Source: Escherichia coli (GTDB taxonomy: Bacteria > Pseudomonadota > Gammaproteobacteria > Enterobacterales > Enterobacteriaceae). From it: 64,000 nucleotides of DNA. The notes under the pieces are model-generated. The model did no database searches, was not told where the DNA came from, and worked only from the letters and a program-made list of their open reading frames with translations. Of the stretch, positions 1-64,000 are shown one piece after another (positions within the stretch are counted from its first letter, which is position 1; each line of letters begins with the position of its first letter). Made by a program: the position numbers and the translations under genes. The DNA is taken from the NCBI RefSeq assembly GCF_030013595.1, contig NZ_CP122768.1; one strand, given 5' to 3'.

Positions 1-232
1 AGCGGCGGCAAAGTGGCAGCAGCTACAACGCGGAGCCGCAGCGTTCTCCATCACATTGGCACGTGGACGCGCAGAACTCTACCCCGAAATGCATGGCACG
101 GTAACAGGCTTTAAAAGCGAGATTGATAATCAGGACTGGATTATTGCGAAAGCCGAGCACACCATTGATAACAGCGGCTTTACCACGCAGCTTGAGCTTG
201 AGGCAAAAATCCCGGAATGGATAGCAGAATGA
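1..232 (+). CDS. 3' fragment of a phage late/tail gene, probably P2 gpD-like (runs off window start)
   Basis: Open frame from window start to TGA at 230-232 (..FTTQLELEAKIPEWIAE*); plus-strand, immediately upstream of an ogr-like gene as in P2 (D then ogr). Identification from position and weak sequence memory only. Confidence 0.4.
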   Translation, partial: AAAKWQQLQRGAAAFSITLARGRAELYPEMHGTVTGFKSEIDNQDWIIAKAEHTIDNSGFTTQLELEAKIPEWIAE

Positions 233-396
233 GACTCTTAAATGTATTAGTCCAGACACGTACTAGCGGGCTAAACGGCACAGTCTTATCTGACCATCTG
301 CCCCTGACACAGAGCAGACGGTCCTTGATCTTACCCACTAATAATGGACGCGCGACTAATATAATTTATTGCTTTTTATTTATACCTCACTGAGAT

Positions 397-1032
397 TTAG
401 CGAGCTAATATATTCAAAGAATTTAACAATTGAGTGTCGAGTGTTTCAGTTGCAGGAATCGGTAATCCATTCGCAATGCGGTAATTTTTCACAGACAGCC
501 TTGTGGATGGCCCCATTATGCCGTCAATATTTCCGTTATAAAATCCCCTGTCCAGCAATGCGAACTGAACTCGCATAATCAATCGCTTACGTTTCTCTGC
601 ATCAGAAGCAAGCCCATTACTCGTACGGTTAACCTCTGAAGTTCCAACAGAACTCGTGTTAGTGGTTCTATTATTATCGTTAGAACGAAGTGCACGCACC
701 GAGGAAGAGGACGATGAGGAACTTGCACCTGAACTTGAAGAACCAGATGAACTTGGTGAGCTGTATGTTTTTGGATAATAGGGGGTACTTCCACCATAGT
801 ATCCACCACCTGATGAGGATCTATGAGAGCTATGGCTCCTATGAGAACTATGGCTTCGATGCCCTGCGATATAAAATGGGACTTCCGTGTTAAGTGGAGC
901 TATCACTAAATCATGCTCATTAAGAGTCATACCAGGTAAATCACTCGCTCCTGTAGATGAATCGCTTGCCCATACAGAATTGTTGAGAGCCAAAAATCCC
1001 GGAAGTAGAGCAGCAAAATTAAACTTTTTCAT
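397..1032 (-). CDS. hxsA: HxsA-type His-Xaa-Ser repeat protein (signal peptide, tandem H-x-S triplets, Ser/Gly/Tyr-rich tract, C-terminal peptidoglycan-binding domain)
   Basis: Translation from MKKFNFAALLPGFLALNNSVWA (Sec-like signal) contains HRSHSSHRSHSSHRS, then SSPSSSGSSSSGASSSSSSSS, then a PG_binding_1-like C-terminus (LLDRGFYNGNIDGIMGPSTRLSVKNYRIANGL). Start ATG overlaps upstream gene stop (ATGA). Confidence 0.8.
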   Translation of the reverse strand: MKKFNFAALLPGFLALNNSVWASDSSTGASDLPGMTLNEHDLVIAPLNTEVPFYIAGHRSHSSHRSHSSHRSSSGGGYYGGSTPYYPKTYSSPSSSGSSSSGASSSSSSSSVRALRSNDNNRTTNTSSVGTSEVNRTSNGLASDAEKRKRLIMRVQFALLDRGFYNGNIDGIMGPSTRLSVKNYRIANGLPIPATETLDTQLLNSLNILAR

Positions 1033-2141
1033 AAAATTGGTCTCGGTGATTGATGAAAACGGCCTTTTGAGGAACTGAAATAGCCAGCACAGGAAGGCTT
1101 CTGAGTACATTCATCACATTCTTTTGGATAGTAATTTTTCCAATCAGAGATCGACTGAACAGCAAGCTCCCTAGCCCTTTCAGGAAGATAACACAAAGGA
1201 TAATTAAAAATTGTCAGAGGTATGCCTGACCTGTATGCAGCGTCTATGGCAGAGATTATTTTCTCACTATAACTACTGTGATCAATGAAGATGGTGGACC
1301 AGTTTTTTCGTGCCCAACCGATAGGCTCCAACCCCATAAGGGAAATCTGATTGATGTTGGAGAACACACGGCCAGCGAATTCTACGATATCATCCAATTC
1401 GGTATAGTTAGCCAGTGTAGGAATAACTCTAAGTTCGATATTAATCCCCAAGTTTCCTGCATTGATTAACCCTTTAACCGTTTCATTAAATGCGCCATCA
1501 CTCCCTACCAGATGATCATGCACAAGTGGTCTTGATGAGTAGAGCGGGATACCAAAGGTGATTTTGATCTTTTTGCTTCGCTTTGCCATTTCCTGTGTAA
1601 AGTTGGTATCAGCAAATTTGCGTCCGTTTGTTAAAACATGTAAAGCAGTATCTGGTGAATTCTCGATGATAAAATCAATGAAGTGAAGGAAGTCATCCCC
1701 ATATAGCAAAGGTTCACCACCGCTGACCCCAACAACTCCGTTCAAGCCAAATGAAGCTATAGCAAGAGCTGATTGGGTAAGTAGCCAGTCATCATTTATT
1801 TTCTTTGGTGGCTGCGAACAAAACAGACACAAGTTATTGCAGCGTTCCGTAACTAAGACAGTATTATGATTGGCTTTGCGTGACAGAATAACGCGTATCA
1901 TATTGCCATTGTTGATTATCCCAATATCTCCATCTTCAATTGACTCAAATAATTCAGTGCTAATAACAGAGAAATCAAAGCATGGTGGAATGGCATCATT
2001 ATTGCCTTCAGCAACTACTAGCAAATTGGGCAAAAAGAATAAAGGGTTCACTGGTTTTTGTTTGCATAACCGATAGAACCCCGTGGGCACGTTCTCTGTA
2101 GAAGCAAAATGAAAGATATCGTTCCTGATAACCTCAGACAT
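1029..2141 (-). CDS. Radical SAM maturase of the His-Xaa-Ser system (HxsB/HxsC-type; which of the two is not resolved)
   Basis: 370 aa ORF with CNNLCLFC (CxxxCxxC radical SAM cluster) and a C-terminal Cys-rich region (CDECTQKPSCAGY); sits between the other rSAM gene and hxsA with overlapping stop/start codons. Confidence 0.8.
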   Translation of the reverse strand: MSEVIRNDIFHFASTENVPTGFYRLCKQKPVNPLFFLPNLLVVAEGNNDAIPPCFDFSVISTELFESIEDGDIGIINNGNMIRVILSRKANHNTVLVTERCNNLCLFCSQPPKKINDDWLLTQSALAIASFGLNGVVGVSGGEPLLYGDDFLHFIDFIIENSPDTALHVLTNGRKFADTNFTQEMAKRSKKIKITFGIPLYSSRPLVHDHLVGSDGAFNETVKGLINAGNLGINIELRVIPTLANYTELDDIVEFAGRVFSNINQISLMGLEPIGWARKNWSTIFIDHSSYSEKIISAIDAAYRSGIPLTIFNYPLCYLPERARELAVQSISDWKNYYPKECDECTQKPSCAGYFSSSKGRFHQSPRPIL

Positions 2142-3522
2142 ATGCCCATCCTTTTAGCATCTCAGCCTTCGAACCACCCTCTGAGATGCAGTTCATCAGA
2201 TACCTGAACATCCCCTTGTGATATTGACAAAACGTTGAACGACTCCTATCACCGACAGGCTCACCCTGTACACTTATGTTCTGGCATGGATCTGAACCAC
2301 AAAATGGTTGATATGCACATGTATCACAACCTGGCAGAGCAAAATTGAACGATGAACTCAATACTGCGTTATAGTAAGGACTATCAGAAAATGATAGCGT
2401 CTTAACTTCACCCGCACTGAACTCCGTTTCAGGATTCACCTTCTGCAACATACGGCTCTCATCGCTACCATATACTCGACCGTCATAATTGAAAAGAATA
2501 CTGTTAAGCACGACTCCACTTGGAGACTTTAAATCCGCATAACCACTAAAACCGGGATTGAAGATCCTTTTCAGATGAATGGAGGCCGAATGTTCCACAA
2601 CCCTTATCCCTTCATTATTAATCTTAAGGATTTCATCTATCAACGAGGCATAGAAGCTGAAGTATTCGTCCATAGAAAAGGTGAAAGAAGCTTTTTGTGC
2701 AAACCCATAGGGACTAACAGGTCGGATAAACATGTCCTTGAGACCAAGAGACAAGTGAGCCTGAACAATCGATTCAGGACGTCTGATAAGCTCTTTAGTA
2801 ACTGTAGTAACCGTTGCAACGCGGCCAGCACCTAAAGAGTGTTTGATAGCCTCTACCCCTGACACTGTTCTACTGTACGCAAGCCCACGACCAAGAATTC
2901 GATTACTGTTGTGAACAACTTCCTCACCATCAAGCGACACAGAGAACGTTATGTTCCGGTCTCTCGACCATTCAATCATATCCTCATTCAAGACAGACAG
3001 ACTTGATGCCACCACCATCTCAAAATTGGTTCTTCCCAGCGTTTCAGCACATTGATCATAGATGCTCTGAATTAAATCAAACCGCAAGAGAGGCTCCCCA
3101 CCCTGTATCTCTATTTTGTAAGGTGGCGTTGATAGTTTTTTAATAGCCGAAATAATATCGGGGATGAGCTCAGGATTTAGGTCGTAACCTGAGGCATTAA
3201 CAGAAGCTCTACTAACCTGGCAATACTTGCATGTATGGTCACAACGTAATGTGGGTACAATCATGAAAATTGGCCTGACAGCCAGTTCATTCATCAATCG
3301 TTTTGCAAAAGCAGAACTTAAAGCATAGGGAGTTATAGCAGATGAGCTTTCACTGGTTATGAAAAGCTTACTTTCTAGCACGTTTGATTGCTCCGAACTA
3401 ATTCGCTCATCAGAAAGATCAATAAGGTCTTGCTCACCAATGAAATGATGAAAACCTGCAAGGTTGCTTATAAACACCTGTCCATTAGGCAATCTGTCAA
3501 AATTAAATGGCATCAATTCCAT
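2134..3522 (-). CDS. Radical SAM/SPASM-type maturase of the His-Xaa-Ser system (HxsB/HxsC-type)
   Basis: 462 aa ORF with CDHTCKYC radical SAM motif and C-terminal auxiliary-cluster cysteines (CDTCAYQPFCGSDPCQ...FCQ); stop overlaps next gene start by 8 nt; start overlaps hxsD stop (TAATG). Confidence 0.8.
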   Translation of the reverse strand: MELMPFNFDRLPNGQVFISNLAGFHHFIGEQDLIDLSDERISSEQSNVLESKLFITSESSSAITPYALSSAFAKRLMNELAVRPIFMIVPTLRCDHTCKYCQVSRASVNASGYDLNPELIPDIISAIKKLSTPPYKIEIQGGEPLLRFDLIQSIYDQCAETLGRTNFEMVVASSLSVLNEDMIEWSRDRNITFSVSLDGEEVVHNSNRILGRGLAYSRTVSGVEAIKHSLGAGRVATVTTVTKELIRRPESIVQAHLSLGLKDMFIRPVSPYGFAQKASFTFSMDEYFSFYASLIDEILKINNEGIRVVEHSASIHLKRIFNPGFSGYADLKSPSGVVLNSILFNYDGRVYGSDESRMLQKVNPETEFSAGEVKTLSFSDSPYYNAVLSSSFNFALPGCDTCAYQPFCGSDPCQNISVQGEPVGDRSRSTFCQYHKGMFRYLMNCISEGGSKAEMLKGWAYV

Positions 3523-3836
3523 TATGAAAGCCTCTCATCAACACTGCGAAGCACTTTATGGACAATAGAGTCTCTCAACGCCCCTGTTTTATGCTGTAGC
3601 TTTTCTCGCAAAGAGTAATCATTAAGCAGCCTATCGAATTCATAAAGGAATTTGGGATTATCGTTTTCAAAAGAGATTATCCAGTGGGAAACGTCTTCAT
3701 GGAGTTTCCATCGAGTAAGCGGAGTCATCCAATATAGACTATTGCGTATAACCCATTCAGAATATAGTTCTTTCTCAAACACTCTTTCGCTCATTGCAAT
3801 TATCTTCCAATACAAATATTCATGATCAGCAACCAC
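3522..3836 (-). CDS. hxsD: HxsD-type small protein carrying the LLNDYxLRE signature
   Basis: 104 aa ORF containing FDRLLNDYSLREKLQ; first gene of the four-gene minus-strand operon. True start may be an internal Met (MSERVF). Confidence 0.75.
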   Translation of the reverse strand: MVADHEYLYWKIIAMSERVFEKELYSEWVIRNSLYWMTPLTRWKLHEDVSHWIISFENDNPKFLYEFDRLLNDYSLREKLQHKTGALRDSIVHKVLRSVDERLS

Positions 3837-3871
3837 TTTAAAGCGGATTTTTCCTATGGCAACAATAATAT

Positions 3872-3974
3872 AACATATCCATAGATATGTTACAGATGCC
3901 TTGTTTCCCGTTGACTAATACATCACAACGTTAGTAATGGCTATCACAATTGTGAACTTCCACTTTTCACACAA
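3872..3974. promoter_or_regulatory. Divergent hxsD/ogr control region with two dyad-symmetric elements
   Basis: AACATAT-N6-ATATGTT palindrome at 3872-3891 and TGTGAA-N9-TTCACA dyad at 3954-3974, both in the 210-bp gap between divergent hxsD and ogr starts. Confidence 0.3.
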
Positions 3975-4046
3975 GACAAGCTGTTAATTGGAATCTGTAT
4001 CAGTACAACTTAGAATATCGGAAGCACCACAGTAAGGGAGGTCGCT

Positions 4047-4307
4047 ATGTTCCGTTGTCCGCTTTGTGGCGCATCCGCCCGAATCCGCACCAGTCGTCCG
4101 GAAAATGATTCAAACACCGTGCGGCAAAAGTATTACCAATGTAACAACCTAGAATGCGGCGTATGCTTCTCAACACTGGAAGCTTTCCATAAATTCACAT
4201 CAAAACACGCCTCCGGCGCTCACTCTTCAGAAGGTATCCCGTGGCATGAACTGCCAGCTTCACACAAAGGAAACAATCAGATGAGTTTGCCCTTACCTCA
4301 AAATTAA
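4047..4307 (+). CDS. ogr: Ogr/Delta-family zinc-finger late-gene transcription activator
   Basis: MFRCPLCGASARIRTSR...YYQCNNLECGVCF matches the P2 Ogr pattern (MFHCPLC..ARTSR...YHQCQNVNCSATF); C-terminally extended relative to P2 Ogr. Confidence 0.75.
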   Translation: MFRCPLCGASARIRTSRPENDSNTVRQKYYQCNNLECGVCFSTLEAFHKFTSKHASGAHSSEGIPWHELPASHKGNNQMSLPLPQN

Positions 4308-4367
4308 CAGGCAGAATTGCCGGAGTAACAAAAAAGAGATAGATTACGCGCGGGTGCCTTTCGGCTG

Positions 4368-4631
4368 ATGGTCGGAGGGAATACCCGAAGGCCAGATGTG
4401 GAAAGGCCCCGGAAAACATTTCTGTTTAACCGAGGCCCTAACCGCATTACCTTGACAAGTGAAAGGTTAGCGCCTCTCCGGAAAAGGAGCAAGTGCTATG
4501 TCGCAAAAATCGCTTACGGCCATCATGTTCTGCGTGACGGCAATCCTCATCATCTGGATGTTGCACGGTTCGCTGTGCGAAATACGGATGAGATTCTGGG
4601 GAGCGGAGTTTGCGGCGTTCTTACAGTGTAA
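4368..4631 (+). CDS. mok-like reading frame overlapping hok (translational coupling frame of a hok/sok locus)
   Basis: 87-codon ORF in a different frame that starts upstream of and overlaps the hok-like frame, the arrangement typical of mok. Confidence 0.4.
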   Translation: MVGGNTRRPDVERPRKTFLFNRGPNRITLTSERLAPLRKRSKCYVAKIAYGHHVLRDGNPHHLDVARFAVRNTDEILGSGVCGVLTV

Positions 4632-4638
4632 GCAGTAA
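4498..4638 (+). CDS. hok: Hok/Gef-family type I toxin, 46 aa
   Basis: ATG at 4498 preceded by GGAGCA; peptide MSQKSLTAIMFCVTAILIIWMLHGSLCEIRMRFWGAEFAAFLQCKQ has one hydrophobic helix and the Hok-type C-x-T...SLCEIR motif; the 5' element GGGTGCCTT (4352-4360) is complementary to AAGGCACCC (4695-4703), resembling tac/fbi pairing. Confidence 0.7.
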   Translation: MSQKSLTAIMFCVTAILIIWMLHGSLCEIRMRFWGAEFAAFLQCKQ

Positions 4639-4724
4639 GGAAACCGCGACGGGGGAGCAATCCCCCGTCAATCGGTTGCCAGGGTAAGGTCGATAAGGCA
4701 CCCTATCTCACAGACATGAACAAC

Positions 4725-4760
4725 AAACCCGCAACGTAAAAACTGCGGGTTTTCTTTTTG
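4725..4760 (+). terminator. Rho-independent terminator downstream of hok
   Basis: aaacccgcaacgtaaaaactgcggguuu hairpin followed by a T-run. Confidence 0.6.
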
Positions 4761-4902
4761 GTGTCCTTACTGACTTGAAACGGTGATCAGACTATAAGAC
4801 AAAGCCCACAATGTAGCGGGCTTACTCCCCTCTCCCTCCACTGAATGTGGACACATGGTGGAACGAAGATATATAAAACATTATAAATCAATCGGTTACT
4901 GA

Positions 4903-4928
4903 AAGAAAAAAGGCCGCAGAGCGGCCTT
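4903..4928 (-). terminator. Rho-independent terminator ending the minus-strand lambdoid gene set
   Basis: aggccgcagagcggcct hairpin with an A-run on plus strand (T-run on minus strand) immediately 3' of the ORF ending at 4949. Confidence 0.55.
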
Positions 4929-4948
4929 TATGGTTTATTGACAATTGA

Positions 4949-5164
4949 TTAAGACGTGTGGCACTTATTGGCACACCAATAGCAACCATTCACCCGGGAA
5001 TATCCTTTGGCCTTTGCCTCTGTTACCGCCGAAGAACAATCACTATAGTAACCAAGGTAATCGCGGTTAGCTACAGCAGGAAGATATGAACATTCCTCAG
5101 CATGCACCTCATGATCGCCATTGCTCTGAGCATTTTTGTTCACGTAATAGTGTTTAAAAACCAT
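4949..5164 (-). CDS. Hypothetical small Cys-rich phage protein
   Basis: 71 aa ORF, terminator immediately downstream; no family recognised. Confidence 0.4.
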   Translation of the reverse strand: MVFKHYYVNKNAQSNGDHEVHAEECSYLPAVANRDYLGYYSDCSSAVTEAKAKGYSRVNGCYWCANKCHTS

Positions 5165-5287
5165 TGTATAACTCCATGTTGACGCTGATATTCAGCATTA
5201 ACATGCTATATCACCAATTACACAAACATAAGCTTGTTATTTCAATTAGTTGATAACGATCACCACTGAACTTTGGCCTTGCGAAAT

Positions 5288-5497
5288 TCAAATGTTTTTC
5301 TGACTATTATTGGGCCGATAAACAGATATTATTTGAGCGTTTTGGTTCATTACATAAGCAATATCTCCATCTTTCAGAATGACTTTCCCATCCTTTCCCG
5401 ATACGGCAATACTCCGCTGCTCAGGATGATAGCCAATGCTACGCCCGCAATGGATCTCTTCCCCACCATTTTGAGACATGACTTTTACAGTTAACAT
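5288..5497 (-). CDS. Hypothetical small phage protein
   Basis: 69 aa ORF; no family recognised. Confidence 0.35.
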   Translation of the reverse strand: MLTVKVMSQNGGEEIHCGRSIGYHPEQRSIAVSGKDGKVILKDGDIAYVMNQNAQIISVYRPNNSQKNI

Positions 5498-5584
5498 TTT
5501 TCTGCTCCTATTTAGATGCCCTTTCCATCCGGGCCACTGTTCAAAGTAAATTTAGATTCAACAATATTCTGCTCTTACAGGCGA

Positions 5585-5767
5585 TCAGTTCTGCATACAC
5601 TGCCGAACACCGTCGACAATTTCACAGACCTGAGAAGCTGTATCGAAAAGCTGGCGCGCCTTATCCAGGCTGACGCATCCCACCAGGAAAAAAGGCACCA
5701 GTATCGCTACCAGTGCCCATTTCGCCGCCGTTCGCGGCATTCTGTGTGTCCAGTGTTTTCGCTTCAT
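5585..5767 (-). CDS. Small predicted lipoprotein (possible o-spanin or exclusion lipoprotein)
   Basis: MKRKHW... with hydrophobic signal and lipobox LVGC; lies downstream of the lysis cassette. Confidence 0.4.
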   Translation of the reverse strand: MKRKHWTHRMPRTAAKWALVAILVPFFLVGCVSLDKARQLFDTASQVCEIVDGVRQCMQN

Positions 5768-6266
5768 CTCACTATCCACCAATCAATCCGGATAAGCTCA
5801 ATACTCGCCAGGCGGTGGAAATGAAAATGGCAACCAACATTGCTGAAAATGAAAGGCCAACAACCACACAGAGAATTCGCGCCAGTTTTATAATGCTATC
5901 TGACATATTTACCCCTGCCCCACTTACGATTTCACAGCAATGAGCAATTTTGCCATCCCATACAGCATCGGAGACACAGCGATACCGACCGCCACCCACT
6001 TAATGGCAAAAGCCACCGCTCTGCTGATGTCATCAGTTACAGGCGCTTTCAATTCAAGGCCGTTTTTCATAGTCAACCTCAACAGAATTAGTTTATACTT
6101 CCTCATGTTCTCCTTTGCCTTACCCAAGGCCAGAAACAGAAAACCCCGGACTGTTACCGCAGCCGGGGTTTTTGCTATCTGATGCTATGCCCCTTACTTT
6201 CGCTCATCGTAGCCCCAGAAAAGAGCCTGCATGAGTTGAGGGTGTTCAGCACTTCAGTGTCAGTTT

Positions 6267-6812
6267 TTAAACCACCACGCGCTCTTTCATCCAGCCATAG
6301 ACAAACGACTCATTGGCCTCGCGTTTCTCTGCCAGCTCCAGATAACGCTCGCCCTGCGTACAGTTCAGGGCTTTCACCAGTACCAGTTCACCATCCCTGC
6401 TGCGATTTTTCAGATATGCCCGTAATGCATTAAGAGTACGCGGCCCGATGCGTCCATCAGCATCCATATCCGGATAGAGTTTCCCGCGCAGGTTGAAAAC
6501 GTTCAGCCAGCGCTGAAGCATTCTGGACGCCACAGTTGGCCCCATGTTCACGCCCGTATCGCACAACTCTGCGGCAATATCCGGAGACAGGTCCTCAACC
6601 TGGTCGAATCGTGGTCCGTACCAGTAGTCCGCCTCGAGTATTTCCAGCGCCTGCCCACGCGTCAGGTCACGCATATCGCCCTGATAACCGTGTGCACGGG
6701 CAACTTTTTCAGTGATGCCCCATTTAGTCGGACCACCTTTATCATCCGGGTGATTGACGTAACCGCCCTCTTTTCCCAGAATTTCGTCAAAAATTTCATC
6801 TTTCGACTTCAT
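6267..6812 (-). CDS. Endolysin, GH108-like muramidase with peptidoglycan-binding region
   Basis: MKSKDEIFDEILGKEGGYVNHPDDKGGPTKWGITE N-terminus typical of GH108 lysozyme-like phage proteins; follows two holin-like membrane genes. Confidence 0.65.
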   Translation of the reverse strand: MKSKDEIFDEILGKEGGYVNHPDDKGGPTKWGITEKVARAHGYQGDMRDLTRGQALEILEADYWYGPRFDQVEDLSPDIAAELCDTGVNMGPTVASRMLQRWLNVFNLRGKLYPDMDADGRIGPRTLNALRAYLKNRSRDGELVLVKALNCTQGERYLELAEKREANESFVYGWMKERVVV

Positions 6813-6813
6813 A

Positions 6814-7104
6814 TCAGCGCCTTCGTAATACAAGGATTTTTGATACGTTCCCGCGTGCTCGTATCACCAGCACGCAGAACACCAGGTTAATCAGGACGAC
6901 CAGCCAGTTACCGGGAGGAAAGCGACCACACAGATAACAAAGCGGCGCAAAGGCATAAAGCAGCATCAGCAGCCAGGCCAGCCACGACATCAGCGGTTTA
7001 TGTCTCGACTCACCACGACGATAAAAAAAGAGCGTCAGCACGATAACCGTGCTTAACACCACATTCAGTAATCCGGGAAGGTTACTTAACATTACCGCCT
7101 CCAC
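6814..7104 (-). CDS. Small multi-pass membrane protein, holin/antiholin-like
   Basis: 96 aa, strongly hydrophobic segments, wedged between holin-like gene and endolysin. Confidence 0.45.
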   Translation of the reverse strand: MEAVMLSNLPGLLNVVLSTVIVLTLFFYRRGESRHKPLMSWLAWLLMLLYAFAPLCYLCGRFPPGNWLVVLINLVFCVLVIRARGNVSKILVLRRR

Positions 7105-7471
7105 CCCGCAGACGGGAGAACAGCCCGGATACCAGCGATGCGATATCCTGCTGGTGGATGAATGAGAGAATCTTCACCGACACCACCGATACCAGTACCG
7201 CACAAAGCGCGTCGAGAGATGTGCTGTGGAGATTCAATTTTTCGACCAGCCAGGACGCAAGGACATCCGCCCCCAGCACGCCAACAATGAACGACACCAG
7301 AAAATGCGCCGCCACACGCCAGACAGAAATCACCTGTGGCATCGTGGCCACAAACAACGCCCCGGCAAACGCGCCAAACACAATCCCGAAATCCGTCCCG
7401 GTAAACAGCCCGAATACCGTCGCCCCGCCGAGCGCCACAGCAGTGCTGGAACCGGATAAGGGTTCAGACAT
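7082..7471 (-). CDS. Holin-like membrane protein
   Basis: Start MSEPLSG at 7471 with GGAGAA RBS; Gly/Ala-rich transmembrane segments; first gene of the lysis cassette. Confidence 0.5.
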   Translation of the reverse strand: MSEPLSGSSTAVALGGATVFGLFTGTDFGIVFGAFAGALFVATMPQVISVWRVAAHFLVSFIVGVLGADVLASWLVEKLNLHSTSLDALCAVLVSVVSVKILSFIHQQDIASLVSGLFSRLRGGGGNVK

Positions 7472-7670
7472 ATTTATTCTCCTGTAAATAAAAAGGACCA
7501 TCAGCGGCCCCGTAACTGACATTTTATTAACGTTTGAAGATATGGATATTTATCAGGGTTTACCGTTTTCTGAACCCTGGATATGTTAAGCATTCAGCCC
7601 GCCAGTGGTGGGACGCTGGCTCATCATAGAGAAAGAGGGATGGCTGATTACCTCTGATCAGGGAAATCAC

Positions 7671-7940
7671 ATGCAGTTTTTACATAAAAGAATGCATTTA
7701 AATGCAGGAGATACGGTAGTGGTTGACTGCTCTCATCAGTGCAATATTTTGCTGATGACAGATACAAACTTTAATAACTACCGCAACGCAAGAAGCTTTC
7801 ATCATCACGGTGGTGGCGGTTTTTTTCAGAGATTACCGGCCCACCTTCATGTACCGCATTCAGGTTACTGGAATATTACAATTGATTTAGGAGGCGGAAG
7901 TGCAGCTATTCGGCACTCCATTTCCGTCATCCCAGCATAG
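7671..7940 (+). CDS. Hypothetical phage protein, antisense to the late operon
   Basis: ATG at 7671 with AGGGA RBS (the listed ORF begins at a GTG at 7605); hairpin plus T-run downstream at about 8196-8235. Confidence 0.4.
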   Translation: MQFLHKRMHLNAGDTVVVDCSHQCNILLMTDTNFNNYRNARSFHHHGGGGFFQRLPAHLHVPHSGYWNITIDLGGGSAAIRHSISVIPA

Positions 7941-8298
7941 CAACTCGCCTTTAGCCTGAGTAAATGCGTCCTCAAGGACGGCAACGAGTCGCAGTTGCGT
8001 GCCGTCCTTTACACAGCGTGTGCAGGCAATACCTTCAGAACTTTCATTATGCCGAGCTCATACAATTTCACCATTTTGTTCAACTACAACGCTCATAATT
8101 TTCTTACACTTTTTTAATAAACCACACCAATAACAACCATCACCGATACCTTTTGTATGCTGTTATTTTGCATTACGGTGTAACGGCAAGAGCCCCCTCC
8201 CCGCCCTGAAAGGCTCTGTGTTTTTGATGTGCGCCTGATGTGGCTCAGATACAAAAAAGCTCGCAGTAGCGAGCTAACAGAAAATATGAAGCATGTTT

Positions 8299-8577
8299 TT
8301 ATCCACGAAGTATGACGTTGAATTCATCCATACCGACACGGCTGGCTATCTCGTTGTATTCCTCAACAAGAGCCAGCAATTCTGAATTAGCAGCCATGAA
8401 CTCTTCAAAAACCTTATGGATGGCATCACTGTTTAATAAAACAATGTTCTTTCCTGAAAGGCGATCAGGGGTAGAAAATATAACTGTCAAACGACTAAAG
8501 GCCCTGGCTCGTTCAGCATTAACATCCTCAATACGCTGCAACAAGCTGGAGCACCTGGAAATATCATCAATATTCAC
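8299..8577 (-). CDS. Hypothetical protein (cargo between Q and lysis genes)
   Basis: 92 aa ORF followed by a minus-strand hairpin terminator (gctcgcagtagcgagc with T-run) near 8254-8280. Confidence 0.4.
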   Translation of the reverse strand: MNIDDISRCSSLLQRIEDVNAERARAFSRLTVIFSTPDRLSGKNIVLLNSDAIHKVFEEFMAANSELLALVEEYNEIASRVGMDEFNVILRG

Positions 8578-9095
8578 TCTACTCCTGCCATCTGGATGAT
8601 AATCATTTCACGGAGAGAAGCACTCAGAAGTACCACTGAAGTATAGCTGGTGACCAGCTACTTACACATCTATTGCCATCCTGCTGATGATAAGTCGACA
8701 TTAGCCCTTCTGTCTATAAACGAAACAAAGGATAAGTTCAGGTTTTAAACACACTGCCAGGATAAAGTATTGTATACAGTATAGAAGAGCGTTATTGAAT
8801 GACATAAAAAACCAGACCTAATCCCTTATCCGGAAGATATATCAAATAAACGGGGAAAATGTATTAAGATGGCGTTCCTATTCTCTCCATCCCTGATGTC
8901 CACGTAACTCGTTATAGAATCAGAACGCCATCTGAATACACACAAAAAAGCTGACTTCACACCCTCCAGATGTGTGAACGCAGTGCCCGACCACGTGCTT
9001 TCGCAACCAGCACAAATCATTTTAAAGCATCGAAAAACGATCAGAATATATCAGAACTTCCTAGCATCCTGCTTGGCTTAGATATTAATCGAGGA

Positions 9096-10181
9096 TTAGC
9101 TCCTGTTCTTATCTAATTGTGCATTTCGCAATTTATCGTTCAGCACCAATATTTCACCAACTGTTTGTTCAAAACGCCCGGACTCAAGTTCAACCCCAAT
9201 CGTGCGACGCCCCAATCCCATTGCTGCTTTTATTGTTGCCCCCGATCCCATAAAAAAATCCGCAACCACATCCCCCGGACGACTGCTGGCAGAAATTATC
9301 TGACGCAACATATCCGCCGGTTTTTCGCAGGGATGCTTACCCGGATAATACTGCACGGGCTTATGCGTCCAGACGTCCGTATAAGGAACGGCGGCCGATA
9401 CAGAAAAATAACGCCGCAGAGATTTGTATTCCTCAAGCAGACTGGCATATTGCCGGTTCAGTTCACTGTATGTGCTGACCAGTTGCTGGTGTGGCGTTGC
9501 CAGCTCCCCACGCTGGTGCTTTTCTTCTGCAACACACGCGAACAGCGCCTGCAGTTTTCTGTAATCAGCTTCGTTCGGTAACTGCCACTGACAGGTACCA
9601 AACCAGTGCGACACCATGTTTTTCTTTCCGGTGGCTTCCGCTATCTGTTTGGACGTTATCCCCAGTGATTCACGCGCATCACGGAAGTAAGAAATCAGCG
9701 GGGCCATGACGTGTTGTTTAAGCTCGCGCTCCTTTGCCGCATAGCCATCATTTTTTGGCTGGTATGGCCCCTGATAATGTTCGGCAAACAGAATGCGCTC
9801 TGTTGCCGGGAAATACGCCCGCAGGCTTTCTTTGTTGCACCCGTTCCAGCGTCCGGATGGCTTCGCCCAGATAATGTGGTTCAGCACATTAAAGCGCTCA
9901 CGCATCATGATTTCGGTGTCAGATGCCAGGCGATGACCACAGAACAGGTAGAGACTTCCGGCAGGTTTCAGTACCCGCCAGAACTGAGCCAGACACTGAT
10001 CCAGCCATTTCAGGTAATCATCGTCGCCCTTCCACTGGTTATCCCAGCCCTCGGGCTTCACTTTAAAGTATGGCGGGTCTGTGACTATCAGATCGACAGA
10101 GTTTTCCGGTAAGGTCTGGATAAATTCCAGGCAATCAGCGTTGATTAACTCACAACTGGATATTTTTACAGTATCAACCAT
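9096..10181 (-). CDS. Orphan DNA N6-adenine (or N4-cytosine) methyltransferase, beta class
   Basis: LIVTDPPYF (motif IV) precedes DFFMGSGATIKAA (motif I); no adjacent restriction endonuclease gene. Confidence 0.75.
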   Translation of the reverse strand: MVDTVKISSCELINADCLEFIQTLPENSVDLIVTDPPYFKVKPEGWDNQWKGDDDYLKWLDQCLAQFWRVLKPAGSLYLFCGHRLASDTEIMMRERFNVLNHIIWAKPSGRWNGCNKESLRAYFPATERILFAEHYQGPYQPKNDGYAAKERELKQHVMAPLISYFRDARESLGITSKQIAEATGKKNMVSHWFGTCQWQLPNEADYRKLQALFACVAEEKHQRGELATPHQQLVSTYSELNRQYASLLEEYKSLRRYFSVSAAVPYTDVWTHKPVQYYPGKHPCEKPADMLRQIISASSRPGDVVADFFMGSGATIKAAMGLGRRTIGVELESGRFEQTVGEILVLNDKLRNAQLDKNRS

Positions 10182-10331
10182 AGATCAATAAGCACTTCTC
10201 TGATAGGCTCATACCGCTTTTGCGCAAAGCAGATGGGCCTGAGGTTTGCTTGTGACCCTAACGCATGAGCAGATGGCTGGCAGGTGCCGCTAACACCCAC
10301 CAGCCGCCCATTACCACAAATGAAAAAACCT

Positions 10332-10529
10332 TCACTGCGGAAGGCGTCTGTAACAACCGAACTGATAATCTGCCAGACCCGCCATAACAAGCTGGGTCAG
10401 TATTAACTGACAGCGTTCGCGTGAAAGGTAAGTATTCTGCGCAATTTCCCCAACTGTTGCCGGTTCAGTGACGCTTAATTCATTAAACACCACTCTGGCT
10501 GTTTCGGTCATATCCTGCTGTTTTAGCAT
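10332..10529 (-). CDS. Small hypothetical protein, possibly DNA-binding
   Basis: 65 aa ORF upstream of the methyltransferase. Confidence 0.3.
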   Translation of the reverse strand: MLKQQDMTETARVVFNELSVTEPATVGEIAQNTYLSRERCQLILTQLVMAGLADYQFGCYRRLPQ

Positions 10530-10702
10530 GTCTTTTTCTCTTTATTGGTTAACGTGACATACCAATAACTCTTGTCGAAAAAGCCAGCAAGCTGAAAGAC
10601 CGGTATTAATAACCACCTGCACATTTTATGTACCGAACCATTTTTCTGGCATAAAAAACCTCTCAATGGCGGGCGGTAAAAATCTTTGTTACTCAAGAAA
10701 TT

Positions 10703-11416
10703 TTAACGCACTCTGACTGTATTAATTTCAAAATCATTAATATTTCCGCTATTAAATATAACGAATTTCTTACCCCCACTCCTGTATGATTTCGATAACA
10801 CCAGACGATCATCATAACGCGCAATAATGTAATACCATACATTCTCATAGTGGATCGCCTGATATTCCCTCTTAAACTGTGGTTTGTACCAACCGGCAAT
10901 AAGAGAGAATGCCCAGAAATAAATCATAAACCCAGCCATCATGAACTCAATTCGGTGATGACGAATAAAAGACATTTCCGAAAAACATTTGACTGAAACA
11001 AGTCTTCTTCCAAACCTGACAAAAAGCGTGATTGTAAAGGCAGCAAGAATGCAGAAAATCAGTACATCTGGCTCAACATGCTGATGGATTACCGAAAACT
11101 CCAGAACAGGTGGAATAAAAAGCAGCAATATCGCGAGAAAAAGCCGGATAAAACTCAAATTTTGTATATTGCGCTTTTGTTTTATGCCCAAAAAGAAAAC
11201 AATACCAACTCCCCATCCAATAAGGAATATAACGATAACTGTCACAGCATAAAACAAACTTCGTGCTACATCATCGACACCAGCCCCGACAACCCACCAT
11301 GGAAAGCCATAGTAAAATGAAGTACCCCATCCATAGAAATAAGCGCTTCCCCATCCTAGACAGCCCATATAAGCAACAAAAAGTGAAGAGTTTCTGAGCA
11401 GAGCACTGTCATCCAT
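10703..11416 (-). CDS. Multi-pass membrane protein of unknown function (first gene after pR'/tR')
   Basis: 237 aa with about four hydrophobic helices and an approx 50 aa soluble C-terminus; lies in a visibly AT-rich segment. Confidence 0.5.
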   Translation of the reverse strand: MDDSALLRNSSLFVAYMGCLGWGSAYFYGWGTSFYYGFPWWVVGAGVDDVARSLFYAVTVIVIFLIGWGVGIVFFLGIKQKRNIQNLSFIRLFLAILLLFIPPVLEFSVIHQHVEPDVLIFCILAAFTITLFVRFGRRLVSVKCFSEMSFIRHHRIEFMMAGFMIYFWAFSLIAGWYKPQFKREYQAIHYENVWYYIIARYDDRLVLSKSYRSGGKKFVIFNSGNINDFEINTVRVR

Positions 11417-11554
11417 AGTAACACCATTAACAACTCAAAAATATCAACACATATTACATAACAAATTGGATTCCATGCAGTCAAGGGGCGTCATTGATGG
11501 AGAAAGTATTGGCACAATCATCATCACGTTTAATGTCTATGCCATTTTTTTGGG

Positions 11555-11583
11555 GATAAAAAAACCCGCTCGGTCACGGGTTT
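11555..11583 (-). terminator. tR'-like Rho-independent terminator
   Basis: aaacccgtgaccgagcggguuu hairpin followed by T-run on the minus strand, about 50 nt downstream of the putative pR'. Confidence 0.55.
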
Positions 11584-11637
11584 TACTAGCTTTGCCATCA
11601 CGTATAAAAACGGCAAAATATCAGATTCACACGAAAT

Positions 11638-11666
11638 ATATGCCTTTTTATCTACTTTTGCAATAC
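11638..11666 (-). promoter_or_regulatory. pR'-like late promoter immediately downstream of Q
   Basis: Minus-strand TTGCAA, 17 nt spacer, TATATT; positioned between Q stop (11671) and the terminator. Confidence 0.45.
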
Positions 11667-11670
11667 TTTG

Positions 11671-12342
11671 CTATGAAAATGCCGCCTTTTGTTTTGAACG
11701 TGTTCCCTCCACCAACAATAAAGCTTCACCATCCAGCCGATGAAAAATGTGTTTCATTGCAACCCAGTGACCAGTAAATGTCTTGGACCAGTTTTTGGTT
11801 GTTACTCCCACCAGTAACGCCAGTTCCTGGTATTCGTAACCTTCCCCACCAAAAAGCTCAGCTTTTACCGCCTGCGCCGCCAACCAGATCAACGTCTTCA
11901 GGCGCACCAGAGTTTTTCCTGCAATTTTTCTGGTACCGGATTGAGCATTAAATTCAGTCCACGCCCACTGCGTTATCGCGATCTGATGCTCCCAGCAAAT
12001 GCTACCGCTGTAACACCACAGCAGCCAGGCTTTATGATGTTCTTCAAGAGACAGAACGGCGCGTCGCCATGATGATGTCGAAAACTCAACCGGACTGACC
12101 AGGGCAATTGATGAACCTTTCACCAGCGATTGCTTTCCCGGGATCGGTGGATTATCCAGCGTTACTATTTTTCCAGTGACCTTATCGCGGTACCGGATTT
12201 TTTTACGTCTGTAACGCCCTGTATTGAACATGGCATTCTCCTGCCAGGCTTCAAGCTGACCTTTTGTTGCTCCACTCAAATCAGCGGTGGCGATCATGAG
12301 CTGCTCACGCACAAACTGTAAATACTGGTTATTCATGCGCAC
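11671..12342 (-). CDS. Probable late antiterminator (Q-like)
   Basis: 223 aa ORF directly upstream of a promoter/terminator pair and downstream of rusA, the canonical Q position; family assignment by context only. Confidence 0.45.
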   Translation of the reverse strand: MRMNNQYLQFVREQLMIATADLSGATKGQLEAWQENAMFNTGRYRRKKIRYRDKVTGKIVTLDNPPIPGKQSLVKGSSIALVSPVEFSTSSWRRAVLSLEEHHKAWLLWCYSGSICWEHQIAITQWAWTEFNAQSGTRKIAGKTLVRLKTLIWLAAQAVKAELFGGEGYEYQELALLVGVTTKNWSKTFTGHWVAMKHIFHRLDGEALLLVEGTRSKQKAAFS

Positions 12343-12692
12343 TCCAGTTCTGTGATTTTTATCCCCAGCCGACCACCGGGAACAACCTGACCGCGCATAA
12401 TATTAACTTCATCAAACTGCTCATCGTCGATAAGCAGTCCCGCATGTGTCAGCGCATCCAGTGGTGCCTTCAGGATATTGTCCAGGTCGCGGCGGCGCTT
12501 ATCCGGTGGCTCTGCAATAATTTTTATTGCCAGCCTTCCGGACAGGTTTAATTTCAGTCGCTGCTGGCGAACAATAAGCGCCACATCACGGCGATAACGC
12601 TCACCGGCTTTTGATACAAAATATGTGCTGCCACGACGTCGCCAGTAGGTGTTCACCGTTGGCGGGTAAGGCAAAACAAATTCTATCCCCAT
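12333..12692 (-). CDS. rusA: RusA-family Holliday junction resolvase
   Basis: 119 aa; PYPPTVNTYWRRRG...RRRDLDNILKAPLDALTHAGLLIDD matches RusA conserved motifs. Confidence 0.85.
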   Translation of the reverse strand: MGIEFVLPYPPTVNTYWRRRGSTYFVSKAGERYRRDVALIVRQQRLKLNLSGRLAIKIIAEPPDKRRRDLDNILKAPLDALTHAGLLIDDEQFDEVNIMRGQVVPGGRLGIKITELECA

Positions 12693-12704
12693 CAGTAACC
12701 TCTT

Positions 12705-13754
12705 TTATCCGAGTACGCCTGTTGCAAAGGCGTGATCAAGAAAACGAAAAATTAAATCAACCTGAGAACCATGTTTTTCTTCGAATGCCTGCGGATCCGC
12801 ATGAAGCTCGTTGTGATGCTCCCGACACAGCGGCAACGTAAAAATATCGTGGGCCTTTGTTCCCATCCCTCCCTGACCGTGACCAATCAGGTGATGGGGA
12901 TCGTCGGCTGGCTTACCACAACACGCACACGGCTGTGTCTTCACCCAGCGTGTGTATTTCTCATTTACCCAACGGCGACGTTTAGGTCGCTTCATGAAAG
13001 ATTCCGGAGACTCAGGATCAACGGCAATGCTGACCACCGTCTTTTCCTGTGGTGTGTTCTGTTGCTGGTGGACGTGAGGCAACGGCGCAAGATTTTTTGT
13101 GCGCTGCTTCAGTATGCTGGTGGCGGTCTGCTCTCCCGGTACGATGTCGCTTTCGCGGTAAACCGTGCGGATTTTTTCCGCACGTAATCCCAGAGAACGA
13201 CGTAATACTGCCTCCGGTAGCGCGTCCGCCACCTGATTGCAGACCGCCCACCAGGATAATTCAGCCAGCGATAATTCCCGTTCCTGTGCACCACTTATTG
13301 CGTGACGTATGACGTCAATCATCCAGGCTGTCAGATTTTGTTGAGCAAGCTGCCCGAGTGATTCGGATGTCTGGTCGCGCAGCTGGTTGTCGCAGTGCCA
13401 GCACAACAACATTGCGCCGGTACCGTAACGATGTATGACGGTTTCACTGTGGTGATAGTCTCCATGAGGCCACTGGCAGGATTTAACATGACGCAGGAGC
13501 CAGTCAGACAGTGCGCCAGCGCCGCCAGCAGCACGAATCACACGCTCATCGCTGAAAAACGGCAGCAATGTTTTATCTTCCGCCAGCGGCTGGCGAACGG
13601 CAGGAACGACTCCGGACGGCATACCGCGCATGTTTTTCGGTTCCGGCTCCACCAGCACCCTGCCGTTATGGAATACCTGCATGGATTCACGCCCCGGCTT
13701 AAGGACCACCAGCCCGAGTTCCGGTACCGGAACAGGTCGAAGTAATACCCGCAC
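12705..13754 (-). CDS. DUF968-like lambdoid nin-region protein with C-terminal Cys/His cluster
   Basis: 349 aa; C-terminus CACCGKPADDPHHL...CREHHNELH; family assignment from memory of YdfU-like prophage proteins. Confidence 0.5.
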   Translation of the reverse strand: MRVLLRPVPVPELGLVVLKPGRESMQVFHNGRVLVEPEPKNMRGMPSGVVPAVRQPLAEDKTLLPFFSDERVIRAAGGAGALSDWLLRHVKSCQWPHGDYHHSETVIHRYGTGAMLLCWHCDNQLRDQTSESLGQLAQQNLTAWMIDVIRHAISGAQERELSLAELSWWAVCNQVADALPEAVLRRSLGLRAEKIRTVYRESDIVPGEQTATSILKQRTKNLAPLPHVHQQQNTPQEKTVVSIAVDPESPESFMKRPKRRRWVNEKYTRWVKTQPCACCGKPADDPHHLIGHGQGGMGTKAHDIFTLPLCREHHNELHADPQAFEEKHGSQVDLIFRFLDHAFATGVLG

Positions 13755-13755
13755 G

Positions 13756-14028
13756 TTACCTCCAGATGCGTTGCTGGAATGTGCGGGACGGACGCGGCGG
13801 GCGTTCGGAATAAGGGAGCCTGACGTAGATTATCCAGTGATGGTAGTCGAGGCTAAGGGCTTTCTTAAACTCATACCCACGTCTGCGGTAGTTATGAATC
13901 AGCCATTCGGCCTGTTCTTCAGTGCAGGGATCGTGCTGATACCAGTCATATTTGAATGTGTGAGAACACCGCCCTTGCCTGCTGGCAGGGGCGGTATCAG
14001 AATTGTGATGTTTGGTATTGTGCGCCAT
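13756..14028 (-). CDS. Hypothetical nin-region protein
   Basis: ORF; likely start MAHNTKHH. Confidence 0.35.
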   Translation of the reverse strand: MAHNTKHHNSDTAPASRQGRCSHTFKYDWYQHDPCTEEQAEWLIHNYRRRGYEFKKALSLDYHHWIIYVRLPYSERPPRPSRTFQQRIWR

Positions 14029-14163
14029 CGGTTTTCTCTGCTGGCGCAGCAGGTGCCAGTTGTTCAAGCTGGCGTGCGGCAATATTGTCTCTGATTTCTG
14101 TTGTCGTCAACAGGCAACGTGCTATCATCGAATGGTGTTCTATCCTACTCCGTGAGGTTTACC

Positions 14164-14421
14164 ATGCGTACAACCCAACAATTCAGCATTACATTAACTA
14201 ACGAAATGGCTGACATGGTGCGCGCCCGTGTGGCTTCCGGTGCCTATGCTTCAGAAAGCGAGGTCATTCGTGAAGGGCTTCGCGCACTGAATGAGCGCGA
14301 TAAAGCAATCGAAGCGTGGTTAACGCATTCAGCCGCCCCCTCTCTTGATTCTATCCGCGAAACCCCAAACAACGGACGCTCCATTTCACAGGTTCGCGCC
14401 GCGATTCGATCCGGGAAGTAA
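14164..14421 (+). CDS. parD: ParD-family antitoxin (ribbon-helix-helix)
   Basis: 85 aa; MRTTQQFSITLTNEMADMVRARVASGAYASESEVIREGLRAL typical ParD; immediately upstream of a ParE-like gene. Confidence 0.8.
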   Translation: MRTTQQFSITLTNEMADMVRARVASGAYASESEVIREGLRALNERDKAIEAWLTHSAAPSLDSIRETPNNGRSISQVRAAIRSGK

Positions 14422-14426
14422 TCTGC

Positions 14427-14726
14427 ATGACATATGAAGTCATCATTACTCCTGAGGCCGAACAACAAATAATCAACCTGCACAGGTATATAACGGAGAA
14501 AGCAGGGAACGTCATTGCTGACAATTATGCCAATGCGCTTCTTGATTATCTTGATGGGTTTTCTACATTCCCGCATCGGGGCAATAAACGCGATGATATT
14601 CGCCAGGGGATGCGGGTAACTCATTTCCGCCACAGAACGATTATTGCTTTTGCCGTTGATAGCAGAAAAGTCTTTATTGTCGGTATCTATCATGGTGGGC
14701 AAAGTTATGAAACCGATTTCTTATAA
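14427..14726 (+). CDS. parE: ParE/RelE-family toxin
   Basis: 99 aa; starts 6 nt after parD stop; a hairpin terminator follows. Confidence 0.75.
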   Translation: MTYEVIITPEAEQQIINLHRYITEKAGNVIADNYANALLDYLDGFSTFPHRGNKRDDIRQGMRVTHFRHRTIIAFAVDSRKVFIVGIYHGGQSYETDFL

Positions 14727-14807
14727 ACTTTTACCCACATCATTCCGGTGTTAGAATTAACCGTCCGCCCCCTCTCTTACTGGCGGATTCGTAGGCTATA
14801 TAAATCA

Positions 14808-14845
14808 AAGATCCCGGCTCATGTTTGTGTCGGGATCTTTTTTCG
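14808..14845 (+). terminator. Rho-independent terminator after parDE
   Basis: gatcccgg..ccgggatc hairpin followed by TTTTTT. Confidence 0.6.
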
Positions 14846-14850
14846 GCGAT

Positions 14851-14934
14851 TTATCCCCAGCGGCAAATCGAATACACCACCAGCGCCACCGCCATCGCAA
14901 TTCCTACCGTTGTGAATGCTTCAGGCCAGGTCAT
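14851..14934 (-). CDS. Possible 27-aa hydrophobic peptide translationally coupled to the upstream gene
   Basis: ATG overlaps stop of the 114-aa gene (ATGA); peptide [27 protein letters not shown]. Below the ORF-track length cutoff, so speculative. Confidence 0.25.
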
Positions 14935-15275
14935 CGTAAAATATCCTCCACGCTTATCAGTCCGTTCCGCTCCAGATAACTCATCGCCTTATCCGGTAAT
15001 TTGCAGTCTGGCTTCGCTTTCCTCAGTTGCCAGGTTAACTGCTTTACCAGCATGGTTAACTCATCGACCAGACGCTGATATCCCACTGGTTTGTATTCAT
15101 GCAATTTACCGGCTGGCTCTGCTGCCAGCGATACCAGTGCGATTTCCAGAACAGCAATATCCATCTTATATGTGCGGATGATGTCATGGTCGATTGTGCC
15201 CGGTATGCACAGTCTCTGTGCTTCAATAGTCTCCTCTGCGTGAGCTATTAACTGCTCTCTGGTAAAAGTCGTCAT
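14931..15275 (-). CDS. Hypothetical phage protein
   Basis: 114 aa ORF overlapping the HNH gene stop by 4 nt. Confidence 0.4.
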
Positions 15276-15637
15276 GCCGTAGCCCCTTCTTGATATTTTT
15301 CAAACCAGAACACAACTGGGTCAGATTTCATTTCAACCAATCCCATACGAACCAGCGCTTTGCCTTTCCCGGACGCAAGGAATTCACGACGACCATCACT
15401 GATAATTCGCCGATAATCTTCCAGACTACTGCAATGCTTGTGCAGATTGCATGGGTGGCATGCCGGAACCATGTTGGATATATCGTCACGTTCCTGGTGA
15501 AGCATATTTCCATCAAAACGAATGACCGGTTTTACATGGTCTGCATGCCACTTTTCGCCAAGTTCGCAGCCGCAATAAGCACAGCGACCGCCGAACTTCA
15601 TGCGCAGCTCTGCACGTTGTTTTTTCGTCAGTGCCAT
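15272..15637 (-). CDS. HNH endonuclease
   Basis: Start MALTKKQ with AGGAAA RBS; CAYCGC...HADHVKP...N...[11 protein letters not shown] Cys/His-Asn-His motifs. Confidence 0.7.
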
Positions 15638-15638
15638 A

Positions 15639-15857
15639 TCAGCTTTCCTTATACGGATTAATTTTATTGTGCAGTGTGTTGAACGACGCCCACACCACGT
15701 CGTTATACAATTCAATAACTGGCTCAATTATTTTCACGATAAACCAGACCAGTAATAGCGGGGATATCGGTATCATCAACACGATAAATATAATGAGAAA
15801 CAAAAATTCTGTCGCTCTACTTTTTCTCGGATATTCTTTTCTGAATAATGTAGTCAT
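15639..15857 (-). CDS. Small membrane protein
   Basis: 72 aa with one long hydrophobic segment. Confidence 0.35.
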   Translation of the reverse strand: MTTLFRKEYPRKSRATEFLFLIIFIVLMIPISPLLLVWFIVKIIEPVIELYNDVVWASFNTLHNKINPYKES

Positions 15858-15889
15858 TTCTTACCGCCCTTTCGGGCGGCCTCCTGACA

Positions 15890-16102
15890 TTAATCATTGT
15901 GATAACTCATAGTTTCATTTGCAGCATCAACTGGATCAACATCCCACCAGCAATAATTTTGGTCGAGTCCTTCAGGTGTCCACGGCTCTAATTCATTTTT
16001 TACCGCATTCTCGTCACCAGTAATTTTAAAAATCTGCTCAGAAAATTTCCTCACCCACTCGTTATATTTTTCCGCATTAATGGTTTTCTGTGTATTTAAC
16101 AT
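15890..16102 (-). CDS. Hypothetical phage protein
   Basis: 70 aa ORF. Confidence 0.3.
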   Translation of the reverse strand: MLNTQKTINAEKYNEWVRKFSEQIFKITGDENAVKNELEPWTPEGLDQNYCWWDVDPVDAANETMSYHND

Positions 16103-16152
16103 AGATATGCCTCCAGTTAAGGATTTGATTTTATTTACAGTGCTAAATTTAA

Positions 16153-16509
16153 TTATTCAGTTCTGGATTTTGTCGCCCTGCGTATCCGCGCTTTCGCGTT
16201 ACGCTCAATCTGAATTAACTTTTCTATATTTTTCCGTCTTTCCTGTTCCTCCTGGCGCAATAGCCTTACATCATCTGCCAGTCTGGTTTCTCTTTTCGCC
16301 ACAGAGAGCATCCAGTCAAACGGCTCCACAACTGCACCGCAGATTTTACAGCGGACCTGACGCTCTTTTTCGTCAACCCGAACAGAGGCGTGATGACAAT
16401 ATGCTCTTTCCGATGGCTCATAAAGAAAATTAACCTGATTACGTGGGTCATCCTCTTTTACCGGAAATAAAACGATATTGCTTAACTCATCTTCTGGTTT
16501 TATTTCCAT
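16153..16509 (-). CDS. Hypothetical phage protein with Cys pair (possible zinc ribbon)
   Basis: Start MEIKPE with GGAGAAG RBS; CKICG motif. Confidence 0.4.
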   Translation of the reverse strand: MEIKPEDELSNIVLFPVKEDDPRNQVNFLYEPSERAYCHHASVRVDEKERQVRCKICGAVVEPFDWMLSVAKRETRLADDVRLLRQEEQERRKNIEKLIQIERNAKARIRRATKSRTE

Positions 16510-16566
16510 GCTCTTCTCCTTTGATGTGAATGCCAGCGGTAATTGAAGCCTGATAGCTAATTTCAT

Positions 16567-16989
16567 TCACAGTATCGCCTCCTGAAATTTACCCTGATAG
16601 AAAGCCAGTACACGCTGCATAGCTGCGCTCTTCCGGCACTCGCTACAGATTATGTTCTGACGCCTGTCGTAGCGGCGTATTTCTCCGTCTGGTAATGACC
16701 AGATAAGGTCCGGATCAACCACAGATGTTTTCTTCAGATTTGCCCTTGAGAGTTTTTTGCGGGCATTTTGCCAGTCCTTACGCGCCTGCGCTGACGGGAA
16801 TAACCCGTAACCAGAGTTGTATACATCGCCGCTGGCAACCAGCTCTCTTGCGAGAACGCTCATCAGATATCTTGTTGCCCCAGTTTTAGCTTCCAGTTGT
16901 CGTAACGTCTCTCGCCCGCTCTGGCGTACGAGATCAACAATCTGCCCTTTAATTTTTTCCCGCTCTTCCTGTGTAAATACTTTTGCCAT
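16567..16989 (-). CDS. Hypothetical phage protein
   Basis: Start MAKVFTQ with GGAGGG RBS. Confidence 0.4.
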   Translation of the reverse strand: MAKVFTQEEREKIKGQIVDLVRQSGRETLRQLEAKTGATRYLMSVLARELVASGDVYNSGYGLFPSAQARKDWQNARKKLSRANLKKTSVVDPDLIWSLPDGEIRRYDRRQNIICSECRKSAAMQRVLAFYQGKFQEAIL

Positions 16990-17005
16990 AAGCCCTCCCC
17001 TGGAA

Positions 17006-17731
17006 TCACTTTTCCGACACAATACGACTGGAGGAATCAACAATCTGTCGGACAATATCCCGGTGCTTGTTCAGCTCCCGCAGCGCGGCGCAGACTCGCT
17101 CCCACTTCTGGACATGACTTTTCGCCCGGCGCAGTTCGCGGTTTGCCATATGCAGCGATGGTAAAATCAGGCCATTCGCTCGCGTTTCAGTGAACGATGG
17201 CAGTGACTGCACAAGGTCCGCCACAGTTTCTGTTTTAATTTCCTCCTGTGTTGCCGCTTCCTGTACTGGTAACGCAACACCGGCTGGCTGAGGAAAGGCT
17301 TTACCAGATGTTTTCGCTACCGATACAACTTTCGGCTCTGCTGGTAAATTACCGTCCGGCAGGCAGTAACGAAATTTACCGTTCTGATTTACGCGAATCA
17401 GACGACCTTTGCTGATGGCCATAGCCAGCGATGAGTTCACCCTGCGGGAAGTAATTCTGAATATCAGTGCAAGTTCATCAGCCGCTTTAGGGCCATGCTG
17501 TTCAATCGCCTCGATCAGCATTTGCGCTGTCACTTTAGAAGCCTGTGCCACAGATGCGTTTTCGTCGGTTTGAGTCAACCACCACATCGGGCCCTTGTTA
17601 TCAGCTTCCCCGCGACGCTTCAGTTTCCACAGCTCGTTAATCGCCTCATCCCGGGTCATTCCCAGACGTGCTGCCACTTCCTGGGAAGAGGCTTTTCCCA
17701 TTGCTTTCAGTGCGTCAAAAACGGTCTCCAT
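17006..17731 (-). CDS. Hypothetical phage protein (nin/replication region)
   Basis: Start METVFD with GGGAGG RBS; 241 aa. Confidence 0.4.
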   Translation of the reverse strand: METVFDALKAMGKASSQEVAARLGMTRDEAINELWKLKRRGEADNKGPMWWLTQTDENASVAQASKVTAQMLIEAIEQHGPKAADELALIFRITSRRVNSSLAMAISKGRLIRVNQNGKFRYCLPDGNLPAEPKVVSVAKTSGKAFPQPAGVALPVQEAATQEEIKTETVADLVQSLPSFTETRANGLILPSLHMANRELRRAKSHVQKWERVCAALRELNKHRDIVRQIVDSSSRIVSEK

Positions 17732-17765
17732 TAAAATTTCCTCCCGGTAAAAATTACTTCTCAAC

Positions 17766-18431
17766 TCAAACAAAACCAGCCGCTTTCCGGCGTTCATATT
17801 CCTGTTTCAGCAACTCAATTGGCGTTGGTCCCGACGGGTGTTTGGGTGCCGCCAGTTGTCGCCGGACTGGCGGAATGCTCAGGCCATTACCAACATGCTT
17901 TGCCCATTTCGTCAGTTGCCATTCTGCAAGCCGTTTTAACTCCCCTTCGGTCATCTGGCGCTCAATCCCCTTTGAACGCATCTCGAGGCAAATGTGATAC
18001 AGCACAGGCTGAGACCACGGGTACTTATCACTTCCGTCGTATCGCCAGGACTCATTGCGCCAGCGGCGGTACTCCTCCATCACAGCATCCACCGTCAGAC
18101 CAAATGGATTGGCTCCGCTTTCCGAAATCAGCGCCACAAACTCAGCCAGGTCCGGAGGCCATGTTTCACCCGCCCGGCAGCGGTCCATGCACTGGCGGCA
18201 GACCTGCCGGATTTGCTGCTCAGTCATCGCGCCAATCTGTGCAATCCAGAGCTTCGAAGGTGCGGCCCCGTTCTTCTGGGTCCAGCGGTTCGAATAAACC
18301 TCCCCCATGAGTTCCCACAGCTTCCAGGCCGTTTCCGTCGCTGATAAATCCGTTTTCACGTTCCCACTGCTCACGTGCTGCCCGAATTTCCTGAACTGCT
18401 CGTGATGCGGTGCCACCTGGTGCTGCTGCAT
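17766..18431 (-). CDS. Replication protein P-like (helicase loader)
   Basis: C-terminal region resembles lambda P (YPWSQPVLYHICLEMR.. vs YPWKSNAHYWLVTNLY..); strong RBS AAGGGGG before ATG at 18431; start overlaps the O-like frame by about 210 nt, so start or O end is uncertain. Confidence 0.55.
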   Translation of the reverse strand: MQQHQVAPHHEQFRKFGQHVSSGNVKTDLSATETAWKLWELMGEVYSNRWTQKNGAAPSKLWIAQIGAMTEQQIRQVCRQCMDRCRAGETWPPDLAEFVALISESGANPFGLTVDAVMEEYRRWRNESWRYDGSDKYPWSQPVLYHICLEMRSKGIERQMTEGELKRLAEWQLTKWAKHVGNGLSIPPVRRQLAAPKHPSGPTPIELLKQEYERRKAAGFV

Positions 18432-19245
18432 GGTTTACCCCCTTGCTGACTGGTTTAACCTGCGCCCTGACGTGATTTACGTGACGGGCGAATTTCTGCT
18501 CCCACTGAATCTGCGTGAACACTTTCCCCTCCGCTGCCCAGTAGTCCCGGAAGGCTGCAAATTCAGCTGGTGTAAATTCCGGCTCAGGCAGAGCCACTCC
18601 CCACAGAGCAGCCCGTCGTCGAAAATCCGGCGACGGATGCCAGCCATCGGTCATCGGAAATTTCCCGATGGGTTCGCTCATGCCGTCCAGATATTCGGGC
18701 TCCGGTGTCTGCGATGGCGTACCGTTCGACTCACTGGTCGTAGCTCTCTCGCGCACGCGCGCGTTATGTGTGGGGTTTAATTCTTTATCTGTATCTTTAT
18801 CTGTCGTGACTCGTCGTGACATGTCGTGACATATGCGTGACTCGTCGTGACACCCCTCATTCTGTTTTCGTAATTTTTCCCTCTCGCGCTGCGCTCTCTT
18901 GCGCTCTGCCGGGGATTTCGCGGTTTGTGAAACGTTGCCATTGTCCTCTTTCAGTACCTGGCGTTTTTCCCATCCAGTGATTAAATCACCATCAAGTACC
19001 CGCCCCTGCATCGTCTGCAAAATTGAATCAATTACCTCTTCTGTCACGTCGAGCGCACTTGCCAAATCTTCTGTCGTGACATCAATGTGACCTCGCGTGA
19101 CATTTCGTGACGCGCTCACCAGGAGGTGGATATACACTGCCATCACTGTTGCAATTGGCTGCCCTGACACCCTGGCAATTGTTCGCCACTTAGGGTCATT
19201 TGGCATGTCATGCCATAATCTGAGCCAAGCGTTAGCCATACTCAC
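18220..19245 (-). CDS. Replication initiator O-like protein containing the origin iterons
   Basis: 341 aa ORF directly upstream of P-like gene; two clusters of GTCGTGAC-type direct repeats inside the coding sequence, as with ori in lambda O. Confidence 0.55.
   Translation of the reverse strand: MSMANAWLRLWHDMPNDPKWRTIARVSGQPIATVMAVYIHLLVSASRNVTRGHIDVTTEDLASALDVTEEVIDSILQTMQGRVLDGDLITGWEKRQVLKEDNGNVSQTAKSPAERKRAQREREKLRKQNEGCHDESRICHDMSRRVTTDKDTDKELNPTHNARVRERATTSESNGTPSQTPEPEYLDGMSEPIGKFPMTDGWHPSPDFRRRAALWGVALPEPEFTPAEFAAFRDYWAAEGKVFTQIQWEQKFARHVNHVRAQVKPVSKGVNHAAAPGGTASRAVQEIRAAREQWERENGFISDGNGLEAVGTHGGGLFEPLDPEERGRTFEALDCTDWRDD
18801..18852. repeat. Iteron cluster 1 (putative replication origin)
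   Basis: Five tandem approx 10-bp units ending in CGTGAC, preceded by an AT-rich tract. Confidence 0.6.
19070..19113. repeat. Iteron cluster 2
   Basis: Four further GTGAC-containing repeats. Confidence 0.45.
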
Positions 19246-19310
19246 CTCTTCTGATACCGAATCTTTTTACTCACGAGTTGCCGGAAGTGATTCGATATGG
19301 CTATTGTCAG

Positions 19311-19736
19311 TCAATGTACTGCCACAGCATTTCCTGCCGGGCCACCACGGTTCATCTGATTGAAACCGGCGATTGCCACTGCGACAAAATCATCAGCGTC
19401 TCTCACCAGTCGCTCCCGCGTCTCCACCAGCTCCCGAAAATAAGCTGAACTGTGGCTGCGCATTCTGGCCACCAGCAAAGGTGGCATTGCCTTTTCGATC
19501 GCTGGTAACAACGTCTGAATTTTTTCAACTGCATCAGGGGTGTCTTTCTCTACCCAGCGGAAAATTTTCTGGGTATTGCGAGCCAGGGCTTCCGGATGGC
19601 TATCGTCATACAGTTCAGGAAACGTCATACCCAACTCAAAATAAGCCTGGGTTATTCCAGCTGCTGGAACTTTTTCGCCATCAGGACGCGCCCAGGCATT
19701 CATCGCCATGCGGATGTGTTCATGCTTGATTTTCAT
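19311..19736 (-). CDS. YdaT-like protein (CII-position gene downstream of cro)
   Basis: 141 aa ORF in the position and size of Rac ydaT. Confidence 0.4.
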   Translation of the reverse strand: MKIKHEHIRMAMNAWARPDGEKVPAAGITQAYFELGMTFPELYDDSHPEALARNTQKIFRWVEKDTPDAVEKIQTLLPAIEKAMPPLLVARMRSHSSAYFRELVETRERLVRDADDFVAVAIAGFNQMNRGGPAGNAVAVH

Positions 19737-19758
19737 GAATCATTTGCCTCTTGATGTT

Positions 19759-20055
19759 TCAGGTATGATCAAATGAGGATTTGTTACTGTCATTTAGTTG
19801 CTTCACTGACATATTCTGCGAACAACATGCCGAACGTCGTAAATATGACCAGTCAATATCAGGACGAAGTTCTTCGCACAGAACCTCACCTCTTGTTGCA
19901 CGTTCAATTGCTGGACATCTCTCGGCAGGCAATTGACGTACCCCTTTGATCCATTGATTTACGCTTGGAGGTGATACACCTAAAAGCCTAGCCATTGCTG
20001 ATTGCCCACCGACAACAGCACAAGCTTGCTTGAATGAATAGTTCTCTTTTTTCAT
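19759..20055 (-). CDS. Cro-like HTH regulator (YdaS-like)
   Basis: 98 aa; divergent from repressor gene across an operator-rich gap; GGAG RBS. Confidence 0.6.
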   Translation of the reverse strand: MKKENYSFKQACAVVGGQSAMARLLGVSPPSVNQWIKGVRQLPAERCPAIERATRGEVLCEELRPDIDWSYLRRSACCSQNMSVKQLNDSNKSSFDHT

Positions 20056-20084
20056 CGAATGAACTCCAAAAACACACAGAAATA

Positions 20085-20150
20085 TTAGGCGACGCCTAAC
20101 ACAAATGTCAATAGGCTGTGCCTAATGCGATAAAGGTAGGAATTGCCTAA
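20085..20150. promoter_or_regulatory. OR-like operator cluster with divergent promoters
   Basis: Three sites matching TTAGGC-N3-GCCTAA (20085-20099 perfect palindrome; 20111-20125; 20137-20150); minus-strand TTGACA/TAATAT promoter candidate overlaps them. Confidence 0.55.
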
Positions 20151-20178
20151 TACAATGAGCATAGGAGAATATTAAGCA

Positions 20179-20655
20179 ATGCTTAGTGGTAAAGACTTAG
20201 GCCGAGCGATAGAGCAGGCCATTAACAAAAAAATCGCATCGGGATCCGTCAAATCAAAGGCGGAGGTCGCACGCCACTTCAAAGTCCAACCACCATCAAT
20301 TTATGACTGGATTAAGAAAGGCTCTATAAGTAAAGATAAACTTCCAGAATTATGGCGTTTCTTTTCTGATGTTGTTGGTCCAGAGCATTGGGGGCTTAAC
20401 GAATACCCCATACCAACCCCCACCAATTCAGATACAAAAAGTGAACTTTTAGATATAAACAACCTTTATCAAGCAGCCTCTGATGAAATAAGAGCGATTG
20501 TAGCTTTCCTGTTATCTGGAAATGCTACAGAACCAGATTGGGTTGACCACGATGTTCGCGCCTACATAGCAGCGATGGAAATGAAAGTGGGTAAGTATCT
20601 GAAAGCTCTAGAATCTGAACGGAAAAGCCAGAACATCACAAAAACTGGAACTTAA
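20179..20655 (+). CDS. Prophage repressor (CI-like, no peptidase domain; RacR-like size)
   Basis: 158 aa with N-terminal HTH-like region; flanked on both sides by the same operator motif. Confidence 0.55.
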   Translation: MLSGKDLGRAIEQAINKKIASGSVKSKAEVARHFKVQPPSIYDWIKKGSISKDKLPELWRFFSDVVGPEHWGLNEYPIPTPTNSDTKSELLDINNLYQAASDEIRAIVAFLLSGNATEPDWVDHDVRAYIAAMEMKVGKYLKALESERKSQNITKTGT

Positions 20656-20750
20656 ACTTATATGGTCTGACGGAAAACTCCTGGATTCCGTTATTTAACC
20701 CCCCATCACTTTCTGCTGTCGCCATCACCTATTAGGTTACGATCAAAACA

Positions 20751-20793
20751 TTAGGCATAGCCTATTGACAATCAATTAGGCATTACCTATAGT
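20751..20793 (+). promoter_or_regulatory. OL/PL-like: two operator sites overlapping a near-consensus sigma70 promoter
   Basis: TTAGGCATAGCCTAT and TTAGGCATTACCTAT; TTGACA (20765-20770), 17 nt spacer, TATAGT (20788-20793). Confidence 0.6.
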
Positions 20794-20892
20794 TCCAGCA
20801 TACCACCCACCCCGCCCCACAGAACGCAGGGCAATACTTCGAGTTACCAGGCAGTGGTCAGGGGTTAAGTAGCCAGCCCGAGGCGTAAGAAC

Positions 20893-21126
20893 ATGACGGC
20901 AGGGTTCAACTTTAACTATGCAGCAGGTTTTTGTTCCGCCACCCCGGCGTTAAGGGGAAATGAGGTCAGCATGGATACTATCGATCTTGGCAACAGCGAA
21001 TCTCTGGTATGTGGCGTGTTCCCCAACCAGGACGGCACGTTCACTGCGATGACGTATACCAAAAGCAAAACGTTTAAAACCGAATCTGGCGCGCGTCGCT
21101 GGCTGGAAAGAAACTCAGGTGAGTGA
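20893..21126 (+). CDS. Hypothetical early-left protein (start uncertain)
   Basis: ORF; alternative ATG at 20971. Confidence 0.3.
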   Translation: MTAGFNFNYAAGFCSATPALRGNEVSMDTIDLGNSESLVCGVFPNQDGTFTAMTYTKSKTFKTESGARRWLERNSGE

Positions 21127-21127
21127 T

Positions 21128-21259
21128 ATGGATTTCGACACAATCATGGAAAAGGCTTACGAAGAATACTTCGAAGGCCTTGCCGAAGGCGAAGAAGCTC
21201 TCAGCTTCAGTGAGTTTAAACAGGCGCTTTCCAGCTCGGCAAAATCTAACGGCTGATAA
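21128..21259 (+). CDS. Small acidic hypothetical protein, 43 aa
   Basis: ATG with AGGTGAG RBS; below ORF-track cutoff. Confidence 0.3.
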
Positions 21260-21285
21260 GCGAAGCAGCACCGCGAGGAATCAGT

Positions 21286-21504
21286 ATGCAGAAACGAGAA
21301 CCCGTCATCATCGCGCCAGACTATACCGATGATGAACTTTATGAGTGGATGCGCCAGAAAATTAATGCAGCGCAGGATCTGAAATGGGCCAATGAAGCCA
21401 GGGCTAAGCAGGCTGAAAATCTGTCCGCTCTGGAGCAGGATATCACCAGGCTGGAAAAAGCAGCGGCATTAAGCATTGCCAGAATGATTTCATACCCGCG
21501 TTAA
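21286..21504 (+). CDS. Hypothetical early-left protein
   Basis: 72 aa ORF with GAGGA RBS. Confidence 0.4.
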   Translation: MQKREPVIIAPDYTDDELYEWMRQKINAAQDLKWANEARAKQAENLSALEQDITRLEKAAALSIARMISYPR

Positions 21505-21639
21505 TAGCTAACCAACGAAGCTAAGGTTGGTAATTAAGGAGTTCTCCACGGGTCAGGTGGAGTGCGTGCGCCGGACACGGGTGAGCATCCGGTACGTTCT
21601 TTAAAAATCTGGATAGTCCCAACTTATTTAAACGGTTAA

Positions 21640-22071
21640 TTATCTTGAGTTCATCCAGAACTTATTATTGCAAGCGAGGCAAAAAGTACGAAAATGAGCA
21701 TCAAAGCGCATTATTTCCATTGGCTGAAGTACAGATATTACCTTTTTTCCAAAACATTGTGGGCAAAGATACACAGTTATCTCAGTATCGCCTATAAATT
21801 GCTTCTTGGAATATACAAGGGTTCCAGAATCAAGCTTGTTAAGCTTGTAACCTTCCGCCTGTCGCTGAAAATCTTCTGTCTCTGCAATTTTTGCTTTGAG
21901 ATGCATTATCTCTTCATCACGAAAGCGGATCGCATCGCAAAGAGAGAAGCATTCCGCCTGAAGCGTGATTAGTTTGTTCTGAAGTTCAATAGTTGCGGCT
22001 TTAACTTCTGCATCCGTTTTTGCGTCATTAATAACCTTAGCGAGACCAGCTGTCTCCTTTATCGCAGCCAT
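21640..22071 (-). CDS. Coiled-coil protein with C-terminal zinc-ribbon, encoded antisense to the early-left operon
   Basis: Probable start MAAIKETAG; CPQCFGK...CLACNNKF motifs; AT-rich segment. Confidence 0.4.
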   Translation of the reverse strand: MAAIKETAGLAKVINDAKTDAEVKAATIELQNKLITLQAECFSLCDAIRFRDEEIMHLKAKIAETEDFQRQAEGYKLNKLDSGTLVYSKKQFIGDTEITVYLCPQCFGKKVISVLQPMEIMRFDAHFRTFCLACNNKFWMNSR

Positions 22072-22411
22072 AGCCGCTGACAGTTCTGCTATCACGTTGA
22101 GTACTCTTCTCGTTGTTGGGGATATCCGGATTATACAAATTTCTTGTTGTTGGGGAATAACAGGAACCACCTCGCCTGACGTGGTTAAAAGCAGGCACAC
22201 AACGCGAAAGCGTACGGCGAGGTAGCTGGTTCATAGATAGCCTGTCGTTAAATTTTCGTCGACCGTGCACTTCCGGTTGTGGCAATCCGCGAAATGGCGC
22301 GGCGGTAAGTATGGCTGGGTTATCCTTACCCCATTAGTGGCACCGGGTTGTCAGGTTGACCATACGCTTAAGTGACAACCCCGCTGCAACAACCCATGTT
22401 GATTACCTTTT

Positions 22412-22622
22412 GGCGGGTATCCGTTTTTTGTTTTCCCTTGTGATACCCGCCCTTTTTAAAGTGAATTTTGTGATGCGGTGAATGCGGCTCAGCGCACGCG
22501 GAACAGTTAAAAAGGCCAGTTGACTTCCGTATTGGTTCTTATGGGTGGGTTCTCTGTATCCGGCGTTAATTATTAACTGGTTAACGTCACCTGGAGGCAC
22601 CAGGCACCGCATCACAAAATTC
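22412..22622 (+). promoter_or_regulatory. Nested inverted repeats in a 570-bp non-coding gap
   Basis: 10-bp perfect IR GGCGGGTATC/GATACCCGCC (22412-22421, 22442-22451) followed by T-run; 18-bp perfect IR GAATTTTGTGATGCGGTG (22463-22480) and its reverse complement (22605-22622). Confidence 0.4.
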
Positions 22623-22640
22623 ATTGTTGAGGATGCGATA

Positions 22641-22823
22641 ATGGAAACGTTATTACCAAACGTCAATACGTCTGAAGGTTGTTTTGAAATTGGTGTCAGA
22701 ATCAGTAACCCTGTATTTACTGAAGATGCCATTAATAAGAGAAAACACGAACGGGAGCTATTAAATCAAATATGCATTGTTTCAATGCTGGCCCGTTTAC
22801 GCCTGATGCAAAAAGGACGATGA
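22641..22823 (+). CDS. Small hypothetical protein
   Basis: METLLP start with GAGGA RBS. Confidence 0.3.
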   Translation: METLLPNVNTSEGCFEIGVRISNPVFTEDAINKRKHERELLNQICIVSMLARLRLMQKGR

Positions 22824-23029
22824 CAATGAATACAGTATTTGCACTCGTTCTGACGGTTTTTCTTAATACAGGCGAGCCAGTCGATCTTGTTATTGGTATA
22901 CATGACTCAATGAAAGAATGCATGGCTGCCGCAGCGGAACAGAAAATTCCCGGCAACTGTTATCCGGTTGATAAAGTTATTCGCATGGACAATAACGAAA
23001 TCCCGGCAGGACTTAAAACAGCACCGTAA
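22820..23029 (+). CDS. Small hypothetical protein with N-terminal hydrophobic segment
   Basis: ORF; AAGGA RBS. Confidence 0.35.
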   Translation: MTMNTVFALVLTVFLNTGEPVDLVIGIHDSMKECMAAAAEQKIPGNCYPVDKVIRMDNNEIPAGLKTAP

Positions 23030-23109
23030 TTAATATCCGGTTTCATTTTTATATGCCAGCAATGGCAGGGATTTGTTCACCCTTAAATCTGTAATGAGGT
23101 TAAAACAAA

Positions 23110-25581
23110 ATGAGTAAAGTCTTTATTTGCGCCGCCATTCCGGACGAACAGGCAATAAAGGAAGAAGGTGCAGTCGCTGTAGCCACTGCCATTGAAGCCG
23201 GCGACGAACGCCGCGCCCGAGCCAAATTTACCTGGCAATTCCTGGAGCAATATCCGGCTGCTCAGGACTGCGCTTATAAATTTCTTGTTTGCGAGGATAA
23301 ACCCGGCATGCCCCGCCCTGCCATCGACTCCTGGGATACCGAATATATGCAGGAAAACTGCTGGGATGAGGAATCCGCTTCCTTTATTCCGGTCGAACCA
23401 GAATCCGATCCGATGAACGTCAATTTTGACAAGCTGTCCCCTGAAGTACAGAACGCGGTCCTGGTTAAGTTCGACACATGTGAAAACATCACCGTTGATA
23501 TGGTTATTAGCGCACAGGAATTGTTGCAGGAAGACATGGCAACATTCGACGGACATATCGTTGAAGCGTTGATGAAAATGCCAGAAGTTAACGCCATGTA
23601 TCCGGAGCTTAAGTTGCACGCCATTGGGTGGGTTAAGCATAAATGTATTCCTGGTGCTAAATGGCCCGAAATTCAGGCAGAGATGCGCATCTGGAAAAAA
23701 CGTCGCGAAGGTGAACGCAAGGAAACCGGAAAATACACGTCTGTTGTTGATCTCGCCCGCGCCAGAGCCAATCAACAGTACACTGACAATTCAACAGGAA
23801 AAATCAGCCCGGTCATTGCTGCCACTCATCGCGAATACAAGCAGACATGGAAAACACTGGATGACGAACTGGCCTACGCTCTCTGGCCTGGTGATGTGGA
23901 TGCCGGAAACATTGACGGCAGCATCCATCGCTGGGCAAAAAATGAAGTTATCGACAACGACCGCGAAGACTGGAAGCGTATCTCGGCATCAATGCGCAAA
24001 CAGCCTGATGCCCTTCGCTACGACCGCCAGACTATTTTTGGCCTTGTCCGTGAACGTCCGATCGACATTCACAAAGACCCTGTGGCACTGAACAAATACA
24101 TTACTGAATACCTGACTACAAAGGGCGTGTTTGAAGATGAAGGAAGAAATCAGAGCGCAACTGATACTCTCTCGTCGCCAGTACCAGAAACTGATGCAGT
24201 GGAAACGGCAATTCCGGACAACGAAAAAACCGAATGCAAAGTGGAAGTCGAACCATCTGTAGAGCGTGAGGGGCCGTTCTACTTCCTCTTCACCGACAAG
24301 GATGGCGAAAAATATGGTCGCGCAAACAAACTTTCTGGTCTGAATAAGGCGCTGACTGCAGGGGCTACTGAAATCACGAAAGAAGAATATTTTGCCCGTA
24401 AAAACGGTACATACTCAGGTTCACAACAAAATACTGGTGCATCTGACACGACCGCACAACCAGAGCCGGTAAAAGTTACCGCTGACGAAGTAAACAAAAT
24501 TATGCAGGCAGCCAATATCAGCCAGCCTGACGCCGATAAGTTGCTTGCTGTATCACGTGGTGAATTTGTTGCAGGGATTAGCGACCCGAATGATCCGAAA
24601 TGGGTGAAGGGGATTGAAACCCGCGATTCAGTGAATCAGAACCAGCAAGAAACGGAACAGAACGACCAGAAAGCGGAACAAAACAGCCCAAATGCGTTAC
24701 AAAACGAGCCAGAAACGAAACAACCTGAGCCAGTAGCGCAACAGGAAGCGGAAAAAGTCTGCACCGCCTGCGGTCAGACCGGCGGCGGCAACTGCCCTGA
24801 TTGTGGTGCGGTGATGGGCGACGCAACATACCAGGAAACATTCGATGACAAGAACCAGGTTGAAGTTCAGGAAGACGATTCGGAGAAAATGGAAGGCGCT
24901 GAACATCCACACAAAGAGAATGCTGGCAGCGCTCAGGATCACGCCAGCGATAGTGAAACTGGCGAGACGGCAGATCCCTTAATTACGGTGAACGGTCATC
25001 ACGTTATCACATCCACCAGCAGGACGTGTGACCATCTAATGATCGACCTTGAAACCATGGGAAAAAATCCTGATGCCCCGATTATCTCAATAGGTGCAAT
25101 ATTTTTCGATCCGCAAACCGGAGATATGGGACCGGAATTTAGTAAGACTATCGATCTGGAAACTGCTGGCGGAGTCATTGATCGGGACACCATTAAATGG
25201 TGGCTTAAGCAATCACGCGAAGCGCAATCTGCCATTATGACCGATGAAATCCCGTTAGATGATGCACTGTTACAATTGCGGGAATTTATCGACGAAAACT
25301 CCGGTGAATTTTTTGTTCAGGTCTGGGGAAATGGAGCCAACTTCGACAACACGATTTTGCGCCGTTCATACGAACGGCAGGGGATCCCCTGCCCGTGGCG
25401 TTACTACAACGATCGCGATGTACGCACAATCGTTGAGCTGGGGAAAGCCATAGACTTCGATGCCAGAACGGCTATTCCATTCGAAGGTGAGCGCCATAAT
25501 GCACTTGATGACGCCCGTTACCAGGCAAAATACGTTTCAGCAATCTGGCAAAAACTGATCCCGAATCCGGTTGATTTTTAA
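23110..25581 (+). CDS. Large protein with C-terminal DnaQ-like DEDDh 3'-5' exonuclease domain (RecE-position gene)
   Basis: 823 aa; C-terminus has LMIDLETMG (Exo I), WGNGANFDNTIL (Exo II), HNALDDARYQAKY (Exo III); long acidic/Gln-rich linker. Confidence 0.6.
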   Translation: MSKVFICAAIPDEQAIKEEGAVAVATAIEAGDERRARAKFTWQFLEQYPAAQDCAYKFLVCEDKPGMPRPAIDSWDTEYMQENCWDEESASFIPVEPESDPMNVNFDKLSPEVQNAVLVKFDTCENITVDMVISAQELLQEDMATFDGHIVEALMKMPEVNAMYPELKLHAIGWVKHKCIPGAKWPEIQAEMRIWKKRREGERKETGKYTSVVDLARARANQQYTDNSTGKISPVIAATHREYKQTWKTLDDELAYALWPGDVDAGNIDGSIHRWAKNEVIDNDREDWKRISASMRKQPDALRYDRQTIFGLVRERPIDIHKDPVALNKYITEYLTTKGVFEDEGRNQSATDTLSSPVPETDAVETAIPDNEKTECKVEVEPSVEREGPFYFLFTDKDGEKYGRANKLSGLNKALTAGATEITKEEYFARKNGTYSGSQQNTGASDTTAQPEPVKVTADEVNKIMQAANISQPDADKLLAVSRGEFVAGISDPNDPKWVKGIETRDSVNQNQQETEQNDQKAEQNSPNALQNEPETKQPEPVAQQEAEKVCTACGQTGGGNCPDCGAVMGDATYQETFDDKNQVEVQEDDSEKMEGAEHPHKENAGSAQDHASDSETGETADPLITVNGHHVITSTSRTCDHLMIDLETMGKNPDAPIISIGAIFFDPQTGDMGPEFSKTIDLETAGGVIDRDTIKWWLKQSREAQSAIMTDEIPLDDALLQLREFIDENSGEFFVQVWGNGANFDNTILRRSYERQGIPCPWRYYNDRDVRTIVELGKAIDFDARTAIPFEGERHNALDDARYQAKYVSAIWQKLIPNPVDF

Positions 25582-25647
25582 TGTTCAACCCTGATCGCCG
25601 TCCCCGAATTATATTGGCGGCGGTCATGCTGTAAGGCACGTGACCAC

Positions 25648-25899
25648 ATGTACGAATTAACTCTATCGCCAGCAGAGATTCAAGAGATCACGAAATACGA
25701 GCGATACACAAAACAGCAACACCAGTTAAGGCTGCACGGTATCCCATTTGTAATCGGTCCTAAAAACGAACCAATAGTTCTTCGCAGGGATATTCCACAC
25801 GGACTGACTACGATGCCAAAAGCACCTGAACTGGTTTCCGCTGAACCCGATTTTGAGGCGCTGAACAATGGGAAGACCAAGAAAAAACAAAAAAGATAA
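25648..25899 (+). CDS. Probable excisionase / small recombination directionality protein
   Basis: 83 aa ORF overlapping the integrase start by 32 nt; assignment by position. Confidence 0.4.
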   Translation: MYELTLSPAEIQEITKYERYTKQQHQLRLHGIPFVIGPKNEPIVLRRDIPHGLTTMPKAPELVSAEPDFEALNNGKTKKKQKR

Positions 25900-26887
25900 T
25901 GCACTACCACCGCGTGTTAGATCGAATGGTTACAGTTACGTATGGAAACCCGAAGGAAGCACAAGAACTATAGGGCTCGGAAGAGTGCGGGAAACCAGCG
26001 TAGCTAAAGTCTGGCAAAATTATGAGCTGGAAAAAGCAAAACTCCACAACATAATGACAGTAGCTAAATTATGGCACATGTTTATGGACTCCCCTGCATT
26101 TACAGAACTGGCCCCCCGAACCCAAAAAGATTATCGGCAACATCAAAGGGCATTGTTGGCAGTATTCGGAAAAGTGCTTGCTGATAATGTAAAAATTGAA
26201 CAGGTAAGAATTTTCATGGATAAGCGAGGACTTGAGAGCAAGACCCAAGCAAACCATGAACTGGCAAGTCTGAGCCGTGTATACGGATGGGGATATGAGC
26301 GTGGGTATGTGAAAAATAATCCATGCAAAGGAGTCAGAAAATTCACACTTAAAGCCCGTACTGTTTACATCACCGATGAACAGTATGCTGCAATATATGC
26401 GGAAGCAATTCCACAGTTACGTATTGCAATGGAGATATCCTATCTTTGTGCGGCAAGGCTCGGTGATGTACTCGAGCTGAAATGGCAGGATATTATGGAG
26501 AAAGGGATTTACATTGAGCAAAACAAGACCGGCACTAAACAAATCAAGGAATGGTCTCCGCGATTACGTACGGCGATCCAGTTAGCCCGAAATGTATCTT
26601 CCGGCACATGCGAGTATGTGATCAACACAACCAAAGGCGGGAAGGTAATAGCCAAGACGCTGAACAACTGGTGGAATCAGGCTAAACGTGCAGCCGAGCA
26701 AAAAGCCGGCGTTCCGTTTGGGTGCAACTTCCATGACATAAAAGCCAAAGGGATTTCAGATTACGAAGGCAGCAGTCGCGACAAACAAATTTTCAGTGGA
26801 CACAAAACAGAAAATCAGGTGTTGATTTACGATCGTAAAACCAAAATAACACCAACACTGGATTTGCCGCTTGTGGTCAGTAAGTAG
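25868..26887 (+). CDS. Tyrosine-type site-specific integrase
   Basis: 339 aa; catalytic-region motifs (LCAARLGD, HDIKAKG, LIYDRK); adjacent to tRNA-derived att. Confidence 0.85.
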   Translation: MGRPRKNKKDNALPPRVRSNGYSYVWKPEGSTRTIGLGRVRETSVAKVWQNYELEKAKLHNIMTVAKLWHMFMDSPAFTELAPRTQKDYRQHQRALLAVFGKVLADNVKIEQVRIFMDKRGLESKTQANHELASLSRVYGWGYERGYVKNNPCKGVRKFTLKARTVYITDEQYAAIYAEAIPQLRIAMEISYLCAARLGDVLELKWQDIMEKGIYIEQNKTGTKQIKEWSPRLRTAIQLARNVSSGTCEYVINTTKGGKVIAKTLNNWWNQAKRAAEQKAGVPFGCNFHDIKAKGISDYEGSSRDKQIFSGHKTENQVLIYDRKTKITPTLDLPLVVSK

Positions 26888-27028
26888 GCAATACAGAAAA
26901 TTTTCTGGCAAAAAGACTTGGTATATTAACTCTGAATAACTCCCTAATATATTGATTTTTCTTGGTGTCAAGTCTGATTAACTTTTCGGATATTTTCCGT
27001 ATTATACTGATTTTTCTTTATTTTTCTT

Positions 27029-27088
27029 CGGTCTTGAAAACCGGCGACCCGAAAGGGTTCCAGAGTTCGAATCTCTGCGCTTCCGCCA
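27029..27088 (+). repeat. att core: truncated 3' 60 nt of tRNA-Ser (serT) ending in CCA; not a functional tRNA
   Basis: ggtcttgaaaaccggcgacccgaaagggttccagagttcgaatctctgcgcttccgcca matches anticodon stem to acceptor 3' end; the 5' 28 nt are replaced by AT-rich phage sequence. Confidence 0.8.
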
Positions 27089-27294
27089 AATAAGATAAGG
27101 GGTTAGCTAAATGCTACCCCCTTTTTCTTTTGCCTGTCGAAATTCTCAGGGCGTTATATTTGCTTAATGACCTGATAATCCGCTGTTAAACCTGTTCCAG
27201 ATCAAATGCGTAAAGATGGGTAAAACTTCTGGGTGCCCTTACGCATTATCATTATGCTGCTTAATTAATTACATCTGTCATAGAGAGTGACTCA

Positions 27295-27954
27295 ATGGAT
27301 CGTATTGTTAGTTCTTCACATGACCGTACATCGCTGCTTAGCACCCATAAGGTGCTGCGTAATACCTATTTTCTGCTGAGCCTGACGCTGGCCTTTTCTG
27401 CGATTACCGCAACTGCCAGTACGGTGCTGATGCTGCCATCTCCGGGTCTGATTCTGACGCTGGTGGGTATGTATGGTTTGATGTTCCTGACCTATAAAAC
27501 GGCGAATAAGCCGACCGGGATTATCTCCGCATTCGCCTTTACCGGTTTTCTGGGTTATATCCTCGGACCAATTCTGAATACCTATCTGTCTGCCGGAATG
27601 GGTGACGTAATCGCTATGGCACTGGGCGGAACGGCGTTAGTGTTCTTCTGCTGCTCTGCATATGTGCTGACCACCCGCAAAGATATGTCGTTCCTCGGCG
27701 GTATGCTGATGGCGGGTATTGTGGTGGTGCTGATTGGTATGGTTGCTAATATCTTCCTGCAACTGCCTGCTCTGCATCTGGCGATCAGCGCGGTCTTCAT
27801 TCTGATCTCCTCTGGCGCTATTTTGTTTGAAACCAGCAACATCATTCATGGCGGTGAAACGAACTATATTCGTGCCACGGTTAGCCTGTATGTTTCGCTG
27901 TACAACATCTTCGTCAGCCTGCTGAGCATTCTGGGCTTCGCCAGCCGCGATTAA
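27295..27954 (+). CDS. yccA: YccA, FtsH modulator (Bax inhibitor-1 family membrane protein)
   Basis: 219 aa; sequence and synteny match E. coli yccA. Confidence 0.9.
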
Positions 27955-28044
27955 TCTCGCCCAGGGTTACTTACCGAGCCTCGCTTTATGCGGGGCTTTG
28001 TTTTTTGTTACACTGCCGCCAGTCTGATTAAGGTAGTAATAATT

Positions 28045-28374
28045 ATGCTGATCTTCGAAGGTAAAGAGATAGAAACGGATACCGAAGGCTATCTCAAAGA
28101 AAGCAGCCAGTGGAGTGAGCCGCTGGCGGTGGTGATTGCAGAGAACGAAGGGATTACGCTGTCGCCAGAACACTGGGAAGTGGTGCGTTTTGTGCGTGAT
28201 TTCTATCTGGAATTCAATACTTCTCCGGCGATTCGTATGCTGGTAAAAGCGATGGCGAATAAATTTGGCGAAGAAAAAGGTAACAGCCGCTATTTATACC
28301 GACTGTTTCCGAAAGGTCCGGCTAAGCAAGCCACCAAAATTGCTGGCCTGCCAAAACCGGTAAAATGTATTTAA
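28045..28374 (+). CDS. tusE: Sulfur transfer protein TusE
   Basis: 109 aa from [12 protein letters not shown]. Confidence 0.9.
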
Positions 28375-28649
28375 CGGATACGAAAATCGGTTAATTCCCC
28401 CGAGGGATGATGCGGCTCGCTGAGCACCCGTTCTACACGCGCAGAACGCGGGCCGCCACTCTTTAACCACTGCATTAATTTTTCTACCTGCCCTTCTTCA
28501 CCGCAGGCAACCACTTCCACGCTGCCATCGTCAAGATTTTTGGCGTACCCGGCTAATCCCAGTTTTTTCGCTTCGTACTGCGTGGTATAGCGAAATCCAA
28601 CGCCCTGAACTCGCCCGTAAACCCAGGCAATTATGCAGACTTTCGACAT
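28371..28649 (-). CDS. yccX: Acylphosphatase
   Basis: 92 aa from [21 protein letters not shown]. Confidence 0.9.
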
Positions 28650-28743
28650 TGCTGCTCTCCTTATCCTTAATGGACGCGTTGCAAATCCATGGAAAACTCC
28701 GGACAATGACGCCCATTTCTTTGCATCGACAGAAAAGTAAATT

Positions 28744-29934
28744 ATGAGTGTACGTTTAGTGTTAGCCAAAGGGCGCGAAAAATCATTACTTCGTCGCCAT
28801 CCGTGGATCTTTTCCGGGGCCGTTGCCCGCATGGAAGGTAAAGCCAGCCTCGGTGAAACCATCGATATTGTTGATCATCAGGGAAAATGGTTAGCACGCG
28901 GCGCTTATTCGCCAGCTTCGCAAATCCGGGCGCGCGTCTGGACGTTTGACCCGAATGAATCTATCGACATTGCTTTTTTTTCCCGCCGTTTGCAACAAGC
29001 ACAAAAATGGCGTGACTGGCTGGCGCAAAAAGATGGCCTCGACAGTTATCGTTTAATCGCCGGAGAATCTGATGGCCTGCCGGGTATTACTATCGATCGT
29101 TTCGGTAATTTTCTGGTGCTGCAACTACTGAGTGCTGGCGCAGAATATCAGCGCGCGGCATTAATTAGCGCCCTGCAAACGCTGTACCCGGAATGTGCGA
29201 TTTACGATCGCAGCGATGTTGCGGTACGTAAAAAAGAAGGGATGGAGCTGACCCAGGGCCCCGTCACCGGCGAGTTGCCGCCTGCCCTGCTGCCGATTGA
29301 AGAACACGGCATGAAGCTGCTGGTGGATATTCAACACGGACACAAAACGGGCTACTACTTGGATCAGCGTGATAGCCGCCTGGCTACCCGCCGCTACGTT
29401 GAAAATAAACGCGTACTGAACTGTTTCTCCTATACCGGTGGTTTCGCCGTATCGGCACTGATGGGCGGTTGCAGCCAGGTTGTCAGCGTTGATACCTCCC
29501 AGGAAGCCCTGGATATTGCACGGCAGAACGTTGAGCTGAACAAACTGGATCTGAGCAAGGCTGAGTTTGTCCGTGATGATGTCTTTAAATTGCTGCGTAC
29601 CTATCGCGATCGCGGTGAAAAATTTGACGTTATCGTGATGGACCCGCCGAAGTTTGTTGAGAATAAAAGCCAGTTGATGGGCGCGTGTCGTGGTTATAAA
29701 GACATCAACATGCTGGCGATTCAGTTGCTGAATGAAGGCGGTATTCTCCTGACTTTCTCCTGTTCCGGTCTGATGACCAGCGATTTATTTCAGAAAATCA
29801 TCGCGGATGCCGCAATTGATGCCGGTCGTGATGTACAATTTATAGAGCAGTTCCGTCAGGCAGCCGATCATCCGGTGATCGCTACCTATCCGGAAGGGCT
29901 ATATCTGAAAGGGTTTGCCTGTCGCGTCATGTAA
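28744..29934 (+). CDS. rlmI: 23S rRNA m5C1962 methyltransferase RlmI
   Basis: 396 aa; synteny. Confidence 0.9.
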
Positions 29935-30309
<375 letters not shown>

Positions 30310-30321
30310 TCCCTGAACAAA

Positions 30322-30356
30322 TCCCCGGAAGGTTTTTGCCTTCCGGGGATTTTTTA
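30322..30356 (+). terminator. Rho-independent terminator after hspQ
   Basis: ccccggaagg..ccttccgggg hairpin followed by T-run. Confidence 0.6.
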
Positions 30357-30767
30357 TTTGGCCAGGCCCAGGCGAGGGATCTCAATAGCCGGGCAGCGAT
30401 CCATCACTACATTTAACCCGGCATCCCGTGCCAGTACTGCCGCTTGCTCATTAATCACCCCCAGTTGCATCCAGAGGGTTTTCGCGCCAATGGCAATAGC
30501 TTCCTGCGCTACGCCCCACGCCGCTTCTGAATTCCGGAAAACATCGACCATATCGACTTTTTCAGGAACTTCTGCCAGCGTGCCATACCCCTGCTGGCCC
30601 AGCAGTGTTTTGCCGGCAACTTTTGGCGAAACCGGAATGACGTGATACCCCTGGTCGAGTAGATATTTCATCACACGATAGCTGGGACGATCGGGTTTGT
30701 CGCTTGCCCCCACCAGCGCAATGGTGTGAGTGGACGTTAAAATGCCTGCAATATCGGTTTCTTTCAT
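30354..30767 (-). CDS. yccU: CoA-binding protein YccU
   Basis: 137 aa from [22 protein letters not shown]. Confidence 0.9.
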
Positions 30768-30939
30768 TATTTCCTCCAGACTGTTTAACAAAGTGTACGA
30801 CAAAGCCGACATGCCAACCATGCAGCTAATACGAATGAATGAGAGCAAAAGCGGGAAATATGTCTATATGTTAGTAAGTATGATTAAAGAAAAATTTTGA
30901 CACATTATTATTCGGGCGGTCTTTTGACAGGAGCTACCT

Positions 30940-31602
30940 ATGAAAACCGGCATCGTGACCACCTTGATTGCATTATGTTTGCCGGTATCCGTTTTTGCCA
31001 CCACGCTGCGGCTTTCAACCGATGTCGATCTTCTGGTACTCGACGGCAAGAAGGTTTCCAGCTCTCTGCTGCGCGGTGCGGACAGCATTGAACTGGATAA
31101 CGGACCGCATCAGTTAGTGTTTCGCGTTGAGAAGACGATTCATCTTTCCAATAGTGAAGAACGGCTGTATATCTCCCCACCGCTGGTGGTCAGTTTTAAT
31201 ACCCAGCTCATCAACCAGGTCAATTTTCGCCTGCCTCGCCTGGAGAATGAGCGGGAAGCTAACCATTTTGATGCCGCGCCGCGCCTTGAATTGTTGGATG
31301 GCGATGCGACGCCGATTCCGGTAAAGCTGGATATTCTCGCCATTACCTCAACGGCAAAAACGATTGATTATGAGGTCGAGGTTGAACGCTATAACAAATC
31401 CGCGAAACGCGCTTCACTACCGCAATTTGCCACGATGATGGCAGATGACAGTACGCTGCTTTCGGGTGTTTCCGAGCTGGATGCTATTCCACCGCAGTCT
31501 CAGGTGCTCACAGAACAACGGCTGAAGTATTGGTTTAAACTGGCTGACCCACAAACGCGAAATACTTTTCTGCAATGGGCGGAAAAACAACCATCTTCCT
31601 GA
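30940..31602 (+). CDS. yccT: Periplasmic protein YccT
   Basis: 220 aa with signal peptide; synteny. Confidence 0.85.
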
Positions 31603-31698
31603 GATTTTTGTGCCTGTGCGCAGGCTTTTTCGGTCTTTATCTTGCAGCGATAAGTGCTTACAGTAATCTGTAGGAAAGTTAACTACGGATGTAACATT

Positions 31699-32157
31699 AT
31701 GGAACTGACGACACGCACTTTACCTGCGCGGAAACATATTGCGCTGGTGGCACACGATCACTGCAAACAAATGCTGATGAGCTGGGTGGAACGACATCAA
31801 CCGTTACTGGAACAACACGTACTGTATGCAACAGGCACTACCGGTAACTTGATTTCCCGTGCAACCGGCATGAACGTCAACGCGATGTTGAGTGGCCCAA
31901 TGGGGGGTGACCAGCAGGTTGGCGCATTGATCTCAGAAGGGAAAATTGATGTATTGATTTTCTTCTGGGACCCACTAAATGCCGTTCCGCACGATCCTGA
32001 CGTGAAAGCCTTGCTGCGTCTGGCGACGGTATGGAACATTCCGGTTGCCACCAACGTGGCAACGGCAGACTTCATTATCCAGTCGCCGCATTTCAACGAC
32101 GCGGTCGATATTCTGATCCCCGATTATCAGCGTTATCTCGCGGACCGTCTGAAGTAA
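31699..32157 (+). CDS. mgsA: Methylglyoxal synthase
   Basis: 152 aa from [21 protein letters not shown]. Confidence 0.95.
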
Positions 32158-32162
32158 TATTG

Positions 32163-32190
32163 CACAGGTGGCAAACGCCACCTGTTTCTT
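32163..32190. terminator. Hairpin terminator between convergent mgsA and helD
   Basis: caggtggcaaacgccacctg followed by T-run. Confidence 0.5.
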
Positions 32191-34243
32191 ACGGTTTTCT
32201 CGCCACCGGCACATCCAGATTTTTCAGTATTTCCACAAAGGGAGAGGGATTCTCTTTGTTAAACAGTGCCCATACCCGATGGCGTGCCCGGGTCAGCGCC
32301 ACGTACATTAACCGCCGTTCTTCAGCGTCCGGGAAATCCTCAACCGGTGGCAGTAGCGCCTCTTCCATAATCGACTCCCGCGCCGCAGCCGGAAAACCAT
32401 CACTCCCCTCCTGCAAGCCAACGATGATGACGTAATCCGCCTGTTGCCCTTTGCTGGCATGAATGGTCATAAAGTCGATTTGCAACTTCGGCCAGCGTGT
32501 TGCCGCTTTTTCCAGGCTGGCAGGCCTCATGTGATGGTAACGCGCCAGGATCAGAATGCGCTCTTCCGGTTTGGCATAACCAGAGAGCTTATCCAGCAAA
32601 GCGTCAAGATGGCTCTCATCCAATAACGTGACGGCTTTTTTGTCTCCATTGGTTAAGCTGTTTAGCGGCTTTTTCAGCTGGCCTGGGTTCTGCTGAATAA
32701 ACCGGTTTGCCACCTCACCGATACGACTGTTAAAACGGTAAGTCGTGTCTAAATCGCAGCGATCACCTTCACCAAAGTTTTCATGGAAAGCGGTGGTGAG
32801 CGACATTTGCGCACCGCTGAAGCGATAAATCGCCTGCCAGTCATCACCAACGGCGAACAACGTCGTCTGACTGTTTTGCTTGCGTAATGCCGCTAACAAC
32901 GCTGCGCGCTGCGGCGAGATATCCTGAAATTCATCAACCAGAATATGCTTCCACGGGCTGATAAAGCGACCTTTCTCCAGAATCACAATCGCCTGGTGAA
33001 TAAGGCCCGAAAAATCGACAGCGTTTTCTGCCTTCAGCGCACCTTTCCAGGCTTTTAATAACGGGGCCATCAACTTGATACGTTTACTGAACAGATCGCG
33101 AATCTCTTCGGGTGCACTGGCAATCATTTCTGCCTGTGCACCACCGTGCATCCGCATCAGACTTACCCAACGATCGAGGCGTGAGGCAAGACGACGCTGT
33201 AATTTTTCATCATCCCAGAAGTTACCTTCTGGCACTGACCACTGCATTTCTTCCGTCAGCCATTGCCGCCAGCCCTTCGCCTGCGCTTTCTTTTCGCTGC
33301 ATTGCTTGCGCCACTCAGCAATAAAGAGTTCATGACGGGCAGCGGTATCATTTTCCAGTTTGCTGACTATCGGAACTTTTTTGCTGCCCTGCTGAATAAT
33401 ATGCAGCGCCAGCGCATGAAACGTGCGTGCGGTAATGTCTTCGGTATGTAGCCGTTCGCGAATACGCTCGTCCATCTCTTCAGCGGCTTTGCGACCAAAC
33501 GCCAGCAATAAAATTTGCTCAGGGGACGCTTCACCACGCGCCAGCAACCAGCCTGCACGGGCCACCAGCACCGACGTTTTTCCGCTTCCTGCACCAGCCA
33601 GCACTAACAAAGAATGCTCGCCATTAACGACTGCCCGGGCCTGCGCCGGATTCAGCGGTGAAGACTCGACCTGGCGGAAAAAATCCGCATACTCGGTAAG
33701 CATGGCTTCGGTATACGCCTGATTATGCTGCAACCGAGCGCTTTCAATATCTTTCAACCAGGCCTGACATTTACGCCACGCCTCACGGCAGTTATCGAAT
33801 TCTTCCAGTCGGTTAACCGGCAACGGCAACGCCGACAAAGCCTGGCGGATTTGTTGCTGCACGCCAGAGGTTTGCTCACGCGTCAGCCATTTATTTTCTC
33901 CAGTACGCGTGGCAATCAAATCCAGTTGCTGGCGTAAAACACCAGACGCAATTTCGCTCATCTCGCCACTCCACCGCCGCCAGTGAGCATCAAGATGATG
34001 GTAAAAACGCTGCGTCTCGCCCCATTCGGTGCCGTGCAGACGCACCACTTTTTCGTCCGGCAGTACAAACTCCAGCTCGCCCCATACCAGACCGCGCTTA
34101 CAGTGAATCGCCAGTAATTGATTGAAAGGAATAAGGTATTCGTGGCGATCGCCGGAGACTTTAATCCCGGCATTGAGGATCACCGCCCGATCGTAAGGGT
34201 GCTGTGCCAGACGTTTTCCAAGCGTTGTCGCTTTCAGTTCCAT
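32189..34243 (-). CDS. helD: DNA helicase IV
   Basis: 684 aa from MELKATTLGKRLAQHPYDR; Walker A GAGSGKT. Confidence 0.95.
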   Translation of the reverse strand: MELKATTLGKRLAQHPYDRAVILNAGIKVSGDRHEYLIPFNQLLAIHCKRGLVWGELEFVLPDEKVVRLHGTEWGETQRFYHHLDAHWRRWSGEMSEIASGVLRQQLDLIATRTGENKWLTREQTSGVQQQIRQALSALPLPVNRLEEFDNCREAWRKCQAWLKDIESARLQHNQAYTEAMLTEYADFFRQVESSPLNPAQARAVVNGEHSLLVLAGAGSGKTSVLVARAGWLLARGEASPEQILLLAFGRKAAEEMDERIRERLHTEDITARTFHALALHIIQQGSKKVPIVSKLENDTAARHELFIAEWRKQCSEKKAQAKGWRQWLTEEMQWSVPEGNFWDDEKLQRRLASRLDRWVSLMRMHGGAQAEMIASAPEEIRDLFSKRIKLMAPLLKAWKGALKAENAVDFSGLIHQAIVILEKGRFISPWKHILVDEFQDISPQRAALLAALRKQNSQTTLFAVGDDWQAIYRFSGAQMSLTTAFHENFGEGDRCDLDTTYRFNSRIGEVANRFIQQNPGQLKKPLNSLTNGDKKAVTLLDESHLDALLDKLSGYAKPEERILILARYHHMRPASLEKAATRWPKLQIDFMTIHASKGQQADYVIIVGLQEGSDGFPAAARESIMEEALLPPVEDFPDAEERRLMYVALTRARHRVWALFNKENPSPFVEILKNLDVPVARKP

Positions 34244-34365
34244 GACTCTGTAGATCCACACGAAATGATTTCTTATCAGTGTAACCGTCAGAGAAAACGT
34301 GCTCCAGCCCAAAAAAACGTTACAATTGCCGCCCATTACTGAAAACCACAGTAAAGCGAGGTTTT

Positions 34366-34812
34366 ATGCGTACCGTTTTGAACATTCTGAACTTTGTGCT
34401 TGGCGGATTTGCCACCACTCTGGGCTGGCTGTTGGCGACTCTGGTCAGTATTGTGCTGATTTTTACCTTACCGCTGACACGATCCTGCTGGGAGATCACT
34501 AAACTGTCTCTGGTGCCTTATGGCAATGAAGCTATTCATGTCGATGAACTGAACCCGGCTGGCAAAAATGTGCTGCTGAATACTGGCGGTACGGTATTGA
34601 ATATTTTCTGGCTGATTTTCTTTGGCTGGTGGTTATGCCTGATGCACATTGCAACGGGCATCGCACAATGTATTTCCATCATTGGCATTCCTGTCGGCAT
34701 TGCGAACTTTAAAATTGCCGCTATTGCACTATGGCCGGTCGGTCGTCGCGTGGTATCGGTAGAAACAGCGCAAGCTGCGCGTGAAGCCAATGCACGTCGT
34801 CGTTTTGAATAA
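34366..34812 (+). CDS. yccF: Inner membrane protein YccF
   Basis: 148 aa; synteny. Confidence 0.9.
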   Translation: MRTVLNILNFVLGGFATTLGWLLATLVSIVLIFTLPLTRSCWEITKLSLVPYGNEAIHVDELNPAGKNVLLNTGGTVLNIFWLIFFGWWLCLMHIATGIAQCISIIGIPVGIANFKIAAIALWPVGRRVVSVETAQAAREANARRRFE

Positions 34813-34830
34813 TCCACTAATATGGCCTTT

Positions 34831-36984
34831 ATGCTAAGTCCTTTGCTCAAACGCTATACCTGGAACAGCGCCTGGCTGTATTACGCGCGTATTTTTATTG
34901 CGCTTTGTGGAACCACAGCGTTTCCGTGGTGGCTGGGTGATGTAAAACTGACGATTCCGCTGACGCTGGGGATGGTGGCAGCGGCGCTGACCGATCTCGA
35001 TGACCGACTGGCGGGACGTTTGCGTAACCTCATCATTACGCTGTTCTGCTTTTTTATCGCCTCGGCCTCAGTAGAACTGCTGTTTCCCTGGCCCTGGCTA
35101 TTTGCGATTGGCTTAACGCTCTCAACCAGCGGCTTCATTTTGCTCGGCGGTCTGGGTCAACGCTATGCAACAATTGCCTTCGGTGCGTTACTGATCGCCA
35201 TTTACACTATGTTGGGGACGTCACTGTATGAGCACTGGTATCAGCAGCCGATGTATCTGCTGGCCGGTGCCGTCTGGTACAACGTCCTGACACTTATTGG
35301 TCATCTACTGTTCCCGGTCCGCCCGCTGCAGGACAACCTGGCGCGTTGCTATGAACAACTGGCGCGTTACCTTGAGCTCAAGTCGCGCATGTTTGATCCT
35401 GATATTGAAGATGAAAGCCAGGCACCGCTGTACGATTTGGCTCTCGCCAACGGTCAGCTGATGGCGACATTGAATCAGACGAAACTCTCGCTGCTGACCC
35501 GCTTACGTGGCGATCGTGGTCAACGGGGAACGCGTCGCACGCTGCATTATTACTTCGTCGCGCAGGATATTCACGAGCGTGCCAGCTCTTCTCATATTCA
35601 GTATCAAACATTGCGTGAACATTTTCGCCACAGCGACGTGCTGTTCCGTTTTCAGCGGCTGATGTCGATGCAGGGCCAGGCGTGCCAGCAACTGTCACGC
35701 TGTATTTTGTTGCGTCAGCCTTATCAACATGATCCGCATTTCGAGCGCGCTTTTACGCATATTGATGCTGCGCTGGAGCGGATGCGCGATAACGGCGCAC
35801 CTGCCGATTTACTCAAAACACTGGGATTTTTGCTGAACAATTTACGCGCCATTGATGCCCAACTGGCAACAATTGAATCAGAACAGGCCCAGGCACTGCC
35901 CCATAATAATGACGAAAATGAGCTCGCTGATGACAGCCCGCACGGATTGAGTGATATCTGGCTGCGTCTTAGCCGTCACTTCACGCCGGAATCCGCCCTC
36001 TTCCGTCATGCGGTAAGAATGTCGCTGGTGTTGTGCTTCGGCTACGCCATCATTCAGATAACCGGAATGCATCACGGGTATTGGATCTTGCTGACAAGTT
36101 TGTTTGTCTGCCAGCCAAACTATAACGCCACGCGCCACCGCCTGAAGTTAAGGATTATTGGTACGCTGGTAGGTATCGCCATTGGCATTCCTGTGCTGTG
36201 GTTTGTACCGTCACTGGAAGGGCAACTGGTGCTACTGGTTATTACCGGCGTGCTCTTTTTTGCCTTCCGTAACGTGCAATACGCCCATGCAACGATGTTC
36301 ATCACACTTTTGGTGCTACTTTGTTTTAACTTGCTGGGTGAAGGTTTTGAAGTGGCGTTACCTCGCGTAATCGATACGCTGATTGGTTGTGCCATTGCGT
36401 GGGCGGCGGTGAGCTACATCTGGCCTGACTGGAAGTTTCGCAATCTGCCGCGCATGCTCGAACGTGCCACCGAGGCCAACTGTCGCTATCTCGATGCCAT
36501 ACTGGAGCAATACCATCAGGGGCGTGATAACCGTCTGGCGTATCGTATTGCCCGCCGCGATGCACACAACCGTGATGCTGAACTGGCGTCGGTGGTATCA
36601 AATATGTCCAGCGAGCCGAACGTTACCCCGCAAATTCGCGAGGCCGCGTTTCGGTTGCTGTGCCTTAACCATACGTTTACCAGCTATATCTCAGCCCTCG
36701 GTGCTCACCGGGAGCAGTTAACTAATCCTGAAATTCTGGCGTTTCTTGATGACGCAGTTTGCTATGTTGATGACGCGCTACATCATCAACCTGCTGATGA
36801 AGAACGCGTCAATCAGGCATTAGCTGACCTGAAACAGCGGATGCAGCAACTTGAACCGCGGGCAGACAGCAAAGAACCTCTGGTCGTACAACAAGTCGGG
36901 TTATTGATTGCATTACTGCCAGAGATTGGTCGTCTGCAACGCCAGATTACTCAAGTTCCGCAGGAAACTCCTGTTTCGGCGTAA
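34831..36984 (+). CDS. yccS: Inner membrane protein YccS
   Basis: 717 aa from MLSPLLKRY (an in-frame ATG 9 nt upstream also exists). Confidence 0.9.
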   Translation: MLSPLLKRYTWNSAWLYYARIFIALCGTTAFPWWLGDVKLTIPLTLGMVAAALTDLDDRLAGRLRNLIITLFCFFIASASVELLFPWPWLFAIGLTLSTSGFILLGGLGQRYATIAFGALLIAIYTMLGTSLYEHWYQQPMYLLAGAVWYNVLTLIGHLLFPVRPLQDNLARCYEQLARYLELKSRMFDPDIEDESQAPLYDLALANGQLMATLNQTKLSLLTRLRGDRGQRGTRRTLHYYFVAQDIHERASSSHIQYQTLREHFRHSDVLFRFQRLMSMQGQACQQLSRCILLRQPYQHDPHFERAFTHIDAALERMRDNGAPADLLKTLGFLLNNLRAIDAQLATIESEQAQALPHNNDENELADDSPHGLSDIWLRLSRHFTPESALFRHAVRMSLVLCFGYAIIQITGMHHGYWILLTSLFVCQPNYNATRHRLKLRIIGTLVGIAIGIPVLWFVPSLEGQLVLLVITGVLFFAFRNVQYAHATMFITLLVLLCFNLLGEGFEVALPRVIDTLIGCAIAWAAVSYIWPDWKFRNLPRMLERATEANCRYLDAILEQYHQGRDNRLAYRIARRDAHNRDAELASVVSNMSSEPNVTPQIREAAFRLLCLNHTFTSYISALGAHREQLTNPEILAFLDDAVCYVDDALHHQPADEERVNQALADLKQRMQQLEPRADSKEPLVVQQVGLLIALLPEIGRLQRQITQVPQETPVSA

Positions 36985-37576
36985 GAGAGTCAGCCCATTC
37001 TGCAAGCTCCTGGCGGCGTGCCACCGGGAGCGCAGCTTCATGAATGCCGATAATGGCCCCTTCAAGCATAAACAGAATCTTTTCTGTCACCAGACTGTTT
37101 TGCTGCCGCAGTCGCAACCAACACATTTTTGCCCCAAGTATACGTAACGCCCGTACATCCTTAATCCCCACCTCCCCGAGAATCGCTTCCAGATGAAAAG
37201 ACATATTGGGCAAATCTTTCAGTCTTTCCCGGGTATTGCGCGTGCTTTTCTCTTTCAGCGCTGCATCGAGAGAATATTTCGACAGACGCACCAGCTTCAG
37301 TTGATTTCGCCATAGACTTTCATCAACCCGATAGTAATTGAGGGTAACGGATCGGCCACACTTTTTATATGTCAGCCAGACAGGCGGATGTTTTACACAG
37401 TACTGTGCACTTTGCTCACAAGCCCGAAGATACAACTCACCATCAGAAACCATCGCAAACACCGTGTCATCAACGGTCAGGCTGTAACTACCAAACAATG
37501 ATCGGTATTCAATTGTGCCCAACGTTGCCAGGTATTCTTGTGATTTATAGATCCGCTTATAGGAGAGGCTTTTCAT
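36947..37576 (-). CDS. sxy: Competence regulator Sxy/TfoX
   Basis: 209 aa; 3' end overlaps the convergent yccS 3' end. Confidence 0.9.
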   Translation of the reverse strand: MKSLSYKRIYKSQEYLATLGTIEYRSLFGSYSLTVDDTVFAMVSDGELYLRACEQSAQYCVKHPPVWLTYKKCGRSVTLNYYRVDESLWRNQLKLVRLSKYSLDAALKEKSTRNTRERLKDLPNMSFHLEAILGEVGIKDVRALRILGAKMCWLRLRQQNSLVTEKILFMLEGAIIGIHEAALPVARRQELAEWADSLTPKQEFPAELE

Positions 37577-37752
37577 AAAATTCCTTTTAAAATCATAACA
37601 TAAAAGAATGATTCACATTAACGGATCCGTTAACTACGAAAATAGGCAACTTATTCTTAAGGGGCAAGATTAATTTATGTTTTCCCGTCACCAACGACAA
37701 AATTTGCGAGGCTCTTTCCGAAAATAGGGTTGATCTTTGTTGTCACTGGATG

Positions 37753-37772
37753 TACTGTACATCCATACAGTA
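37753..37772. promoter_or_regulatory. LexA box (SOS operator) of sulA
   Basis: TACTGTACATCCATACAGTA about 20 bp upstream of the sulA start. Confidence 0.9.
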
Positions 37773-37794
37773 ACTCACAGGGGCTGGATTGATT

Positions 37795-38304
37795 ATGTAC
37801 ACTTCAGGCTATGCACATCGTTCTTCGTCGTTCTCATCCGCAGCAAGTAAAATTGCGCGTGTCTCTACGGAAAACACTACAGCCGGGCTTATCAGTGAAG
37901 TTGTCTATCGCGAAGATCAGCCCATGATGACGCAACTTCTACTGTTGCCATTGTTACAGCAACTCGGTCAGCAATCGCGCTGGCAACTCTGGTTAACACC
38001 GCAACAAAAACTGAGTCGCGAATGGGTTCAGGCATCTGGGCTACCCTTAACGAAAGTAATGCAGATTAGCCAGCTCTCCCCTTGCCACACCGTGGAGTCA
38101 ATGGTTCGCGCTTTACGCACGGGCAATTACAGCGTGGTGATCGGTTGGTTGGCAGATGATTTGACTGAAGAAGAGCATGCTGAACTTGTTGATGCGGCAA
38201 ATGAAGGTAACGCTATGGGGTTTATTATGCGTCCGGTAAGTGCATCCTCTCACGCCACGAGACAACTTTCCGGGCTAAAAATTCACTCTAATTTGTATCA
38301 TTAA
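37795..38304 (+). CDS. sulA: SOS cell division inhibitor SulA
   Basis: 169 aa from [23 protein letters not shown]. Confidence 0.95.
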
Positions 38305-38659
38305 GTAAATTTAGGATTAATCCTGGAACTTTTTTTGTCGCCCAGCCAATGCTTTCAGTCGTGACTAATTTTCCTTGCGGAGGCTTGTCTGAAGCGGTTT
38401 CCGCGATTTTCTTCTGTAAATTGTCGCTGACAAAAAAGATTAAACGTACCTTATACAAGACTTTTTTTTCATATGCCTGACGGAGTTCACACTTGTAAGT
38501 TTTCAACTACGTTGTAGACTTTACATCGCCAGGGGTGCTCGGCATAAGCCGAAGATATCGGTAGAGTTAATATTGAGCAGATCCCCGGTGAAGGATTTAA
38601 CCGTGTTATCTCGTTGGAGATATTCATGGCGTATTTTGGATGATAACGAGGCGCAAAAA

Positions 38660-39700
38660 ATGAAAAAGACAGCTATCGCGATTGCAGTGGCACTGGCTGG
38701 TTTCGCTACCGTAGCGCAGGCCGCTCCGAAAGATAACACCTGGTACACTGGTGCTAAACTGGGCTGGTCCCAGTACCATGACACTGGTTTCATCAACAAC
38801 AATGGTCCGACCCATGAAAACCAACTGGGCGCTGGTGCTTTTGGTGGTTACCAGGTTAACCCGTATGTTGGCTTTGAAATGGGTTATGACTGGTTAGGTC
38901 GTATGCCATACAAAGGCAGCGTTGAAAACGGTGCATATAAAGCTCAGGGCGTTCAGCTGACCGCTAAACTGGGTTACCCAATCACTGACGATCTGGACGT
39001 ATACACTCGTCTGGGTGGTATGGTATGGCGTGCAGACACTAAATCCAACTTTGATGGTAAAAACCACGATACCGGCGTTTCTCCGGTCTTCGCTGGCGGT
39101 GTTGAGTATGCGATCACTCCTGAAATCGCTACCCGTCTGGAATACCAGTGGACCAACAACATCGGTGACGCACACACCATCGGTACTCGTCCGGACAACG
39201 GCATGCTGAGCCTGGGTGTTTCCTACCGTTTCGGTCAGGGCGAAGCAGCTCCAGTAGTTGCTCCGGCTCCAGCTCCGGCACCGGAAGTACAGACCAAGCA
39301 CTTCACTCTGAAGTCTGACGTTCTGTTCACCTTCAACAAAGCAACCCTGAAACCGGAAGGTCAGGCTGCTCTGGATCAGCTGTACAGCCAGCTGAGCAAC
39401 CTGGATCCGAAAGACGGTTCCGTAGTTGTTCTGGGTTACACCGACCGCATCGGTTCTGACGCTTACAACCAGGGTCTGTCCGAGCGCCGTGCTCAGTCTG
39501 TTGTTGATTACCTGATCTCTAAAGGTATCCCGGCAGACAAAATCTCCGCACGTGGTATGGGCGAATCCAACCCGGTTACTGGCAACACCTGTGACAACGT
39601 GAAACAGCGTGCTGCACTGATCGACTGCCTGGCTCCGGATCGTCGCGTAGAGATCGAAGTTAAAGGTATCAAAGACGTTGTAACTCAGCCGCAGGCTTAA
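38660..39700 (+). CDS. ompA: Outer membrane protein A
   Basis: 346 aa from [21 protein letters not shown]; [10 protein letters not shown] hinge; C-terminal OmpA domain. Confidence 0.97.
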
Positions 39701-39713
39701 GTTCTCGTCTGGT

Positions 39714-39743
39714 AAAAAACCCCGCAGCTGCGGGGTTTTTTTT
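39714..39743 (+). terminator. ompA Rho-independent terminator
   Basis: ccccgcagctgcgggg hairpin followed by eight T. Confidence 0.8.
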
Positions 39744-39775
39744 CGCCTTTAGTAAATTGAAGTGACTTTTGACAG

Positions 39776-40228
39776 TTATTCCTTACCCAGCAATGCCTGC
39801 AGATCCTGCTTCAAAGAAGACATTTTATTCGCGTATTTCTCTTTGTTTTCCGCATCTTCAATCAGCTGAACAATCGTTTCAGAAAGCGTTTTACCGCGAC
39901 GCTGCGCAAGACCAGCCAGACGTTGCCAGACAATAAATTCCAGATCGATCGATTTTTTGCGCGTATGCTGGTGTTCCGCATTAAAATGGCGCTTCCGTCT
40001 GGCCCGAATGGTTTGCTTCATGCGATTGACCAGTTCCGGATTCATATGCTTGTCAATCCAGCCATTTACCAGCACGGGTTCATTTTCCAGCGAGAGCAAC
40101 ACATCGACGGCTTCCTGGGCGGCACTGGCTTCTATGTAACGGGTGATTAACTCCCCTTCGCGGTGCTTCTTCACCAGATACTTCCATTTCCAACCGCTTT
40201 CAAGATTTTCAAGTTGTTGATATTTCAT
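39776..40228 (-). CDS. matP: Macrodomain Ter protein MatP
   Basis: 150 aa from [26 protein letters not shown]. Confidence 0.95.
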
Positions 40229-40413
40229 AGCGATCTCAATGTTACCGTGTAACTCTTTACAGAATATCAGCTTTTTGGGCCAGTGAAGAAAAGAATCTCC
40301 ATCCTGTGAGCTTTAACGCCCATGCCAGGAGTATTGTCGGTGCTTTCTACGTGTGCTGTAGTGCCGGTTACGGTATAATCGCGGCTTTGACAACAGACTA
40401 AAAAACATCAACT

Positions 40414-42174
40414 TTGACCATTACGAAACTTGCATGGCGTGACCTGGTTCCTGATACCGATAGCTATCAGGAAATATTTGCTCAGCCACATTTGATTGAC
40501 GAAAACGATCCTTTATTCAGTGATACTCAACCGCGACTGCAATTTGCGCTGGAGCAGTTGCTGCATACGCGAGCATCCTCCTCTTTTATGCTGGCGAAGG
40601 CCCCGGAAGAGTCTGAGTATCTGAATCTTATTGCCGATGCCGCGCGTGCGCTACAAAGCGATGCAGGCCAACTGGTGGGCGGTCACTATGAGGTTTCCGG
40701 GCACACCATCCGCTTACGTAACGCAGTGAGTGCAGATGATAATTTTGCGACTTTAACGCAAGTTGTCGCTGCCGACTGGGTAGAAGCGGAACAACTCTTT
40801 GGCTGCCTGCGCCAGTTTAATGGCGACATTACCCTGCAGCCAGGTCTGGTGCATCAGGCAAATGGCGGTATTCTCATCATCTCTTTGCGTACACTGCTGG
40901 CGCAACCTCTGCTGTGGATGCGGCTGAAAAATATCGTTAACCGCGAGCGTTTTGACTGGGTTGCGTTTGATGAGTCGCGCCCTCTCCCCGTCTCTGTGCC
41001 TTCGATGCCATTGAAGCTGAAAGTCATTCTGGTAGGCGAACGCGAATCATTGGCTGATTTCCAGGAGATGGAGCCAGAGCTTTCAGAGCAGGCTATTTAT
41101 AGCGAATTTGAAGATACTCTGCAGATTGTCGATGCGGAGTCAGTAAGCCAGTGGTGTCGCTGGGTAACATTGACCGCCAGACATAATCACTTACCTGCAC
41201 CGGGAGCGGATGCCTGGCCGGTACTTATCCGCGAAGCAGCCCGCTACACCGGTGAACAAGAAACACTTCCGCTTAGCCCGCAGTGGATCCTCCGCCAGTG
41301 TAAAGAGGTCGCCTCCCTGTGCGATGGCGACACCTTCTCCGGCGAGCAGCTAAACTTAATGCTACAGCAGCGTGAATGGCGCGAAGGTTTCCTCGCTGAA
41401 CGCATGCAGGATGAGATTCTTCAGGAGCAAATCCTGATTGAAACCGAAGGCGAACGCATCGGGCAAATTAACGCCCTTTCGGTCATTGAATTTCCGGGTC
41501 ATCCACGCGCTTTTGGCGAACCTTCTCGCATTAGCTGCGTTGTGCATATTGGCGATGGTGAATTCACCGACATCGAACGCAAAGCGGAGCTTGGCGGCAA
41601 TATCCATGCGAAAGGGATGATGATCATGCAGGCGTTCCTGATGTCGGAACTACAGCTTGAGCAACAGATCCCCTTCTCAGCATCGCTGACATTTGAGCAG
41701 TCATACAGTGAAGTGGATGGCGATAGCGCCTCGATGGCTGAACTCTGCGCCCTGATAAGCGCCCTCGCCGATGTGCCGGTGAATCAGAGTATCGCTATCA
41801 CAGGTTCAGTCGATCAGTTCGGTCGTGCCCAGCCGGTCGGTGGTTTAAATGAGAAAATCGAAGGCTTCTTTGCTATTTGCCAGCAACGTGAGTTAACCGG
41901 GAAACAAGGTGTCATTATCCCCACTGCTAACATTCGCCATTTAAGTCTTCACAGTGAACTGGTGAAAGCGGTAGAAGAAGGCAAATTCACCATCTGGGCA
42001 GTAGACGATGTGACTGACGCACTGCCGTTATTATTAAATCTGGTGTGGGATGGCGAAGGCCAAACGACGCTGATGCAAACCATCCAGGAACGTATCGCGC
42101 AAGCATCGCAACAGGAAGGACGTCACCGTTTTCCATGGCCATTACGTTGGCTGAACTGGTTTATTCCGAACTGA
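40414..42174 (+). CDS. ycbZ: Lon-like protease homologue YcbZ (LonH)
   Basis: 586 aa; synteny between matP and fabA. Confidence 0.9.
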
Positions 42175-42242
42175 TCGGACTTGTTCAGCGTACACGTGTT
42201 AGCTATCCTGCGTGCTTCAATAAAATAAGGCTTACAGAGAAC

Positions 42243-42761
42243 ATGGTAGATAAACGCGAATCCTATACAAAAGAAGACCTTCTTGCCTCTGGTCGCGGTG
42301 AACTGTTTGGCGCTAAAGGCCCGCAATTGCCAGCACCGAACATGCTGATGATGGACCGTGTGGTCAAAATGACCGAAACGGGTGGTAACTTCGACAAAGG
42401 GTATGTTGAAGCAGAACTGGATATCAATCCGGATCTGTGGTTCTTCGGATGCCACTTCATTGGCGATCCGGTTATGCCAGGATGCCTGGGCCTGGACGCA
42501 ATGTGGCAGCTGGTAGGGTTCTACCTCGGCTGGCTGGGCGGCGAAGGTAAAGGCCGCGCGCTGGGCGTTGGCGAAGTGAAATTCACTGGTCAGGTACTGC
42601 CGACAGCGAAAAAAGTGACCTACCGTATTCACTTTAAACGCATTGTTAATCGTCGTCTGATTATGGGTCTGGCAGATGGCGAAGTGCTGGTTGATGGTCG
42701 TCTGATCTATACCGCCAGCGACCTGAAAGTCGGTCTGTTCCAGGATACGTCTGCCTTCTGA
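42243..42761 (+). CDS. fabA: 3-hydroxydecanoyl-ACP dehydratase/isomerase
   Basis: 172 aa from [23 protein letters not shown]. Confidence 0.95.
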
Positions 42762-42787
42762 TTATAATCAGACAGTGTATCAAAAGG

Positions 42788-42820
42788 CGAAACCTCCGCA
42801 ATGCGGAGGTTTCTTTTTAA
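42788..42820. terminator. Bidirectional hairpin terminator between fabA and rmf
   Basis: cctccgcaatgcggagg flanked by A-run and T-run. Confidence 0.7.
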
Positions 42821-42830
42821 AGAGACAGAA

Positions 42831-42998
42831 TCAGGCCATTACTACCCTGTCCGCCATGGCTTCTCGCCAGCCTCCCAGCCATTGTGACCTTTGATTCAGC
42901 GTCTGATAGGGACACATTTCTTTTGAGCGTCCGGCGATGCCGGCCTGATAACCACGTTGATGTGCCCGTTCCAGGCGATCTCGTTTTTGTCTCTTCAT
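42831..42998 (-). CDS. rmf: Ribosome modulation factor
   Basis: 55 aa MKRQKRDRLERAHQRGYQAGIAGRSKEMCPYQTLNQRSQWLGGWREAMADRVVMA read from the minus strand; absent from the ORF track because under 60 aa. Confidence 0.9.
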   Translation of the reverse strand: MKRQKRDRLERAHQRGYQAGIAGRSKEMCPYQTLNQRSQWLGGWREAMADRVVMA

Positions 42999-43253
42999 GC
43001 CTCGTTTCCCTCATACTGGTTTCTGGTGGAAAAGAAAACAGTGATTACTAAATGTGCAATCACAGTTAAGCAATACCGCGAATCATAACTGCCGTCAATG
43101 CGCAAAATTCACGCCACGGTCATATTTGTGAGCTACACGGGCATGTCGGTTGTACAAAAAATGTGAAGAGGAACAACTTTTTCCGCAAGTTAGAAACAAA
43201 AAAACCGCCTCAGGCAACATACCGGAGACGGTTATATTTACAAATCTTTATGA

Positions 43254-43817
43254 TTACGGTAGACGCTTTATCTCTTGCGCAATAGAAGCGGCTTCCTGAC
43301 TCCAGACACTGGCCAGCACTTTAACCATTTCATCGTAACCATCCTGAGTTTGCACCCCTTCCAGACGGAACGGACGTTTGATCAGTTGTCCCTGGTGGTT
43401 CAACAGCCACTCACCACTGACAATGACCTTGCCATCATATCGCCCGTTAAACTCCGTTACGGTAACATTGAGCGTGTCCTGGGCGCTTCCCAGAGGCTGG
43501 GATGCAACCACCCAGCCGGGCAGTTGCGTGCTCAGGTTGGCAACCAGAGTGTTGCGCAACTGTTGATCCAACGGGCTGGCCCACAAGTTGTTGTTGGCAA
43601 TCACATACTTCACATCACTGGTTTGATAAACCACACCATTTCCGGCCAGATAGTCAGGAACAGCGACCTGCTCTACCCATAACAGGCGATTACCCTGGCT
43701 GGCGGTACTTTGTGTACCGCTCTGCACCACAGGTAACTGGTAATAGTTTTTATTTATTTCGCCGGAGCTGCATCCGGCCAGCCACAGTGCTGCAATCGTC
43801 ACTAGCCACTTTTTCAT
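43254..43817 (-). CDS. pqiC: Paraquat-inducible lipoprotein PqiC (YmbA)
   Basis: 187 aa with lipobox LAGC; synteny. Confidence 0.9.
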   Translation of the reverse strand: MKKWLVTIAALWLAGCSSGEINKNYYQLPVVQSGTQSTASQGNRLLWVEQVAVPDYLAGNGVVYQTSDVKYVIANNNLWASPLDQQLRNTLVANLSTQLPGWVVASQPLGSAQDTLNVTVTEFNGRYDGKVIVSGEWLLNHQGQLIKRPFRLEGVQTQDGYDEMVKVLASVWSQEAASIAQEIKRLP

Positions 43818-45454
43818 TGTTTCGCCCTCTTCGGCTCTGGATCTTTTTTGTCCTTCGCTTCAAATACCAGCGCGTTACTCTTCTCATTGAGCGTTTTCAG
43901 CACCGGTTGCAGTTCTCGCAACACCTGATCAAGGCGCTGCATATCCGCCACCATCTTGTTGTAGGCTGCTGAGCCAGGCTGGAAGCCCTGCATACTGCGA
44001 TTCAATTCACGCAACGTTGACTGCATATCCGTCGGTAACTGCTGCATCGACTGGCTGGCGAGGATCTTGTTCATGCTATCCAGCGTCGTTTGCAGGTTTT
44101 TCATTGTGCGCTGACTTTCAGAAAGCGTACTGGTTGCCTGTTCAATCATCGGATTCAATGGCAGTTTGTTGATCTTATCCAACGCTTCCATCAGTCGTTG
44201 CTGGATTTGCGCCAGACCGCCGCTAACGGTCGGGATAATCTGATAACCATTAAATTCACGAATACCGGTTATTGCAGGCGTATTTGGATAGAAATCGAGA
44301 TCAACATACAGTGCGCCAGTGACCAGGTTTCCGGTTTTCAGCGATCCGCGTAAACCACGTTTCAACAATTCGCCAAGGTGCTCAACAACATCCGCATTTT
44401 CGCCAAGCTGCATTTTCAGCCGCTCTGGCTCGATACGAATCAGTACCGGAATACGGTAATCATCGTTAAATGTCTGACGCATATTCGGCGCAAAGAATGG
44501 CACTTTGCTTACGGTACCCAGGCGAATACCCCGGAATTCTACCGGAGCTCCCGGTTGCAGACCGCGTACCGAATCTTTAAAGAACATCAGATAATCAATG
44601 TGATCGGTGTACAACGAATCCTGAATGCTCTTCTGATCATCATACAAAACGAAAGCTGTTTTCGGTGCCACTGGCTGCCCTAAATCCAGACCTTCCGGCA
44701 CATCAAAGCTGACACCGCCACTAAGCAGCGTTGTCAATGAGCCCATCTCCACACGCATTCCCGCTGACGTCAAATCAACCGCAATGCCACTATCTTTCCA
44801 GAAGCGAACATTGCTGGTCACCAGACGGTCATAAGGTGCATTGATGAACAGTTGATAGCTGATATTGCGTTTTTGCGTATCGAAGGTGCTGGTTTCAACC
44901 GAACCTACCCGATAGCCACGGAACAGCACGGGATCTCCTGGCGAGAGCTGCCCGGCTTTTTTGCTATCGAGAATCACACGGATACCTTTCGCATCAGGCG
45001 GGGCCAACGGTGGCGAGTCCAGCAAATCGTATTTATCCATTTTGCTGCCTTTCGCGCCTGGCTGCAGTTCGATATAAACCCCAGACAGCAGCGTTCCCAG
45101 GCCGCTAATCCCTTCTCGACCAATCTGCGGTTTCACCACCCAAAAGACGGTATCTTTATGCAGCAATTTTTCCATACCGGAATTCAGCCGCGCTTTGATT
45201 TCAACGTGCGTCAAATCATCAGCCAGTGTGGCGCTTTCAACCACGCCGACGTCAACGCTACGGCTTTTAATGGTGGTTTTACCACCTTCTATTCCTTCCG
45301 CATTCGCGGTGATCAGGGTCACTTCCGGCCCCTGATGGCTGTAATGATAAAATAGAACCCAGGCCCCAATGAGCGCCGTGACGATAGGAAATATCCACAC
45401 GGGAGACCAGTTCTTCACTTTCTGGATTTTGGCTTCCCCATTATTAGATTCCAT
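43814..45454 (-). CDS. pqiB: Paraquat-inducible protein B (MCE-domain)
   Basis: 546 aa from MESNNGEAKIQKVKNWSPVW. Confidence 0.9.
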   Translation of the reverse strand: MESNNGEAKIQKVKNWSPVWIFPIVTALIGAWVLFYHYSHQGPEVTLITANAEGIEGGKTTIKSRSVDVGVVESATLADDLTHVEIKARLNSGMEKLLHKDTVFWVVKPQIGREGISGLGTLLSGVYIELQPGAKGSKMDKYDLLDSPPLAPPDAKGIRVILDSKKAGQLSPGDPVLFRGYRVGSVETSTFDTQKRNISYQLFINAPYDRLVTSNVRFWKDSGIAVDLTSAGMRVEMGSLTTLLSGGVSFDVPEGLDLGQPVAPKTAFVLYDDQKSIQDSLYTDHIDYLMFFKDSVRGLQPGAPVEFRGIRLGTVSKVPFFAPNMRQTFNDDYRIPVLIRIEPERLKMQLGENADVVEHLGELLKRGLRGSLKTGNLVTGALYVDLDFYPNTPAITGIREFNGYQIIPTVSGGLAQIQQRLMEALDKINKLPLNPMIEQATSTLSESQRTMKNLQTTLDSMNKILASQSMQQLPTDMQSTLRELNRSMQGFQPGSAAYNKMVADMQRLDQVLRELQPVLKTLNEKSNALVFEAKDKKDPEPKRAKQ

Positions 45455-45458
45455 ACTG

Positions 45459-46712
45459 TCAGGACTCCTCATGCTCTGATTCAGGTTGACGATCCCACGA
45501 CAAACGCGGGTCAAACGTCATAGCAGAAAACATTGTCATTATGACGACTAAAGCAAACATTAATGCACCCATTGCCGGATAAATACTCATTAAACCTCCC
45601 ATACGCACCAGCGCCGAGAGCACCGCGATAACGAAAACGTCAATCATCGACCAGCGGCCTACAAACTCAACAACTTCATAAATCAAATGCATTCTTTCAC
45701 TGTCGCGCTTGCCATGCCCTTTGGCATCCCAACACAGCCACGCGATGGCGATCATCTTTAACGTTGGCACCATAATACTGGCAAGAAAGATCACCGCAGC
45801 GACGGGATAAGAGCCTTCGCTCCATAACAGGATGACCCCAGCGAGAATCGTCGACGGCATCTTCGAGCCTAATAAATCCGTCACCATGATGGGCAAAATA
45901 TTAGCCGGAAGATACAGCATGATGGACGTAACAAGCAGCGCGAGTGTCCATTGCAGGCTGTTTCTACGTCGAACGTACCCTTTGGTACTACAGCGCGGGC
46001 ATACGGGTTCGTCAGCAGGAAGGATTGCCGTACAACAGGAGCACGAACGCAGCCCCTGACGTATCCCCGTGACGCCTGGTTTTAGCGGCTGGTGCAGTTC
46101 TGGCATCGGGGCGATATCGTCCCATAACCAGCGACGATCAACGCACTGAAAGGCGCGCAGTTGCAGGACACAAAATAAACACCAGGGGAGAAAGCTGCTG
46201 CCGACACCAATGCTGCCGTAGGCCATCAGTTTAACGAAACTGACCAGCACACCCGCGAGGAAAATCTCCGCCATTCCCCAGGTTTTGAGTTGAAAAAGCA
46301 CCCGTGCCAGTTGCTCTTTTAAACGGACCGGTAATTCCGCGCGATTCACCAGTAACAGAATGGTTATCAGACAAAACGCGGGAACCAGTTGCACAAACAA
46401 CAGGAAAAAGGTGCCGAGGCTGGCGTAGTCCTCAGAAAAAAGCACGCCGGGAATTTCCAGTAATGTAATTTCACTGGTGACTCCCGCAACGTTCATATTC
46501 ACAAAAGGAAACAAGTTGGACAGCAACAGCATGAACAGTGCAGCCAACGCATAGGCGGTGGGACGCTGCCGAGGGGCATCCCACGCCACGGTTAACGTTG
46601 TGCCACACCGGGGACATGCCGCTTTCTGACCATGCTCAAGGCGCGGTAACGCCACCAGCATGTCACACTGCGAGCACAGGATGTGCTTCGCGGCATGATG
46701 ATGTTCGCACAT
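45459..46712 (-). CDS. pqiA: Paraquat-inducible protein A
   Basis: 417 aa membrane protein with paired CxxC motifs; synteny. Confidence 0.9.
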   Translation of the reverse strand: MCEHHHAAKHILCSQCDMLVALPRLEHGQKAACPRCGTTLTVAWDAPRQRPTAYALAALFMLLLSNLFPFVNMNVAGVTSEITLLEIPGVLFSEDYASLGTFFLLFVQLVPAFCLITILLLVNRAELPVRLKEQLARVLFQLKTWGMAEIFLAGVLVSFVKLMAYGSIGVGSSFLPWCLFCVLQLRAFQCVDRRWLWDDIAPMPELHQPLKPGVTGIRQGLRSCSCCTAILPADEPVCPRCSTKGYVRRRNSLQWTLALLVTSIMLYLPANILPIMVTDLLGSKMPSTILAGVILLWSEGSYPVAAVIFLASIMVPTLKMIAIAWLCWDAKGHGKRDSERMHLIYEVVEFVGRWSMIDVFVIAVLSALVRMGGLMSIYPAMGALMFALVVIMTMFSAMTFDPRLSWDRQPESEHEES

Positions 46713-46841
46713 TGGTACTCCTTAATGATGCGCTATTTTACAGATGACGAACAAAGTGTTGGTTTTCATGCCTGATAAACCCAGTTCATCAGGCAATTTT
46801 ACCGTTGTCAGCTGTCTCTGTTTAAATCGACTATTTTGCGA

Positions 46842-48749
46842 TCAGCCACCATTTTTTAACGCTTCAAGATACTCCCAGCGTTCAAAGGCTTGCTCCAGCT
46901 CCTGCTCTGCAGCAGCCATATCGGCGAGCACTTTTTGCGTCTGCTCATGGGGCTGAGTGAAGAAGGAAGCATCCGCCACCTGCGTCTGTAGGGCTTCCAG
47001 CTTCGCCTCCAGATCTTCGAGCAATTGCGGTAGCTGCTCCAGTTCGCGCTGCAATTTATAGCTTAGTTTGCTACTGCTGCGTTTTACAGTTTCTGCTTTT
47101 GGCGCGGCGGCTTCTTCGATTTTTTTCACCGCAGGCTGTTTGAGCGCCACATACTGTTCTTGCTGACCACGGGCATCATGATAACCGCCGACATAACGAC
47201 CAATTTTTCCGCCGCCTTCGAAGATCCAGCATTCTGTAACGGTGTTATCGACAAACTGACGATCGTGGCTCACCAGCAATACCGTGCCCTGGTAGCTGTC
47301 GATCAGTTCTTCCAGCAGTTCCAGCGTTTCAACATCAAGATCGTTGGTCGGTTCGTCAAGAATCAATAAGTTGCTTGGTTTGAGGAACAAACGCGCCAAT
47401 AACAAGCGGTTACGCTCACCGCCAGAAAGCGCACGTACCGGCGTCATCGCCCGTTTCGGATGGAACAGGAAGTCCTGCAAATAGCCCAAAACATGGCGTG
47501 GCTTGCCGTTAACCATCACCTCTTGCTTACCTTCAGCAAGGTTATCCATCACCGTTTTATCGGGATCCAATTCCGCACGGTGCTGATCGAAATAAGCCAC
47601 TTCCAGTTTGGTGCCAACGTGAATACGCCCGCTGTCCGCCTGAAGCTGACCGAGCATCAGTTTCAGCAGCGTGGTTTTGCCGCATCCATTCGGACCAATC
47701 AGGGCAATTTTGTCGCCACGTAGAACCTGGGCAGAAAAATCTTTCACCAGTTGCTTACCGTCGACCTGGTAGCAAACGTCTTCCATTTCGAAAACGATCT
47801 TACCGGAGCGGCTGGCCTCTTCCACCTGCATCTTTGCGGTACCCATCACTTCGCGACGTTCGCCACGCTCGCGACGCATTGCTTTCAGGGCGCGTACGCG
47901 GCCTTCATTACGGGTACGGCGTGCTTTGATCCCCTGGCGGATCCACACCTCTTCCTGCGCCAGTTTGCGATCGAACTCGGCATTTTGTAGTTCTTCCACA
48001 CGCAGAGCTTCTTCTTTTTCCAGCAGGTACTGGTCGTAATTCCCTGGATAGGTCACAAGTTTGCCGCGATCGAGATCAACAATGCGCGTCGCCATATTGC
48101 GGATAAACGAACGGTCGTGGGAGATGAAAATTATCGTCCCATTGAAGGTTTTAAGGAATCCTTCCAGCCAGTCGATGGTTTCGATATCCAGGTGGTTAGT
48201 CGGTTCGTCGAGCAGCAATACGCGCGGATTGCTCACCAGCGCGCGTCCTAATGCCGCTTTACGCAACCAGCCGCCGGAAAGCGACGACAGCGCAACGTTA
48301 GGATCTAACCCCAGTTGCGCCAGCACTTCGTTAATGCGGTTTTCCAGCTGCCACAGGTTGTGGTGATCCAACTGTTCCTGAACCTTCGCCAGTTCGTTGA
48401 GATTTTTCTCGCTCGGGTCGTTCATCACCAGGCGCGAAATATCGTGATAGCGTTTCAGGTATTCCGCTTGTTCTTCAATGCCTTCGGCAACGAAATCATA
48501 AACACTCCCCTCAACGTTACGCGGCGGATCCTGTTGCAGACGAGCTACAATCAAATCTTGCTCGTAAATAATGCGACCGTCATCCAGCCCTTGTTCACGG
48601 TTGAGGATTTTCATTAACGTCGATTTGCCTGCGCCGTTGCGGCCCACCAGACAAACACGTTCGTTATCTTCGATATGCAGTTCTGCGTTATCGAGAAGCG
48701 GCGCGTCGCTGAACGACAGCCATGCGCCATGCATACTGATTAATGACAT
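46842..48749 (-). CDS. uup: ABC-F ATPase Uup
   Basis: 635 aa; two ABC cassettes (GRNGAGKST, GPNGCGKTT). Confidence 0.95.
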   Translation of the reverse strand: MSLISMHGAWLSFSDAPLLDNAELHIEDNERVCLVGRNGAGKSTLMKILNREQGLDDGRIIYEQDLIVARLQQDPPRNVEGSVYDFVAEGIEEQAEYLKRYHDISRLVMNDPSEKNLNELAKVQEQLDHHNLWQLENRINEVLAQLGLDPNVALSSLSGGWLRKAALGRALVSNPRVLLLDEPTNHLDIETIDWLEGFLKTFNGTIIFISHDRSFIRNMATRIVDLDRGKLVTYPGNYDQYLLEKEEALRVEELQNAEFDRKLAQEEVWIRQGIKARRTRNEGRVRALKAMRRERGERREVMGTAKMQVEEASRSGKIVFEMEDVCYQVDGKQLVKDFSAQVLRGDKIALIGPNGCGKTTLLKLMLGQLQADSGRIHVGTKLEVAYFDQHRAELDPDKTVMDNLAEGKQEVMVNGKPRHVLGYLQDFLFHPKRAMTPVRALSGGERNRLLLARLFLKPSNLLILDEPTNDLDVETLELLEELIDSYQGTVLLVSHDRQFVDNTVTECWIFEGGGKIGRYVGGYHDARGQQEQYVALKQPAVKKIEEAAAPKAETVKRSSSKLSYKLQRELEQLPQLLEDLEAKLEALQTQVADASFFTQPHEQTQKVLADMAAAEQELEQAFERWEYLEALKNGG

Positions 48750-48760
48750 TACTATTCCTT

Positions 48761-50869
48761 TCAGGCTGCGGTAATCAGCCAGCAGTTGTGGATCTGGCGG
48801 TTACGGGCGAAATCCTGGGAGAGCGTTTTTTGCGTAATTTCTTGTGCTTTCAGTCCCAGTTTTGCCAGGCCGTCGAGATCCATACGGAAGCCACGTTTGT
48901 TGTTCGAGAACATGATCGTCCCACCTGCACGCAGCAGACGTTTCAAATCTTTCATCAGCGCCAGATGATCGCGCTGAACATCAAACGCATCTTCCATTCG
49001 TTTTGAGTTAGAGAAGGTTGGCGGATCGATAAAGATCAGATCGAACTGTTCATTTGCCTCACGCAGCCACGCCAGGCAATCGGCTTGAATCAGGCGATGC
49101 GCACGCCCGGTTAGGCCATTCAGACGCAGGTTGCGTTCTGCCCACTCCAGATAAGTACGTGACATATCCACGGTGGTGGTGCTGCGTGCACCGCCTAATC
49201 CCGCATGCACGGTGGCGCTGCCGGTATAAGAGAACAGGTTGAGGAAATCTTTGCCTTTGCTCATCTGACCGAGCATACGACGGGCGATACGGTGATCGAG
49301 GAACAGACCGGTATCGAGGTAATCCGTCAGGTTCACCCACAAGTGAGCGTTATATTCGGTGACTTCGAGAAACTCGCCCTTCTCGCCCAGTTTCTGGTAC
49401 TGATTTTTGCCCTTCTGGCGTTCGCGGGTTTTCAGTACCAGTTTGTTTGGCGCAATCCCCAGTACCGAAATGGTTGCAGCGATAATATCGAACAGACGCT
49501 GACGCGCTTTGTGCGCATCAATAGTTTTTGGCGGCGCATACTCCTGCACCACCACCCAGTCGGCATAACGGTCAACTGCAACGTTGTATTCCGGTAGATC
49601 GGCGTCGTACAGGCGGTAGCATTCAATGCCTTCCTGACGCGCCCACTTCTCGAATTTTTTGAGGTTCTTACGCAGACGGTTGGCGTAGTCTTCTGCCACC
49701 ATTGCCGGTTTGCTGTCTGGTGTGCTTTCGGCAACGTGGTAATTTTTCTGCACGCAGTCTAATGGACCGTTTTTCGCTTTGTACTGTTTGTCTGCACGCA
49801 ACTGCAGGCAACTTAACAGATCCGGCGAGGCACTAAACAAAGAGAGATTCCAGCCACCGAACTGGTTTTTCATGATTCGGCCCAGCAGACTATGCAGCGC
49901 AATCAGCGCCGGTTCGCTGTCCAGACGTTCACCGTATGGCGGGTTGCTCAACACTGTACCGTACGGCCCTTTCGGCAGCGGATTGGTCAGTTGCGCGACA
50001 TCTTTCACCTCAAAGGTGATCAGTTCACCAATCCCCGCAAGACGGGCGTTAGTGCGCGCACGTTGAATCACCCGTGCGTCGCTGTCCGAACCGTAAAAAT
50101 GAGAGCTATACTCAGCCAGGCCTTTACGGGCGCGGGTTTGCGCTTCTGCTTTCACTTCCTGCCAGATGGCTTCATCATGCTGTGCCCAGCCGCTAAAGCC
50201 CCAACGTCCACGGTGCAAGCCTGGTGCGCGATCGGTCGCCAGCATCGCCGCTTCAATCAACAACGTACCGGAACCACACATCGGATCGAGCAGCGGTGTT
50301 CCTGGCTGCCAGCCGGATCGCATAACAATCGCGGCGGCCAGGGTTTCTTTGATCGGCGCAATACCAGCACGATCGCGATAGCCACGCAGATGTAAACCAT
50401 CACCACTGAGATCAAGGGCGATACTGGCGGTTTCTTTATGCAGCCAGACGTTAACGCGAATATCCGGCGCATCGCGATCAACATTTGGACGCGGCAGATT
50501 TTTCCGCGTGAAAGCATCGACAATCGCGTCTTTCACTTTCATCGCACCGTACTGACTGTTGCGGATGGTGTCATTCAAACCACTGAAGTGGACAGCGAAG
50601 GTCGCGCCAGGATTAAACATCTCTGTCCAGTTGATCGCCTGAACACCGAGATAGAGGTCTAAATCGCTGTAAACCTTACACTCGCCCAGCGGCAACATAA
50701 TACGCGAGGCCAGGCGGCTCCACATCAGGCTCTGGTAAACAAGCCGTGTGTCGCCCTTGAAATGGACCCCACCCTGAACCACCTGGCATTCAACGGCCTC
50801 CAGGTTTTCCAGTTCAGTTTTTAACAGCTCTTCCAGCCCACGGGCCGTACTGGCAAACAGAGAATTCAT
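48761..50869 (-). CDS. rlmL: Bifunctional 23S rRNA methyltransferase RlmKL
   Basis: 702 aa; synteny. Confidence 0.95.
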
Positions 50870-51112
50870 ATCGTCACTTTTACTCTAAGAGCCTACCGCA
50901 GTAGGCGTAATTGTTGCAGTCAGTCTGGACATGGACAGCGCGGAGAAACCGGAGCGTACACAAGTACGTGAGGATTTCGAGCACTTCCCTGGGCCAAACT
51001 GACAAATAAAATAGCCTAATGGGACAGGCGCTAAGAAAATTGTTGCGCATTATAGCTAATAAGCGCGTCATGTCATAAAGTTGAGGGCTTATTTTCATTT
51101 GAGGACCGCACC

Positions 51113-52222
51113 GTGGCGACATTAACCCGGCTTTTTATTCATCCTGTTAAATCGATGCGCGGCATTGGTCTTACACATGTTCTGGCAGATGTCAGTGGTC
51201 TGGCCTTCGATCGCATCTTTATGATCACGGAACCTGACGGTACGTTTATTACCGCTCGCCAGTTTCCCCAGATGGTACGGTTTACTCCTTCACCTGTGCA
51301 TGATGGCTTGCATCTCACCGCACCAGATGGCAGTAGCGCATATGTTCGTTTTGCTGATTTCGCCACACAAGACGCACCAACCGAAGTTTGGGGCACACAT
51401 TTTACCGCGCGAATTGCACCAGACGCGATCAACAAATGGCTAAGTGAATTTTTCTCCCGCGAAGTGCAGTTGCGCTGGGTGGGGCCACAAATGACGAGGC
51501 GCGTGAAACGCCACAACACTGTACCCCTGTCATTTGCTGATGGCTATCCTTACCTTCTTGCTAACGAAGCCTCGTTACGTGATCTCCAACAACGTTGTCC
51601 GGCCAGTGTAAAAATGGAGCAATTCCGCCCCAATCTGGTGGTTTCCGGCGCGTCAGCCTGGGAAGAAGATAGCTGGAAAGTGATTCGCATTGGTGATGTG
51701 GTATTTGATGTGGTTAAACCTTGTAGCCGCTGTATTTTCACCACCGTCAGCCCAGAAAAAGGGCAAAAACATCCGGCAGGCGAACCATTAAAAACATTGC
51801 AATCTTTCCGCACTGCCCAGGATAACGGCGATGTCGATTTTGGTCAGAATTTAATTGCCCGTAATAGCGGCGTAATTCGCGTTGGCGATGAGGTGGAAAT
51901 TCTGGCAACGGCTCCGGCTAAAATTTACGGCGCAGCCGCCGCTGATGATACCGTCAACATCACGCAACAACCGGACGCAAATGTAGATATTGACTGGCAG
52001 GGACAGGCATTTCGTGGAAATAACCAGCAGGTGTTGCTGGAGCAATTAGAAAATCAGGGAATTCGTATCCCTTATTCTTGCCGCGCGGGCATTTGTGGAA
52101 GTTGCCGTGTTCAGCTTTTAGAAGGCGAAGTCACGCCGCTGAAAAAATCAGCAATGGGCGATGATGGCACCATTCTTTGCTGTAGCTGTGTACCGAAGAC
52201 TGCGCTTAAGCTGACGCGTTAG
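51113..52222 (+). CDS. ycbX: MOSC/2Fe-2S ferredoxin-domain protein YcbX
   Basis: 369 aa; C-terminal CRAGICGSC ferredoxin motif. Confidence 0.9.
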
Positions 52223-52761
52223 ACTGCCTGTTCGAGGCTGAAGCTGTCAACATTAACCTGCGGTTTCAGCCTGTCGTTCATGATTTTGATGGCGTCGCCC
52301 AGCTGCATCGCGCGACCCGCAATAACAACGCAGGGTTGTGCCAGCAGGCATAGTGCGGCATTTTCGCCAGATTCAACGACCAGCAAATTGACTTGCTCGT
52401 GAGTGTCGCTCAACCAAACGCAGGCCGCATCGCCCGGCATGGGCACCCACATTTCACCATGGGAAACAAAATGCCAGCTTTTCGGCATTTGCGGTTTGAG
52501 ATAACGAATTGCTACCAGCGCATTAAGCACCAGTTCGGCTTTTTGTTCTTTAGATAAATTAAAATCGCGGCATTTTTCTTCAAATGAGAAATAGAGCGCG
52601 GCGTCGTCAACGCAAAAGCCTGCGGGAGAAAAGGCATCTGGAGTCAACATTTTGCGCGCAAAACGTGAGCGAAATAGCATACCATTGGCTAAATCGAGCA
52701 TCATTCGATCGTGCTCTTCATCGTAATACCAACGCCAGTTATCGTCTGGTTTAATTCGCAT
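52219..52761 (-). CDS. zapC: Cell division protein ZapC
   Basis: 180 aa from [21 protein letters not shown]. Confidence 0.9.
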
Positions 52762-52934
52762 TTGCCTCCCCCCTACCCTATAAAACCGCAGCAACACAAT
52801 CCATTGTCGCTTCGCTTAATAACCTCAACAATAAAAGTACAAAATGTCTAAATAAGCAACAGCGATGAATATAAAACAACCAGGGCTTAAAATAAAGCCC
52901 TGATTATCTTATAAAGAGGAATTCGAAGAAATAA

Positions 52935-53945
52935 TTAGATATGGGTAACGATTTCTTTAATCAGCGGCGGACCTTTAAAAATAAAACCAGAATAAATTTG
53001 CACCAGTGAGGCCCCCGCAGCAATCTTTTCACGCGCAGCGATAACCGAGTCAATGCCGCCAACACCGATGATCGGTAAGCGACCGTTTAATTCCTGTGAC
53101 AAGCGGCGAATAATTTCTGTGCTTTTTAACTGAAGCGGACGACCACTTAAGCCACCGGTTTGATCACAATTTTTCATTCCCTGAACCAGAGAACGATCGA
53201 GCGTGGTATTGGTTGCAATAACGCCATCAATATTATGGCGAACTAAACTATCGGCAACCTGGATCAATTCTTCTTCAGAAAGATCCGGCGCGATCTTCAC
53301 TGCGATCGGCACATATTTATGGTGCATCGCTTGCAAATCATTTTGCTTATTTTTAATCGCGGTTAAGAGATCATCCAGCGCTTCGCCATATTGCAGTGTG
53401 CGTAGTCCTGGGGTATTCGGCGATGAAATATTGATGGCGATATATCCCGCATAAGCATAGATTTTTTCCATACAAATCAGATAGTCATCTTTACCCTGCT
53501 CCACCGGCGTATCTTTATTTTTGCCGATGTTAATACCCAGGACGCCATCATAATGGGCTTTTTTTACGTTCTCTACGAGGTTATCAACGCCAAGATTATT
53601 AAAGCCCATACGGTTGATCAAACCTTCGGCATCTACCAGACGAAAGAGACGCGGCTTGTCATTACCTGGCTGTGGACGTGGCGTGACGGTACCGATCTCG
53701 ATCGATCCAAATCCCATCGCGCCTAACGCGTCAATGCACTCCCCGTCTTTATCAAGACCGGCTGCCAGACCAAGCGGATTTTTAAACGTCAGGCCCATGC
53801 AGTTAACAGGTTTCGCAGGCACTTTCTGCCGCACCAGTGCTTCAAACGGCGTTCCTGTAATACGGCGTAATTGCTGAAAAGTAAACTCATGAGCACGCTC
53901 TGGATCGAGCTGGAAAAGGGCTTTACGAACGAAGGGGTAGTACAT
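52935..53945 (-). CDS. pyrD: Dihydroorotate dehydrogenase (quinone)
   Basis: 336 aa from [21 protein letters not shown]. Confidence 0.95.
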
Positions 53946-54181
53946 GAACTCTCCTGGATTCCCGGTGTGCAAACCGGGGGCGTATTATGTGCGAGTTCGG
54001 ACCAAAAGGGAATTGACCTGTGGCAATAAATAGCAAACGTTTTCTTATTGCGCTTTTTTTATGCTTTTTTTGGCTTTTCTTCCTCAGATAAATCATTTCG
54101 ACTCGCGGACGCCCTCTGTCAGACTGACCGAATTGTTATCAATGTTAACAAAACAAGAACAATTGGTTATAAGGAGAGAGT

Positions 54182-54757
54182 ATGCGTGTCATCACCCTGG
54201 CGGGTAGTCCTCGCTTTCCTTCTCGTTCCAGCTCCTTGCTGGAATATGCGCGGGAAAAACTAAATGGCCTGGATGTAGAGGTTTATCACTGGAATCTGCA
54301 AAACTTCGCCCCGGAAGATCTACTTTATGCTCGTTTCGATAGTCCGGCACTCAAAACCTTCACCGAACAGCTGCAACAGGCCGATGGGCTGATTGTCGCC
54401 ACGCCTGTGTATAAAGCCGCCTATTCCGGTGCGCTGAAAACCCTGCTCGACCTACTGCCAGAACGTGCGTTGCAAGGCAAAGTGGTGCTACCGCTGGCGA
54501 CGGGCGGTACGGTGGCCCATCTGCTGGCGGTCGATTATGCCCTTAAGCCAGTTTTAAGTGCGCTGAAAGCCCAGGAGATCCTGCACGGCGTGTTTGCCGA
54601 TGACTCACAGGTGATTGATTACCACCACAAGCCGCAGTTCACGCCAAATCTGCAAACCCGTCTTGATACCGCGCTGGAAACTTTCTGGCAGGCGCTGCAC
54701 CGCCGCGATATTCAGGTTCCCGATCTTCTGTCTCTGCGAGGTAATGCCCATGCGTAA
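54182..54757 (+). CDS. ssuE: NADPH-dependent FMN reductase SsuE
   Basis: 191 aa; first gene of ssuEADCB. Confidence 0.95.
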   Translation: MRVITLAGSPRFPSRSSSLLEYAREKLNGLDVEVYHWNLQNFAPEDLLYARFDSPALKTFTEQLQQADGLIVATPVYKAAYSGALKTLLDLLPERALQGKVVLPLATGGTVAHLLAVDYALKPVLSALKAQEILHGVFADDSQVIDYHHKPQFTPNLQTRLDTALETFWQALHRRDIQVPDLLSLRGNAHA

Positions 54758-55708
54758 CATCATTCAACTGGCGCTGGCGGGATTACTTAGCGTCTCTACG
54801 ATTGCGGTTGCTGCAGAATCCTCTCCTGAAGCGTTACGTATAGGCTATCAGAAAGGCAGTATTGGTATGGTGCTGGCAAAAAGCCACCAGTTACTGGAAA
54901 AACGCTATCCGCAAACCAAAATCTCCTGGGTGGAGTTCCCGGCTGGCCCACAGATGCTGGAGGCGTTAAACGTTGGCAGTATTGATCTCGGCAGTACCGG
55001 GGATATTCCGCCAATCTTTGCCCAGGCTGCCGGGGCTGATTTGGTATACGTGGGCGTCGAGCCGCCGAAGCCCAAAGCCGAAGTGATTCTGGTGGCAGAT
55101 AACAGCCCGATCAAAACCGTAGCCGATCTTAAAGGTCACAAAGTTGCCTTTCAGAAAGGTTCCAGCTCGCACAATCTTTTACTACGCGCACTACGCCAGG
55201 CCGGGCTTAAATTCACGGATATCCAGCCCACTTACCTGACACCTGCCGATGCCCGCGCCGCGTTCCAGCAAGGTAACGTCGACGCCTGGGCTATCTGGGA
55301 TCCCTACTACTCCGCTGCATTATTACAGGGCGGCGTGCGGGTGCTAAAAGACGGCACCGATCTCAATCAGACCGGATCGTTTTATCTGGCTGCCCGTCCG
55401 TATGCAGAAAAAACGGCGCATTTATTCAGCGTGTGCTGGCAACCTTTAGTGAAGCCGATGCGTTAACCCGCAGCCAGCGCGAGCAAAGCATCGCTTTACT
55501 GGCAAAAACAATGGGCTTACCGGCACCGGTGATTGCCTCTTACTTAGATCATCGCCCTCCTACCACCATCAAACCGGTTAACGCCGAGGTTGCCGCCTTA
55601 CAGCAGCAAACGGCAGATCTGTTTTATGAAAACCGTCTGGTGCCGAAAAAAGTCGATATTCGCCAGCGCATCTGGCAGCCCACTCAACTGGAAGGAAAAC
55701 AATTATGA
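54750..55708 (+). pseudogene. ssuA: ssuA (aliphatic sulfonate binding protein) interrupted by an apparent -1 frameshift in an A-run
   Basis: Frame from ATG 54750 stops at 55464-55466 (..PYAEKTAHLFSVCWQPLVKPMR*); homology continues in the +1 frame (LATFSEADALTRSQ.. to 55708). One extra A in the A6 run at 55408-55413 would restore a 319-aa product. Confidence 0.6.
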
Positions 55709-56850
55709 GTCTGAATATGTTCTGGTTTTTACCGACCCACGGTGACGGGCACTATCTGGGAACGGAAGAAGGTTCACGTCCGGTTGATCACGGTTATCTG
55801 CAACAAATTGCGCAAGCGGCGGATCGTCTGGGCTATACCGGTGTGCTGATCCCAACGGGGCGATCGTGTGAAGATGCGTGGCTGGTGGCGGCGTCGATGA
55901 TCCCGGTGACGCAGCGGCTGAAGTTTCTTGTCGCCCTGCGCCCCAGCGTAACCTCACCTACCGTTGCCGCTCGCCAGGCCGCCACGCTTGACCGTCTCTC
56001 AAATGGTCGTGCGTTGTTTAATCTGGTCACAGGCAGCGATCCACAAGAGCTGGCAGGCGACGGCGTGTTCCTTGATCATAGCGAGCGCTACGAAGCCTCG
56101 GCGGAATTTACCCAGGTCTGGCGGCGCTTATTGCTGGGGGAAACCGTCGATTTCAACGGTAAACATATTCATGTGCGGGGAGCCAAACTGCTCTTCCCGC
56201 CGATTCAACAGCCGTATCCTCCGCTTTACTTTGGCGGATCGTCAGACGTCGCCCAGGAGCTGGCGGCAGAACAAGTTGATCTCTACCTCACCTGGGGCGA
56301 ACCGCCGGAACTGGTTAAAGAGAAAATCGAACAAGTGCGGGCGAAAGCTGCCGCGCATGGACGCAAAATTCGTTTCGGTATTCGCCTGCATGTGATTGTT
56401 CGTGAAACTAACGACGAAGCGTGGCAGGCCGCCGAGCGGTTAATCTCGCATCTTGATGATGAGACTATCGCCAAAGCACAGGCCGCATTCGCCCGGACGG
56501 ATTCCGTAGGACAACAGCGGATGGCGGCGTTACATAACGGCAAGCGCGACAATCTGGAGATTAGCCCCAATTTATGGGCGGGCGTTGGCTTAGTGCGCGG
56601 CGGTGCCGGGACGGCGCTGGTGGGCGATGGTCCGACGGTCGCCGCGCGAATCAACGAATACGCTGCACTTGGCATCGACAGTTTTGTGCTTTCGGGCTAC
56701 CCGCATCTGGAAGAAGCGTATCGGGTTGGCGAGTTGCTGTTTCCGCATCTGGATGTTGCCATCCCGGAAATACCCCAGCCACAACCGCTGAATCCGCAAG
56801 GCGAAGCGGTGGCGAATGATTTTATCCCCCGTAAGGTCGCGCAAAGCTAA
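55705..56850 (+). CDS. ssuD: Alkanesulfonate monooxygenase SsuD
   Basis: 381 aa; synteny. Confidence 0.95.
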
Positions 56851-56860
56851 GGAAGAAATA

Positions 56861-57652
56861 ATGGCAACGCCAGTGAAGAAGTGGTTATTGCGCGTTGCCC
56901 CCTGGTTTTTACCGGTGGGCATCGTGACGGTGTGGCAACTAGCCTCCTCAGTTGGCTGGCTGTCGACGCGTATTTTGCCCTCTCCGGAAGGAGTGGTGAC
57001 GGCGTTCTGGACGCTCTCCGCCAGCGGCGAATTGTGGCAGCATCTGGCGATCAGCTCCTGGCGGGCGTTGATTGGCTTTTCAATTGGCGGATCGCTGGGC
57101 TTGATTTTGGGACTGATTAGCGGGCTATCTCGCTGGGGAGAACGGCTGCTGGATACCTCCATTCAAATGTTGCGCAACGTGCCGCATCTGGCGCTGATCC
57201 CGCTGGTGATTTTGTGGTTTGGCATTGATGAATCCGCAAAAATCTTTCTGGTGGCGCTCGGCACGCTATTCCCCATTTATATCAACACCTGGCACGGCAT
57301 CCGTAATATCGATCGCGGTCTGGTGGAAATGGCGCGTAGCTATGGATTATCCGGCATACCGCTGTTTATCCATGTGATCCTGCCTGGTGCCCTGCCCTCC
57401 ATTATGGTCGGCGTGCGTTTTGCGTTGGGCCTGATGTGGCTGACGCTGATTGTTGCCGAAACCATTTCTGCCAATTCCGGCATTGGTTATCTGGCGATGA
57501 ATGCGCGGGAGTTTCTGCAAACGGACGTGGTGGTGGTCGCCATTATTCTTTACGCCCTGCTCGGCAAACTGGCTGACGTCAGCGCACAGCTGTTAGAGCG
57601 CCTCTGGTTGCGCTGGAACCCGGCTTATCATTTGAAGGAGGCCACGGTATGA
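56861..57652 (+). CDS. ssuC: Alkanesulfonate ABC permease SsuC
   Basis: 263 aa from [15 protein letters not shown]. Confidence 0.95.
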
Positions 57653-58416
57653 ATACTGCTCGTCTGAACCAGGGCACGCCATTGTTGCTCAATGCAGTAA
57701 GCAAACATTACGCGGAAAATATCGTTCTGAACCAACTGGATTTACATATTCCGGCTGGTCAGTTTGTGGCGGTGGTGGGCCGCAGCGGTGGTGGCAAAAG
57801 TACCCTGCTGCGCCTGCTGGCAGGTCTGGAAACGCCAACCGCTGGCGATGTGTTAGCGGGTTCCACACCGCTGGCTCAGATTCAGGAAGACACGCGAATG
57901 ATGTTTCAGGATGCGCGTCTGCTGCCGTGGAAATCGGTGATTGATAACGTTGGGTTAGGCCTTAAAGGCCAGTGGCGCGATGCCGCGCGTCGGGCGTTGG
58001 CTGCAGTAGGACTGGAGAATCGCGCAGGGGAATGGCCTGCCGCACTTTCAGGCGGGCAGAAACAGCGAGTGGCGCTGGCAAGAGCGTTGATTCATCGACC
58101 GGGTTTATTGTTGCTTGATGAACCGCTCGGGGCGCTGGACGCCTTAACGCGACTCGAGATGCAGGATTTGATTGTGTCACTTTGGCAGGAGCACGGCTTT
58201 ACCGTACTGTTGGTGACGCATGATGTTAGCGAAGCGGTGGCAATGGCTGACCGGGTGTTGTTAATTGAAGAGGGAAAAATTGGTCTGGATTTGACGGTGG
58301 ATATCCCCCGTCCGCGCCGGTTAGGGTCGGTGCGATTAGCGGAGCTGGAAGCGGAAGTGTTGCAACGGGTGATGCAGCGTGGTGAATCTGAAACTCGCCT
58401 GAGAAAACAGGGGTAA
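57649..58416 (+). CDS. ssuB: Alkanesulfonate ABC ATPase SsuB
   Basis: 255 aa; Walker [10 protein letters not shown]. Confidence 0.95.
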
Positions 58417-58420
58417 ATTC

Positions 58421-58460
58421 CCGAATGGCGGCGCTATTGCCGCCATTCGGTTATTTTTTA
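58421..58460. terminator. Bidirectional terminator between ssuB and pepN
   Basis: ccgaatggcggc..gccgccattcgg hairpin followed by T-run. Confidence 0.7.
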
Positions 58461-61070
58461 AGCCAGTGCTTTGGTGATCTTCTCGTACAGATCGCCAGAG
58501 AGATTTTCCAGCCCTTTCAACTGCTCCAGCGCCGCGCGCATTTTCTCCTGACGTTTGGCATCGTAACGTTTCAGGCGAATCAGCGGTTCAATCAGACGTG
58601 AAGCCACCTGCGGGTTACGGCTGTTGAGGTCGGTAAGCATTTCCACCAGGAACTGGTAACCGCTGCCATCTTCAGCATGAAACGCTGCCGGGTTGCTGCC
58701 CGCAAATGCGCCAATCAACGAACGAATACGGTTCGGGTTGCTCATGGTAAATGAGCGATGCTGCAACAGGCCGCGCACCGTCTCCAGCACATTCGCCGCC
58801 GGGCTGGTGGCTTGCAGGATAAACCATTTATCCATCACCAGACCGTCCTGATGCCACTTGTCGTCGTACTCCTGCATCAGCGCGTCACGGCAAGGCAGCT
58901 GTGCGGCAACCGCCGCAGAAAGCGCCGCCAGCGCATCAGTCATATTGTTTGCTTCGTGGAACTGCTTGCTCACCAGCACATCAGCCAGATGCGTTTCACC
59001 AAAAGCGAGGAAGCGCAGGCAGGCATTTCGCAGAGTGCGTTTTGCAATATCGTCATGCTCAACACGGTACTCGCTCTGGTAATTCGCGTTGTAAATAGCC
59101 AGTAGCTCATCCGCCAGTTCAGTCGCCAGAGTACGAGTGAGTGCTTCGCGTACTTCAGCAATAGCAATCGGGTCGATGATATCGAACAGTTCTGCCATTT
59201 CATTGACGGAAGGCAGCGTCAGGATTTCTGCCGCCAGTGCCGGATCAATCTTCTCATCAAGCAGTACCGCGCGGAAAGCATCAGCCACATGCACCGGCAG
59301 AGACAGCGGCTGACCTTGCTGATGACGCGCGACGTTCAGCTTGATGTAGGTTGCCTGCAGGCTTTGCGCCGCATCCCAGCGGGAGAAATCATTACGCGCA
59401 TGGCGCATCAGGAAGGTCAGTTGCTGATCGCTCCACTTATATTCCAGTTTCACTGGCGCAGAGAATTCGCACAGCAGCGCAGGCACCGGCTGGAAGTAGA
59501 CATTATCAAAGACAAAGGTCTGTTCCGCCTGGGTGACGTTCAGCACCGAATTCACCGGGTGACCGCCTTTCTGCAACGGGATCACTTTGCCTTCGTTATC
59601 ATACAGTTCGATGGCAAACGGAATATGCAGCGGCTGTTTTTCTGCCTGATCCGGCGTAGCAGGCGTACGCTGGCTGATGGTCAGGGTGTACTGCTCGGTT
59701 TCCGGATTGTAGTCATCTTTGACGGTCACAACCGGCGTACCGGACTGGCTGTACCAACGGCGGAAATGGGAGAGATCGACATTTGACGCATCTTCCATTG
59801 CCTGAACAAAATCGTCGCAGGTTGCCGCGCTGCCATCATGGCGCTCGAAATAAAGCTGCATCCCTTTCTGGAAGTTTTCTTCGCCCAGCAGGGTGTGGAT
59901 CATGCGAATCACTTCCGCGCCCTTCTCGTAAACGGTCAGGGTGTAGAAGTTGTTCATCTCAATGACCATATCCGGGCGGATCGGGTGCGCCATCGGGCTG
60001 GCGTCTTCCGCAAACTGCAATCCGCGCATGGTGCGCACGTTGTTGATACGGTTTACCGCGCGGGAACCAAGGTCAGAGCTGAATTCCTGATCGCGGAAGA
60101 CGGTTAAACCTTCTTTCAGGCTGAGCTGGAACCAGTCGCGGCAGGTCACACGGTTACCGGTCCAGTTGTGGAAATATTCGTGACCAATAACACGCTCAAT
60201 ATCGAGGTAATCTTTATCGGTGGCGGTGTCGGTACGGGCCAGCACATATTTGGAGTTAAAGATATTCAGACCTTTATTCTCCATTGCGCCCATATTAAAG
60301 AAATCCACCGCGACGATCATATAGATGTCGAGGTCATACTCCAGGCCGAAGCGTTCTTCATCCCATTTCATGGAGTTTTTCAGCGAGGTCATCGCCCACG
60401 GCGCACGATCAAGGTTGCCGCGATCGACGTACAGCTCCAGCGCAACTTCGCGACCAGAACGCGTGGTGAAGGTGTCGCGCAGCACGTCGAAGTCGCCTGC
60501 CACCAGCGCAAACAGGTAGCACGGTTTAGGGAACGGGTCCTGCCACTGTACCCAGTGACGTCCGTTTTCCAGTTCGCCTTGCGCAACGCGGTTACCGTTG
60601 GAAAGAAGGAAGGGATATTTGGTTTTATCGGCAATAATTTTGGTGGTAAAACGCGCCAGCACGTCCGGGCGGTCGAGATAATACGTAATATGGCGGAAAC
60701 CTTCGGCTTCACACTGGGTGCAAAGCGCATCGCCTGACTGATAAAGCCCTTCCAGCGCGGTATTCGTCGCCGGGCTAATTTCATTAACGATCTTAAGCGT
60801 AAAACGCTCCGGCAAATTACTGATGACCAGTGCGCCCTCTTCTTCTTTCCAGGCGGTCCACGGCTCATCATTAATATGAACAGAAACCAGTTTAAGATCT
60901 TCGCCATCAAGACGAAGCGGAGCATCTGATGCACCATGACGGACAGCCTGGCTGACCGCGGTAACGACCGTCTTTTGCGCGTCCAGGTCAAAGGTCAAGT
61001 CAATATCAGTAATCTGGTAATCCGGCGCACGATAATCGTGACGGTATTTGGCTTGTGGCTGTTGAGTCAT
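58458..61070 (-). CDS. pepN: Aminopeptidase N
   Basis: 870 aa; HEYFHNWTGN zinc-binding motif. Confidence 0.97.
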   Translation of the reverse strand: MTQQPQAKYRHDYRAPDYQITDIDLTFDLDAQKTVVTAVSQAVRHGASDAPLRLDGEDLKLVSVHINDEPWTAWKEEEGALVISNLPERFTLKIVNEISPATNTALEGLYQSGDALCTQCEAEGFRHITYYLDRPDVLARFTTKIIADKTKYPFLLSNGNRVAQGELENGRHWVQWQDPFPKPCYLFALVAGDFDVLRDTFTTRSGREVALELYVDRGNLDRAPWAMTSLKNSMKWDEERFGLEYDLDIYMIVAVDFFNMGAMENKGLNIFNSKYVLARTDTATDKDYLDIERVIGHEYFHNWTGNRVTCRDWFQLSLKEGLTVFRDQEFSSDLGSRAVNRINNVRTMRGLQFAEDASPMAHPIRPDMVIEMNNFYTLTVYEKGAEVIRMIHTLLGEENFQKGMQLYFERHDGSAATCDDFVQAMEDASNVDLSHFRRWYSQSGTPVVTVKDDYNPETEQYTLTISQRTPATPDQAEKQPLHIPFAIELYDNEGKVIPLQKGGHPVNSVLNVTQAEQTFVFDNVYFQPVPALLCEFSAPVKLEYKWSDQQLTFLMRHARNDFSRWDAAQSLQATYIKLNVARHQQGQPLSLPVHVADAFRAVLLDEKIDPALAAEILTLPSVNEMAELFDIIDPIAIAEVREALTRTLATELADELLAIYNANYQSEYRVEHDDIAKRTLRNACLRFLAFGETHLADVLVSKQFHEANNMTDALAALSAAVAAQLPCRDALMQEYDDKWHQDGLVMDKWFILQATSPAANVLETVRGLLQHRSFTMSNPNRIRSLIGAFAGSNPAAFHAEDGSGYQFLVEMLTDLNSRNPQVASRLIEPLIRLKRYDAKRQEKMRAALEQLKGLENLSGDLYEKITKALA

Positions 61071-61335
61071 AAATAACCTTTAGCATCTTTTATAGAGTCT
61101 GGTGTTCAGTCTATTCCTGTTGCGTAAATCGCGCTATGCAGAATCTTCATCTTTTCAGGTACAAACGCCTTTATTGCTACATTTTTATAACATACACCGC
61201 GTAATGCCATCGACCAGAAAGGTGGCATATGGTGTGATCGGGGTTCAATAAATTGCGAAACAAGGTATACTCCAGCAGTTCCTGAAGATGTTTATTGTAC
61301 TAAACGCTCCTGTACGAGGACGCTACTGCGCACCT

Positions 61336-62538
61336 ATGACACAATTCGCTTCTCCTGTTCTGCACTCGTTGCTGGATACAGATGCTTATAAGTTGCATAT
61401 GCAGCAAGCCGTGTTTCATCACTATTACGATGTGCATGTCGCGGCGGAGTTTCGTTGCCGAGGTGACGATCTGCTGGGTATTTATGCCGATGCTATTCGT
61501 GAACAGGTTCAGGCGATGCAGCACCTGCGCCTGCAGGATGATGAATATCAATGGCTCTCAGCCCTGCCTTTCTTTAAGGCCGACTATCTTAACTGGCTAC
61601 GCGAGTTCCGCTTTAACCCGGAACAAGTCACCGTGTCCAACGATAATGGCAAGCTGGATATTCGTTTAAGCGGCCCGTGGCGTGAAGTCATCCTCTGGGA
61701 AGTTCCTTTGCTGGCGGTTATCAGTGAAATGGTACATCGCTATCGCTCACCGCAGGCCGACGTTGCGCAAGCCCTCGACACGCTGGAAAGCAAATTAGCC
61801 GATTTCTCGGCATTAACCGCCGGTCTTGATATGTCGCGCTTCCATCTGATGGATTTTGGCACCCGCCGACGTTTTTCTCGTGAAGTACAAGAAACCATCG
61901 TGAAACGTCTCCAACAGGAATCCTGGTTCGTGGGCACCAGCAACTACGATCTGGCGCGTCGGCTTTCCCTCACGCCGATGGGAACACAGGCACACGAATG
62001 GTTCCAGGCGCATCAGCAAATCAGCCCGGATCTAGCCAACAGCCAGCGAGCTGCACTTGCTGCCTGGCTGGAAGAATATCCCGACCAACTTGGCATTGCA
62101 TTAACCGACTGCATCACTATGGATGCTTTCCTGCGTGATTTCGGTATCGAGTTCGCCAGTCGCTATCAGGGCCTGCGTCATGACTCCGGCGACCCGGTTG
62201 AATGGGGTGAAAAAGCCATTGCACATTATGAGAAGCTGGGAATTGATCCACAGAGTAAAACGCTGGTTTTCTCTGACAATCTGGATTTACGCAAAGCGGT
62301 TGAGCTATACCGCCATTTCTCTTCCCGCGTGCAATTAAGTTTTGGTATTGGGACTCGCCTGACCTGCGATATCCCCCAGGTAAAACCCCTGAATATTGTC
62401 ATTAAGTTGGTTGAGTGTAACGGTAAACCGGTGGCGAAACTTTCTGACAGCCCTGGCAAAACTATCTGCCACGATAAAGCGTTTGTTCGGGCGCTGCGTA
62501 AAGCGTTCGACCTTCCGCATATTAAAAAAGCCAGTTAA
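61336..62538 (+). CDS. pncB: Nicotinate phosphoribosyltransferase
   Basis: 400 aa from [24 protein letters not shown]. Confidence 0.95.
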
Positions 62539-62544
62539 TATCAT

Positions 62545-62574
62545 CAGGGAGCTAATCGGCTCCCTTTTTTTACC
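62545..62574 (+). terminator. pncB Rho-independent terminator
   Basis: gggagctaatcggctccc followed by seven T. Confidence 0.7.
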
Positions 62575-62707
62575 TTTAATTCCGAAATCTTTCGCTGCAT
62601 TTGCGAATTCTGCTTGTCTGATTGCAGATGCCAGGTAACATAGGTATCCCCCCCATTTACGGGTGGACAAGTGTTTATTTTTTCCGACTATTAACAGAGA
62701 GAATATT

Positions 62708-64000
62708 ATGAGCGTTGTGCCTGTAGCCGACGTACTCCAGGGCCGCGTAGCCGTTGACAGCGAAGTCACCGTACGCGGATGGGTACGTACCCGCCGAGAT
62801 TCAAAAGCTGGCATCTCCTTCCTCGCCGTTTATGACGGTTCCTGCTTTGATCCTGTACAGGCTGTCATCAATAATTCTCTGCCCAATTACAATGAAGACG
62901 TCTTGCGTCTGACCACCGGTTGCTCGGTCATTGTGACGGGTAAAGTCGTGGCATCGCCGGGCCAGGGGCAACAATTTGAAATTCAGGCCAGCAAGGTTGA
63001 AGTTGCTGGTTGGGTTGAAGATCCAGACACTTACCCGATGGCGGCAAAACGCCACAGCATTGAGTATCTGCGTGAAGTCGCTCACCTGCGTCCGCGCACA
63101 AACCTGATTGGTGCCGTCGCGCGCGTTCGCCATACGCTGGCGCAGGCGCTGCATCGCTTCTTTAACGAGCAGGGATTCTTCTGGGTTTCAACGCCACTGA
63201 TTACTGCGTCTGATACCGAAGGGGCTGGCGAAATGTTCCGCGTTTCTACGCTGGATCTGGAAAACCTGCCGCGTAACGATCAGGGCAAAGTGGATTTCGA
63301 CAAAGACTTCTTTGGTAAAGAGTCTTTCCTGACCGTATCTGGCCAGTTGAACGGCGAAACCTACGCTTGCGCATTGTCCAAAATTTATACCTTCGGCCCG
63401 ACTTTCCGTGCTGAAAACTCCAACACCAGCCGTCACCTGGCGGAATTCTGGATGCTGGAGCCGGAAGTGGCGTTTGCTAACCTGAACGATATCGCGGGTC
63501 TGGCTGAAGCCATGCTGAAATATGTCTTCAAAGCGGTTCTCGAAGAACGCGCTGACGACATGAAATTCTTCGCTGAACGCGTAGATAAAGATGCCGTTTC
63601 ACGTCTGGAACGCTTCATTGAAGCCGATTTTGCGCAGGTGGATTACACCGACGCAGTGACTATTCTCGAAAACTGCGGCAGGAAGTTTGAAAACCCAGTT
63701 TACTGGGGCGTTGATCTCTCTTCTGAGCATGAGCGTTATCTGGCGGAAGAACACTTTAAAGCACCGGTAGTGGTTAAAAACTATCCGAAAGATATTAAAG
63801 CGTTCTATATGCGCCTTAACGAAGACGGTAAAACCGTTGCGGCTATGGACGTTCTGGCTCCGGGCATCGGTGAGATCATTGGTGGCTCCCAGCGTGAAGA
63901 ACGTCTGGACGTGCTGGACGAGCGTATGCTGGAAATGGGCCTGAATAAAGAAGATTACTGGTGGTATCGCGATCTGCGTCGCTACGGTACTGTTCCGCAT
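62708..64000 (+). CDS. asnS: Asparaginyl-tRNA synthetase (3' end beyond window)
   Basis: Open frame from ATG 62708 to window end, [31 protein letters not shown]...; not in ORF track because it is unterminated. Confidence 0.95.

Follow-up and report, generated by a model that had tools for sequence, protein, structure and literature searches.

The window, by which we mean the whole 64-kb stretch of DNA that was analysed, very probably holds the immunity cassette of a Rac-type lambdoid prophage beside yccA, in which the known right operator would be accompanied by a left operator and promoter (OL/PL) that silences the early-left operon. The three repressor sites between the divergent repressor and cro-like genes, plus a fourth one (O4), are the published RacR operators, and the on/off switch is the known, already studied Rac immunity system. 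The observation made in the initial annotation is confirmed. The putative OL/PL module, for which sequence comparisons give good support, appears to be an unreported, modest addition to Rac.

Genes and prophage context

The features of the region are collected in Table 1. The repressor is identical to K-12 RacR (b1356) at 158 of 158 residues and YdaS to its K-12 counterpart (b1357) at 98 of 98, whereas the product of the ydaT-family gene is only 33% identical to K-12 YdaT and represents a different allele. Despite this low identity, the YdaT-box matches exactly the site footprinted in K-12 (PMC11879457), and the left mosaic breakpoint lies at about 19700-19713, just inside ydaT. In the Pfam search, a weak HTH was the sole match of RacR and Peptidase_S24 was absent; this domain is detectable when present, since it was found in a relative with the same operators (L124, see below). 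No solved structure matched RacR at E<=1.

Table 1. Features of the immunity region and adjoining early-left genes (positions are those of the window).
Feature	Position	Strand	Sequence or basis	Remarks
ydaT-family gene	19311-19736	-	Pfam YdaT_toxin, E=6e-10	cII-like regulator
YdaT-box	19726-19743	-	ATGATTCATGAAAATCAA	Overlaps ydaT start codon
ydaS	19759-20055	-	Pfam YdaS_toxin, E=3e-31; P22_Cro	Cro-like regulator, 98 aa
PydaS	20111-20082	-	-35 TTGACA 20111-20106, 18-nt spacer, -10 TAATAT 20087-20082	PR analogue; 10/12 consensus
O1	20085-20099		TTAGGCGACGCCTAA, 0 mismatches	Palindromic at 14/14 pairable positions; overlaps PydaS -10
O2	20111-20125		ATAGGCTGTGCCTAA, 1 mismatch	Abuts PydaS -35, 1-nt overlap
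O3	20136-20150		GTAGGAATTGCCTAA, 2 mismatches	Overlaps likely -35 of leaderless racR promoter
PracR3	20165-20170	+	-10 GAGAAT; sequence of the promoter mapped and mutated in K-12	Leaderless racR promoter
O4	20172-20186		TTAAGCAATGCTTAG, 3 mismatches; relaxed search	Spans racR ATG at 20179
racR	20179-20655	+	NCBIfam RacR equivalog NF049929, 244.6 bits (cut-off 200)	Repressor, 158 aa
Lone half-site	20197-20202	+	TTAGGC; relaxed search	Inside racR; also noted in PMC9638921
OL3-like site	20732-20746		TTAGGTTACGATCAA, 4 mismatches	Degenerate, weak; may not function here
OL2	20751-20765		TTAGGCATAGCCTAT, 1 mismatch	Last base is first T of -35
PL-like promoter	20765-20793	+	TTGACA-17-TATAGT; promoter scan	11/12 consensus
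OL1	20776-20790		TTAGGCATTACCTAT, 2 mismatches	Overlaps spacer and first 3 nt of -10
PL leader	20798-20970	+	~94% identical to K-12 up to ~20958	Conserved
DUF1391, ydfB, ydfC	20971-21504	+	RefSeq annotation; Pfam DUF1391	First early-left genes, presumed PL targets

The 1.2-kb region is 99.7-100% identical to many E. coli chromosome segments in which RefSeq annotates racR, ydaS and a ydaT-family gene. According to the RefSeq annotation of a 99.9% identical genome, it belongs to a lambdoid prophage in which packaging, lysis, Q, rusA and replication genes are followed by ydaT-ydaS on the minus strand, while the plus strand carries racR and DUF1391-ydfB-ydfC...dicB-exonuclease-xis-integrase, ending beside the host gene yccA. 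Host chromosome (the yccA...ompA...pyrD side) extends from about 27295 onward and includes the sole Rfam match in the window, a PyrD leader at 53940-54013 (minus strand). A ParD/ParE toxin-antitoxin pair was observed among the nin-region genes (about 14164-14726). The left arm at 21128-22823 is Qin-like (ydfB, ydfC, dicB), and one genome that is 100% identical over the 1.2 kb carries a different left arm.

Operator sites around racR

A search of the 64-kb window for the 15-bp pattern TTAGGC-N3-GCCTAA with up to two mismatches recovered, at their positions, all five sites that had been described on both sides of the repressor gene: three between the divergent genes, one of them (O1) a perfect palindrome, and two (OL2 and OL1) on the near-consensus promoter downstream of racR. 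The total of five did not stand, however, and is put at six or seven: O4, between the genes, had been overlooked, and a relaxed search also brought up the OL3-like site and the lone half-site. The search gave one further match, at 33771 within host helD, which is at chance level. By chance, about 2.1 sites with up to two mismatches are expected per 64 kb, and five were observed within 706 bp. When 2000 first-order Markov simulations of a 64-kb sequence were scored for their largest cluster within 750 bp, the maximum was 0, 1, 2 and 3 sites in 246, 1650, 102 and 2 simulations, respectively, and never more than three. Two palindromes flagged as terminator-like by a scan (20752-20764 and 20082-20102) were rejected, being the operators themselves. 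Among the weaker sites, OL1 has two non-consensus bases, an A at position 10 and a T at position 15, so that its affinity may be low, and the OL3-like site has 2-3 mismatches in relatives, 3 in K-12 and two or fewer in 16 of the 79 E. coli-type loci analysed.

The right-operator part is the re-discovery of a characterised element, because the proteins are identical to those of K-12 and the racR-ydaS intergenic region nearly so (97% identity, with nine differences, of which one affects the left half-site of O3 and the other eight fall between operators). The operator sequence, presented as distinct in the initial annotation, was in fact already published in 2017 and 2022. Krishnamurthi et al. 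2017 (PMC5700373) reported three GCCTAA/TTAGGC repeats in the 123-bp K-12 intergenic region, on which RacR formed three EMSA complexes and was enriched in vivo by ChIP-qPCR, as well as the RacR-dependent repression of a ydaS-gfp fusion. Wisniewska et al. 2022 (PMC9638921) mapped the ydaS promoter, the same TTGACA-18-TAATAT, in K-12 by primer extension and mutagenesis, described three racR promoters, one leaderless (PracR3 was mapped and its -10 mutated), and obtained a RacR DNase I footprint with the consensus (T/A)TAGGC-n3-GCCTA(T/A). In that report, O1 is the operator at which protection from DNase I sets in first, when little RacR is present, the spacer of one operator (O4 here) overlaps the racR start codon, and YdaS is described as not repressing racR. 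YdaS has also been reported to compete for the RacR operators. A 2023 follow-up (PMC11014345) described four inverted repeats, a RacR octamer by size-exclusion chromatography and a C-terminal domain unlike that of CI; the RacR regulon is called by its investigators not yet characterised in detail. The promoters of the window sit at the published positions relative to O1, O2, O3 and O4. Because RacR and YdaS are 100% identical to those of K-12, the K-12 EMSA, footprint, start-site and reporter data apply directly here, and RacR binding and ydaS repression, published for K-12, are to be expected at these sites from an identical protein on near-identical DNA.

The pair of sites downstream of racR

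The downstream pair and the PL module are identical in K-12. When each is read on its own strand, the PR(-) module (...cATTAGGCAcAGCCTATTGACAtttgtgTTAGGCgtcGCCTAATAT) and the PL(+) module (...cATTAGGCAtAGCCTATTGACAatcaaTTAGGCattACCTATAGT) are near-copies that have ATTAGGCA.AGCCTATTGACA in common and the same site-to-hexamer register, the last base of one operator lying in the -35 and the other operator overlapping the first three bases of the -10. Between racR and OL, the search for a terminator gave merely a weak 6-bp hairpin, with a fold no better than that of shuffled sequences (z = -0.46). The literature that we searched, as far as its available text goes and with sbcA-era genetics, EcoCyc and RegulonDB outside its scope, does not mention any RacR sites beyond the end of the repressor gene. 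For the leftward genes, expression data are documented: upon racR silencing, ydaG, ydaF, kilR, ydaE, racC, ralA and ydaC were reported to rise 40-70-fold by RNA-seq (PMC6765115), and xisR and intR about 100-fold by qRT-PCR (PMC11014345). In the view of one group (PMC4150792), kil is silenced by 'trac', a Rho-dependent terminator located inside racR. Read-through from the racR promoters could account for part of the leftward derepression, which counts against the OL/PL reading.

The motif search in phage and prophage sequences that the initial annotation had suggested found the pair kept both in E. coli-type loci and in diverged genera. Three OR sites and the OL pair stand at fixed offsets in all 79 E. 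coli-type IMG/VR loci analysed, with O2 present in each. O4 is conserved in all relatives, at -7, and O3 is kept as ATAGGAATTGCCTAA in the Klebsiella-type ones. The spacing between OL1 and OL2 is always 25 bp in relatives, and every relative has the OL2/-35 fusion GCCTATTGAC, 0.34-3.1 kb from the repressor start; the GCCTATTGA fusion followed by a second site at the 25-bp spacing was found in all diverged relatives with sufficient downstream sequence (+342 to +3117 from the repressor start). Klebsiella phage KpF5 illustrates this arrangement: its RacR is 56% identical overall, the N-terminal domain being far better conserved, its OR sites include a perfect one, and its repressor gene is followed by an HSDR_N-domain cargo gene, an intrinsic terminator and then, 1.4 kb downstream, the OL pair, 25 bp apart and fused to TTGACA-17-TAATAT. 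A degenerate form of the OR and OL layout also occurs in a Pseudomonas phage that has YdaS/YdaT neighbours and an N-terminal domain about 52% identical. Within the E. coli type, variable columns numbered 4/48 in the OR half-sites versus 34/64 elsewhere, and 3/24 versus 43/68 for PL. The Fisher p-values for these contrasts are indicative only, as the compared sequences are mutually related, and the PL flank columns may hold small indels.

We also searched for the PL module alone in 100,044 species, with one genome each. Of seven matches, six (in Erwinia, Mixta, Proteus, Burkholderia and two E. coli-like contigs in MAG bins) had a RacR-type gene and OR-type sites upstream on the same strand, and the seventh, in a Nitrosomonas MAG (L127), had no RacR-like gene in the 1.8 kb available upstream. 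Contigs binned as Candidatus Nanosynbacter (L128) and Lachnospiraceae (L129) MAGs carry E. coli-type Rac immunity regions with RacR 100% and 92% identical, respectively, which probably represent binning contamination.

Relatives differ in what is joined to the DNA-binding domain. Three other architectures share the TTAGGC operators and the OR and OL layout: the RacR-type domain was found fused to Peptidase_S24 in a 236-aa protein (L124:1209-1919), alone in a 77-aa one (L125:5001-5234) and as part of a 283-aa 'CI' in a Pseudomonas phage (L133:3001-3852). The comparison shows the DNA-binding domain and its operators travelling as a unit, while the C-terminal domain, and hence the route of induction and oligomerisation, is swapped between relatives. 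In Klebsiella-type relatives an HSDR_N/DUF450 gene of 384-390 aa stands between the repressor gene and OL (KpF5, L006:29374-30528; L118:3890-5062; L115:5640-7313); in L115 that slot also contains an rve-family transposase, and its HSDR_N ORF has only 281 aa. Lambda carries rexAB at this place, and the HSDR_N/DUF450 gene is a candidate lysogen-expressed defence gene.

The homology breakpoints place OL/PL and the 160-nt leader inside a mobile immunity cassette extending from about 19700 to 20958, the latter being the point at which homology ends in 62 of 82 loci. No structured RNA of the nut or put kind was recognised in the leader by Rfam, and its fold was weaker than that of shuffled sequences (z = +1.3). 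The 5' part is C-rich and G-poor (17 C and 6 G in 33 nt), and this start, together with folding no better than shuffles, makes the leader resemble a Rho loading site; there may be a connection with Rac kil, whose silencing is known to depend on Rho. An ATG at 20893 opens a frame into the DUF1391 gene (77 aa versus the annotated 51 aa); this extension is probably not coding, since small indels leave the K-12 ATG with an 18-codon frame only.

Other explanations of the downstream pair have to be weighed against the one preferred here. In lambda, OL helps OR through a loop, and the pair could similarly be mainly a looping anchor, or a target of YdaS (Cro), that boosts OR repression or tunes racR autoregulation, and not a device for the repression of a left promoter. 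Consistent with this, the RacR octamer amounts to four dimers (PMC11014345), YdaS has been described as a competitor of RacR at the operators, and the OL-OR distance varies from 0.3 to 3.1 kb, as a loop could tolerate. We consider it unlikely as the main role, as all relatives have the pair joined to a -35 and a -10 in the PR register, which is predicted by promoter occlusion and needless for a pure anchor; moreover, the anchor and promoter-repression roles are compatible with each other.

The likeness of the PR and PL modules could also mean that the latter is a non-functional PR-O1-O2 duplicate left by recombination between immunity regions. This is very improbable: in Escherichia, Klebsiella, Erwinia, Mixta, Proteus and Burkholderia alike, half-sites, 25-bp spacing and hexamers are intact amid flanks, spacers and intervening genes that are entirely different, and variable columns avoid the half-sites. 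Even less credible are chance matches to a short palindrome, for although the expected frequency given above would provide for about two sites, and the one at 33771 is of that level, clusters of more than three within 750 bp occurred in 0/2000 simulations, and the sites are conserved and their binding is published. The identification of the downstream pair as OL/PL is, on these comparative grounds, strongly supported.

Discussion

At the right operator, the literature shows for identical proteins and nearly the same intergenic DNA that RacR dimers bind 15-bp inverted repeats of the type (T/A)TAGGC-N3-GCCTA(T/A). By covering the -10 and flanking the -35 of the strong ydaS promoter, O1 and O2 keep the rightward lytic operon (ydaS-ydaT-replication) off, and O3 and O4, which at the leaderless racR promoter cover -35 and +1/ATG, provide autoregulation. 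The putative left operator is the pair located 77-135 bp past the racR stop codon, with OL2 and OL1 placed on TTGACA-17-TATAGT as O2 and O1 are on PydaS; RacR bound there is predicted to occlude RNA polymerase, and the early-left operon DUF1391-ydfB-ydfC...dicB-exonuclease-xis-int would in this way be silenced. Both promoters should then become active once RacR drops, in agreement with the increases reported upon racR silencing for the leftward genes (40-70-fold) and for xisR and intR (about 100-fold). Since RacR has no S24 domain, induction cannot proceed by RecA-stimulated self-cleavage.

The OL-OR centre-to-centre distances here are 640-691 bp, and it may be speculated that an octamer of four dimers bridges OL1-OL2 to O1-O2 in a loop of about 0.65 kb. 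The only match of our literature search for RacR and looping, within the text available, was the paper on CP-933P. We tentatively entertain a bolder, although doubtful, reading: that the pair is a true OL, that the octamer acts as two tetramers bridging OL1-OL2 and O1-O2 (about 0.65 kb), and that PL/OL, and not read-through past a Rho terminator in racR, is the main gate of kilR/recET-type early-left genes. Such bridging contrasts with the alignment of the four octamer dimers on the four intergenic sites and, if true, lambda-style long-range cooperativity would be achieved with an unrelated C-terminal domain.

The main value of these results is a correct annotation of the immunity as of the Rac type, from which immunity of its lysogens to other RacR phages, and cross-regulation with them, is to be expected. 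The lethal cross-talk published for the C.Csp231I regulator likewise applies to this prophage. For Rac itself, OL/PL would offer a direct and testable account of the derepression of the whole left arm (ydaG...kilR, recET, xis/int) when RacR drops, and the module would complete the RacR regulon.

The comparison with lambda supports the initial interpretation of a lambda-like OR/OL immunity switch, in that operators overlap both promoters and the second pair is on a promoter facing the early-left genes. The likeness includes the divergent repressor and cro genes, the dyad operators over PR and over a leaderless maintenance promoter, the octamer-forming repressor and, as read from the sequence, what would be a second operator set on an early-left promoter co-oriented with the repressor gene. 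There are differences, however. Operators are 15 bp long (TTAGGC-N3-GCCTAA) versus 17 bp in lambda, with four sites in OR and two to three in OL; unlike in lambda, rexAB is missing and a mere 77 bp separate the repressor gene from OL; nothing like the N/nut system was recognised in an Rfam search of the region; and the reported failure of YdaS to repress racR departs from the layout of lambda Cro. The C-terminal domain of RacR is unrelated to that of CI and lacks the S24 self-cleavage domain, so that the resemblance to lambda concerns the architecture of the switch and does not extend to its mode of induction.

CP-933P of O157:H7 (PaaR2/YdaS/YdaT) is reported to have the same gene order, an octameric repressor and a leaderless repressor mRNA, and also a PL933P promoter with OL1-OL3 mirroring PR (PMC8630535); it differs in the repressor family (PaaR2), in its 18-bp palindromes of the GTTTAGTAA type and in the toxin-antitoxin pair that follows the repressor. 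The DicA/DicC system of Qin has another repressor and other operators, and DicF RNA was not detected in the window (Rfam, gathering score); nevertheless, it too has a divergent repressor/cro-like pair over a leftward ydfABC-dicB operon, and the left arm here is of that type. From K-12 Rac, a cryptic prophage integrated at ttcA and with ydaG-ydaF-sieB-kilR-recET in its left arm, the prophage described here differs in its position beside yccA, its Qin-like left arm (ydfB, ydfC, dicB), its YdaT (33% identity), its replication genes (a DnaT-domain protein and a lambda-P type one) and the Q, lysis and packaging genes that it still carries. Both nevertheless have the same RacR, YdaS, four operators, PydaS and PracR3 hexamers, downstream pair and leader of about 160 nt.

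Follow-up and report, generated by a model that had tools for sequence, protein, structure and literature searches.

Within a lambdoid prophage of the Rac/Qin type, contained in the 64,000 nucleotides of Escherichia coli DNA analyzed here (the window), a single short gene runs against the early operon in which it lies. The locus raises the question of what this gene encodes and what such a product might do for the prophage or its host. An earlier note on the same DNA had proposed the gene as a candidate superinfection-exclusion or abortive-infection factor.

An opposite-strand cassette in the leftward early operon

The immunity region of the prophage is reversed relative to the lambda map, and the genes of the leftward early operon (the ydfA-like gene, ydfB, ydfC, the DicF-like region, dicB, the ydfD-like gene, the exonuclease gene, and int) are all on the plus strand. 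The rip1-like gene that is the subject of this study is the sole minus-strand ORF between ydfC and the DicF-like region. The orientation of the flanking genes, from the ydfA-like gene to int, bears out the antisense placement in the early-left operon described in the earlier note. The AT-rich patch in which that note had placed the gene was likewise recovered, as the GC fraction was 0.41 in the gene and its cassette versus 0.52 in the flank to the left and 0.45 in that to the right.

Phage Tritos has the same operon order, ydfA-ydfB-ydfC-DicF-dicB-ydfD-exonuclease. When the window was compared with Tritos by blastn, positions 20803-21592 aligned at 97% identity and positions 22187-23198 at 87%, with no alignment between them. 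Read along the minus strand, the cassette consists of the leader, the TATAAT sequence of a predicted promoter, the gene, and an AU-rich hairpin over the stop codon (Table 1). The cassette is an independently inserted, low-GC unit on the opposite strand, with its own leader and a perfect -10 box.

Table 1 Features of the rip1-like cassette and of the surrounding prophage (window positions)
Feature	Position	Strand	Remarks
O-like replication gene	18220-19245	minus	
YdaT-like gene	19311-19736	minus	
ydaS/cro-like gene	19759-20055	minus	
racR-type repressor gene	20179-20655	plus	leftward early operon follows
ydfC	21286-21504	plus	left neighbor; RefSeq annotation of the identical region; PHROG 1744
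Inserted cassette (moron)	21593-22186		594 bp, versus 32 bp in phage Tritos between ydfC and DicF
AU-rich hairpin over the stop codon, then UUUUU	21603-21659	minus	RNA fold
rip1-like CDS	21640-22095	minus	151 aa, GTG start, TAA stop; RefSeq WP_046788612.1
C-terminal beta domain with predicted four-Cys zinc ribbon	21643-21849	minus	residues 83-151
N-terminal helical part	21856-22095	minus	residues 1-80; AlphaFold2 secondary structure
Conserved non-coding leader	22096-22200	minus	about 105 nt; travels with the gene
Predicted sigma-70 promoter	22130-22157	minus	read from sequence
Two short interleaved inverted repeats in the leader	22167-22196	minus	
Divergent DicF-like region	22407-22460		precedes dicB; alignment with the annotated DicF of phage Tritos
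dicB	22641-22823	plus	cell-division inhibitor; first protein gene right of the cassette; RefSeq annotation
Exonuclease gene	23110-25581	plus	823 aa
Integrase gene	25868-26887	plus	host gene yccA next

Parts of the flanks were found in 4718 of 5426 complete E. coli genomes. The cassette itself was rare, with at least 80% of a 1201-bp cassette-spanning query present in 66 of the 5426. Among the carriers listed, most came from pigs and many were strains labelled ETEC, and across the two dozen carrier genomes listed the ORF was intact and 99.8-99.9% identical. Some carriers had frameshifted neighboring genes or a deleted immunity region. The prophage in the window is without a lambdoid late region, and positions 1-4935 match an HxsABCD/ogr-type locus; in strain HCP5S3_I2 an otherwise identical prophage retains lambda-like terminase, head, and tail genes.

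The gene had previously been placed at 21640-22071, starting from an ATG codon. Translation from ATG 22071 gives 143 residues ending in CPQCFGK...CLACNNKFWMNSR, which reproduces the CPQCFGK...CLACNNKF ending that had been described. The ORF and its stop codon stand, but the ATG start falls 8 codons short, and translation almost certainly begins at GTG 22095, as judged from the sequence comparisons that follow. The N-terminus that corresponds to this GTG, MIAELSAAM, is conserved in close homologues, a GTG occupies the start position in 75 of 80 related viral loci, and a purine-rich AAGAG lies 8 nt upstream of it. RefSeq calls the identical 456-bp CDS, whose product is labelled 'hypothetical protein'. 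In Plesiomonas and Edwardsiella relatives, as read from the alignment, there is an in-frame TGA four codons 5' of the GTG. We considered as coding an extension to GTG 22200, which would yield 186 residues, and rejected it in view of this TGA in relatives and of conservation at the nucleotide level; given the TGA, the frame that stays open up to 22200 in the window appears to be accidental. The minus-strand gene is genuine and not a chance ORF, as seen from the homologue counts, the PHROG match, and the AlphaFold2 pLDDT given below.

Homology of the encoded protein to Rip1 of phage HK446

The encoded protein matched Rip1 in each of the comparisons made against the Protein Data Bank. With phmmer against the PDB chains, 9oox_L, labelled 'ring interacting pore 1 (Rip1)', was found with an E value of 1.8e-12, residues 5-146 of the query aligning with residues 15-155 of the chain, and a profile of close homologues retrieved the same chain from the PDB sequences at E 9.2e-21. 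BLASTP against Rip1 gave 28% identity over 142 residues (E 1e-17). The AlphaFold2 model, based on an alignment of 96 sequences, had a mean pLDDT of 93.4, and Foldseek against the PDB matched it to 9oox_M with TM scores of 0.70 (query) and 0.82 (target) and an rmsd of 2.9 Å; in that search 9oox_M and 9oox_L were the only matches below E 0.001, the next being at E 0.29. Entry 9OOX, released on 2026-02-04, bears the title 'Cryo-EM structure of the Escherichia phage HK446 Rip1 in complex with the Enterobacteria phage T6 small terminase'. It holds 12 Rip1 chains, in which only 124-126 of the 164 residues are modelled, and its Rip1 sequence is that of gp37 of Escherichia phage HK446 (100% tblastn match). 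By sequence comparison and predicted structure, the window protein is homologous to HK446 Rip1 over its full length and has the same fold. The homology and structure-prediction check suggested in the earlier note accordingly returned Rip1 by phmmer, profile, BLASTP, and Foldseek alike, and homology to a structural or regulatory phage protein, which that note would have counted against exclusion, was not found.

The two proteins are of the same size class and have the four cysteines in common, and both genes lie on the opposite strand in a lambdoid leftward early operon behind the same leader core, but the proteins are only 26-28% identical. The loci differ as well, since the window gene is located between ydfC and DicF/dicB of a Rac/Qin-type operon, whereas rip1 of HK446 is next to N, on the opposite strand inside the leftward operon and overlapping the end of N. 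The window gene starts with GTG and HK446 rip1 with ATG. Within the proteins, no sequence relationship is seen in the loop that separates the CxxC knuckles or in the C-terminal tail.

A search of the PHROG profiles placed the protein in PHROG 1244, a family of unknown function, at E 2.6e-49, with residues 1-142 on profile positions 9-147 of 157. Pfam-A gave nothing below E 0.001, the only matches being insignificant coiled-coil noise, and neither SieB nor Rex was matched. NCBIfam (June 2026 release) gave no matches, so that no DNA-binding domain was matched in either Pfam or NCBIfam. PADLOC-DB v2.0.0 (2023) gave no families at E <= 1, which would be expected if Rip1 was described after 2023. 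In a database clustered at 90% we found 99 homologues, from Enterobacteriaceae and allies, and an exhaustive search at E <= 1e-3 gave 928 clusters at 50% identity, nearly all members being 145-185 residues long. Phages that carry a member include HK620 (hkaP), HK630/HK629, HK446, ev099, PhiR29/PhiR49, and Klebsiella phages. A member is also found in 31 Pseudomonas phage records, among them the Mu-like DMS3, MP38, MP42, and JBD69, as well as in D3112, and in one Rhodobacter and one Pelagibaca phage (hosts by record name only). The window protein, Rip1, HkaP, and DMS3 gp25 are about equally distant from one another.

Opposite-strand, stand-alone placement is common to the members in HK446, HK620, HK630, DMS3, and the Plesiomonas and Edwardsiella prophages. 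In HK620 and HK630 the genes (hkaP and gp40) lie between N/hkaQ and cIII on the opposite strand, the Plesiomonas prophage member is between N and cIII, and the Edwardsiella members are between rdgC and cI. With crude ORF calling, the nearest downstream ORF was on the opposite strand in 67 of 80 viral loci. No conserved partner gene was seen beside the family genes in the HK446, HK620, DMS3, Plesiomonas, and Edwardsiella loci, which gives the family the appearance of a single-gene system.

Two of these relatives are of particular use in placing the window gene. HkaP of HK620 (also HK630 gp40 and HK629) belongs to the same family, with 27% identity to the window protein (tblastn E 7e-10), and has in common with it the opposite-strand position and the leader core, but is of a different subfamily. 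HkaP has long been annotated, by position, as a 'putative superinfection exclusion protein'; our literature search found no functional study of it. The products of DMS3 gp25, D3112 orf25, and MP38 ORF25, from Mu-like Pseudomonas phages (Casadabanvirus), are 26-28% identical to the window protein, have the four cysteines, and are encoded by opposite-strand morons, but the DMS3 gp25 locus does not have the leader of the enterobacterial type.

The predicted structure begins with an Ala/Gly-rich helix at residues 2-24 followed by one long helix at residues 28-80, after which comes a beta domain whose strands are predicted at high confidence. The latter contains a CxxC...CxxC arrangement that is a predicted zinc ribbon, with codons at 21763-21765 (Cys111), 21754-21756 (Cys114), 21679-21681 (Cys139), and 21670-21672 (Cys142). 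The earlier description of a coiled-coil protein with a zinc ribbon fits this model well. In an alignment of 96 family sequences, 143-184 residues in length and with Rip1, HkaP, and DMS3 gp25 among them, no columns other than those of the four cysteines are invariant, and all of the invariant and nearly invariant residues of the family are present in the window protein. No transmembrane segment was predicted in the window protein, the model being that of a soluble protein of helices plus a beta domain, and the hydrophobic moment of the N-terminal helix is low.

Conservation is distributed unevenly along the protein, which within the close subfamily is a mosaic. Residues 1-55 are about 80% identical within the close subfamily, and the inter-knuckle loop at residues 126-138 is hypervariable, with 18% identity among close relatives and 7% family-wide. 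Some loci pair a leader of 96-100% identity with a CDS of only 74% identity, a mismatch that points to recombination inside the gene. We infer that residues 1-80 form an oligomerization and effector part and that the C-terminal beta domain is a sensor part, so that a conserved effector/oligomerization module would be joined to a variable sensing module.

Leader and predicted transcription signals of the cassette

The gene is preceded by a leader that is better conserved than the gene itself, with an average identity of 84% across 45 distinct related loci versus 69% nucleotide identity for the CDS. Its core reads GCCTG-CTTTTAACCAC-N-TCAGGC-NN-GGTGG. The core GCCTGTCTTTTAACCACATCAGGCTCGGTGGTTC is also found upstream of HK446 rip1 and HK620 hkaP, and the proteins encoded behind this shared core are only 24-28% identical to the window protein. 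The leader further contains two direct repeats, TTCCCCAACAACAAG and ATCCCCAACAACGAGAAGAGT in the window and ACCCCTACAGCGAGA and ACCCCTACAGTAAGAGAGT in HK446 and HK620.

A sigma-70 promoter is predicted within the leader. It has a perfect -10 sequence, TATAAT, at 22135-22130, 34 nt before the GTG, and a weak -35 sequence, TTCCCC, at 22157-22152, with a spacer of 16; HK446 rip1 has TAAAAT at the relative position of the TATAAT. Of the two direct repeats, the first overlaps the weak -35 and the second the ribosome-binding region. A consensus promoter and terminator scan returned no promoter for the gene, the -35 of the predicted promoter being too weak for that scan.

The inverted repeats in the leader could pair GCCTG (22196-22192) with CAGGC (22178-22174) and CCAC (22184-22181) with GTGG (22170-22167). 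Over the aligned loci, 98% of the cells in these possible stems were paired, and changes on both sides occurred in only 2 pairs (4 cells). RNAalifold retained only the first stem, and Rfam gave no match on the cassette or leader either at the gathering threshold or at E <= 1. At the other end of the cassette, the AU-rich hairpin extends from 21659 to 21608 and is followed by UUUUU at 21607-21603, the fold of the minus strand over 21500-21660 having z = -2.6. This hairpin is a possible weak intrinsic terminator of the cassette; a terminator scan that required 3 G-C pairs did not report it.

In one of the related viral loci, an intact leader is followed by a gene cut down to 9 codons.

A predicted mode of action and its alternatives

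Rip1 is prophage-encoded and blocks incoming phage according to a conference report (PMC12908700), which describes an 11-subunit terminase capped by 12 Rip1 monomers and suggests a pore-based mechanism. A preprint describes the small terminase subunit as what Rip1 senses (bioRxiv 10.64898/2026.04.30.721860). With these accounts of Rip1 as the guide, we consider it likely that the window gene is a single-gene anti-phage defense cassette of the Rip1 family and a moron of its Rac/Qin-type lambdoid E. coli prophage. Its sequence and predicted fold make it very probable that the gene belongs to a known kind of anti-phage gene, as opposed to something new. The homology to Rip1, at about 27% identity, lends support to the earlier proposal of a superinfection-exclusion or abortive-infection factor.

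If the window protein acts as is reported for Rip1, it would be produced at a low level from the prophage. Infection by a sensitive phage and the building of its ring-shaped small terminase would be the trigger, upon which about 12 protomers would attach to this ring by way of the C-terminal beta/zinc-ribbon domain of each. The long helices would then form a bundle, and the assembly might act as a pore, a step that for Rip1 itself is only 'suggested' in the conference report. The infected cell would be disabled before progeny are finished, which would amount to protection of the abortive-infection type. To this scheme we would add that the Ala/Gly-rich N-terminal helix may be the membrane-active part, that the hypervariable loop between the CxxC knuckles may contribute to target specificity, and that head-on leftward early transcription may lower expression of the gene on prophage induction.

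The earlier note had compared the location of the gene with that of sieB or rex. The position does mirror that of exclusion genes, since the related Rac-type phage vB_EcoS-666R9 has sieB on the opposite strand at the place equivalent to the cassette, and hkaP carries the annotation mentioned above. SieB (lambda, P22, Rac) and RexAB (lambda) are likewise prophage-expressed exclusion or abortive genes in or beside the leftward early operon. The comparison holds for genomic position and does not extend to sequence, as there was no Pfam or PADLOC match relating the window protein to SieB or Rex. SieB and RexB are membrane proteins, and the window protein, unlike them, is without a predicted transmembrane helix.

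Also comparable are Tab (JBD26), Tai (phi80 orf63), and TerI (Listeria phi10403S), which are small, single-gene, prophage-encoded systems of opposite-strand or moron type. They act late, on a virion-assembly or packaging protein (Tab, PMC10884400; Tai, PMC11364771; TerI), and TerI and Rip1 are both described as engaging the small terminase. Tab, Tai, and TerI block assembly, each with a dedicated anti-defense partner, whereas no conserved partner was seen beside the Rip1-family genes in the loci compared. Tai was tried as an identity for the window gene because Tai genes are morons of lambdoid phages, and BLASTP against TaiEcA (phi80 orf63) gave no local alignment at E <= 100. Tab was tried because the Tab locus is where the Pseudomonas homologue lies; the site of DMS3 gp25 is a hot spot that in JBD26 holds the unrelated 83-residue Tab defense protein, and DMS3, which carries gp25 there, is itself Tab-sensitive (PMC10884400). 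Tab (JBD26 gp31) was set apart by description, with 83 residues versus 151 and with no adjacent anti-Tab-like partner at the window gene. TerI belongs to a Listeria system with two anti-defense partners and served as an analogy only.

At 26-28% identity, with the four named members equally distant, the function of the window protein and especially its target may differ from those of Rip1. The same distance, together with the hypervariable loop, is what lends some weight to a protein of the same fold that serves prophage defense or exclusion in another mode, for instance by pore-free sequestration or poisoning of a ring-shaped protein of packaging or replication, or by sensing a different ring such as a portal, helicase loader, or clamp. 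Such a mode would suit a protein with no predicted transmembrane segment and would resemble the assembly block by morons in equivalent spots, namely Tab (PMC10884400), Tai (PMC11364771), and TerI; it also draws on the wording of the conference report, in which the pore is 'suggested' (PMC12908700). However, the depositors of the structure named Rip1 a pore, the architecture is conserved from end to end, N-terminal helices included, and the window protein is without sequence similarity to TaiEcA, and we judge this different mode to be unlikely. A role in the prophage's own life cycle, as a zinc-ribbon regulator or a modulator of the prophage's terminase or packaging for which exclusion would be at most a side effect, appears very improbable. 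Zinc ribbons are common in small phage regulators and the unusually conserved leader hints at regulation, but closely related viable phages, Tritos for example, do without the gene, which is therefore dispensable. In lambdoid and Mu-like phages alike it is oriented against each operon that surrounds it, it has the low-GC signature of a moron, and no DNA-binding domain was matched. Moreover, the solved complex joins Rip1 to the terminase of the foreign phage T6 and not to that of HK446, and the site between the terminase genes is a hot spot of the Tab defense too (PMC10884400).

The state of the prophage could also be taken to mean that the gene is a decaying passenger that no longer serves a function in this strain. 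In favor of this reading are the absence of a lambdoid late region here, with the HxsABCD/ogr-type match at 1-4935, the frameshifted neighbors or deleted immunity region of some carriers, and the related viral locus with the 9-codon remnant. We give such decay little credence, since the ORF is intact and the family-invariant residues are kept. In addition to the near identity among the two dozen carriers listed, the nearly invariant residues are also retained and the AlphaFold2 model is confident throughout, and a defense gene would still be useful to the host after decay of the prophage. The likely reading remains a Rip1-family defense cassette. More speculative, and in our estimation rather doubtful, is the further proposal that the subfamily recognizes a ring other than the T-even small terminase, with the loop as a swappable specificity module, and that the leader controls or mobilizes Rip1-type cassettes, as a regulatory element dedicated to them or as a recombination joint.

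Judged by homology, the window gene is a divergent addition to the known Rip1-type defense and reveals no new kind of system. Through the link to Rip1, a large family that had gone unannotated (PHROG 1244, about 930 clusters at 50% identity) acquires a name and a mechanism open to testing. Its members occur in temperate phages that infect Enterobacteriaceae and Pseudomonas and, going by record names only, Rhodobacter and Pelagibaca, and they include the long-unexplained hkaP of HK620 and gp25 of DMS3. Handles on how such sensors diversify are provided by the coupling of a conserved N-terminal and leader module to a C-terminal one that varies, and by a leader that is better conserved than the protein encoded behind it. 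In the strains that carry it, the cassette could affect the response to phages, therapeutic ones included.

Conserved leader and probable decay of some Rip1-family loci

Conservation was higher in the non-coding leader directly upstream of the rip1-like gene than in the Rip1-family proteins encoded downstream of it, and the leader core was common to cassettes whose proteins are only ~26% identical. Two direct repeats occur in the leader, as do two short inverted repeats that interleave. At its empty site, phage Tritos, a relative without the cassette, retains a diverged remnant of the leader's 5' end. Three comparison loci (L027, L042, and L043) pair a leader that is 96-100% identical with a coding sequence of only 74% identity, a combination that suggests recombination inside the rip1-like gene. 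Behind a 97% identical leader in the IMG/VR record UViG_2802429237_000003 (L026), the gene is shortened to 9 codons and is likely a pseudogene. The gene is still intact in some carrier strains, such as E. coli K_EC180 (L002 3286-4005), in which the immunity region comprising the repressor, the ydaS/ydaT-like genes, ydfA, and ydfB has been deleted; these carriers have ydfC directly beside an O-like gene that is truncated, and frameshifts affect both the exonuclease and the integrase.

Prophage surroundings of the rip1-like gene

The DicF small-RNA region of the window is a divergent allele. Its 53-nt core is strongly unlike the annotated DicF of Tritos, despite flanks identical to those in that phage, and the Rfam DicF model gave no match to the region even at E <= 1. 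The region retains a hairpin formed by GGCGGGTATC...GATACCCGCC, with TTTTT after it. Just upstream of dicB, a sub-threshold match to the STnc100 sRNA family was obtained (33.5 bits, E 2.9e-5; Rfam gathering score, 47).

The left end of the window is not lambdoid late DNA and matches an HxsABCD locus, a His-Xaa-Ser radical-SAM system. In other E. coli, an ogr/Delta-like gene adjoins the same locus, which suggests that it is cargo of a P2-type prophage. The lambdoid prophage of strain HCP5S3_I2 is homologous to the window only from ~4907 on. The prophage in the window is therefore without terminase, head, and tail genes, unless the genome has been rearranged between two prophages. RefSeq annotation of an identical prophage adds a DNA methyltransferase and an HNH endonuclease to the cargo. 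The prophage also carries a ParD/ParE (RelE-family) toxin-antitoxin pair, which is oriented against the nin-region genes around it.

Features of the window and of comparison loci
Feature	Location	Strand	Basis
HxsABCD-type locus	window 1-4935		sequence match
DNA methyltransferase	window 9096-10181		RefSeq annotation of identical prophage
ParD/ParE pair	window 14164-14726	+	
Leader	window 22096-22200	-	
DicF-like region, divergent allele	window 22407-22460	+	comparison with Tritos DicF
STnc100-like stretch	window 22464-22618	+	sub-threshold Rfam match
Leader	L008 3358-3458		
Leader	L005 2881-2982		
Pseudomonas phage DMS3 gp25	L004 3441-3968		
BstA-domain protein, Plesiomonas shigelloides prophage	L011 6226-7152		

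Rip1-family relatives in other phages

No function for the relative gp25 of DMS3 was found in the literature examined. Beside its cI-like repressor, the Plesiomonas shigelloides prophage encodes a protein whose C-terminal domain is that of BstA, the mark of a known prophage abortive-infection family. Since this gene is only ~0.7 kb from the Rip1-family gene, two predicted defence genes flank N in a single prophage.

Follow-up and report, generated by a model that had tools for sequence, protein, structure and literature searches.

The two inverted repeats that lie upstream of dicB in the stretch of Escherichia coli DNA analyzed here (a window of 64,000 nucleotides, to which all coordinates refer) probably act as an intrinsic terminator and an RNase III processing stem that together gate and mature the toxic dicB message. 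Judged by its sequence, the locus that contains them is the dicF-dicB intergenic leader of a Qin-like lambdoid prophage and forms part of its leftward early (pL-type) operon. Both DicF and DicB are textbook examples of prophage-borne inhibitors of cell division, and the locus serves as a model of host rewiring by cryptic prophages. The overall architecture is largely known already from K-12, and the basic picture of the dicBF operon remains unchanged; what is new is an undescribed, non-DicF allele in the position of DicF, referred to here as the DicF slot, and the finding that the RNase III stem closes an STnc100-type domain.

Inverted repeats upstream of dicB

Two perfectly complementary pairs were returned by a repeat finder. 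The first has 10-nt arms at 22412-22421 and 22442-22451 (100% complementary) around a 20-nt spacer and is followed directly by C and TTTTT at 22452-22457, exactly as an earlier note on this DNA had described it. The second begins eleven bases beyond the first and has 19-nt arms at 22462-22480 and 22605-22623 (100% complementary) that enclose 124 nt. The earlier note had rightly given this pair as perfect and enclosing 124 bp, but its arms, reported as 18 bp, are one base longer on each side; the two repeats, which it called nested, lie side by side by their coordinates; and the right arm is indeed adjacent to a start codon, the ATG of dicB at 22641, at a distance of 17 nt. As RNA, the long helix reaches 21 bp (22460-22480 with 22605-22625) through added A-U and G-U pairs.

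Both repeats are real and far beyond chance. The 19-mer, searched with up to three mismatches, occurs at two sites only in the 64-kb window, with 0.03 expected, and the same inverted repeat, which the earlier note had proposed to look for elsewhere, has no other copy in the window at that tolerance. Folding energies point the same way: the values are -18.5 kcal/mol (z -5.7) for hairpin 1, formed by the first repeat, -71.5 kcal/mol (z -5.9) for the second unit of 170 nt and -97 (z -6.2) for all 261 nt together, with no shuffled sequence as good in any of the three cases.

Genomic context of the leader

An 801-nt query around the repeats is 100% identical to E. coli K_EC180 (NZ_CP062203.1), in which dicB and ydfC are annotated. 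Of 5,426 complete E. coli genomes, 4,718 contain a match to the query, at 11,318 places in total, and nearly all of these places carry a dicB annotation. The region is 82-88% identical to that of about 3,800 genomes, including the Qin prophage of K-12, and lambdoid phages are also matched.

The operon can be followed along the + strand from a sigma-70-like promoter (TTGACA-17-TATAGT, 20765-20793) that drives ydfA (20971-21126; its product is 94% identical to K-12 YdfA), a ydfB-like ORF (21119-21256, assigned from its position and the ORF list only) and ydfC (21286-21504, annotated in the 100%-identical record NZ_CP062203.1). An ORF on the minus strand (21640-22095), which matches phrog_1244 (unknown function) and has no PADLOC and no Pfam match, separates ydfC from a conserved structured leader on the + strand (22190-22385), which was both aligned and folded and is near-invariant relative to K-12 Qin and phage Tritos. 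The DicF slot and the second repeat follow, and then, on the same strand, a Shine-Dalgarno sequence, GAGGA, at 22629-22633 and dicB itself, which runs from the ATG at 22641 to the stop at 22823 and encodes a 60-aa protein 92% identical to K-12 DicB. According to the ORF list and the RefSeq annotation, a DUF1482 gene in the position of ydfD, a 3'-5' exonuclease gene and an integrase gene lie 3' of dicB. The immunity repressor of the prophage is unrelated to DicA, which indicates a phage of a different immunity type.

Taken together, the start of the 60-aa DicB just after the right arm, the operon neighbours and the genome matches identify what had been described as a 570-bp non-coding gap as the long dicF-dicB leader: it is untranslated, but it belongs to a transcribed operon and measures ~545 nt from the start of the ORF at 22095 to dicB. 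The same neighbourhood makes a retron msr/msd locus, which the flanking repeats had been said to resemble, barely conceivable. The layout of inverted repeats around a structured non-coding stretch is alike only superficially, while the reverse transcriptase and the rest of the retron context are absent. No reverse transcriptase ORF is annotated or visible within several kb, in line with the earlier note's own remark that none is present; the neighbours are dicB, the DUF1482 protein, the 3'-5' exonuclease and the integrase; no retron-type Rfam match was obtained, and the region is fully explained as a dicBF leader.

The hairpin in the DicF slot

Hairpin 1 (22412-22451, + strand) folds into a stem of 10-12 bp, GGCGGGTATC / GATACCCGCC, topped by a G/U-rich loop of 15-20 nt. 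In the non-DicF allele of the window, designated H3, it appears to form the terminator of the slot. It aligns column for column with the 53-nt DicF of K-12 and of phage Tritos, with flanks that are almost invariant, and it lies where DicF lies, between ydfC and dicB in a dicBF-type operon. Its stem is G-C at 7 of 10 pairs, has the base GGCGG/CCGCC and is followed on the transcribed strand by C and UUUUU, the features of an intrinsic, Rho-independent terminator; the corresponding U-tract (22452-22457, + strand) occurs in nearly all slot alleles and is the expected 3' end of a short RNA. On the minus strand, no T-run follows the stem. A simple consensus terminator scan with a loop limit of 8 nt does not call hairpin 1, because its loop of 15-20 nt is long for an intrinsic terminator. 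The attenuator that the earlier note had offered as one possibility is thus essentially the right reading of the first repeat. Upstream of the stem, the alignments and the allele catalogue described below place a 5' module, B (AACCCATGTTGATTACCTTTT, 22386-22411, + strand), which replaces the DicF 5' seed TTTCTGGTGACG and is presumed to be the single-stranded 5' part of the slot RNA.

The allele differs from DicF in the parts that pair with targets. The Rfam DicF model (RF00039) finds no match, whether in 4 kb at E≤1 or in 141 nt at E≤10; K-12 DicF scores 76.7 bits and other slot alleles 34-44 bits, against a gathering score of 48 that the window allele misses. The window allele retains UUUGGCGG-N-AUC-N-GUUU on the 5' side and CCGCCC-UUUUU on the 3' side, and it is missing both the 5' seed UUUCUGGUGACG, which pairs with xylR, and the loop and 3' stem with ACUCCG, which pair with the ftsZ ribosome-binding site. 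Since intermediate alleles score 34-44 bits with the DicF model, the window allele can be seen as the far end of a homologous series. In a cofold with the start of ftsZ, the DicF hairpin opens across the ftsZ ribosome-binding site and the window allele keeps its own hairpin, gaining -3.6 kcal/mol, a comparison of qualitative use only, since shuffling destroys the hairpin of each RNA and so deprives the shuffle control of meaning. RNAduplex against the ftsZ start gave long, unrealistic duplexes and did not separate true DicF from shuffles.

As for known small RNAs, the window-allele sequence, searched as DNA and as RNA, has no match in the searchable literature. The EPEC Pas sRNAs were considered as candidates and rejected on position, the one property compared: PasA, PasC and PasD adjoin lysis genes, and PasB lies in a structural operon.

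Slot alleles among prophages

To catalogue the alleles of the slot, viral contigs (IMG/VR) were scanned with anchors in the conserved flanks, which yielded 124 loci. These form a discrete series in which canonical DicF and its near variants account for ~100 loci, the H3 type of the window for 7, with two close variants in addition, and the remainder includes at least four further hairpin bodies joined with two alternative 5' modules; overall, the slot has two 5' modules, A and B, and six or more hairpin bodies. Among complete E. coli genomes, the canonical slot is found at 6,699 places in 3,974 genomes, a further allele, H4, in 108 genomes, and the window allele, which is unannotated in them, at 238 places in 203 of 5,426 genomes (162 at ≥80% coverage), or ~3-4%. 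Strains with exactly the window allele include K_EC180, RM8352 and 2013C-4465. The stem base GGCGG/CCGCC is common to all slot alleles and the U-run to nearly all, and the inner stem pairs covary between alleles (GUAUC/GAUAC, CAUCAG/CUGAUG, AUAUCAG/CUGAUAU). The loops vary in both sequence and length, with the stem held by compensatory changes.

Such a series is what seed diversification would be expected to look like, and hairpin 1 may be a re-targeted, trans-acting, Hfq-dependent sRNA with host targets of its own, a reading that is compatible with termination at this hairpin and that we regard as possible though not probable. Either the G/U-rich loop or the short 5' tail would then serve as the seed. 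The hairpin occupies the position of a proven Hfq sRNA and retains the architecture of hairpin and U-tail, several discrete alleles of the slot exist, and 162-203 of 5,426 complete genomes maintain the window allele, whose sub-variants preserve the loop core CGUUUUGUUUU(U)CCC. However, selection on the terminator alone, with drift of the loop, would give the same pattern of alleles; the single-stranded 5' part of the slot RNA is very short; the cofold, a weak analysis, predicts no ftsZ-type pairing for the allele; and its sequence is absent from the searchable literature.

The RNA domain closed by P1

Minimum-energy and centroid folds concur on five helices, P1-P5, and in these models the 19-nt repeat closes a four-branch RNA domain of ~160 nt, all on the + strand. 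The left arm, identified by the repeat finder and by the folds, provides the 5' strand of P1 (22460-22480). It is followed by the P2 hairpin (22484-22499; GCGGC-UCAGC-GC-A-CGC), which is 98.7% paired and nearly invariant; by P3 (22500-22561), in which a conserved base, GGAACAG / CUGU-A-UCC, with two pairs changed on both sides, carries a variable apical arm, V2; by P4 (22562-22588), a hairpin of 11 bp with the loop UUAAC, 99.4% paired and again with two pairs changed on both sides; and by the P5 hairpin (22590-22604; CCUGG-AGGCA-CCAGG), part of the family signature UCACCNGGAGGCACCNGGCACC. The right arm provides the 3' strand of P1 (22605-22625), which is 99.4% paired, with three pairs changed on both sides. 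A further seven P1 pairs differ on a single side, each change still giving a wobble or Watson-Crick pair, and one P1 position runs through the series C-G, U-G and U-A across homologues. The apical arm of P3 behaves as a replaceable module, with at least six unrelated versions in relatives. In the minimum-energy fold, GAGG of the Shine-Dalgarno sequence pairs weakly with CUUU of the terminator tail.

Covariation was assessed over 31 distinct homologues from E. coli prophages, Stx phages, E. albertii, Citrobacter braakii and one metagenome-assembled genome, which precede either dicB or a kil-type gene of one of two kinds. Standard pairing is kept in 97.4% of cells, and seven pairs are changed on both sides, compared with 0.9 ± 0.9 in shuffles (none of 500 reaches seven) and with 0-2 when the partners are slid by 1-3 columns. 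Most of the homologues are close relatives of one another, and the first 15 nt of the left arm were set by the search pattern in the IMG/VR loci, so that covariation in the outer half of P1 rests on few genomes, such as Citrobacter braakii. Among the non-Watson-Crick cells of the stems, read on the + strand, G-U outnumbers A-C by 177 to 16, which indicates a constraint on the + strand RNA and not on DNA. Folding and covariance, the check that the earlier note had recommended, therefore came out in favour of its structured RNA, with z scores from -5.7 to -6.2 and seven doubly changed pairs among the 31 homologues.

The same wobble bias bears on the small inverted-repeat element that had also been suggested. 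A DNA-level element, either a MITE or a protein-binding palindrome bounded by the 19-bp arms, would account for perfect terminal inverted repeats around 124 bp and for the position of the unit at a boundary that joins different downstream genes (dicB and the two kil-type genes). Nonetheless, it is highly improbable: the arms have no further copy in 64 kb; their flanks, AAAG and TTGT, are not a target-site duplication; the unit is always syntenic in homologues, with a shared module that reaches well beyond both arms; and the internal helices covary, with stem departures of the G-U kind (177) far exceeding those of the A-C kind (16). The MITE was rejected on these grounds. The unit of terminator hairpin and domain is found before kil genes as well, in Stx phages and phage Evi, which fits a general gating of cell-division inhibitors.

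Probable RNase III processing and a proposed model for dicB gating

Classical RNase III substrates offer about two helical turns (~20 bp) of uninterrupted duplex, and P1 is an unbroken run of 21, made up of the 19 Watson-Crick pairs plus an A-U and a G-U pair. For K-12, three products are described. Termination at the slot hairpin yields the 53-nt DicF (Balasubramanian 2016, PMC5069750, after Faubladier 1990) and also ends a 1,146-nt ydfABC-dicF transcript (PMC5069750, PMC10448788), and RNase III acting on the full-length mRNA generates the 3' end of a 72-nt DicF, as PMC5069750 relays second-hand from Faubladier 1990. Mapped on NC_000913.3, the 3' end of this 72-nt form, as so relayed, with its extra 19 nt, coincides with the 10th nt of the K-12 left arm. 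Independently, an rnc-dependent site listed as 'dicF-dicB' at NC_000913.3:1649470 (Gordon 2017, PMC5371410, Table S1) lies within that arm, at a depth of 8 nt. Its signal, of 26 reads in the rnc mutant and 0 in the wild type, is a coverage-ratio peak and not a mapped end (PMC5371410). By the 72-nt end in the relayed account and this RNA-seq signal, the K-12 homologue of P1 is an RNase III site.

Further work on K-12 found one transcript that stops at dicF and another that reads through over dicB-ydfD, and confirmed roles for RNase III and RNase E in the dicBF operon (Ragunathan 2023, PMC10448788). There, RNase III is described as making the 5' end of a 190-nt DicF precursor, in the K-12 stretch homologous to 22190-22385 (PMC10448788). 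The 190-nt 5' end and the 72-nt 3' end may represent two RNase III sites, or the accounts given of the 1990 paper may differ. The structured regulatory RNA proposed in the earlier note was, in essence, right, given a domain supported by covariation whose homologous helix in K-12 is cut by RNase III.

We propose that the leader operates as follows. From the repressor-controlled promoter, transcription would proceed through ydfA, ydfB and ydfC and the conserved leader to hairpin 1, where termination at the hairpin and U-run would keep dicB silent and, after 5' processing, would leave a short RNA in the DicF position. Polymerases that read through would transcribe the ~160-nt four-branch domain, the ends of which would pair as the 21-bp P1, a predicted RNase III substrate. 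Cleavage of P1 after about 22471 and on the opposite strand near 22612-22616 would leave the upstream RNA with a 3' terminus ~19 nt beyond the terminator, of the '72-nt DicF' type, and would give the dicB mRNA a 5' end ~28 nt before the start codon, with a short unstructured leader. In uncut RNA, P1 would end 4 nt before the Shine-Dalgarno sequence and so abut the ribosome-binding site. This proximity, together with the weak pairing of GAGG, suggests that cleavage may raise translation of dicB, as is known for the lambda N leader. Support for these steps comes from two sides: termination, the RNase III end and the rnc signal are taken from the K-12 literature, and homology, position, folds and covariation are contributed by the present analysis. 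For the window allele itself, RNase III cleavage and its effect on the translation or stability of dicB are inferred.

Relation to the STnc100 family

The domain is also a sub-threshold relative of Rfam STnc100 (RF02076). The Rfam scan, which the earlier note had proposed, left DicF unmatched and aligned 22464-22618 with positions 21-154 of the STnc100 model (33.5 bits, E 9.4e-5; gathering score 47); the dicB/kil leaders of K-12, Tritos, Stx phages and others score 28-34 bits. The STnc100 core signatures, GGUGAAU followed by UCACCNGGAGGCACCNGGCACC and closed by a GGUG/CACC helix, are present in the window domain. A scan for the shared core, UCACCNGGAGGCACCNGGCAC, in one genome per species returned at least 120 loci; those listed come from Enterobacter, Citrobacter, Klebsiella, Pantoea, Erwinia, Serratia, Rahnella, Cedecea, Salmonella and others and are often in tandem and beside tRNA genes, and a sample of them scores 48-138 bits with the STnc100 model.

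Structurally, the helices of STnc100 and of the window domain correspond, with compensatory differences in P1, P2 and P5 and covariation of the inner P1 pairs; in P5, for example, a G-C pair of STnc100 corresponds to U-A in the window. The STnc100 P2, CCCC-CUNNGCG-G-A-GGG, shares its loop consensus and bulged A with the window P2 but has a different stem, an equivalence that reflects our own reading of the register, given that the Rfam alignment marks P2 as mismatched and that P2 is almost invariant within the subfamily. The two also differ at their ends and in their surroundings. STnc100 is a ~200-nt sRNA with a terminator hairpin of its own (~155-206 of the model), and the window domain has GAGGA and ATG instead; in dicB leaders the 3' part of the model is unmatched or forced onto the dicB start. 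Likewise, STnc100 lies in the late region, near Q, tRNA genes, stx and lysis genes, and the window domain in an early-left operon before dicB or kil. P1 spans 4-11 bp in 95 distinct STnc100-type copies compared with 21 bp here, and in kil leaders it consists of two segments of about 10 bp each, separated by a bulge.

Published work treats STnc100 and PasD, its reported relative, as late-region prophage sRNAs of unknown function; both are reported to be expressed and Hfq-associated (bioRxiv 10.64898/2026.05.13.724894). It is therefore conceivable, though we consider it doubtful, that the STnc100-like domain (22481-22604) is itself the functional unit, as a factor-binding RNA or an sRNA that RNase III releases, with P1 merely its closing helix. 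The GGUGAAU and UCACCNGGAGGCACCNGGCACC motifs are kept in many genera (at least 120 loci, 48-138 bits with STnc100), the window element matches the model at E 9e-5, and STnc100 and PasD are expressed and associated with Hfq according to the report just cited. Against this, the interior of the K-12 domain is depleted in the wild type relative to the rnc mutant, which suggests that the excised piece is degraded and does not accumulate; canonical STnc100 copies are followed by a terminator that is missing from the dicB/kil subfamily; and the contrast between 21 bp of P1 here and 4-11 bp in other copies speaks for a processing function particular to this setting.

Since the nascent RNA is conserved and extensively structured and belongs to an early operon, with no N-like gene between the promoter and ydfA, the domain could also be a cis-acting processive antiterminator of the HK022 put type in a phage without an N gene. 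This is very unlikely, and the put-type candidate was rejected: HK022 yields no STnc100-like match at E≤1 across 22-38 kb and lacks the core motif even when three mismatches are allowed, and the domain sits downstream, on the 3' side, of the terminator that a put RNA would suppress. Moreover, put RNAs are ~70 nt long with two stems (PMC9378689).

Implications

Terminator gating with RNase III maturation, the reading favoured here, leaves room for a broader proposal that we put forward tentatively and rate as rather unlikely. It holds that the DicF position is a modular sRNA slot with exchanged tail and loop, that the window allele is a new Hfq sRNA for non-ftsZ targets, and that the dicB/kil leader links the widespread STnc100/PasD family to toxins of cell division whose expression is gated by RNase III. 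If the slot is indeed modular, the terminator base and the RNase III / STnc100-like platform would be fixed, and the 5' tail and apical loop would be swapped among prophages. Because a recurrent, unannotated share of E. coli prophages has a different RNA in the DicF slot, the presence of a dicB operon does not imply the presence of DicF, and surveys based on Rfam or BLAST undercount or misread non-DicF loci. The slot alleles provide a natural experiment in the evolution of sRNA seeds atop a terminator, while the RNase III stem before dicB gives STnc100, a family of unknown function, a concrete and testable context.

Comparison with known systems

The closest known system is the dicBF operon of K-12. 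It shares with the window the order ydfA-ydfB-ydfC, long leader, slot hairpin, structured domain, dicB, ydfD-like gene and exonuclease gene, with ~87-95% identity over the leader and the P1 domain, and the terminator base, the U-run and the place of P1 relative to dicB are the same in both. The slot itself is occupied by DicF in K-12, whereas the window slot has neither the TTTCTGGTGACG seed nor the ACUCCG loop nor an Rfam DicF match. In K-12, P1 contains two G-U pairs, while the 19-nt arms of the window P1 are perfect and form the better duplex; the P3 arm of the window is a version other than that of K-12 and 14 nt longer. Unlike K-12, the window also has a minus-strand ORF inserted between ydfC and the leader, and a repressor unrelated to DicA.

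Beyond this operon, the lambda N leader and the early intergenic sites of T7 are RNase III processing sites in phage early transcripts, at which cleavage parts the upstream and downstream RNAs and can alter downstream translation or stability. The likeness lies in a long helix in a polycistronic early mRNA, directly 5' of a ribosome-binding site; the difference is that the lambda and T7 sites are simple hairpins, whereas the window P1 is predicted to close a large, conserved, multi-branch domain.

Distribution of the STnc100 core motif

The STnc100 core motif UCACCGGGAGGCACCCGGCAC, which lies in the RNA domain of the dicF-dicB leader, was found in at least 120 places across multiple Enterobacterales genera in a scan of genome contigs with one genome per species (loci L128-L247), examples being L203:398-1555, L174:271-817 and L158:10163-11958. 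Across these loci, the copies are frequently arranged in tandem with a terminator after each copy, and tRNA genes and isrI often lie interspersed among such copies. In one group, the flanks TGAGGnnAnCCTCA ... CACACGCCAC stay the same in many genera. The RNA carrying this motif is a structured RNA of very wide distribution.

Conserved leader and the surroundings of the RNA domain

Upstream of the DicF slot, the roughly 200-nt leader at 22190-22385 is near-invariant among the window prophage, K-12 Qin and phage Tritos, whereas the genes adjoining it diverge. This leader is predicted to be highly structured, and its K-12 counterpart holds an RNase III site that gives rise to a 190-nt DicF precursor (PMC10448788).

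Downstream, the terminator tail of the DicF slot (CCTTTTTAA, 22451-22459) is perfectly complementary over 9 nt to the variable P3 arm of the RNA domain (TTAAAAAGG, 22507-22515), a match found only with the version of the arm carried by the window. This complementarity could give the read-through RNA an alternative fold, or it could have arisen by chance.

On the 5′ side of dicB, the reading frame stays open as far as a GTG at 22545, which would give a 92-aa product; this putative extension (22545-22640) overlaps the RNA domain in its 3′ half. A weak candidate sigma-70-like promoter (TTGACG-17-CATTAT, 9/12) lies on the minus strand at 22638-22666, inside the dicB start, and, if active, would produce an antisense RNA over the dicB ribosome-binding site and P1, the closing helix of the domain. 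The match is probably due to chance, because promoter-like sites in this region are fewer than in shuffled versions of it.

A minus-strand gene between ydfC and the leader

In the window prophage, the conserved dicF leader is separated from ydfC by a 151-aa ORF antisense to the operon (21640-22095, minus strand), which K-12 Qin lacks; a longer version with a GTG start extends to 22200. The encoded protein has a coiled-coil-like N-terminal part and CxxC...CxxC motifs at its C-terminus, and matches phrog_1244, annotated as of unknown function (E 8.5e-51), with no matches in Pfam or PADLOC. The gene may be a moron. Immediately upstream of its annotated start lie two 16-nt direct repeats, TTCTCGTTGTTGGGGA (22107-22122) and TTCTTGTTGTTGGGGA (22141-22156), spaced by 34 nt, which could serve as an operator or promoter element of this gene or, if the GTG start is used, could instead encode part of the N-terminus.

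Prophage boundary and immunity region

The only Rfam match above the gathering score in the window is a PyrD leader at 53940-54013 on the minus strand (97.9 bits). This places the right-hand portion of the window in the chromosome near pyrD, with the integrase gene, at about 26.9 kb, marking the end of the prophage. The repressor-like (20179-20655, plus strand) and Cro-like (19759-20055, minus strand) genes of the prophage are unrelated to K-12 DicA and DicC, whereas the operon under their control shares 85-95% identity with Qin. This combination of a different repressor/Cro pair with a Qin-like operon is an immunity-module swap.

Follow-up and report, generated by a model that had tools for sequence, protein, structure and literature searches.

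Integrase-side attachment junction of a lambdoid prophage in serT of Escherichia coli, with a P2-like prophage most likely nested inside it

Introduction

Where does the working copy of an essential tRNA gene lie once a prophage has inserted into it, and of what does the inserted DNA consist? The question is raised by a 64-kb window of Escherichia coli DNA (the whole stretch analysed, 64,000 nucleotides) in which an integrase gene stands beside a fragment of serT. The product of serT is the only tRNA that reads UCA codons, and the gene is essential. The analysis leads with high confidence to the reading that positions 25648-27093 are the integrase-side att junction of a lambdoid prophage in the single-copy serT gene, and that a P2-like phage has integrated inside this prophage. 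Among the genomes compared, one is treated as a clone-mate of the source, NZ_CM149870.1 (pig strain HCP5S3_I2), which is 100.0% identical to the window over 39500-64000; the next best genome or lineage reaches 99.6%. The prophage region of the clone-mate is designated L001.

Results

A serT 3' end lies between phage and chromosomal DNA

Positions 27029-27088 on the plus strand read CGGTCTTGAAAACCGGCGACCCGAAAGGGTTCCAGAGTTCGAATCTCTGCGCTTCCGCCA and match the 3'-terminal 60 nt of E. coli serT, CCA included, with 0 mismatches. They correspond to positions 29-88 of the 88-nt K-12 serT gene (tRNA-Ser UGA, b0971). The 60-nt string (CGGTCTTGAAAACCGG...GCTTCCGCCA) occurs once in the 64-kb window and was matched in none of 100 shuffles. 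The 28 nt that precede it (27001-27028) are phage DNA of 86% A+T, unrelated to the 5' part of serT. From 27089 on the sequence is that of the K-12 serT-yccA flank, the terminator and then yccA, with one mismatch in the 70 nt compared. K-12 itself has the empty site, an intact serT followed by the same flank. The features of the junction are as follows.

26888-27028, plus strand: phage arm of the att junction, adjoining int, 72% A+T; about 96% identical to the matching attP arm of phage Evi
27029-27093, plus strand: att identity block, made up of the 3' 60 nt of serT (27029-27088, anticodon stem to CCA) plus AATAA; an exact 65-bp repeat at both prophage ends in L001
27095-27133, plus strand: hairpin followed by a T run in the bacterial flank, probably the terminator of serT; one mismatch to the K-12 flank
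27295-27954, plus strand: yccA, the first chromosomal gene

A partial 3' copy of a tRNA gene is therefore bordered by phage DNA on one side and by the chromosome on the other, as at a tRNA att junction. The initial annotation, made from this sequence without database searches, had described a serT remnant that keeps its 3' 60 nt and CCA, has its 5' 28 nt replaced by AT-rich sequence and forms an att core adjoining the bacterial flank, and all of this is borne out. Its claim that no intact tRNA gene is present here also holds. ARAGORN predicted no tRNA in the whole 64-kb window, and a search of 26800-27300 against Rfam (E≤1) returned no tRNA, truncated or otherwise, the output consisting of two sub-threshold chance matches, one to ctRNA_p42d, on the terminator-like hairpin beyond the serT fragment, and one to GA-cis. 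A consensus scan for promoters and terminators was uninformative and did not call the hairpin downstream of the serT fragment. Compared with K-12, this hairpin has a single stem-weakening substitution (GCTACCCCC versus GCTAACCCC), which is also present in the clone-mate and is probably trivial.

The integrase is full length and probably functional

The genes that lead up to the junction are as follows.

23110-25581, plus strand: 3'-5' exonuclease gene, 823 aa, upstream of xis and int; matches PHROG 2082 over its full length and is so annotated in RefSeq
25648-25899, plus strand: excisionase-like DUF4224 gene, 83 aa; PF13986 (E=3e-9) and PHROG 1266 'excisionase' (E=6.5e-23)
25868-26887, plus strand: lambda-type tyrosine integrase gene, full length, 339 aa; PF00589, alignment with lambda Int, 337/339 against Evi Int

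The integrase matches PF00589 (E=4.4e-8) and several PHROG integrase families. Its phmmer alignment with lambda Int (1z1b; E=1.9e-17) covers residues 1-318, including the N-terminal arm-binding region, and its 339 aa fall in the usual length range of the family (335-357 aa). NCBIfam provided no usable family for Int or Xis. The excisionase-like reading frame overlaps the start of int by 32 nt; its 83-aa product is small and basic, is encoded upstream of int, and belongs to a family annotated as excisionase, so that it is a putative excisionase. The initial annotation had called both int and a putative xis intact. The first is confirmed by the full-length reading frame, its end-to-end alignment with lambda Int and its near identity with Evi Int, and the second agrees with the family matches of the 83-aa protein.

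The active-site residues of the integrase are R197, K220, H289, K292, H312 and Y321. Five of the six members of the canonical R-K-H-R-H-Y set are thus present, and the second arginine is replaced by K292, within the motif FHDIKA (residues 288-293; window 26729-26746). An inactive integrase, with the element a fixed remnant, would be one explanation of the replacement: K292 aligns with lambda R311, a position whose conservation is reported to equal that of the catalytic tyrosine (PMC2943603). Several observations make this very improbable. Of 120 homologues, which range down to 56% identity and across the Enterobacterales, 116 keep HD[ILV]K, and this argues for selection and not decay. The plaque-forming phage Evi carries the same lysine, and the reading frame in the window is full length. 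The corresponding Cre mutant, R292K, is active in vivo and in vitro, although its covalent intermediate accumulates, and a few natural lysine variants at the second catalytic arginine have been noted (Gibb et al., PMC2943603). Decay of the integrase through its HxxK motif was dropped as a candidate because of the family-wide conservation and the published activity of Cre R292K. As judged from its sequence, the integrase is probably functional, and its lysine is a rare but documented active-site variant. An integrase family found across the Enterobacterales with a natural lysine at this position is also a convenient natural test of the Cre R292K result.

The phage arm between int and the serT fragment contains one exact copy, at 26917, of a candidate arm-type site, CTTGGTATA. 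With at most one mismatch allowed, this motif occurs 5 times within about 250 bp of the Evi attP, against 1.4 expected in 9.4 kb; the int-side arm has it once and the other Evi attP arm three to four times.

The intact serT gene lies at the far end of the prophage in the clone-mate

The chromosomal order in the clone-mate is hyaA, an annotated tRNA-Ser gene, the lambdoid prophage and yccA. Within the prophage the order is tail, head, terminase, lysis, Q, replication, RacR-type immunity, DicB, exonuclease, DUF4224 and integrase. The intact tRNA-Ser gene (L001 3658-3745) lies beside hyaA, at the far end of the 45.3-kb prophage from yccA. Both prophage ends carry the 60-nt core; with AATAA added, the exact repeat is 65 bp long, and the distance between its two copies is 45,338 bp. 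What lies downstream of the copies differs: K-12-type sequence follows the fragment at the int end, and another terminator-like sequence, AATAATCAAGGGGTTACCAAATGGTAACCCC, follows the tRNA gene at the far end. It follows that the phage brings its own serT 3' end and terminator, and that the 3' end left in the window is the bacterial one. The phage-type sequence downstream of the intact serT is AATAATCAAGGGGTTACC.

A free form of the same attachment site is found in phage Evi (LR597642), the only phage record that matches the module (96% over 1,429 bp). Evi, a temperate coliphage, was brought into culture from samples of the infant gut (Mathieu et al. 2020, PMC6969025). Its attP has the arm found at 26888-27028 of the window, the same 60-nt block (L004 5430-5489), and the terminator of the far junction in the clone-mate. 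An attP with the core in a free phage and an empty attB in K-12 are thus both represented, and attP, attB, the int-side junction and the far junction are all composed as expected from one reciprocal exchange within the 65-bp identity block.

The same int-junction-yccA arrangement is present in 745 of 5,426 complete E. coli genomes (about 14%), a genome being counted if one place in it covered at least 80% of window 25600-27300 and had an annotated DUF4224 protein, integrase and yccA.

The window itself ends short of the far junction. Because serT is single-copy and is the only reader of UCA, this genome must have an intact copy somewhere else, and from this essentiality together with the clone-mate we infer both the intact gene and its far junction. 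The expectation in the initial annotation of a functional serT beyond the window, and of an insert larger than the window, agrees with the lack of any tRNA gene in the 64 kb and with the position of serT at the far end of the 45.3-kb prophage in the clone-mate. There, the second copy of the core that it proposed to seek is present inside the intact annotated tRNA-Ser gene. The far end was correctly placed outside the window; a P2-like junction at 4926 had been missed, and the distance to the far end should consequently exceed one prophage length.

A P2-like prophage end occupies the left end of the window

The lambdoid part of the window is collinear with L001 26902-49901 over 23,000 bp, at 99.87% identity and without gaps, and the match begins only at window position 4907. 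To the left of this point the sequence belongs to another kind of prophage.

1-4901, no strand assigned: right end of a P2-like (Peduoviridae) prophage; window 1-4935 is 99.5% identical to P2-like prophages between btuC and ihfA
within 1-4901, no strand assigned: 3' end of the gpD gene, part of the P2-like right end
397-1110, minus strand: hxsA, of a His-Xaa-Ser radical-SAM cluster
1029-2141, minus strand: hxsC, same cluster
2134-3522, minus strand: hxsB, same cluster
3522-3836, minus strand: hxsD, same cluster
4047-4307, plus strand: ogr/delta zinc-finger gene, part of the P2-like right end
4498-4638, plus strand: hok/gef gene, part of the P2-like right end
4902-4926, plus strand: 25-bp P2-like att core (AAAGAAAAAAGGCCGCAGAGCGGCC) at the P2-like/lambdoid junction; the same 25 bp are a direct repeat in ETEC1730
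4927-27028, no strand assigned: right-hand 22 kb of the lambdoid prophage, with lysis genes, Q, RusA, ParDE, replication genes, RacR/YdaS/YdaT-type immunity genes, DicB, exonuclease, xis and int

Several details of the lambdoid part may be recorded. Of the 31 mismatches between window and clone-mate over the 23 kb, 12 lie within 285 bp (24301-24585), inside the gene for the 823-aa exonuclease, which suggests a small recombination or mosaic patch in a nearly identical prophage. Coordinates transferred from the annotation of the clone-mate place a ParD/ParE toxin-antitoxin pair at 14164-14726 and a Rac/Qin-like early region (RacR, YdaS/YdaT, YdfB/C, DicB) at 20179-22823.

On either side of the P2-like prophages at btuC/ihfA stands the ihfA terminator, as a 25-bp direct repeat, GGCCGCTCTGCGGCCTTTTTTCTTT (ETEC1730); a 25-nt duplication has also been described for the P2-like prophage PP_SE11-4 at this site in strain SE11 (PMC2608844). 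The uninterrupted lambdoid prophage has 20 contiguous nucleotides of this core at L001 26907, between its lysis and terminase genes. The resident prophage thus carries a look-alike of the attB of the second phage, and the junction in the window falls on the core. A Logan contig continues the P2-like end leftward into gpD, sheath and tube genes; the HxsA variant of the window was found in short Logan contigs only, of at most 8.4 kb. The slot between ogr and gpD holds variable cargo among the btuC/ihfA P2-like prophages. It carries hxsDBCA in the window, in ETEC1730 and in O26 11368; in the P2-like prophage of the clone-mate (L025, NZ_CM149870.1 2386135-2423800) it holds two hypothetical proteins, an IS4-like element and an ATP-binding protein.

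The junction recurs and has a reciprocal partner

The P2-like/lambdoid junction is absent from 5,426 complete RefSeq E. coli genomes, and an exact-protein look-up with a 69-aa lambdoid protein returned uninterrupted or otherwise different contexts only. An exact 31-nt probe for the junction found two IMG/VR contigs. The first, L006, matches the window at 99.97% identity and breaks off precisely 77 nt past the branch point, on the P2 side; the second, L005, runs across the junction. One of the two extends more than 5 kb on the P2 side. The reciprocal left junction, composed of the lambdoid left flank, the core and the int side of the P2-like element, is present in IMG genome 2737471845 (L026), which also holds the right junction L005; lambdoid terminase and portal genes lie on one side of it, and P2-like genes from int through gene A on the other. 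The right junction is therefore seen in the window, which starts inside the P2-like element, and the left one only in the IMG genome. The P2 end in that genome is 94% identical to the one in the window; this degree of identity between P2 right ends suggests at least two independent insertion events.

In another E. coli genome (CP181272.1, L007; 10767-19887) the region downstream of the gene for the 69-aa protein, which in related prophages holds the terminase genes, has a different block in their place, with Bro-N, DUF4222, an AAA_25 protein, SSB and an integrase fragment that has an arm-binding domain. Lambdoid prophages may have an insertion hot spot in this region.

An assembly chimera at 4902-4926, where a short hairpin is shared between the two prophages, would leave the serT prophage in reality uninterrupted, and such an error could account for a junction that no complete RefSeq E. 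coli genome contains and whose shared sequence is a repeat of 20-25 bp. A repeat of that size is shorter than the usual k-mers of assemblers, however, and two independent IMG/VR contigs have the identical junction, one of them reaching more than 5 kb into the P2 side; the genome that holds one of these right junctions also holds the reciprocal one. A chimera is thus extremely improbable, the least likely of the explanations weighed here.

The same join could also have come from a chromosomal inversion of about 0.8 Mb, in which the 20-nt look-alike in the serT prophage recombined with the att core of a P2-like prophage located at btuC/ihfA. Such an event would leave the lambdoid prophage with its two ends apart and inverted, and unable to excise. 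The strands fit this explanation, since the P2 end on the ihfA side has the K-12 plus orientation and the yccA side the minus orientation, and P2-like prophages that bear hxs genes are present at btuC/ihfA in many strains. On the other hand, the P2-like prophage that occupies btuC/ihfA in the clone-mate is a different one: it carries other cargo, and its identity over ogr-hok is only 93%. The junction that an inversion predicts (lambdoid left flank, core and ihfA flank) had 0 matches in IMG/VR, where the junction predicted by nesting was found. The end of L006 at 77 nt into the P2 side fits a P2 end that is a repeat in that genome, if the assembler broke the contig there. An inversion is accordingly quite unlikely, if somewhat less so than a chimera or an inactive integrase. 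With btuC/ihfA occupied in the clone-mate by a different P2-like prophage, a second P2-like phage at a secondary site is the simplest reading, and positions 1-4926 are most likely the end of a P2-like prophage nested inside the serT lambdoid prophage.

Discussion

Proposed course of integration

In the course of events that best fits these data, the attP of the lambdoid phage would carry its own last 60 nt of serT together with a terminator, and the integrase would recombine it with the chromosomal serT. Since the identity block starts at the second base of the anticodon stem, the crossover most likely took place in the 7-nt anticodon loop; the stem arms CCGG and CCGG would flank the loop as inverted core sites. 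Williams reportedly described, in 2002, an anticodon-loop class of tRNA integration sites, and the serT block fits such a class. The intact serT at the far (hyaA) end would then consist of the bacterial 5' part and the 3' part supplied by the phage, and the original bacterial 3' 60 nt would be left as a dead fragment between int and yccA. The integrase and the DUF4224 excisionase-like protein would together reverse the integration.

A P2-like phage would have used the 20-nt look-alike of the btuC/ihfA site, between the lysis and terminase genes of the lambdoid prophage. The order predicted for the nested element is hyaA, intact serT with AATAATCAAGGGGTTACC, the lambdoid tail, head and terminase genes, ...ACATGAAAAAGGCCGCAGAGCGGCC, the P2-like genes from int through gpD, and then the window. 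The distance upstream from 27029 to the intact serT would come to about 80-85 kb, the sum of about 45 kb and about 36-39 kb, which would put the gene some 55 kb beyond the start of the window. Excision of the P2-like element would restore the lambdoid sequence ...ACATGAAAAAGGCCGCAGAGCGGCCTTTATGG.

Recombination by Int and Xis between the two serT junctions should have no length limit, so that excision of the whole composite is chemically plausible. Its product of about 80-85 kb would exceed the packaging capacity of a lambdoid phage unless the P2-like prophage left first, and the P2-like insertion would separate the lysis genes from the cos and terminase genes.

Significance of the two junctions

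The junction between integrase and serT is an ordinary structure of an already known kind and belongs to textbook biology. It fixes the right boundary of the prophage at 27028/27029 and explains why no serT is predicted beside yccA. It also carries a warning for annotation, in that the serT on which the reading of UCA codons depends is located far upstream.

The use by a P2-like element of an attB look-alike in a lambdoid prophage extends the integration of prophages into prophages to a different phage family and a different target. Whether this is a habit is a broader matter. There is about an even chance that P2-like phages that find btuC/ihfA occupied repeatedly use the 20-nt look-alike of the ihfA terminator in lambdoid prophages, so that nests arise in which one temperate phage disables the resident one. 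If so, the nest would separate the cos and packaging genes of the lambdoid prophage from its late promoter, and the composite would be too large to package.

Comparison with known systems

The closest relative of the integration module is that of Evi. The xis-int-attP modules share about 96% DNA identity, the integrases agree at 337/339, and the 60-nt block and the int-side arm are the same. The rest of the genome differs, and Evi is a free phage of 40 kb, whereas the module here is part of a lambdoid prophage of the 45-kb type interrupted by a P2-like element.

The likeness to phage lambda lies in the full-length alignment of the integrases, including the arm-binding region, and in the overlap of xis with int. 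In contrast to the present element, lambda has its attB outside any tRNA gene; the integrase described here has a lysine for the second catalytic arginine, and the arm-type sites are candidates only. The identity block of the present element extends over the tRNA from the anticodon stem to the 3' end, and the gene is thereby rebuilt on integration; in this the element resembles those with integrases that target tRNA genes.

At the same chromosomal locus, the lambdoid prophage CP-933M of E. coli O157:H7 EDL933 is reported to be inserted between yccK (tusE) and tRNA-SerT (PMC5552260), so that at least the locus is shared with the prophage described here.

Prophages that integrate into prophages through attB-like sequences have been described in E. 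coli (Nakamura et al. 2021, PMC8112680). As in those cases, a resident lambdoid prophage carries a short look-alike of a chromosomal attB that is used by a second phage. The published cases are lambdoid and Stx phages at loci linked to effector genes, and the paper makes no mention of P2-like phages, ihfA, btuC or serT; here, by contrast, the incoming element is P2-like and its target is a look-alike of the ihfA terminator between lysis and terminase genes. With the P2-like prophages at btuC/ihfA, such as PP_SE11-4 (PMC2608844), the nested element shares the right-end genes ogr and hok and the 25-bp core. Unlike theirs, the core in the window abuts lambdoid DNA and not ihfA.

Follow-up and report, generated by a model that had tools for sequence, protein, structure and literature searches.

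The locus lies in a stretch of an Escherichia coli chromosome 64,000 nucleotides long (the window), whose orientation is opposite to that of K-12. On the minus strand, pyrD occupies positions 52935 to 53945, with its ATG at 53945, and encodes a quinone-dependent dihydroorotate dehydrogenase of 336 amino acids (NCBIfam NF003644, 655.6 bits against a cutoff of 418). On the plus strand, ssuE, the first gene of ssuEADCB, runs from its ATG at 54182 to 54757 and encodes an NADPH-dependent FMN reductase of 191 amino acids (NCBIfam NF007859, 358.5 bits against a cutoff of 225). The amino acid sequences are 99.7% and 99% identical to those of PyrD and SsuE, respectively, in K-12. The two genes are read divergently from an intergenic region of 236 bp (53946 to 54181) which contains no fimbrial open reading frames, and the initial annotation, which had described them as adjacent and about 236 bp apart with no fimbrial reading frames, was exact in its coordinates. 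The neighbouring genes are rlmKL, ycbX and zapC on one flank, and ssuADCB and pepN on the other. Homologues of the Elf/Ycb proteins were not found in the 64-kb window using tblastn and blastn.

Both flanks contain small differences from related genomes. In the window, ssuA (54750 to 55708) is frameshifted at about 55408, where a run of six A residues is present in place of the seven in K-12 and in the near-identical NZ_CM149870.1, and the gene is split into open reading frames at 54615 to 55466 and 55433 to 55708. The frameshift could represent either a real pseudogene or a homopolymer sequencing error. The closest complete genome, that of the pig isolate HCP5S3_I2, has two differences from the window in 13.9 kb, and both inactivate ssu genes, one in each genome, ie the ssuA frameshift in the window and a TGG to TAG change in ssuC of HCP5S3_I2. 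The latter (position 57060 in the window, 10162 in L002) is annotated as an "internal stop" in HCP5S3_I2, and sulfonate utilisation may be decaying independently within one clone. On the other flank, approximately 140 bp between rlmKL and ycbX (about 50891 to 51030) are present in the window and in K-12, which has a spacer of 243 bp, and are missing in CFT073, where the spacer is 97 bp. Judged by eye, this segment resembles an intergenic repeat of the ERIC/IRU type.

At the pyrD side of the 236-bp spacer is the leader and core promoter region of pyrD (53940 to 54013, minus strand), which matches the full model (1-74) of Rfam RF02373, PyrD_leader, with 97.9 bits against a gathering score of 47. 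A hairpin at 53959 to 53980 is situated just upstream of the Shine-Dalgarno sequence, and the alignment shows the leader segment to be nearly invariant across genera. A leader of this kind, as in pyrC and pyrD, couples nucleotide-sensitive choice of the start site to translation. Direct reading of the sequence gives a PurR-operator-like box, TAGCAAACGTTTTCTT, at 54031 to 54046. It matches 14 of the 16 positions of the PurR consensus, ACGCAAACGTTTTCNT, and is a putative PurR box; PurR controls pyrD. Within it, GAAAACG(T/A)TTGC is kept across genera.

Next to this box are the central 69 bp of the spacer (54045 to 54113). They contain AAATGATTTAT (as read on the ssuE-antisense strand), which is the most widely conserved upstream block across genera. 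If a LysR-dependent promoter has its upstream activator (Cbl) site in this spacer, this is where the site would naturally be placed. The remaining 68 bp (54114 to 54181, plus strand) comprise the ssuE-proximal promoter, the 5' untranslated region and the Shine-Dalgarno sequence; this part is shared with K-12 (95.6% identity), is 100% identical in CFT073, and contains TAACATTGATAACAATT and CCTTATAAC, both conserved across genera. A scan of the 236-bp spacer for consensus sigma-70 promoters returned no sites, which is little informative and might be expected if the ssuE promoter is activator-dependent. The conserved blocks probably have regulatory roles.

The initial annotation had also stated that elfADCG-ycbUVF separates ssuE from pyrD in K-12, and the annotation of MG1655 agrees. 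There the order is ssuE (b0937), elfA, elfD, elfC, elfG, ycbU, ycbV, ycbF, pyrD (b0945), so that ssuE and pyrD are not adjacent, and the genes annotated between them are fimbrial only. The chaperone-usher fimbriae ELF/Ycb of this locus were reportedly described by Samadder in 2009 and by Korea in 2010 (as cited in PMC6896753 and PMC8281228). ELF fimbriae bind laminin. Using BLAST, the breakpoints relative to K-12 were placed at 54044/54045 and 54113/54114 of the window. On the pyrD side, homology to K-12 runs as far as the core of the PurR-like box, GCAAACGTTTTC (54033 to 54044), and ends at 54044. The central 69 bp have no match in K-12 and stand opposite 7,087 bp there, which comprise the elf regulatory region together with elfADCG-ycbUVF. 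Because the K-12 insertion starts exactly at the edge of the PurR-like box, the control of pyrD would be intact in both haplotypes.

The G+C content is 46.5% in the elf block and 27% in its upstream region, compared with 55.1% in ssu and 50.6% on the pyrD side. Low G+C (46.5%) is the sole sign of a foreign origin. Target-site duplications and terminal, direct or inverted repeats bracketing the K-12 breakpoints (7582 and 14668 in L001) were not found, and the block lacks the marks of a mobile island, ie an integrase or transposase, a tRNA target and flanking repeats. Local alignments with shuffled controls were made of the K-12 sequence immediately past the left breakpoint with the ancestral-type spacers (the window and about 75 other loci with a pyrD-start anchor), to see whether any homology is left. 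Nothing significant was obtained; the best z was 2.2, and that of the window was approximately 0. A motif of the type AAAT..ATTT is shared in the same register, and is too short and too AT-rich to serve as evidence. Inside the K-12 block, stretches of elfD and ycbF, both chaperone genes (8908 to 9055 and 14368 to 14515 in L001), are 74–88% identical at a constant offset of 5,460 bp, which is explained by paralogy inside the operon.

The arrangement in the window is not confined to one strain. Among 5,426 complete E. coli genomes, 1,352 contain the 236-bp spacer at full length, with at least 99% identity in 1,293 cases, and a junction-spanning query of 1.9 kb matched in one piece in 1,354 of the 5,426 and was split in two in the rest. 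CFT073, the B2 archetype, has ssuE, 236 bp and then pyrD. The elfC-elfG region of K-12 is present in 4,045 of the 5,426, and this class and the empty-site class sum to about 5,399, ie they are almost exact complements. This complementarity in the population suggests that elf is also absent elsewhere in the source genome, of which 64 kb are covered by the window. Chance is not at issue, since gene order is observed directly and is reproduced in 1,352–1,354 complete genomes. The adjacency could in principle have been created by mis-assembly, in which the operon was dropped from the source genome. Nothing specific speaks for this, beyond the thought that the homopolymer-length difference in ssuA could be a sequencing error, and it is extremely improbable given that the identical junction occurs in 1,352 independent complete genomes, CFT073 included, and that other species have an orthologous sequence at the junction.

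Published surveys describe the same division. Ycb has been recorded in phylogroups A, B1, D and E, whereas B2 has Auf, which is related to Ycb and excludes it (Wurpel et al. 2013, PMC3559732). In another survey none of the 195 B2 strains had ELF, over 97% of the strains in A, B1, C, E and F did, and the authors concluded that it had been gained or lost several times (Clark and Maresso 2021, PMC8281228). A 2025 study found ycb in ST38 and not in ST69, both of phylogroup D (PMC12058657), and in a gene-content reconstruction the G/B2 (FGB2) lineage was scored as having "lost" ycb (González-Alba et al. 2019, PMC6896753). The elf-negative junction is thus a documented difference between lineages, the absence of ELF from B2 and from parts of phylogroup D being already published. 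The patchy distribution, with F and ST38 positive and B2 and ST69 negative, requires several events of gain, loss or recombination under any scenario.

Comparison with outgroups gives the polarity of the difference. A scan of species-representative genomes with PyrD as the query yielded 80 loci, among which E. fergusonii and the GTDB representative of E. coli were not included, so that the closest outgroups are only partly represented. According to tblastn, ssuE is directly upstream of pyrD in 69 of these 80 enterobacterial loci, in Citrobacter, Enterobacter, Kosakonia, Kluyvera, Cedecea, Buttiauxella, Trabulsiella, Leclercia and others. E. whittamii (L007) and two other non-coli Escherichia lineages (L004 and L005) each have a spacer of exactly 236 bp; that of the window aligns with all three without a gap, and has ordered conserved blocks in common with other genera. 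In the central 69 bp the window shows 100% identity to CFT073 and 91.3–95.6% to L005, L004 and L007, and 49 bp of the segment can be aligned with Citrobacter amalonaticus at 79.6%. The 69 bp were undetectable in all the elf-positive alleles examined, ie those of K-12, HS4, DETEC-P666 and E1V33. Deletion from a K-12-type allele cannot recreate 69 bp orthologous to those of outgroups, and the window must therefore hold an uninterrupted spacer of the ancestral type. The initial annotation had left the choice between a strain-specific deletion and an ancestral state lacking the operon. The second is upheld by a spacer that is homologous and colinear with those of the outgroups, and the first is not supported, as approximately 25% of complete E. 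coli genomes share the arrangement and the 69 bp are homologous to outgroup sequence.

In the same set of 80 loci the ssu operon has been eroded repeatedly across the Enterobacteriaceae. In E. albertii (L006), Salmonella enterica subsp. arizonae (L014) and others (L041, L060, L077) pepN is directly beside pyrD, and in Kluyvera, Phytobacter and their relatives (L055–L061, L065, L078 and others) ssuE alone is left of the operon.

A de novo deletion, in which an ancestor with the K-12-type order ssuE-elf-pyrD lost the operon spontaneously, would nevertheless have two points to its credit, in that the K-12 gene order is real and ycb has been described as lost in the G/B2 lineage (PMC6896753). It is very improbable when set against the central 69 bp, which no elf-positive allele examined contains and which are 91–96% identical in other Escherichia and partly kept in Citrobacter. 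A chance deletion would, moreover, have had to leave a spacer of exactly the 236 bp found in E. whittamii, L004 and L005, with no remnants of elf and no novel deletion junction. The flanking SNPs of the window are also those of the empty haplotype. SNPs linked to the two haplotypes separate empty from elf-positive alleles in the flanks, CTGACAGAGGG in the former corresponding to CTGTCGGAGAG in the latter, and TTTGC-TATTTATTG to TTTGCGYTTTTTTTG.

The elf-positive alleles have both junctions identical to the base in K-12, in the E. coli strains HS4 and DETEC-P666, and in Escherichia sp. E1V33. Their contents have diverged strongly. The elf operons of HS4 and DETEC-P666 are 93–95% identical to that of K-12, and the operon of E1V33 is 78% identical to it, although the flanks reach about 91%. 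The elf genes diverge far faster than their surroundings, by 22% compared with about 9% between K-12 and E1V33, and by 5–8% within E. coli. Outside Escherichia, three Pseudocitrobacter loci (L022, L025, L035) carry an elf-like operon of seven genes at the same site upstream of pyrD, with proteins 55–76% identical in amino acid sequence; the right junction is shared, the stop codon of ycbF being 13 nt before GAAAACGTTTGC. Pseudocitrobacter has no ssuADCB, and pepN abuts ssuE.

The shared junctions, the low G+C and the lack of flanking repeats in elf-positive alleles point to a single old event of insertion or replacement, as far as can be read from the sequences compared. On the simplest reading, the resulting allele has been passed on ever since, both by descent and through homologous recombination in the conserved flanks. 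As both haplotypes occur, with identical junctions, in different Escherichia species, it is conceivable that presence/absence polymorphism at the ssuE–pyrD locus is older than the species E. coli, a proposal which we put forward tentatively and consider rather unlikely. If it is correct, the whole cassette would have been either maintained over a long time or exchanged repeatedly by recombination in the flanks.

The position of the window strain within E. coli bears on how it came by its allele. Over the region compared, the window is about as distant from K-12 (97.1%) as from CFT073 (97.3%), and its ssu genes are approximately 95% identical to those of both. Its relatives at the pyrD–ssuE locus, at 99.4%, are NMBU-W13E19, WP8-S17-ESBL-12 and SCU-313, strains which have been listed as the database best matches of ST69 isolates, of phylogroup D (PMC7952442). 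On the basis of those matches the window strain probably belongs to a lineage resembling phylogroup D. Such a lineage might once have been elf-positive and have reverted by importing an intact empty-site allele from an elf-negative E. coli, through homologous recombination in the flanks. The spacer is 99–100% identical to that of CFT073, but ssuE and ssuA are only 95.7% and 94.6% identical, and the pyrD/zapC region of the window is 99.6% identical to that of the elf-positive HS4, a mosaic such as recombination typically leaves. Phylogroup D is itself split between elf-positive ST38 and elf-negative ST69 (PMC12058657). The high identity of the spacer may, however, reflect constraint and not recent transfer, because it is conserved between species too (94–97%, compared with approximately 88% for the flanks). 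Reversion of this kind is judged unlikely, and, even if it did occur, the allele would still be the ancestral, uninterrupted spacer, the matter concerning only the history of the lineage.

The conservation just mentioned is a property of the pyrD–ssuE spacer throughout Escherichia. Between species its identity of 94–97% exceeds that of the coding flanks (about 88–90%), which suggests that it is under dense regulatory constraint.

The window has in common with the empty-site class divergent adjacent genes, a spacer of about 236 bp and the central 69 bp. Its 236-bp interval is very probably an uninterrupted pyrD/ssuEADCB control region of the ancestral type, and represents the empty-site haplotype at a locus that has long been polymorphic for the presence or absence of elf/ycb. 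The direction of the event would be insertion and not loss. An AT-rich block of 7.1 kb, comprising the elf regulatory region and elfADCG-ycbUVF, would have been inserted once, between the promoter-proximal region of ssuE and the PurR-like box of pyrD, with displacement of the central 69 bp. The inserted haplotype would be the one now found in K-12 and in most A, B1, C, E and F strains, and the window strain would carry the version that never received the block. It cannot make ELF fimbriae from the pyrD–ssuE locus, and its pyrD leader, PurR-like box and ssuE promoter follow directly on one another within 236 bp, which is the arrangement of most Enterobacteriaceae.

The polarity is the only addition made here, and a small one: the elf-negative site is an intact ancestral control region and not the scar of a deletion. 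It qualifies gene-content papers in which ycb is scored as "lost" in elf-negative lineages, and makes K-12 the derived state for the region upstream of ssuE. Beyond correct annotation it matters little, as the absence of ELF (from all B2 and many phylogroup D strains) has already been used in surveys of fimbrial profiles and vaccine targets. The Cbl and CysB sites of K-12 ssuE lie upstream of the −35 region. If the tentative proposal of a polymorphism older than E. coli is correct, a corollary would be that the upstream activators of ssuE, as studied in K-12, bind DNA that came with the insertion and has no relation to the ancestral 69 bp, and control of the sulfonate operon could differ between elf-positive and elf-negative lineages.

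Compared with the window, K-12 MG1655 has in common the flanking genes, the 99 bp next to pyrD (with the leader, promoter and PurR-like box) and the 68 bp next to ssuE, at 96–99% identity, and differs in what lies between these two segments. CFT073 has the same gene order and the same 236-bp spacer, with 100% identity in both the central 69 bp and the ssuE-proximal 68 bp and 99% in the pyrD-proximal 99 bp. It is nevertheless not a close relative of the window, the overall identity being 97.3% over 30 kb and that of the ssu genes only 94–96%. Although the sequence of the other Escherichia and Enterobacteriaceae (E. whittamii, Citrobacter, Enterobacter, Kosakonia, Kluyvera and others) has diverged from that of the window outside the conserved blocks, and several of the genera are without part or all of the ssu operon, they resemble the window in having divergent ssuE and pyrD, separated by a spacer of 236–256 bp in which the blocks follow one another in the same order.

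Follow-up and report, generated by a model that had tools for sequence, protein, structure and literature searches.

The gene ssuA in the 64-kb stretch of Escherichia coli chromosome analysed here (the window) is broken by a shift of frame in a short run of adenines, and this raises the question whether the strain has lost the binding protein of its sulfonate importer or whether one base has gone missing in sequencing or assembly. In E. coli, ssuEADCB encodes the system for import and desulfonation of a wide variety of alkanesulfonates except taurine, which is handled by TauABC and TauD; SsuA is the substrate-binding protein of this system, a class II binding protein whose two globular domains close on the ligand (PMC6906117). 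In the window, the complete ssuE-A-D-C-B operon lies at 54182–58416, flanked by pyrD, which has an Rfam-recognised leader, and by pepN, and ssuE, ssuD, ssuC and ssuB are all intact (Table 1). An Rfam scan of the 64-kb window returned the PyrD leader as the sole match at the gathering threshold and no match bearing on ssuA, and a scan for tRNA genes in the same 64 kb gave none. On the evidence set out below, the lesion is very probably a real, heritable 1-bp deletion in ssuA (A7 to A6) that has been passed down clonally in one E. coli sub-lineage.

Table 1. Features of the window, with positions counted from its first base
Feature	Position	Strand	Basis or remark
HxsA, His-Xaa-Ser repeat protein	397–1110	-	NCBIfam
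HxsC	1029–2141	-	NCBIfam
HxsB	2134–3522	-	NCBIfam
HxsD	3522–3836	-	NCBIfam
PyrD leader	53940–54013	-	Rfam RF02373, 97.9 bits
ssuE (NADPH-dependent FMN reductase), intact	54182–54757	+	stop overlaps ssuA start
ssuA pseudogene (periplasmic aliphatic-sulfonate-binding protein)	54750–55708	+	959 nt versus 960; DNA equals 2012C-4221 ssuA once an A is added
Truncated ssuA product, 238 aa (221 native and 17 out-of-frame residues)	54750–55466	+	TAA at 55464–55466
A6 run, site of the 1-bp deletion	55408–55413	+	A7 in K-12 and nearest relatives
Orphaned C-terminal frame of ssuA, putative ORF, 91 aa, GTG start	55433–55708	+	ORF list; separate 91-aa gene in Logan loci
ssuD (FMNH2-dependent alkanesulfonate monooxygenase), intact	55705–56850	+	ATG overlaps native ssuA stop (ATGA)
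ssuC (permease), intact, 263 aa	56861–57652	+	codon 67 (57059–57061) TGG here, TAG in sister lineage
ssuB (ATPase), intact	57649–58416	+	followed by a terminator-like hairpin at 58421–58450

The window gene runs from an ATG at 54750 to a TGA at 55706–55708, a length of 959 nt that is not divisible by three, and in the list of open reading frames it appears as two pieces in separate frames. The homopolymer within it counts exactly six A. Adding one A to this run gives a 960-nt frame that encodes a 319-aa SsuA, and the DNA of this restored frame shows no difference from the annotated ssuA of E. coli 2012C-4221 (WP_025210358.1). The original prediction had placed the frame break in this gene and at this run of six A and had held that a seventh A would restore an uninterrupted SsuA of 319 residues; gene, site and type of lesion were all correct. 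Aligned to K-12 SsuA, the restored protein agrees in 314 of 320 positions, the stop counted among them, and it also aligns with the E. coli SsuA of PDB entry 2x26 over residues 25–319 (E = 6e-193), so that both full-length homology and position in ssuEADCB place the restored frame in the SsuA family. In the window itself, an uninterrupted frame for both SsuA domains is absent: the break falls at codon 222, where AAC (Asn) becomes ACG (Thr), and 17 wrong residues result before the TAA stop. Read from its sequence, the window gene is a pseudogene of the SsuA family and not a functional member. Compared with ssuA of K-12 (b0936, PDB 2x26), it is the same gene in the same operon order with pepN downstream of ssuB; the two loci differ in that K-12 carries A7 where the window carries A6, leaving the window without the last 98 residues of SsuA, and in that K-12 has the elf fimbrial operon between ssuE and pyrD whereas the window does not.

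The loss of one base from a mononucleotide run is a textbook outcome of replication slippage, and it is most likely by slippage on this homopolymer that A7 became A6. Translation of the resulting allele would lose the frame at codon 222 and end 17 codons on, giving a product that would keep residues 1–221 and lack residues 222–319 of 319. A chain that lacks its last third should fail to fold stably, and an SsuABC importer deprived of SsuA should no longer take up aliphatic sulfonates. We infer this loss of SsuABC-dependent uptake from the function that SsuABC is assigned in E. coli and from an ssuA knockout in Xanthomonas citri. Eichhorn and colleagues are likewise said to have found, in 2000, that deletion of ssuA, ssuB or ssuC in E. 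coli abolishes the use of these sulfonates. Although ssuE, ssuD, ssuC and ssuB are intact, the strain should therefore fail on non-taurine sulfonates as sole sulphur source, while taurine uptake via TauABC would be unaffected; the strain is predicted to grow normally on sulphate and on taurine but not on non-taurine sulfonates. The finding is of use chiefly for annotation and quality control: it calls for ssuA in this strain to be annotated as a pseudogene and marks the strain as a predicted non-user of aliphatic sulfonates other than taurine, and it leaves the understanding of the Ssu system unchanged. Effects on the rest of the operon are conceivable as well. Ribosomes on the mutant allele stop 238 nt earlier than on native ssuA, and any translational coupling between ssuA and ssuD is lost in the frameshifted allele because the start codon of ssuD overlaps the native stop of ssuA; ssuDCB may be expressed at a lower level, owing to lost coupling or to polarity. 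A GGAAGGA motif of ssuD's own lies directly upstream of the ssuD start codon.

The immediate relatives of the window give the background against which the missing base has to be judged. The nearest genomes belong to HCP5S3_I2 and LCP30S3_I5, both isolated from pig faeces in the United Kingdom. Over the 59,095 columns in which the window aligns with HCP5S3_I2, the closest complete genome, there are 35 substitutions, 31 of which fall in a prophage, and one indel, which is the A-run of ssuA; in alignments of the window ssuA to three close relatives, the sole gap again lies inside this run. The aligned region contains 78 long homopolymers (59 of length six, 16 of length seven and 3 of length eight), and the other 77 agree with HCP5S3_I2, so that the surroundings are free of further homopolymer indels. 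In sister sets on the same background, namely HCP5S3_I2 and a locus from read set SRR33896404 (L023), A7 is read at the site, so that sequence of the window type does not lead to its systematic under-calling.

The same lesion recurs in other data. The exact 238-aa truncated product is recorded on 23 contigs across NCBI and the Logan assemblies of public read sets, and the exact 91-aa C-terminal fragment on 17 contigs, the same number as that search gives for the truncated product. The loci of three of the 23 contigs were retrieved, from three separate sequencing runs in two archives (SRR19716120, ERR14334243 and ERR14362488). All three have A6 and are 100% identical to the window over 4.9–6.7 kb, and each of them has ssuE, ssuD, ssuC and ssuB at full length, with pyrD likewise complete unless the contig end cuts it; the lesion has thus been regained from separate sequencing data. 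The intact protein of the same allele is found on 113 contigs, and the frameshifted form makes up about 13–17% of all records of the allele. A share of this size in a rare allele points to a clade that inherited the lesion and not to random error. Against this, the 23 contigs could stem from repeat sequencing of very few isolates. Among complete E. coli genomes, ssuA is present in 5,416 of 5,426, and six of them match the window gene except for one gap. With two probes, A6 was found in none of 471 RefSeq complete genomes that have the window's flanks and in none of 3,604 that have K-12-type flanks, at least 4,075 testable genomes in all, the roughly 1,300 others having different flanking variants; because none of the at least 4,075 carries A6, the allele lacks confirmation from a finished genome.

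Length variation at the run extends beyond this clade. The original prediction had also pointed to other E. coli ssuA sequences as the comparison by which the break could be judged; across the 21 loci in which the length of the run was measured, K-12, 2012C-4221 and HCP5S3_I2 have A7, and the window and the three loci identical to it (L004–L006) have A6. A6 was also found on a divergent allele (L007–L009), whose ssu operon is just 90% identical to that of the window, and in K-12 derivatives (L017–L021), and A8 was found in loci L010–L015, on backgrounds up to 137 substitutions apart. Public assemblies thus hold A6 on three backgrounds and A8 on several, and part of this variation is assembly error. 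The A-run is most aptly seen as a weak hotspot of mutation and, at the same time, a hotspot of sequencing error. It resembles phase-variable contingency loci in that a mononucleotide run within a coding sequence turns the frame off when its length changes, with both a loss (A6) and a gain (A8) of one base seen; it differs from them in that the run is only seven bases long, in that every complete genome tested has A7 and in that some of the variants are assembly errors. The run is at most a candidate phase-variable locus.

Altogether, the window ssuA is an ordinary lineage-specific pseudogene that most likely arose by a one-base slip in a short A-run, a kind of lesion that is already well known. 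A full-text literature search for an ssuA frameshift in Escherichia coli returned a pan-genome paper that merely lists ssuA, as an 'extended-core' gene (PMC12595684), and the remaining titles concern other organisms or topics. The same paper reports an rlmF pseudogene in strain ECOR44 with a poly-A tract of 7 A versus 6 A (PMC12595684), which is likewise a single-base change in a short A-run that turns a conserved core gene into a strain- or lineage-specific pseudogene. The two cases differ in the gene and in the direction of the change, an insertion in rlmF and a deletion in ssuA, and for ssuA the allele has been shown to recur in separate read sets and the run to vary on several backgrounds.

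The sister lineage carries a different knockout of the same importer. In HCP5S3_I2, whose ssuA is intact, ssuC (23356–24147 of locus L003) has an internal stop and a pseudogene annotation; the stop comes from a G to A change at window position 57060 that turns TGG into TAG (SsuC W67*). The assembly collection lists the corresponding 66-aa SsuC fragment in 31 blocks, and the allele is present in two complete genomes of pig isolates. The L023 locus has this fragment at 3501–3701 and an intact ssuA with A7; over 7.2 kb, only the W67* substitution and the A-run differ between it and the window. In the loci examined, ssuA A6 and SsuC W67* are mutually exclusive.

Upstream of the operon, the window departs from K-12 at 54045–54113, where 69 unrelated bp replace 7,087 bp of K-12 (997581–1004667) that hold the elfADCG-ycbUVF fimbrial operon; K-12-like sequence upstream of the ssuE ATG amounts to 68 bp only. 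Of 5,398 complete genomes, 1,352 have the same pyrD-ssuE junction. We considered whether absence of the elf operon might have removed a Cbl-dependent ssu promoter and so exposed the ssu genes to neutral decay, and rejected this as a lineage-specific cause because the junction occurs in so many genomes and junction-bearing relatives have intact ssu genes. A different arrangement at the usual place of the elf operon is seen in a K-12-derived A6 locus on a 4.0-Mb contig (L020, GCA_047152125.1): about 400–2100 upstream of ssuE there are a TetR-family regulator and a GFP-family protein, both recognised by Pfam matches, and an IS1 transposase, and the strain is apparently an engineered laboratory one. 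Its ssu operon is otherwise without substitution or gap relative to MG1655, and A6 in this locus may also be a real mutation.

How firmly the A6 allele can be read as a mutation depends on the rival explanation that the missing A is a homopolymer error of sequencing or assembly and that the strain truly has A7 and an intact ssuA. That error at this very run does occur follows from K-12-derived sequences. For the K-12 allele, the A6 product appears in 317 index blocks of the assembly collection, and among five K-12-derived A6 loci, all with ssu operons at most one substitution from MG1655, three (GCA_047157925, GCA_949811765 and GCA_041399765) have broken neighbours, in the form of a split usher gene, an ssuD fused to ssuC and a split ssuB, together with 2–4 extra gap columns in 4.2 kb, a pattern typical of miscalled homopolymers that marks these assemblies as rich in errors. 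The lack of A6 in the probed RefSeq complete genomes speaks for the same explanation. For the window, however, the identical A6 allele comes with no other break from three separate sequencing runs, the run is the one indel in 59 kb in which all other long homopolymers agree with the nearest relative, sister read sets on the same background read A7, and the frameshifted share of the records of one rare allele is that of a clade, all of which makes an error here improbable. At the A7 run of ssuA, real mutations and long-read homopolymer errors look alike, and it is the state of the surroundings that tells them apart; by this measure the window passes. Intact neighbours and intact other homopolymers, combined with agreement between independent read sets, therefore make a workable test at such runs. 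Both options left by the original prediction, a real loss of function and a homopolymer error, were well founded, and recurrence in separate runs and clean surroundings favour the real mutation. A real A6 allele could in principle still be expressed usefully by recoding, through a -1 slip of the lysine tRNA or through addition of one A by RNA polymerase, in which case the frameshift would be leaky or regulatory. Re-reading of base 55412, or one A added to the mRNA, would indeed restore the wild-type A219-E220-K221-N222-G223, and A-runs are a classic substrate for both kinds of slippage, much as in programmed -1 frameshifting and transcriptional slippage in dnaX and IS elements, where an A-rich stretch also allows a one-base slip to restore the frame. 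Unlike those systems, ssuA has neither a stimulatory structure (folding of the 67 nt downstream is on a par with that of shuffled sequence, z = -0.06) nor a conserved frameshifted arrangement; relatives are in frame with A7, which is ancestral and overwhelmingly common, so that nothing has selected recoding signals, and the incoming frame offers no canonical X XXY YYZ heptamer, nor the sequence upstream of the run a Shine-Dalgarno-like motif. We rejected the run as a programmed ribosomal frameshift site on these grounds. Efficient transcriptional slippage requires about nine or more A or T, and a run of six is shorter than those known to slip efficiently; rescue of ssuA by slippage should be marginal, at about 1% or less, and useful expression by this route is very unlikely indeed.

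A further explanation accepts the deletion as real and asks whether it is more than simple drift: SsuABC may have been lost repeatedly in this lineage, by relaxed selection, for instance in a gut niche poor in oxygen and rich in sulphur, or because its loss was favoured. The near-identical sister sub-lineage with its independent SsuC W67* and intact ssuA fits this idea, as do the number of records of the W67* allele, its presence in two complete pig-isolate genomes and the mutual exclusion of the two lesions; in addition, the SsuD monooxygenase needs O2 and should be useless in the anaerobic gut. These are, on the other hand, only two events, noticed after the fact, and the contig counts probably reflect oversampled clones; other genomes with the same ssuA allele (2012C-4221 and ST2747) have intact ssu genes, and loss of the ssu promoter, which would have supplied a lineage-specific cause, had to be dropped given how common the pyrD-ssuE junction is. 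We regard repeated loss of the importer as possible, if doubtful. The stronger form of the idea, in which loss of SsuABC in the clonal group is repeated and non-random, loss of uptake is specifically tolerated or favoured while SsuE and SsuD are kept, and the A7 run serves as a revertible mutational switch, appears unlikely to us. What the ssuA knockout in one lineage and the ssuC knockout in its sister offer is a small, testable hint that sulfonate uptake is dispensable in the clonal group, alongside the reading that we prefer, a single inherited 1-bp deletion in ssuA.

The remainder of the window holds several features apart from the ssu locus. From about 4907 to 26900 it contains what the annotation of the aligned relative suggests to be a lambdoid, Rac-like prophage, with genes for terminase, portal, holin, endolysin, a DNA methyltransferase, antiterminator Q, a ParDE toxin-antitoxin pair, racR/ydaS/ydaT, dicB and an exonuclease; its integrase adjoins yccA. 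The 31 prophage substitutions relative to HCP5S3_I2 cluster at 23619–24585, inside the 3'-5' exonuclease gene, and this clustering in the sequence suggests a recombination patch. At 1–4906, the part of the window without alignment to HCP5S3_I2, there is a complete His-Xaa-Ser radical-SAM cluster (397–3836, minus strand), all four genes of which score above the NCBIfam curated cut-offs. Between this cluster and the packaging genes of the prophage lies an ORF for an 86-aa zinc-finger protein (4047–4307, plus strand) whose NCBIfam hit, a DNA-binding transcriptional regulator, is weak (43 bits against a cut-off of 116) and which we take to resemble the Ogr/Delta late activators of P2-like phages.
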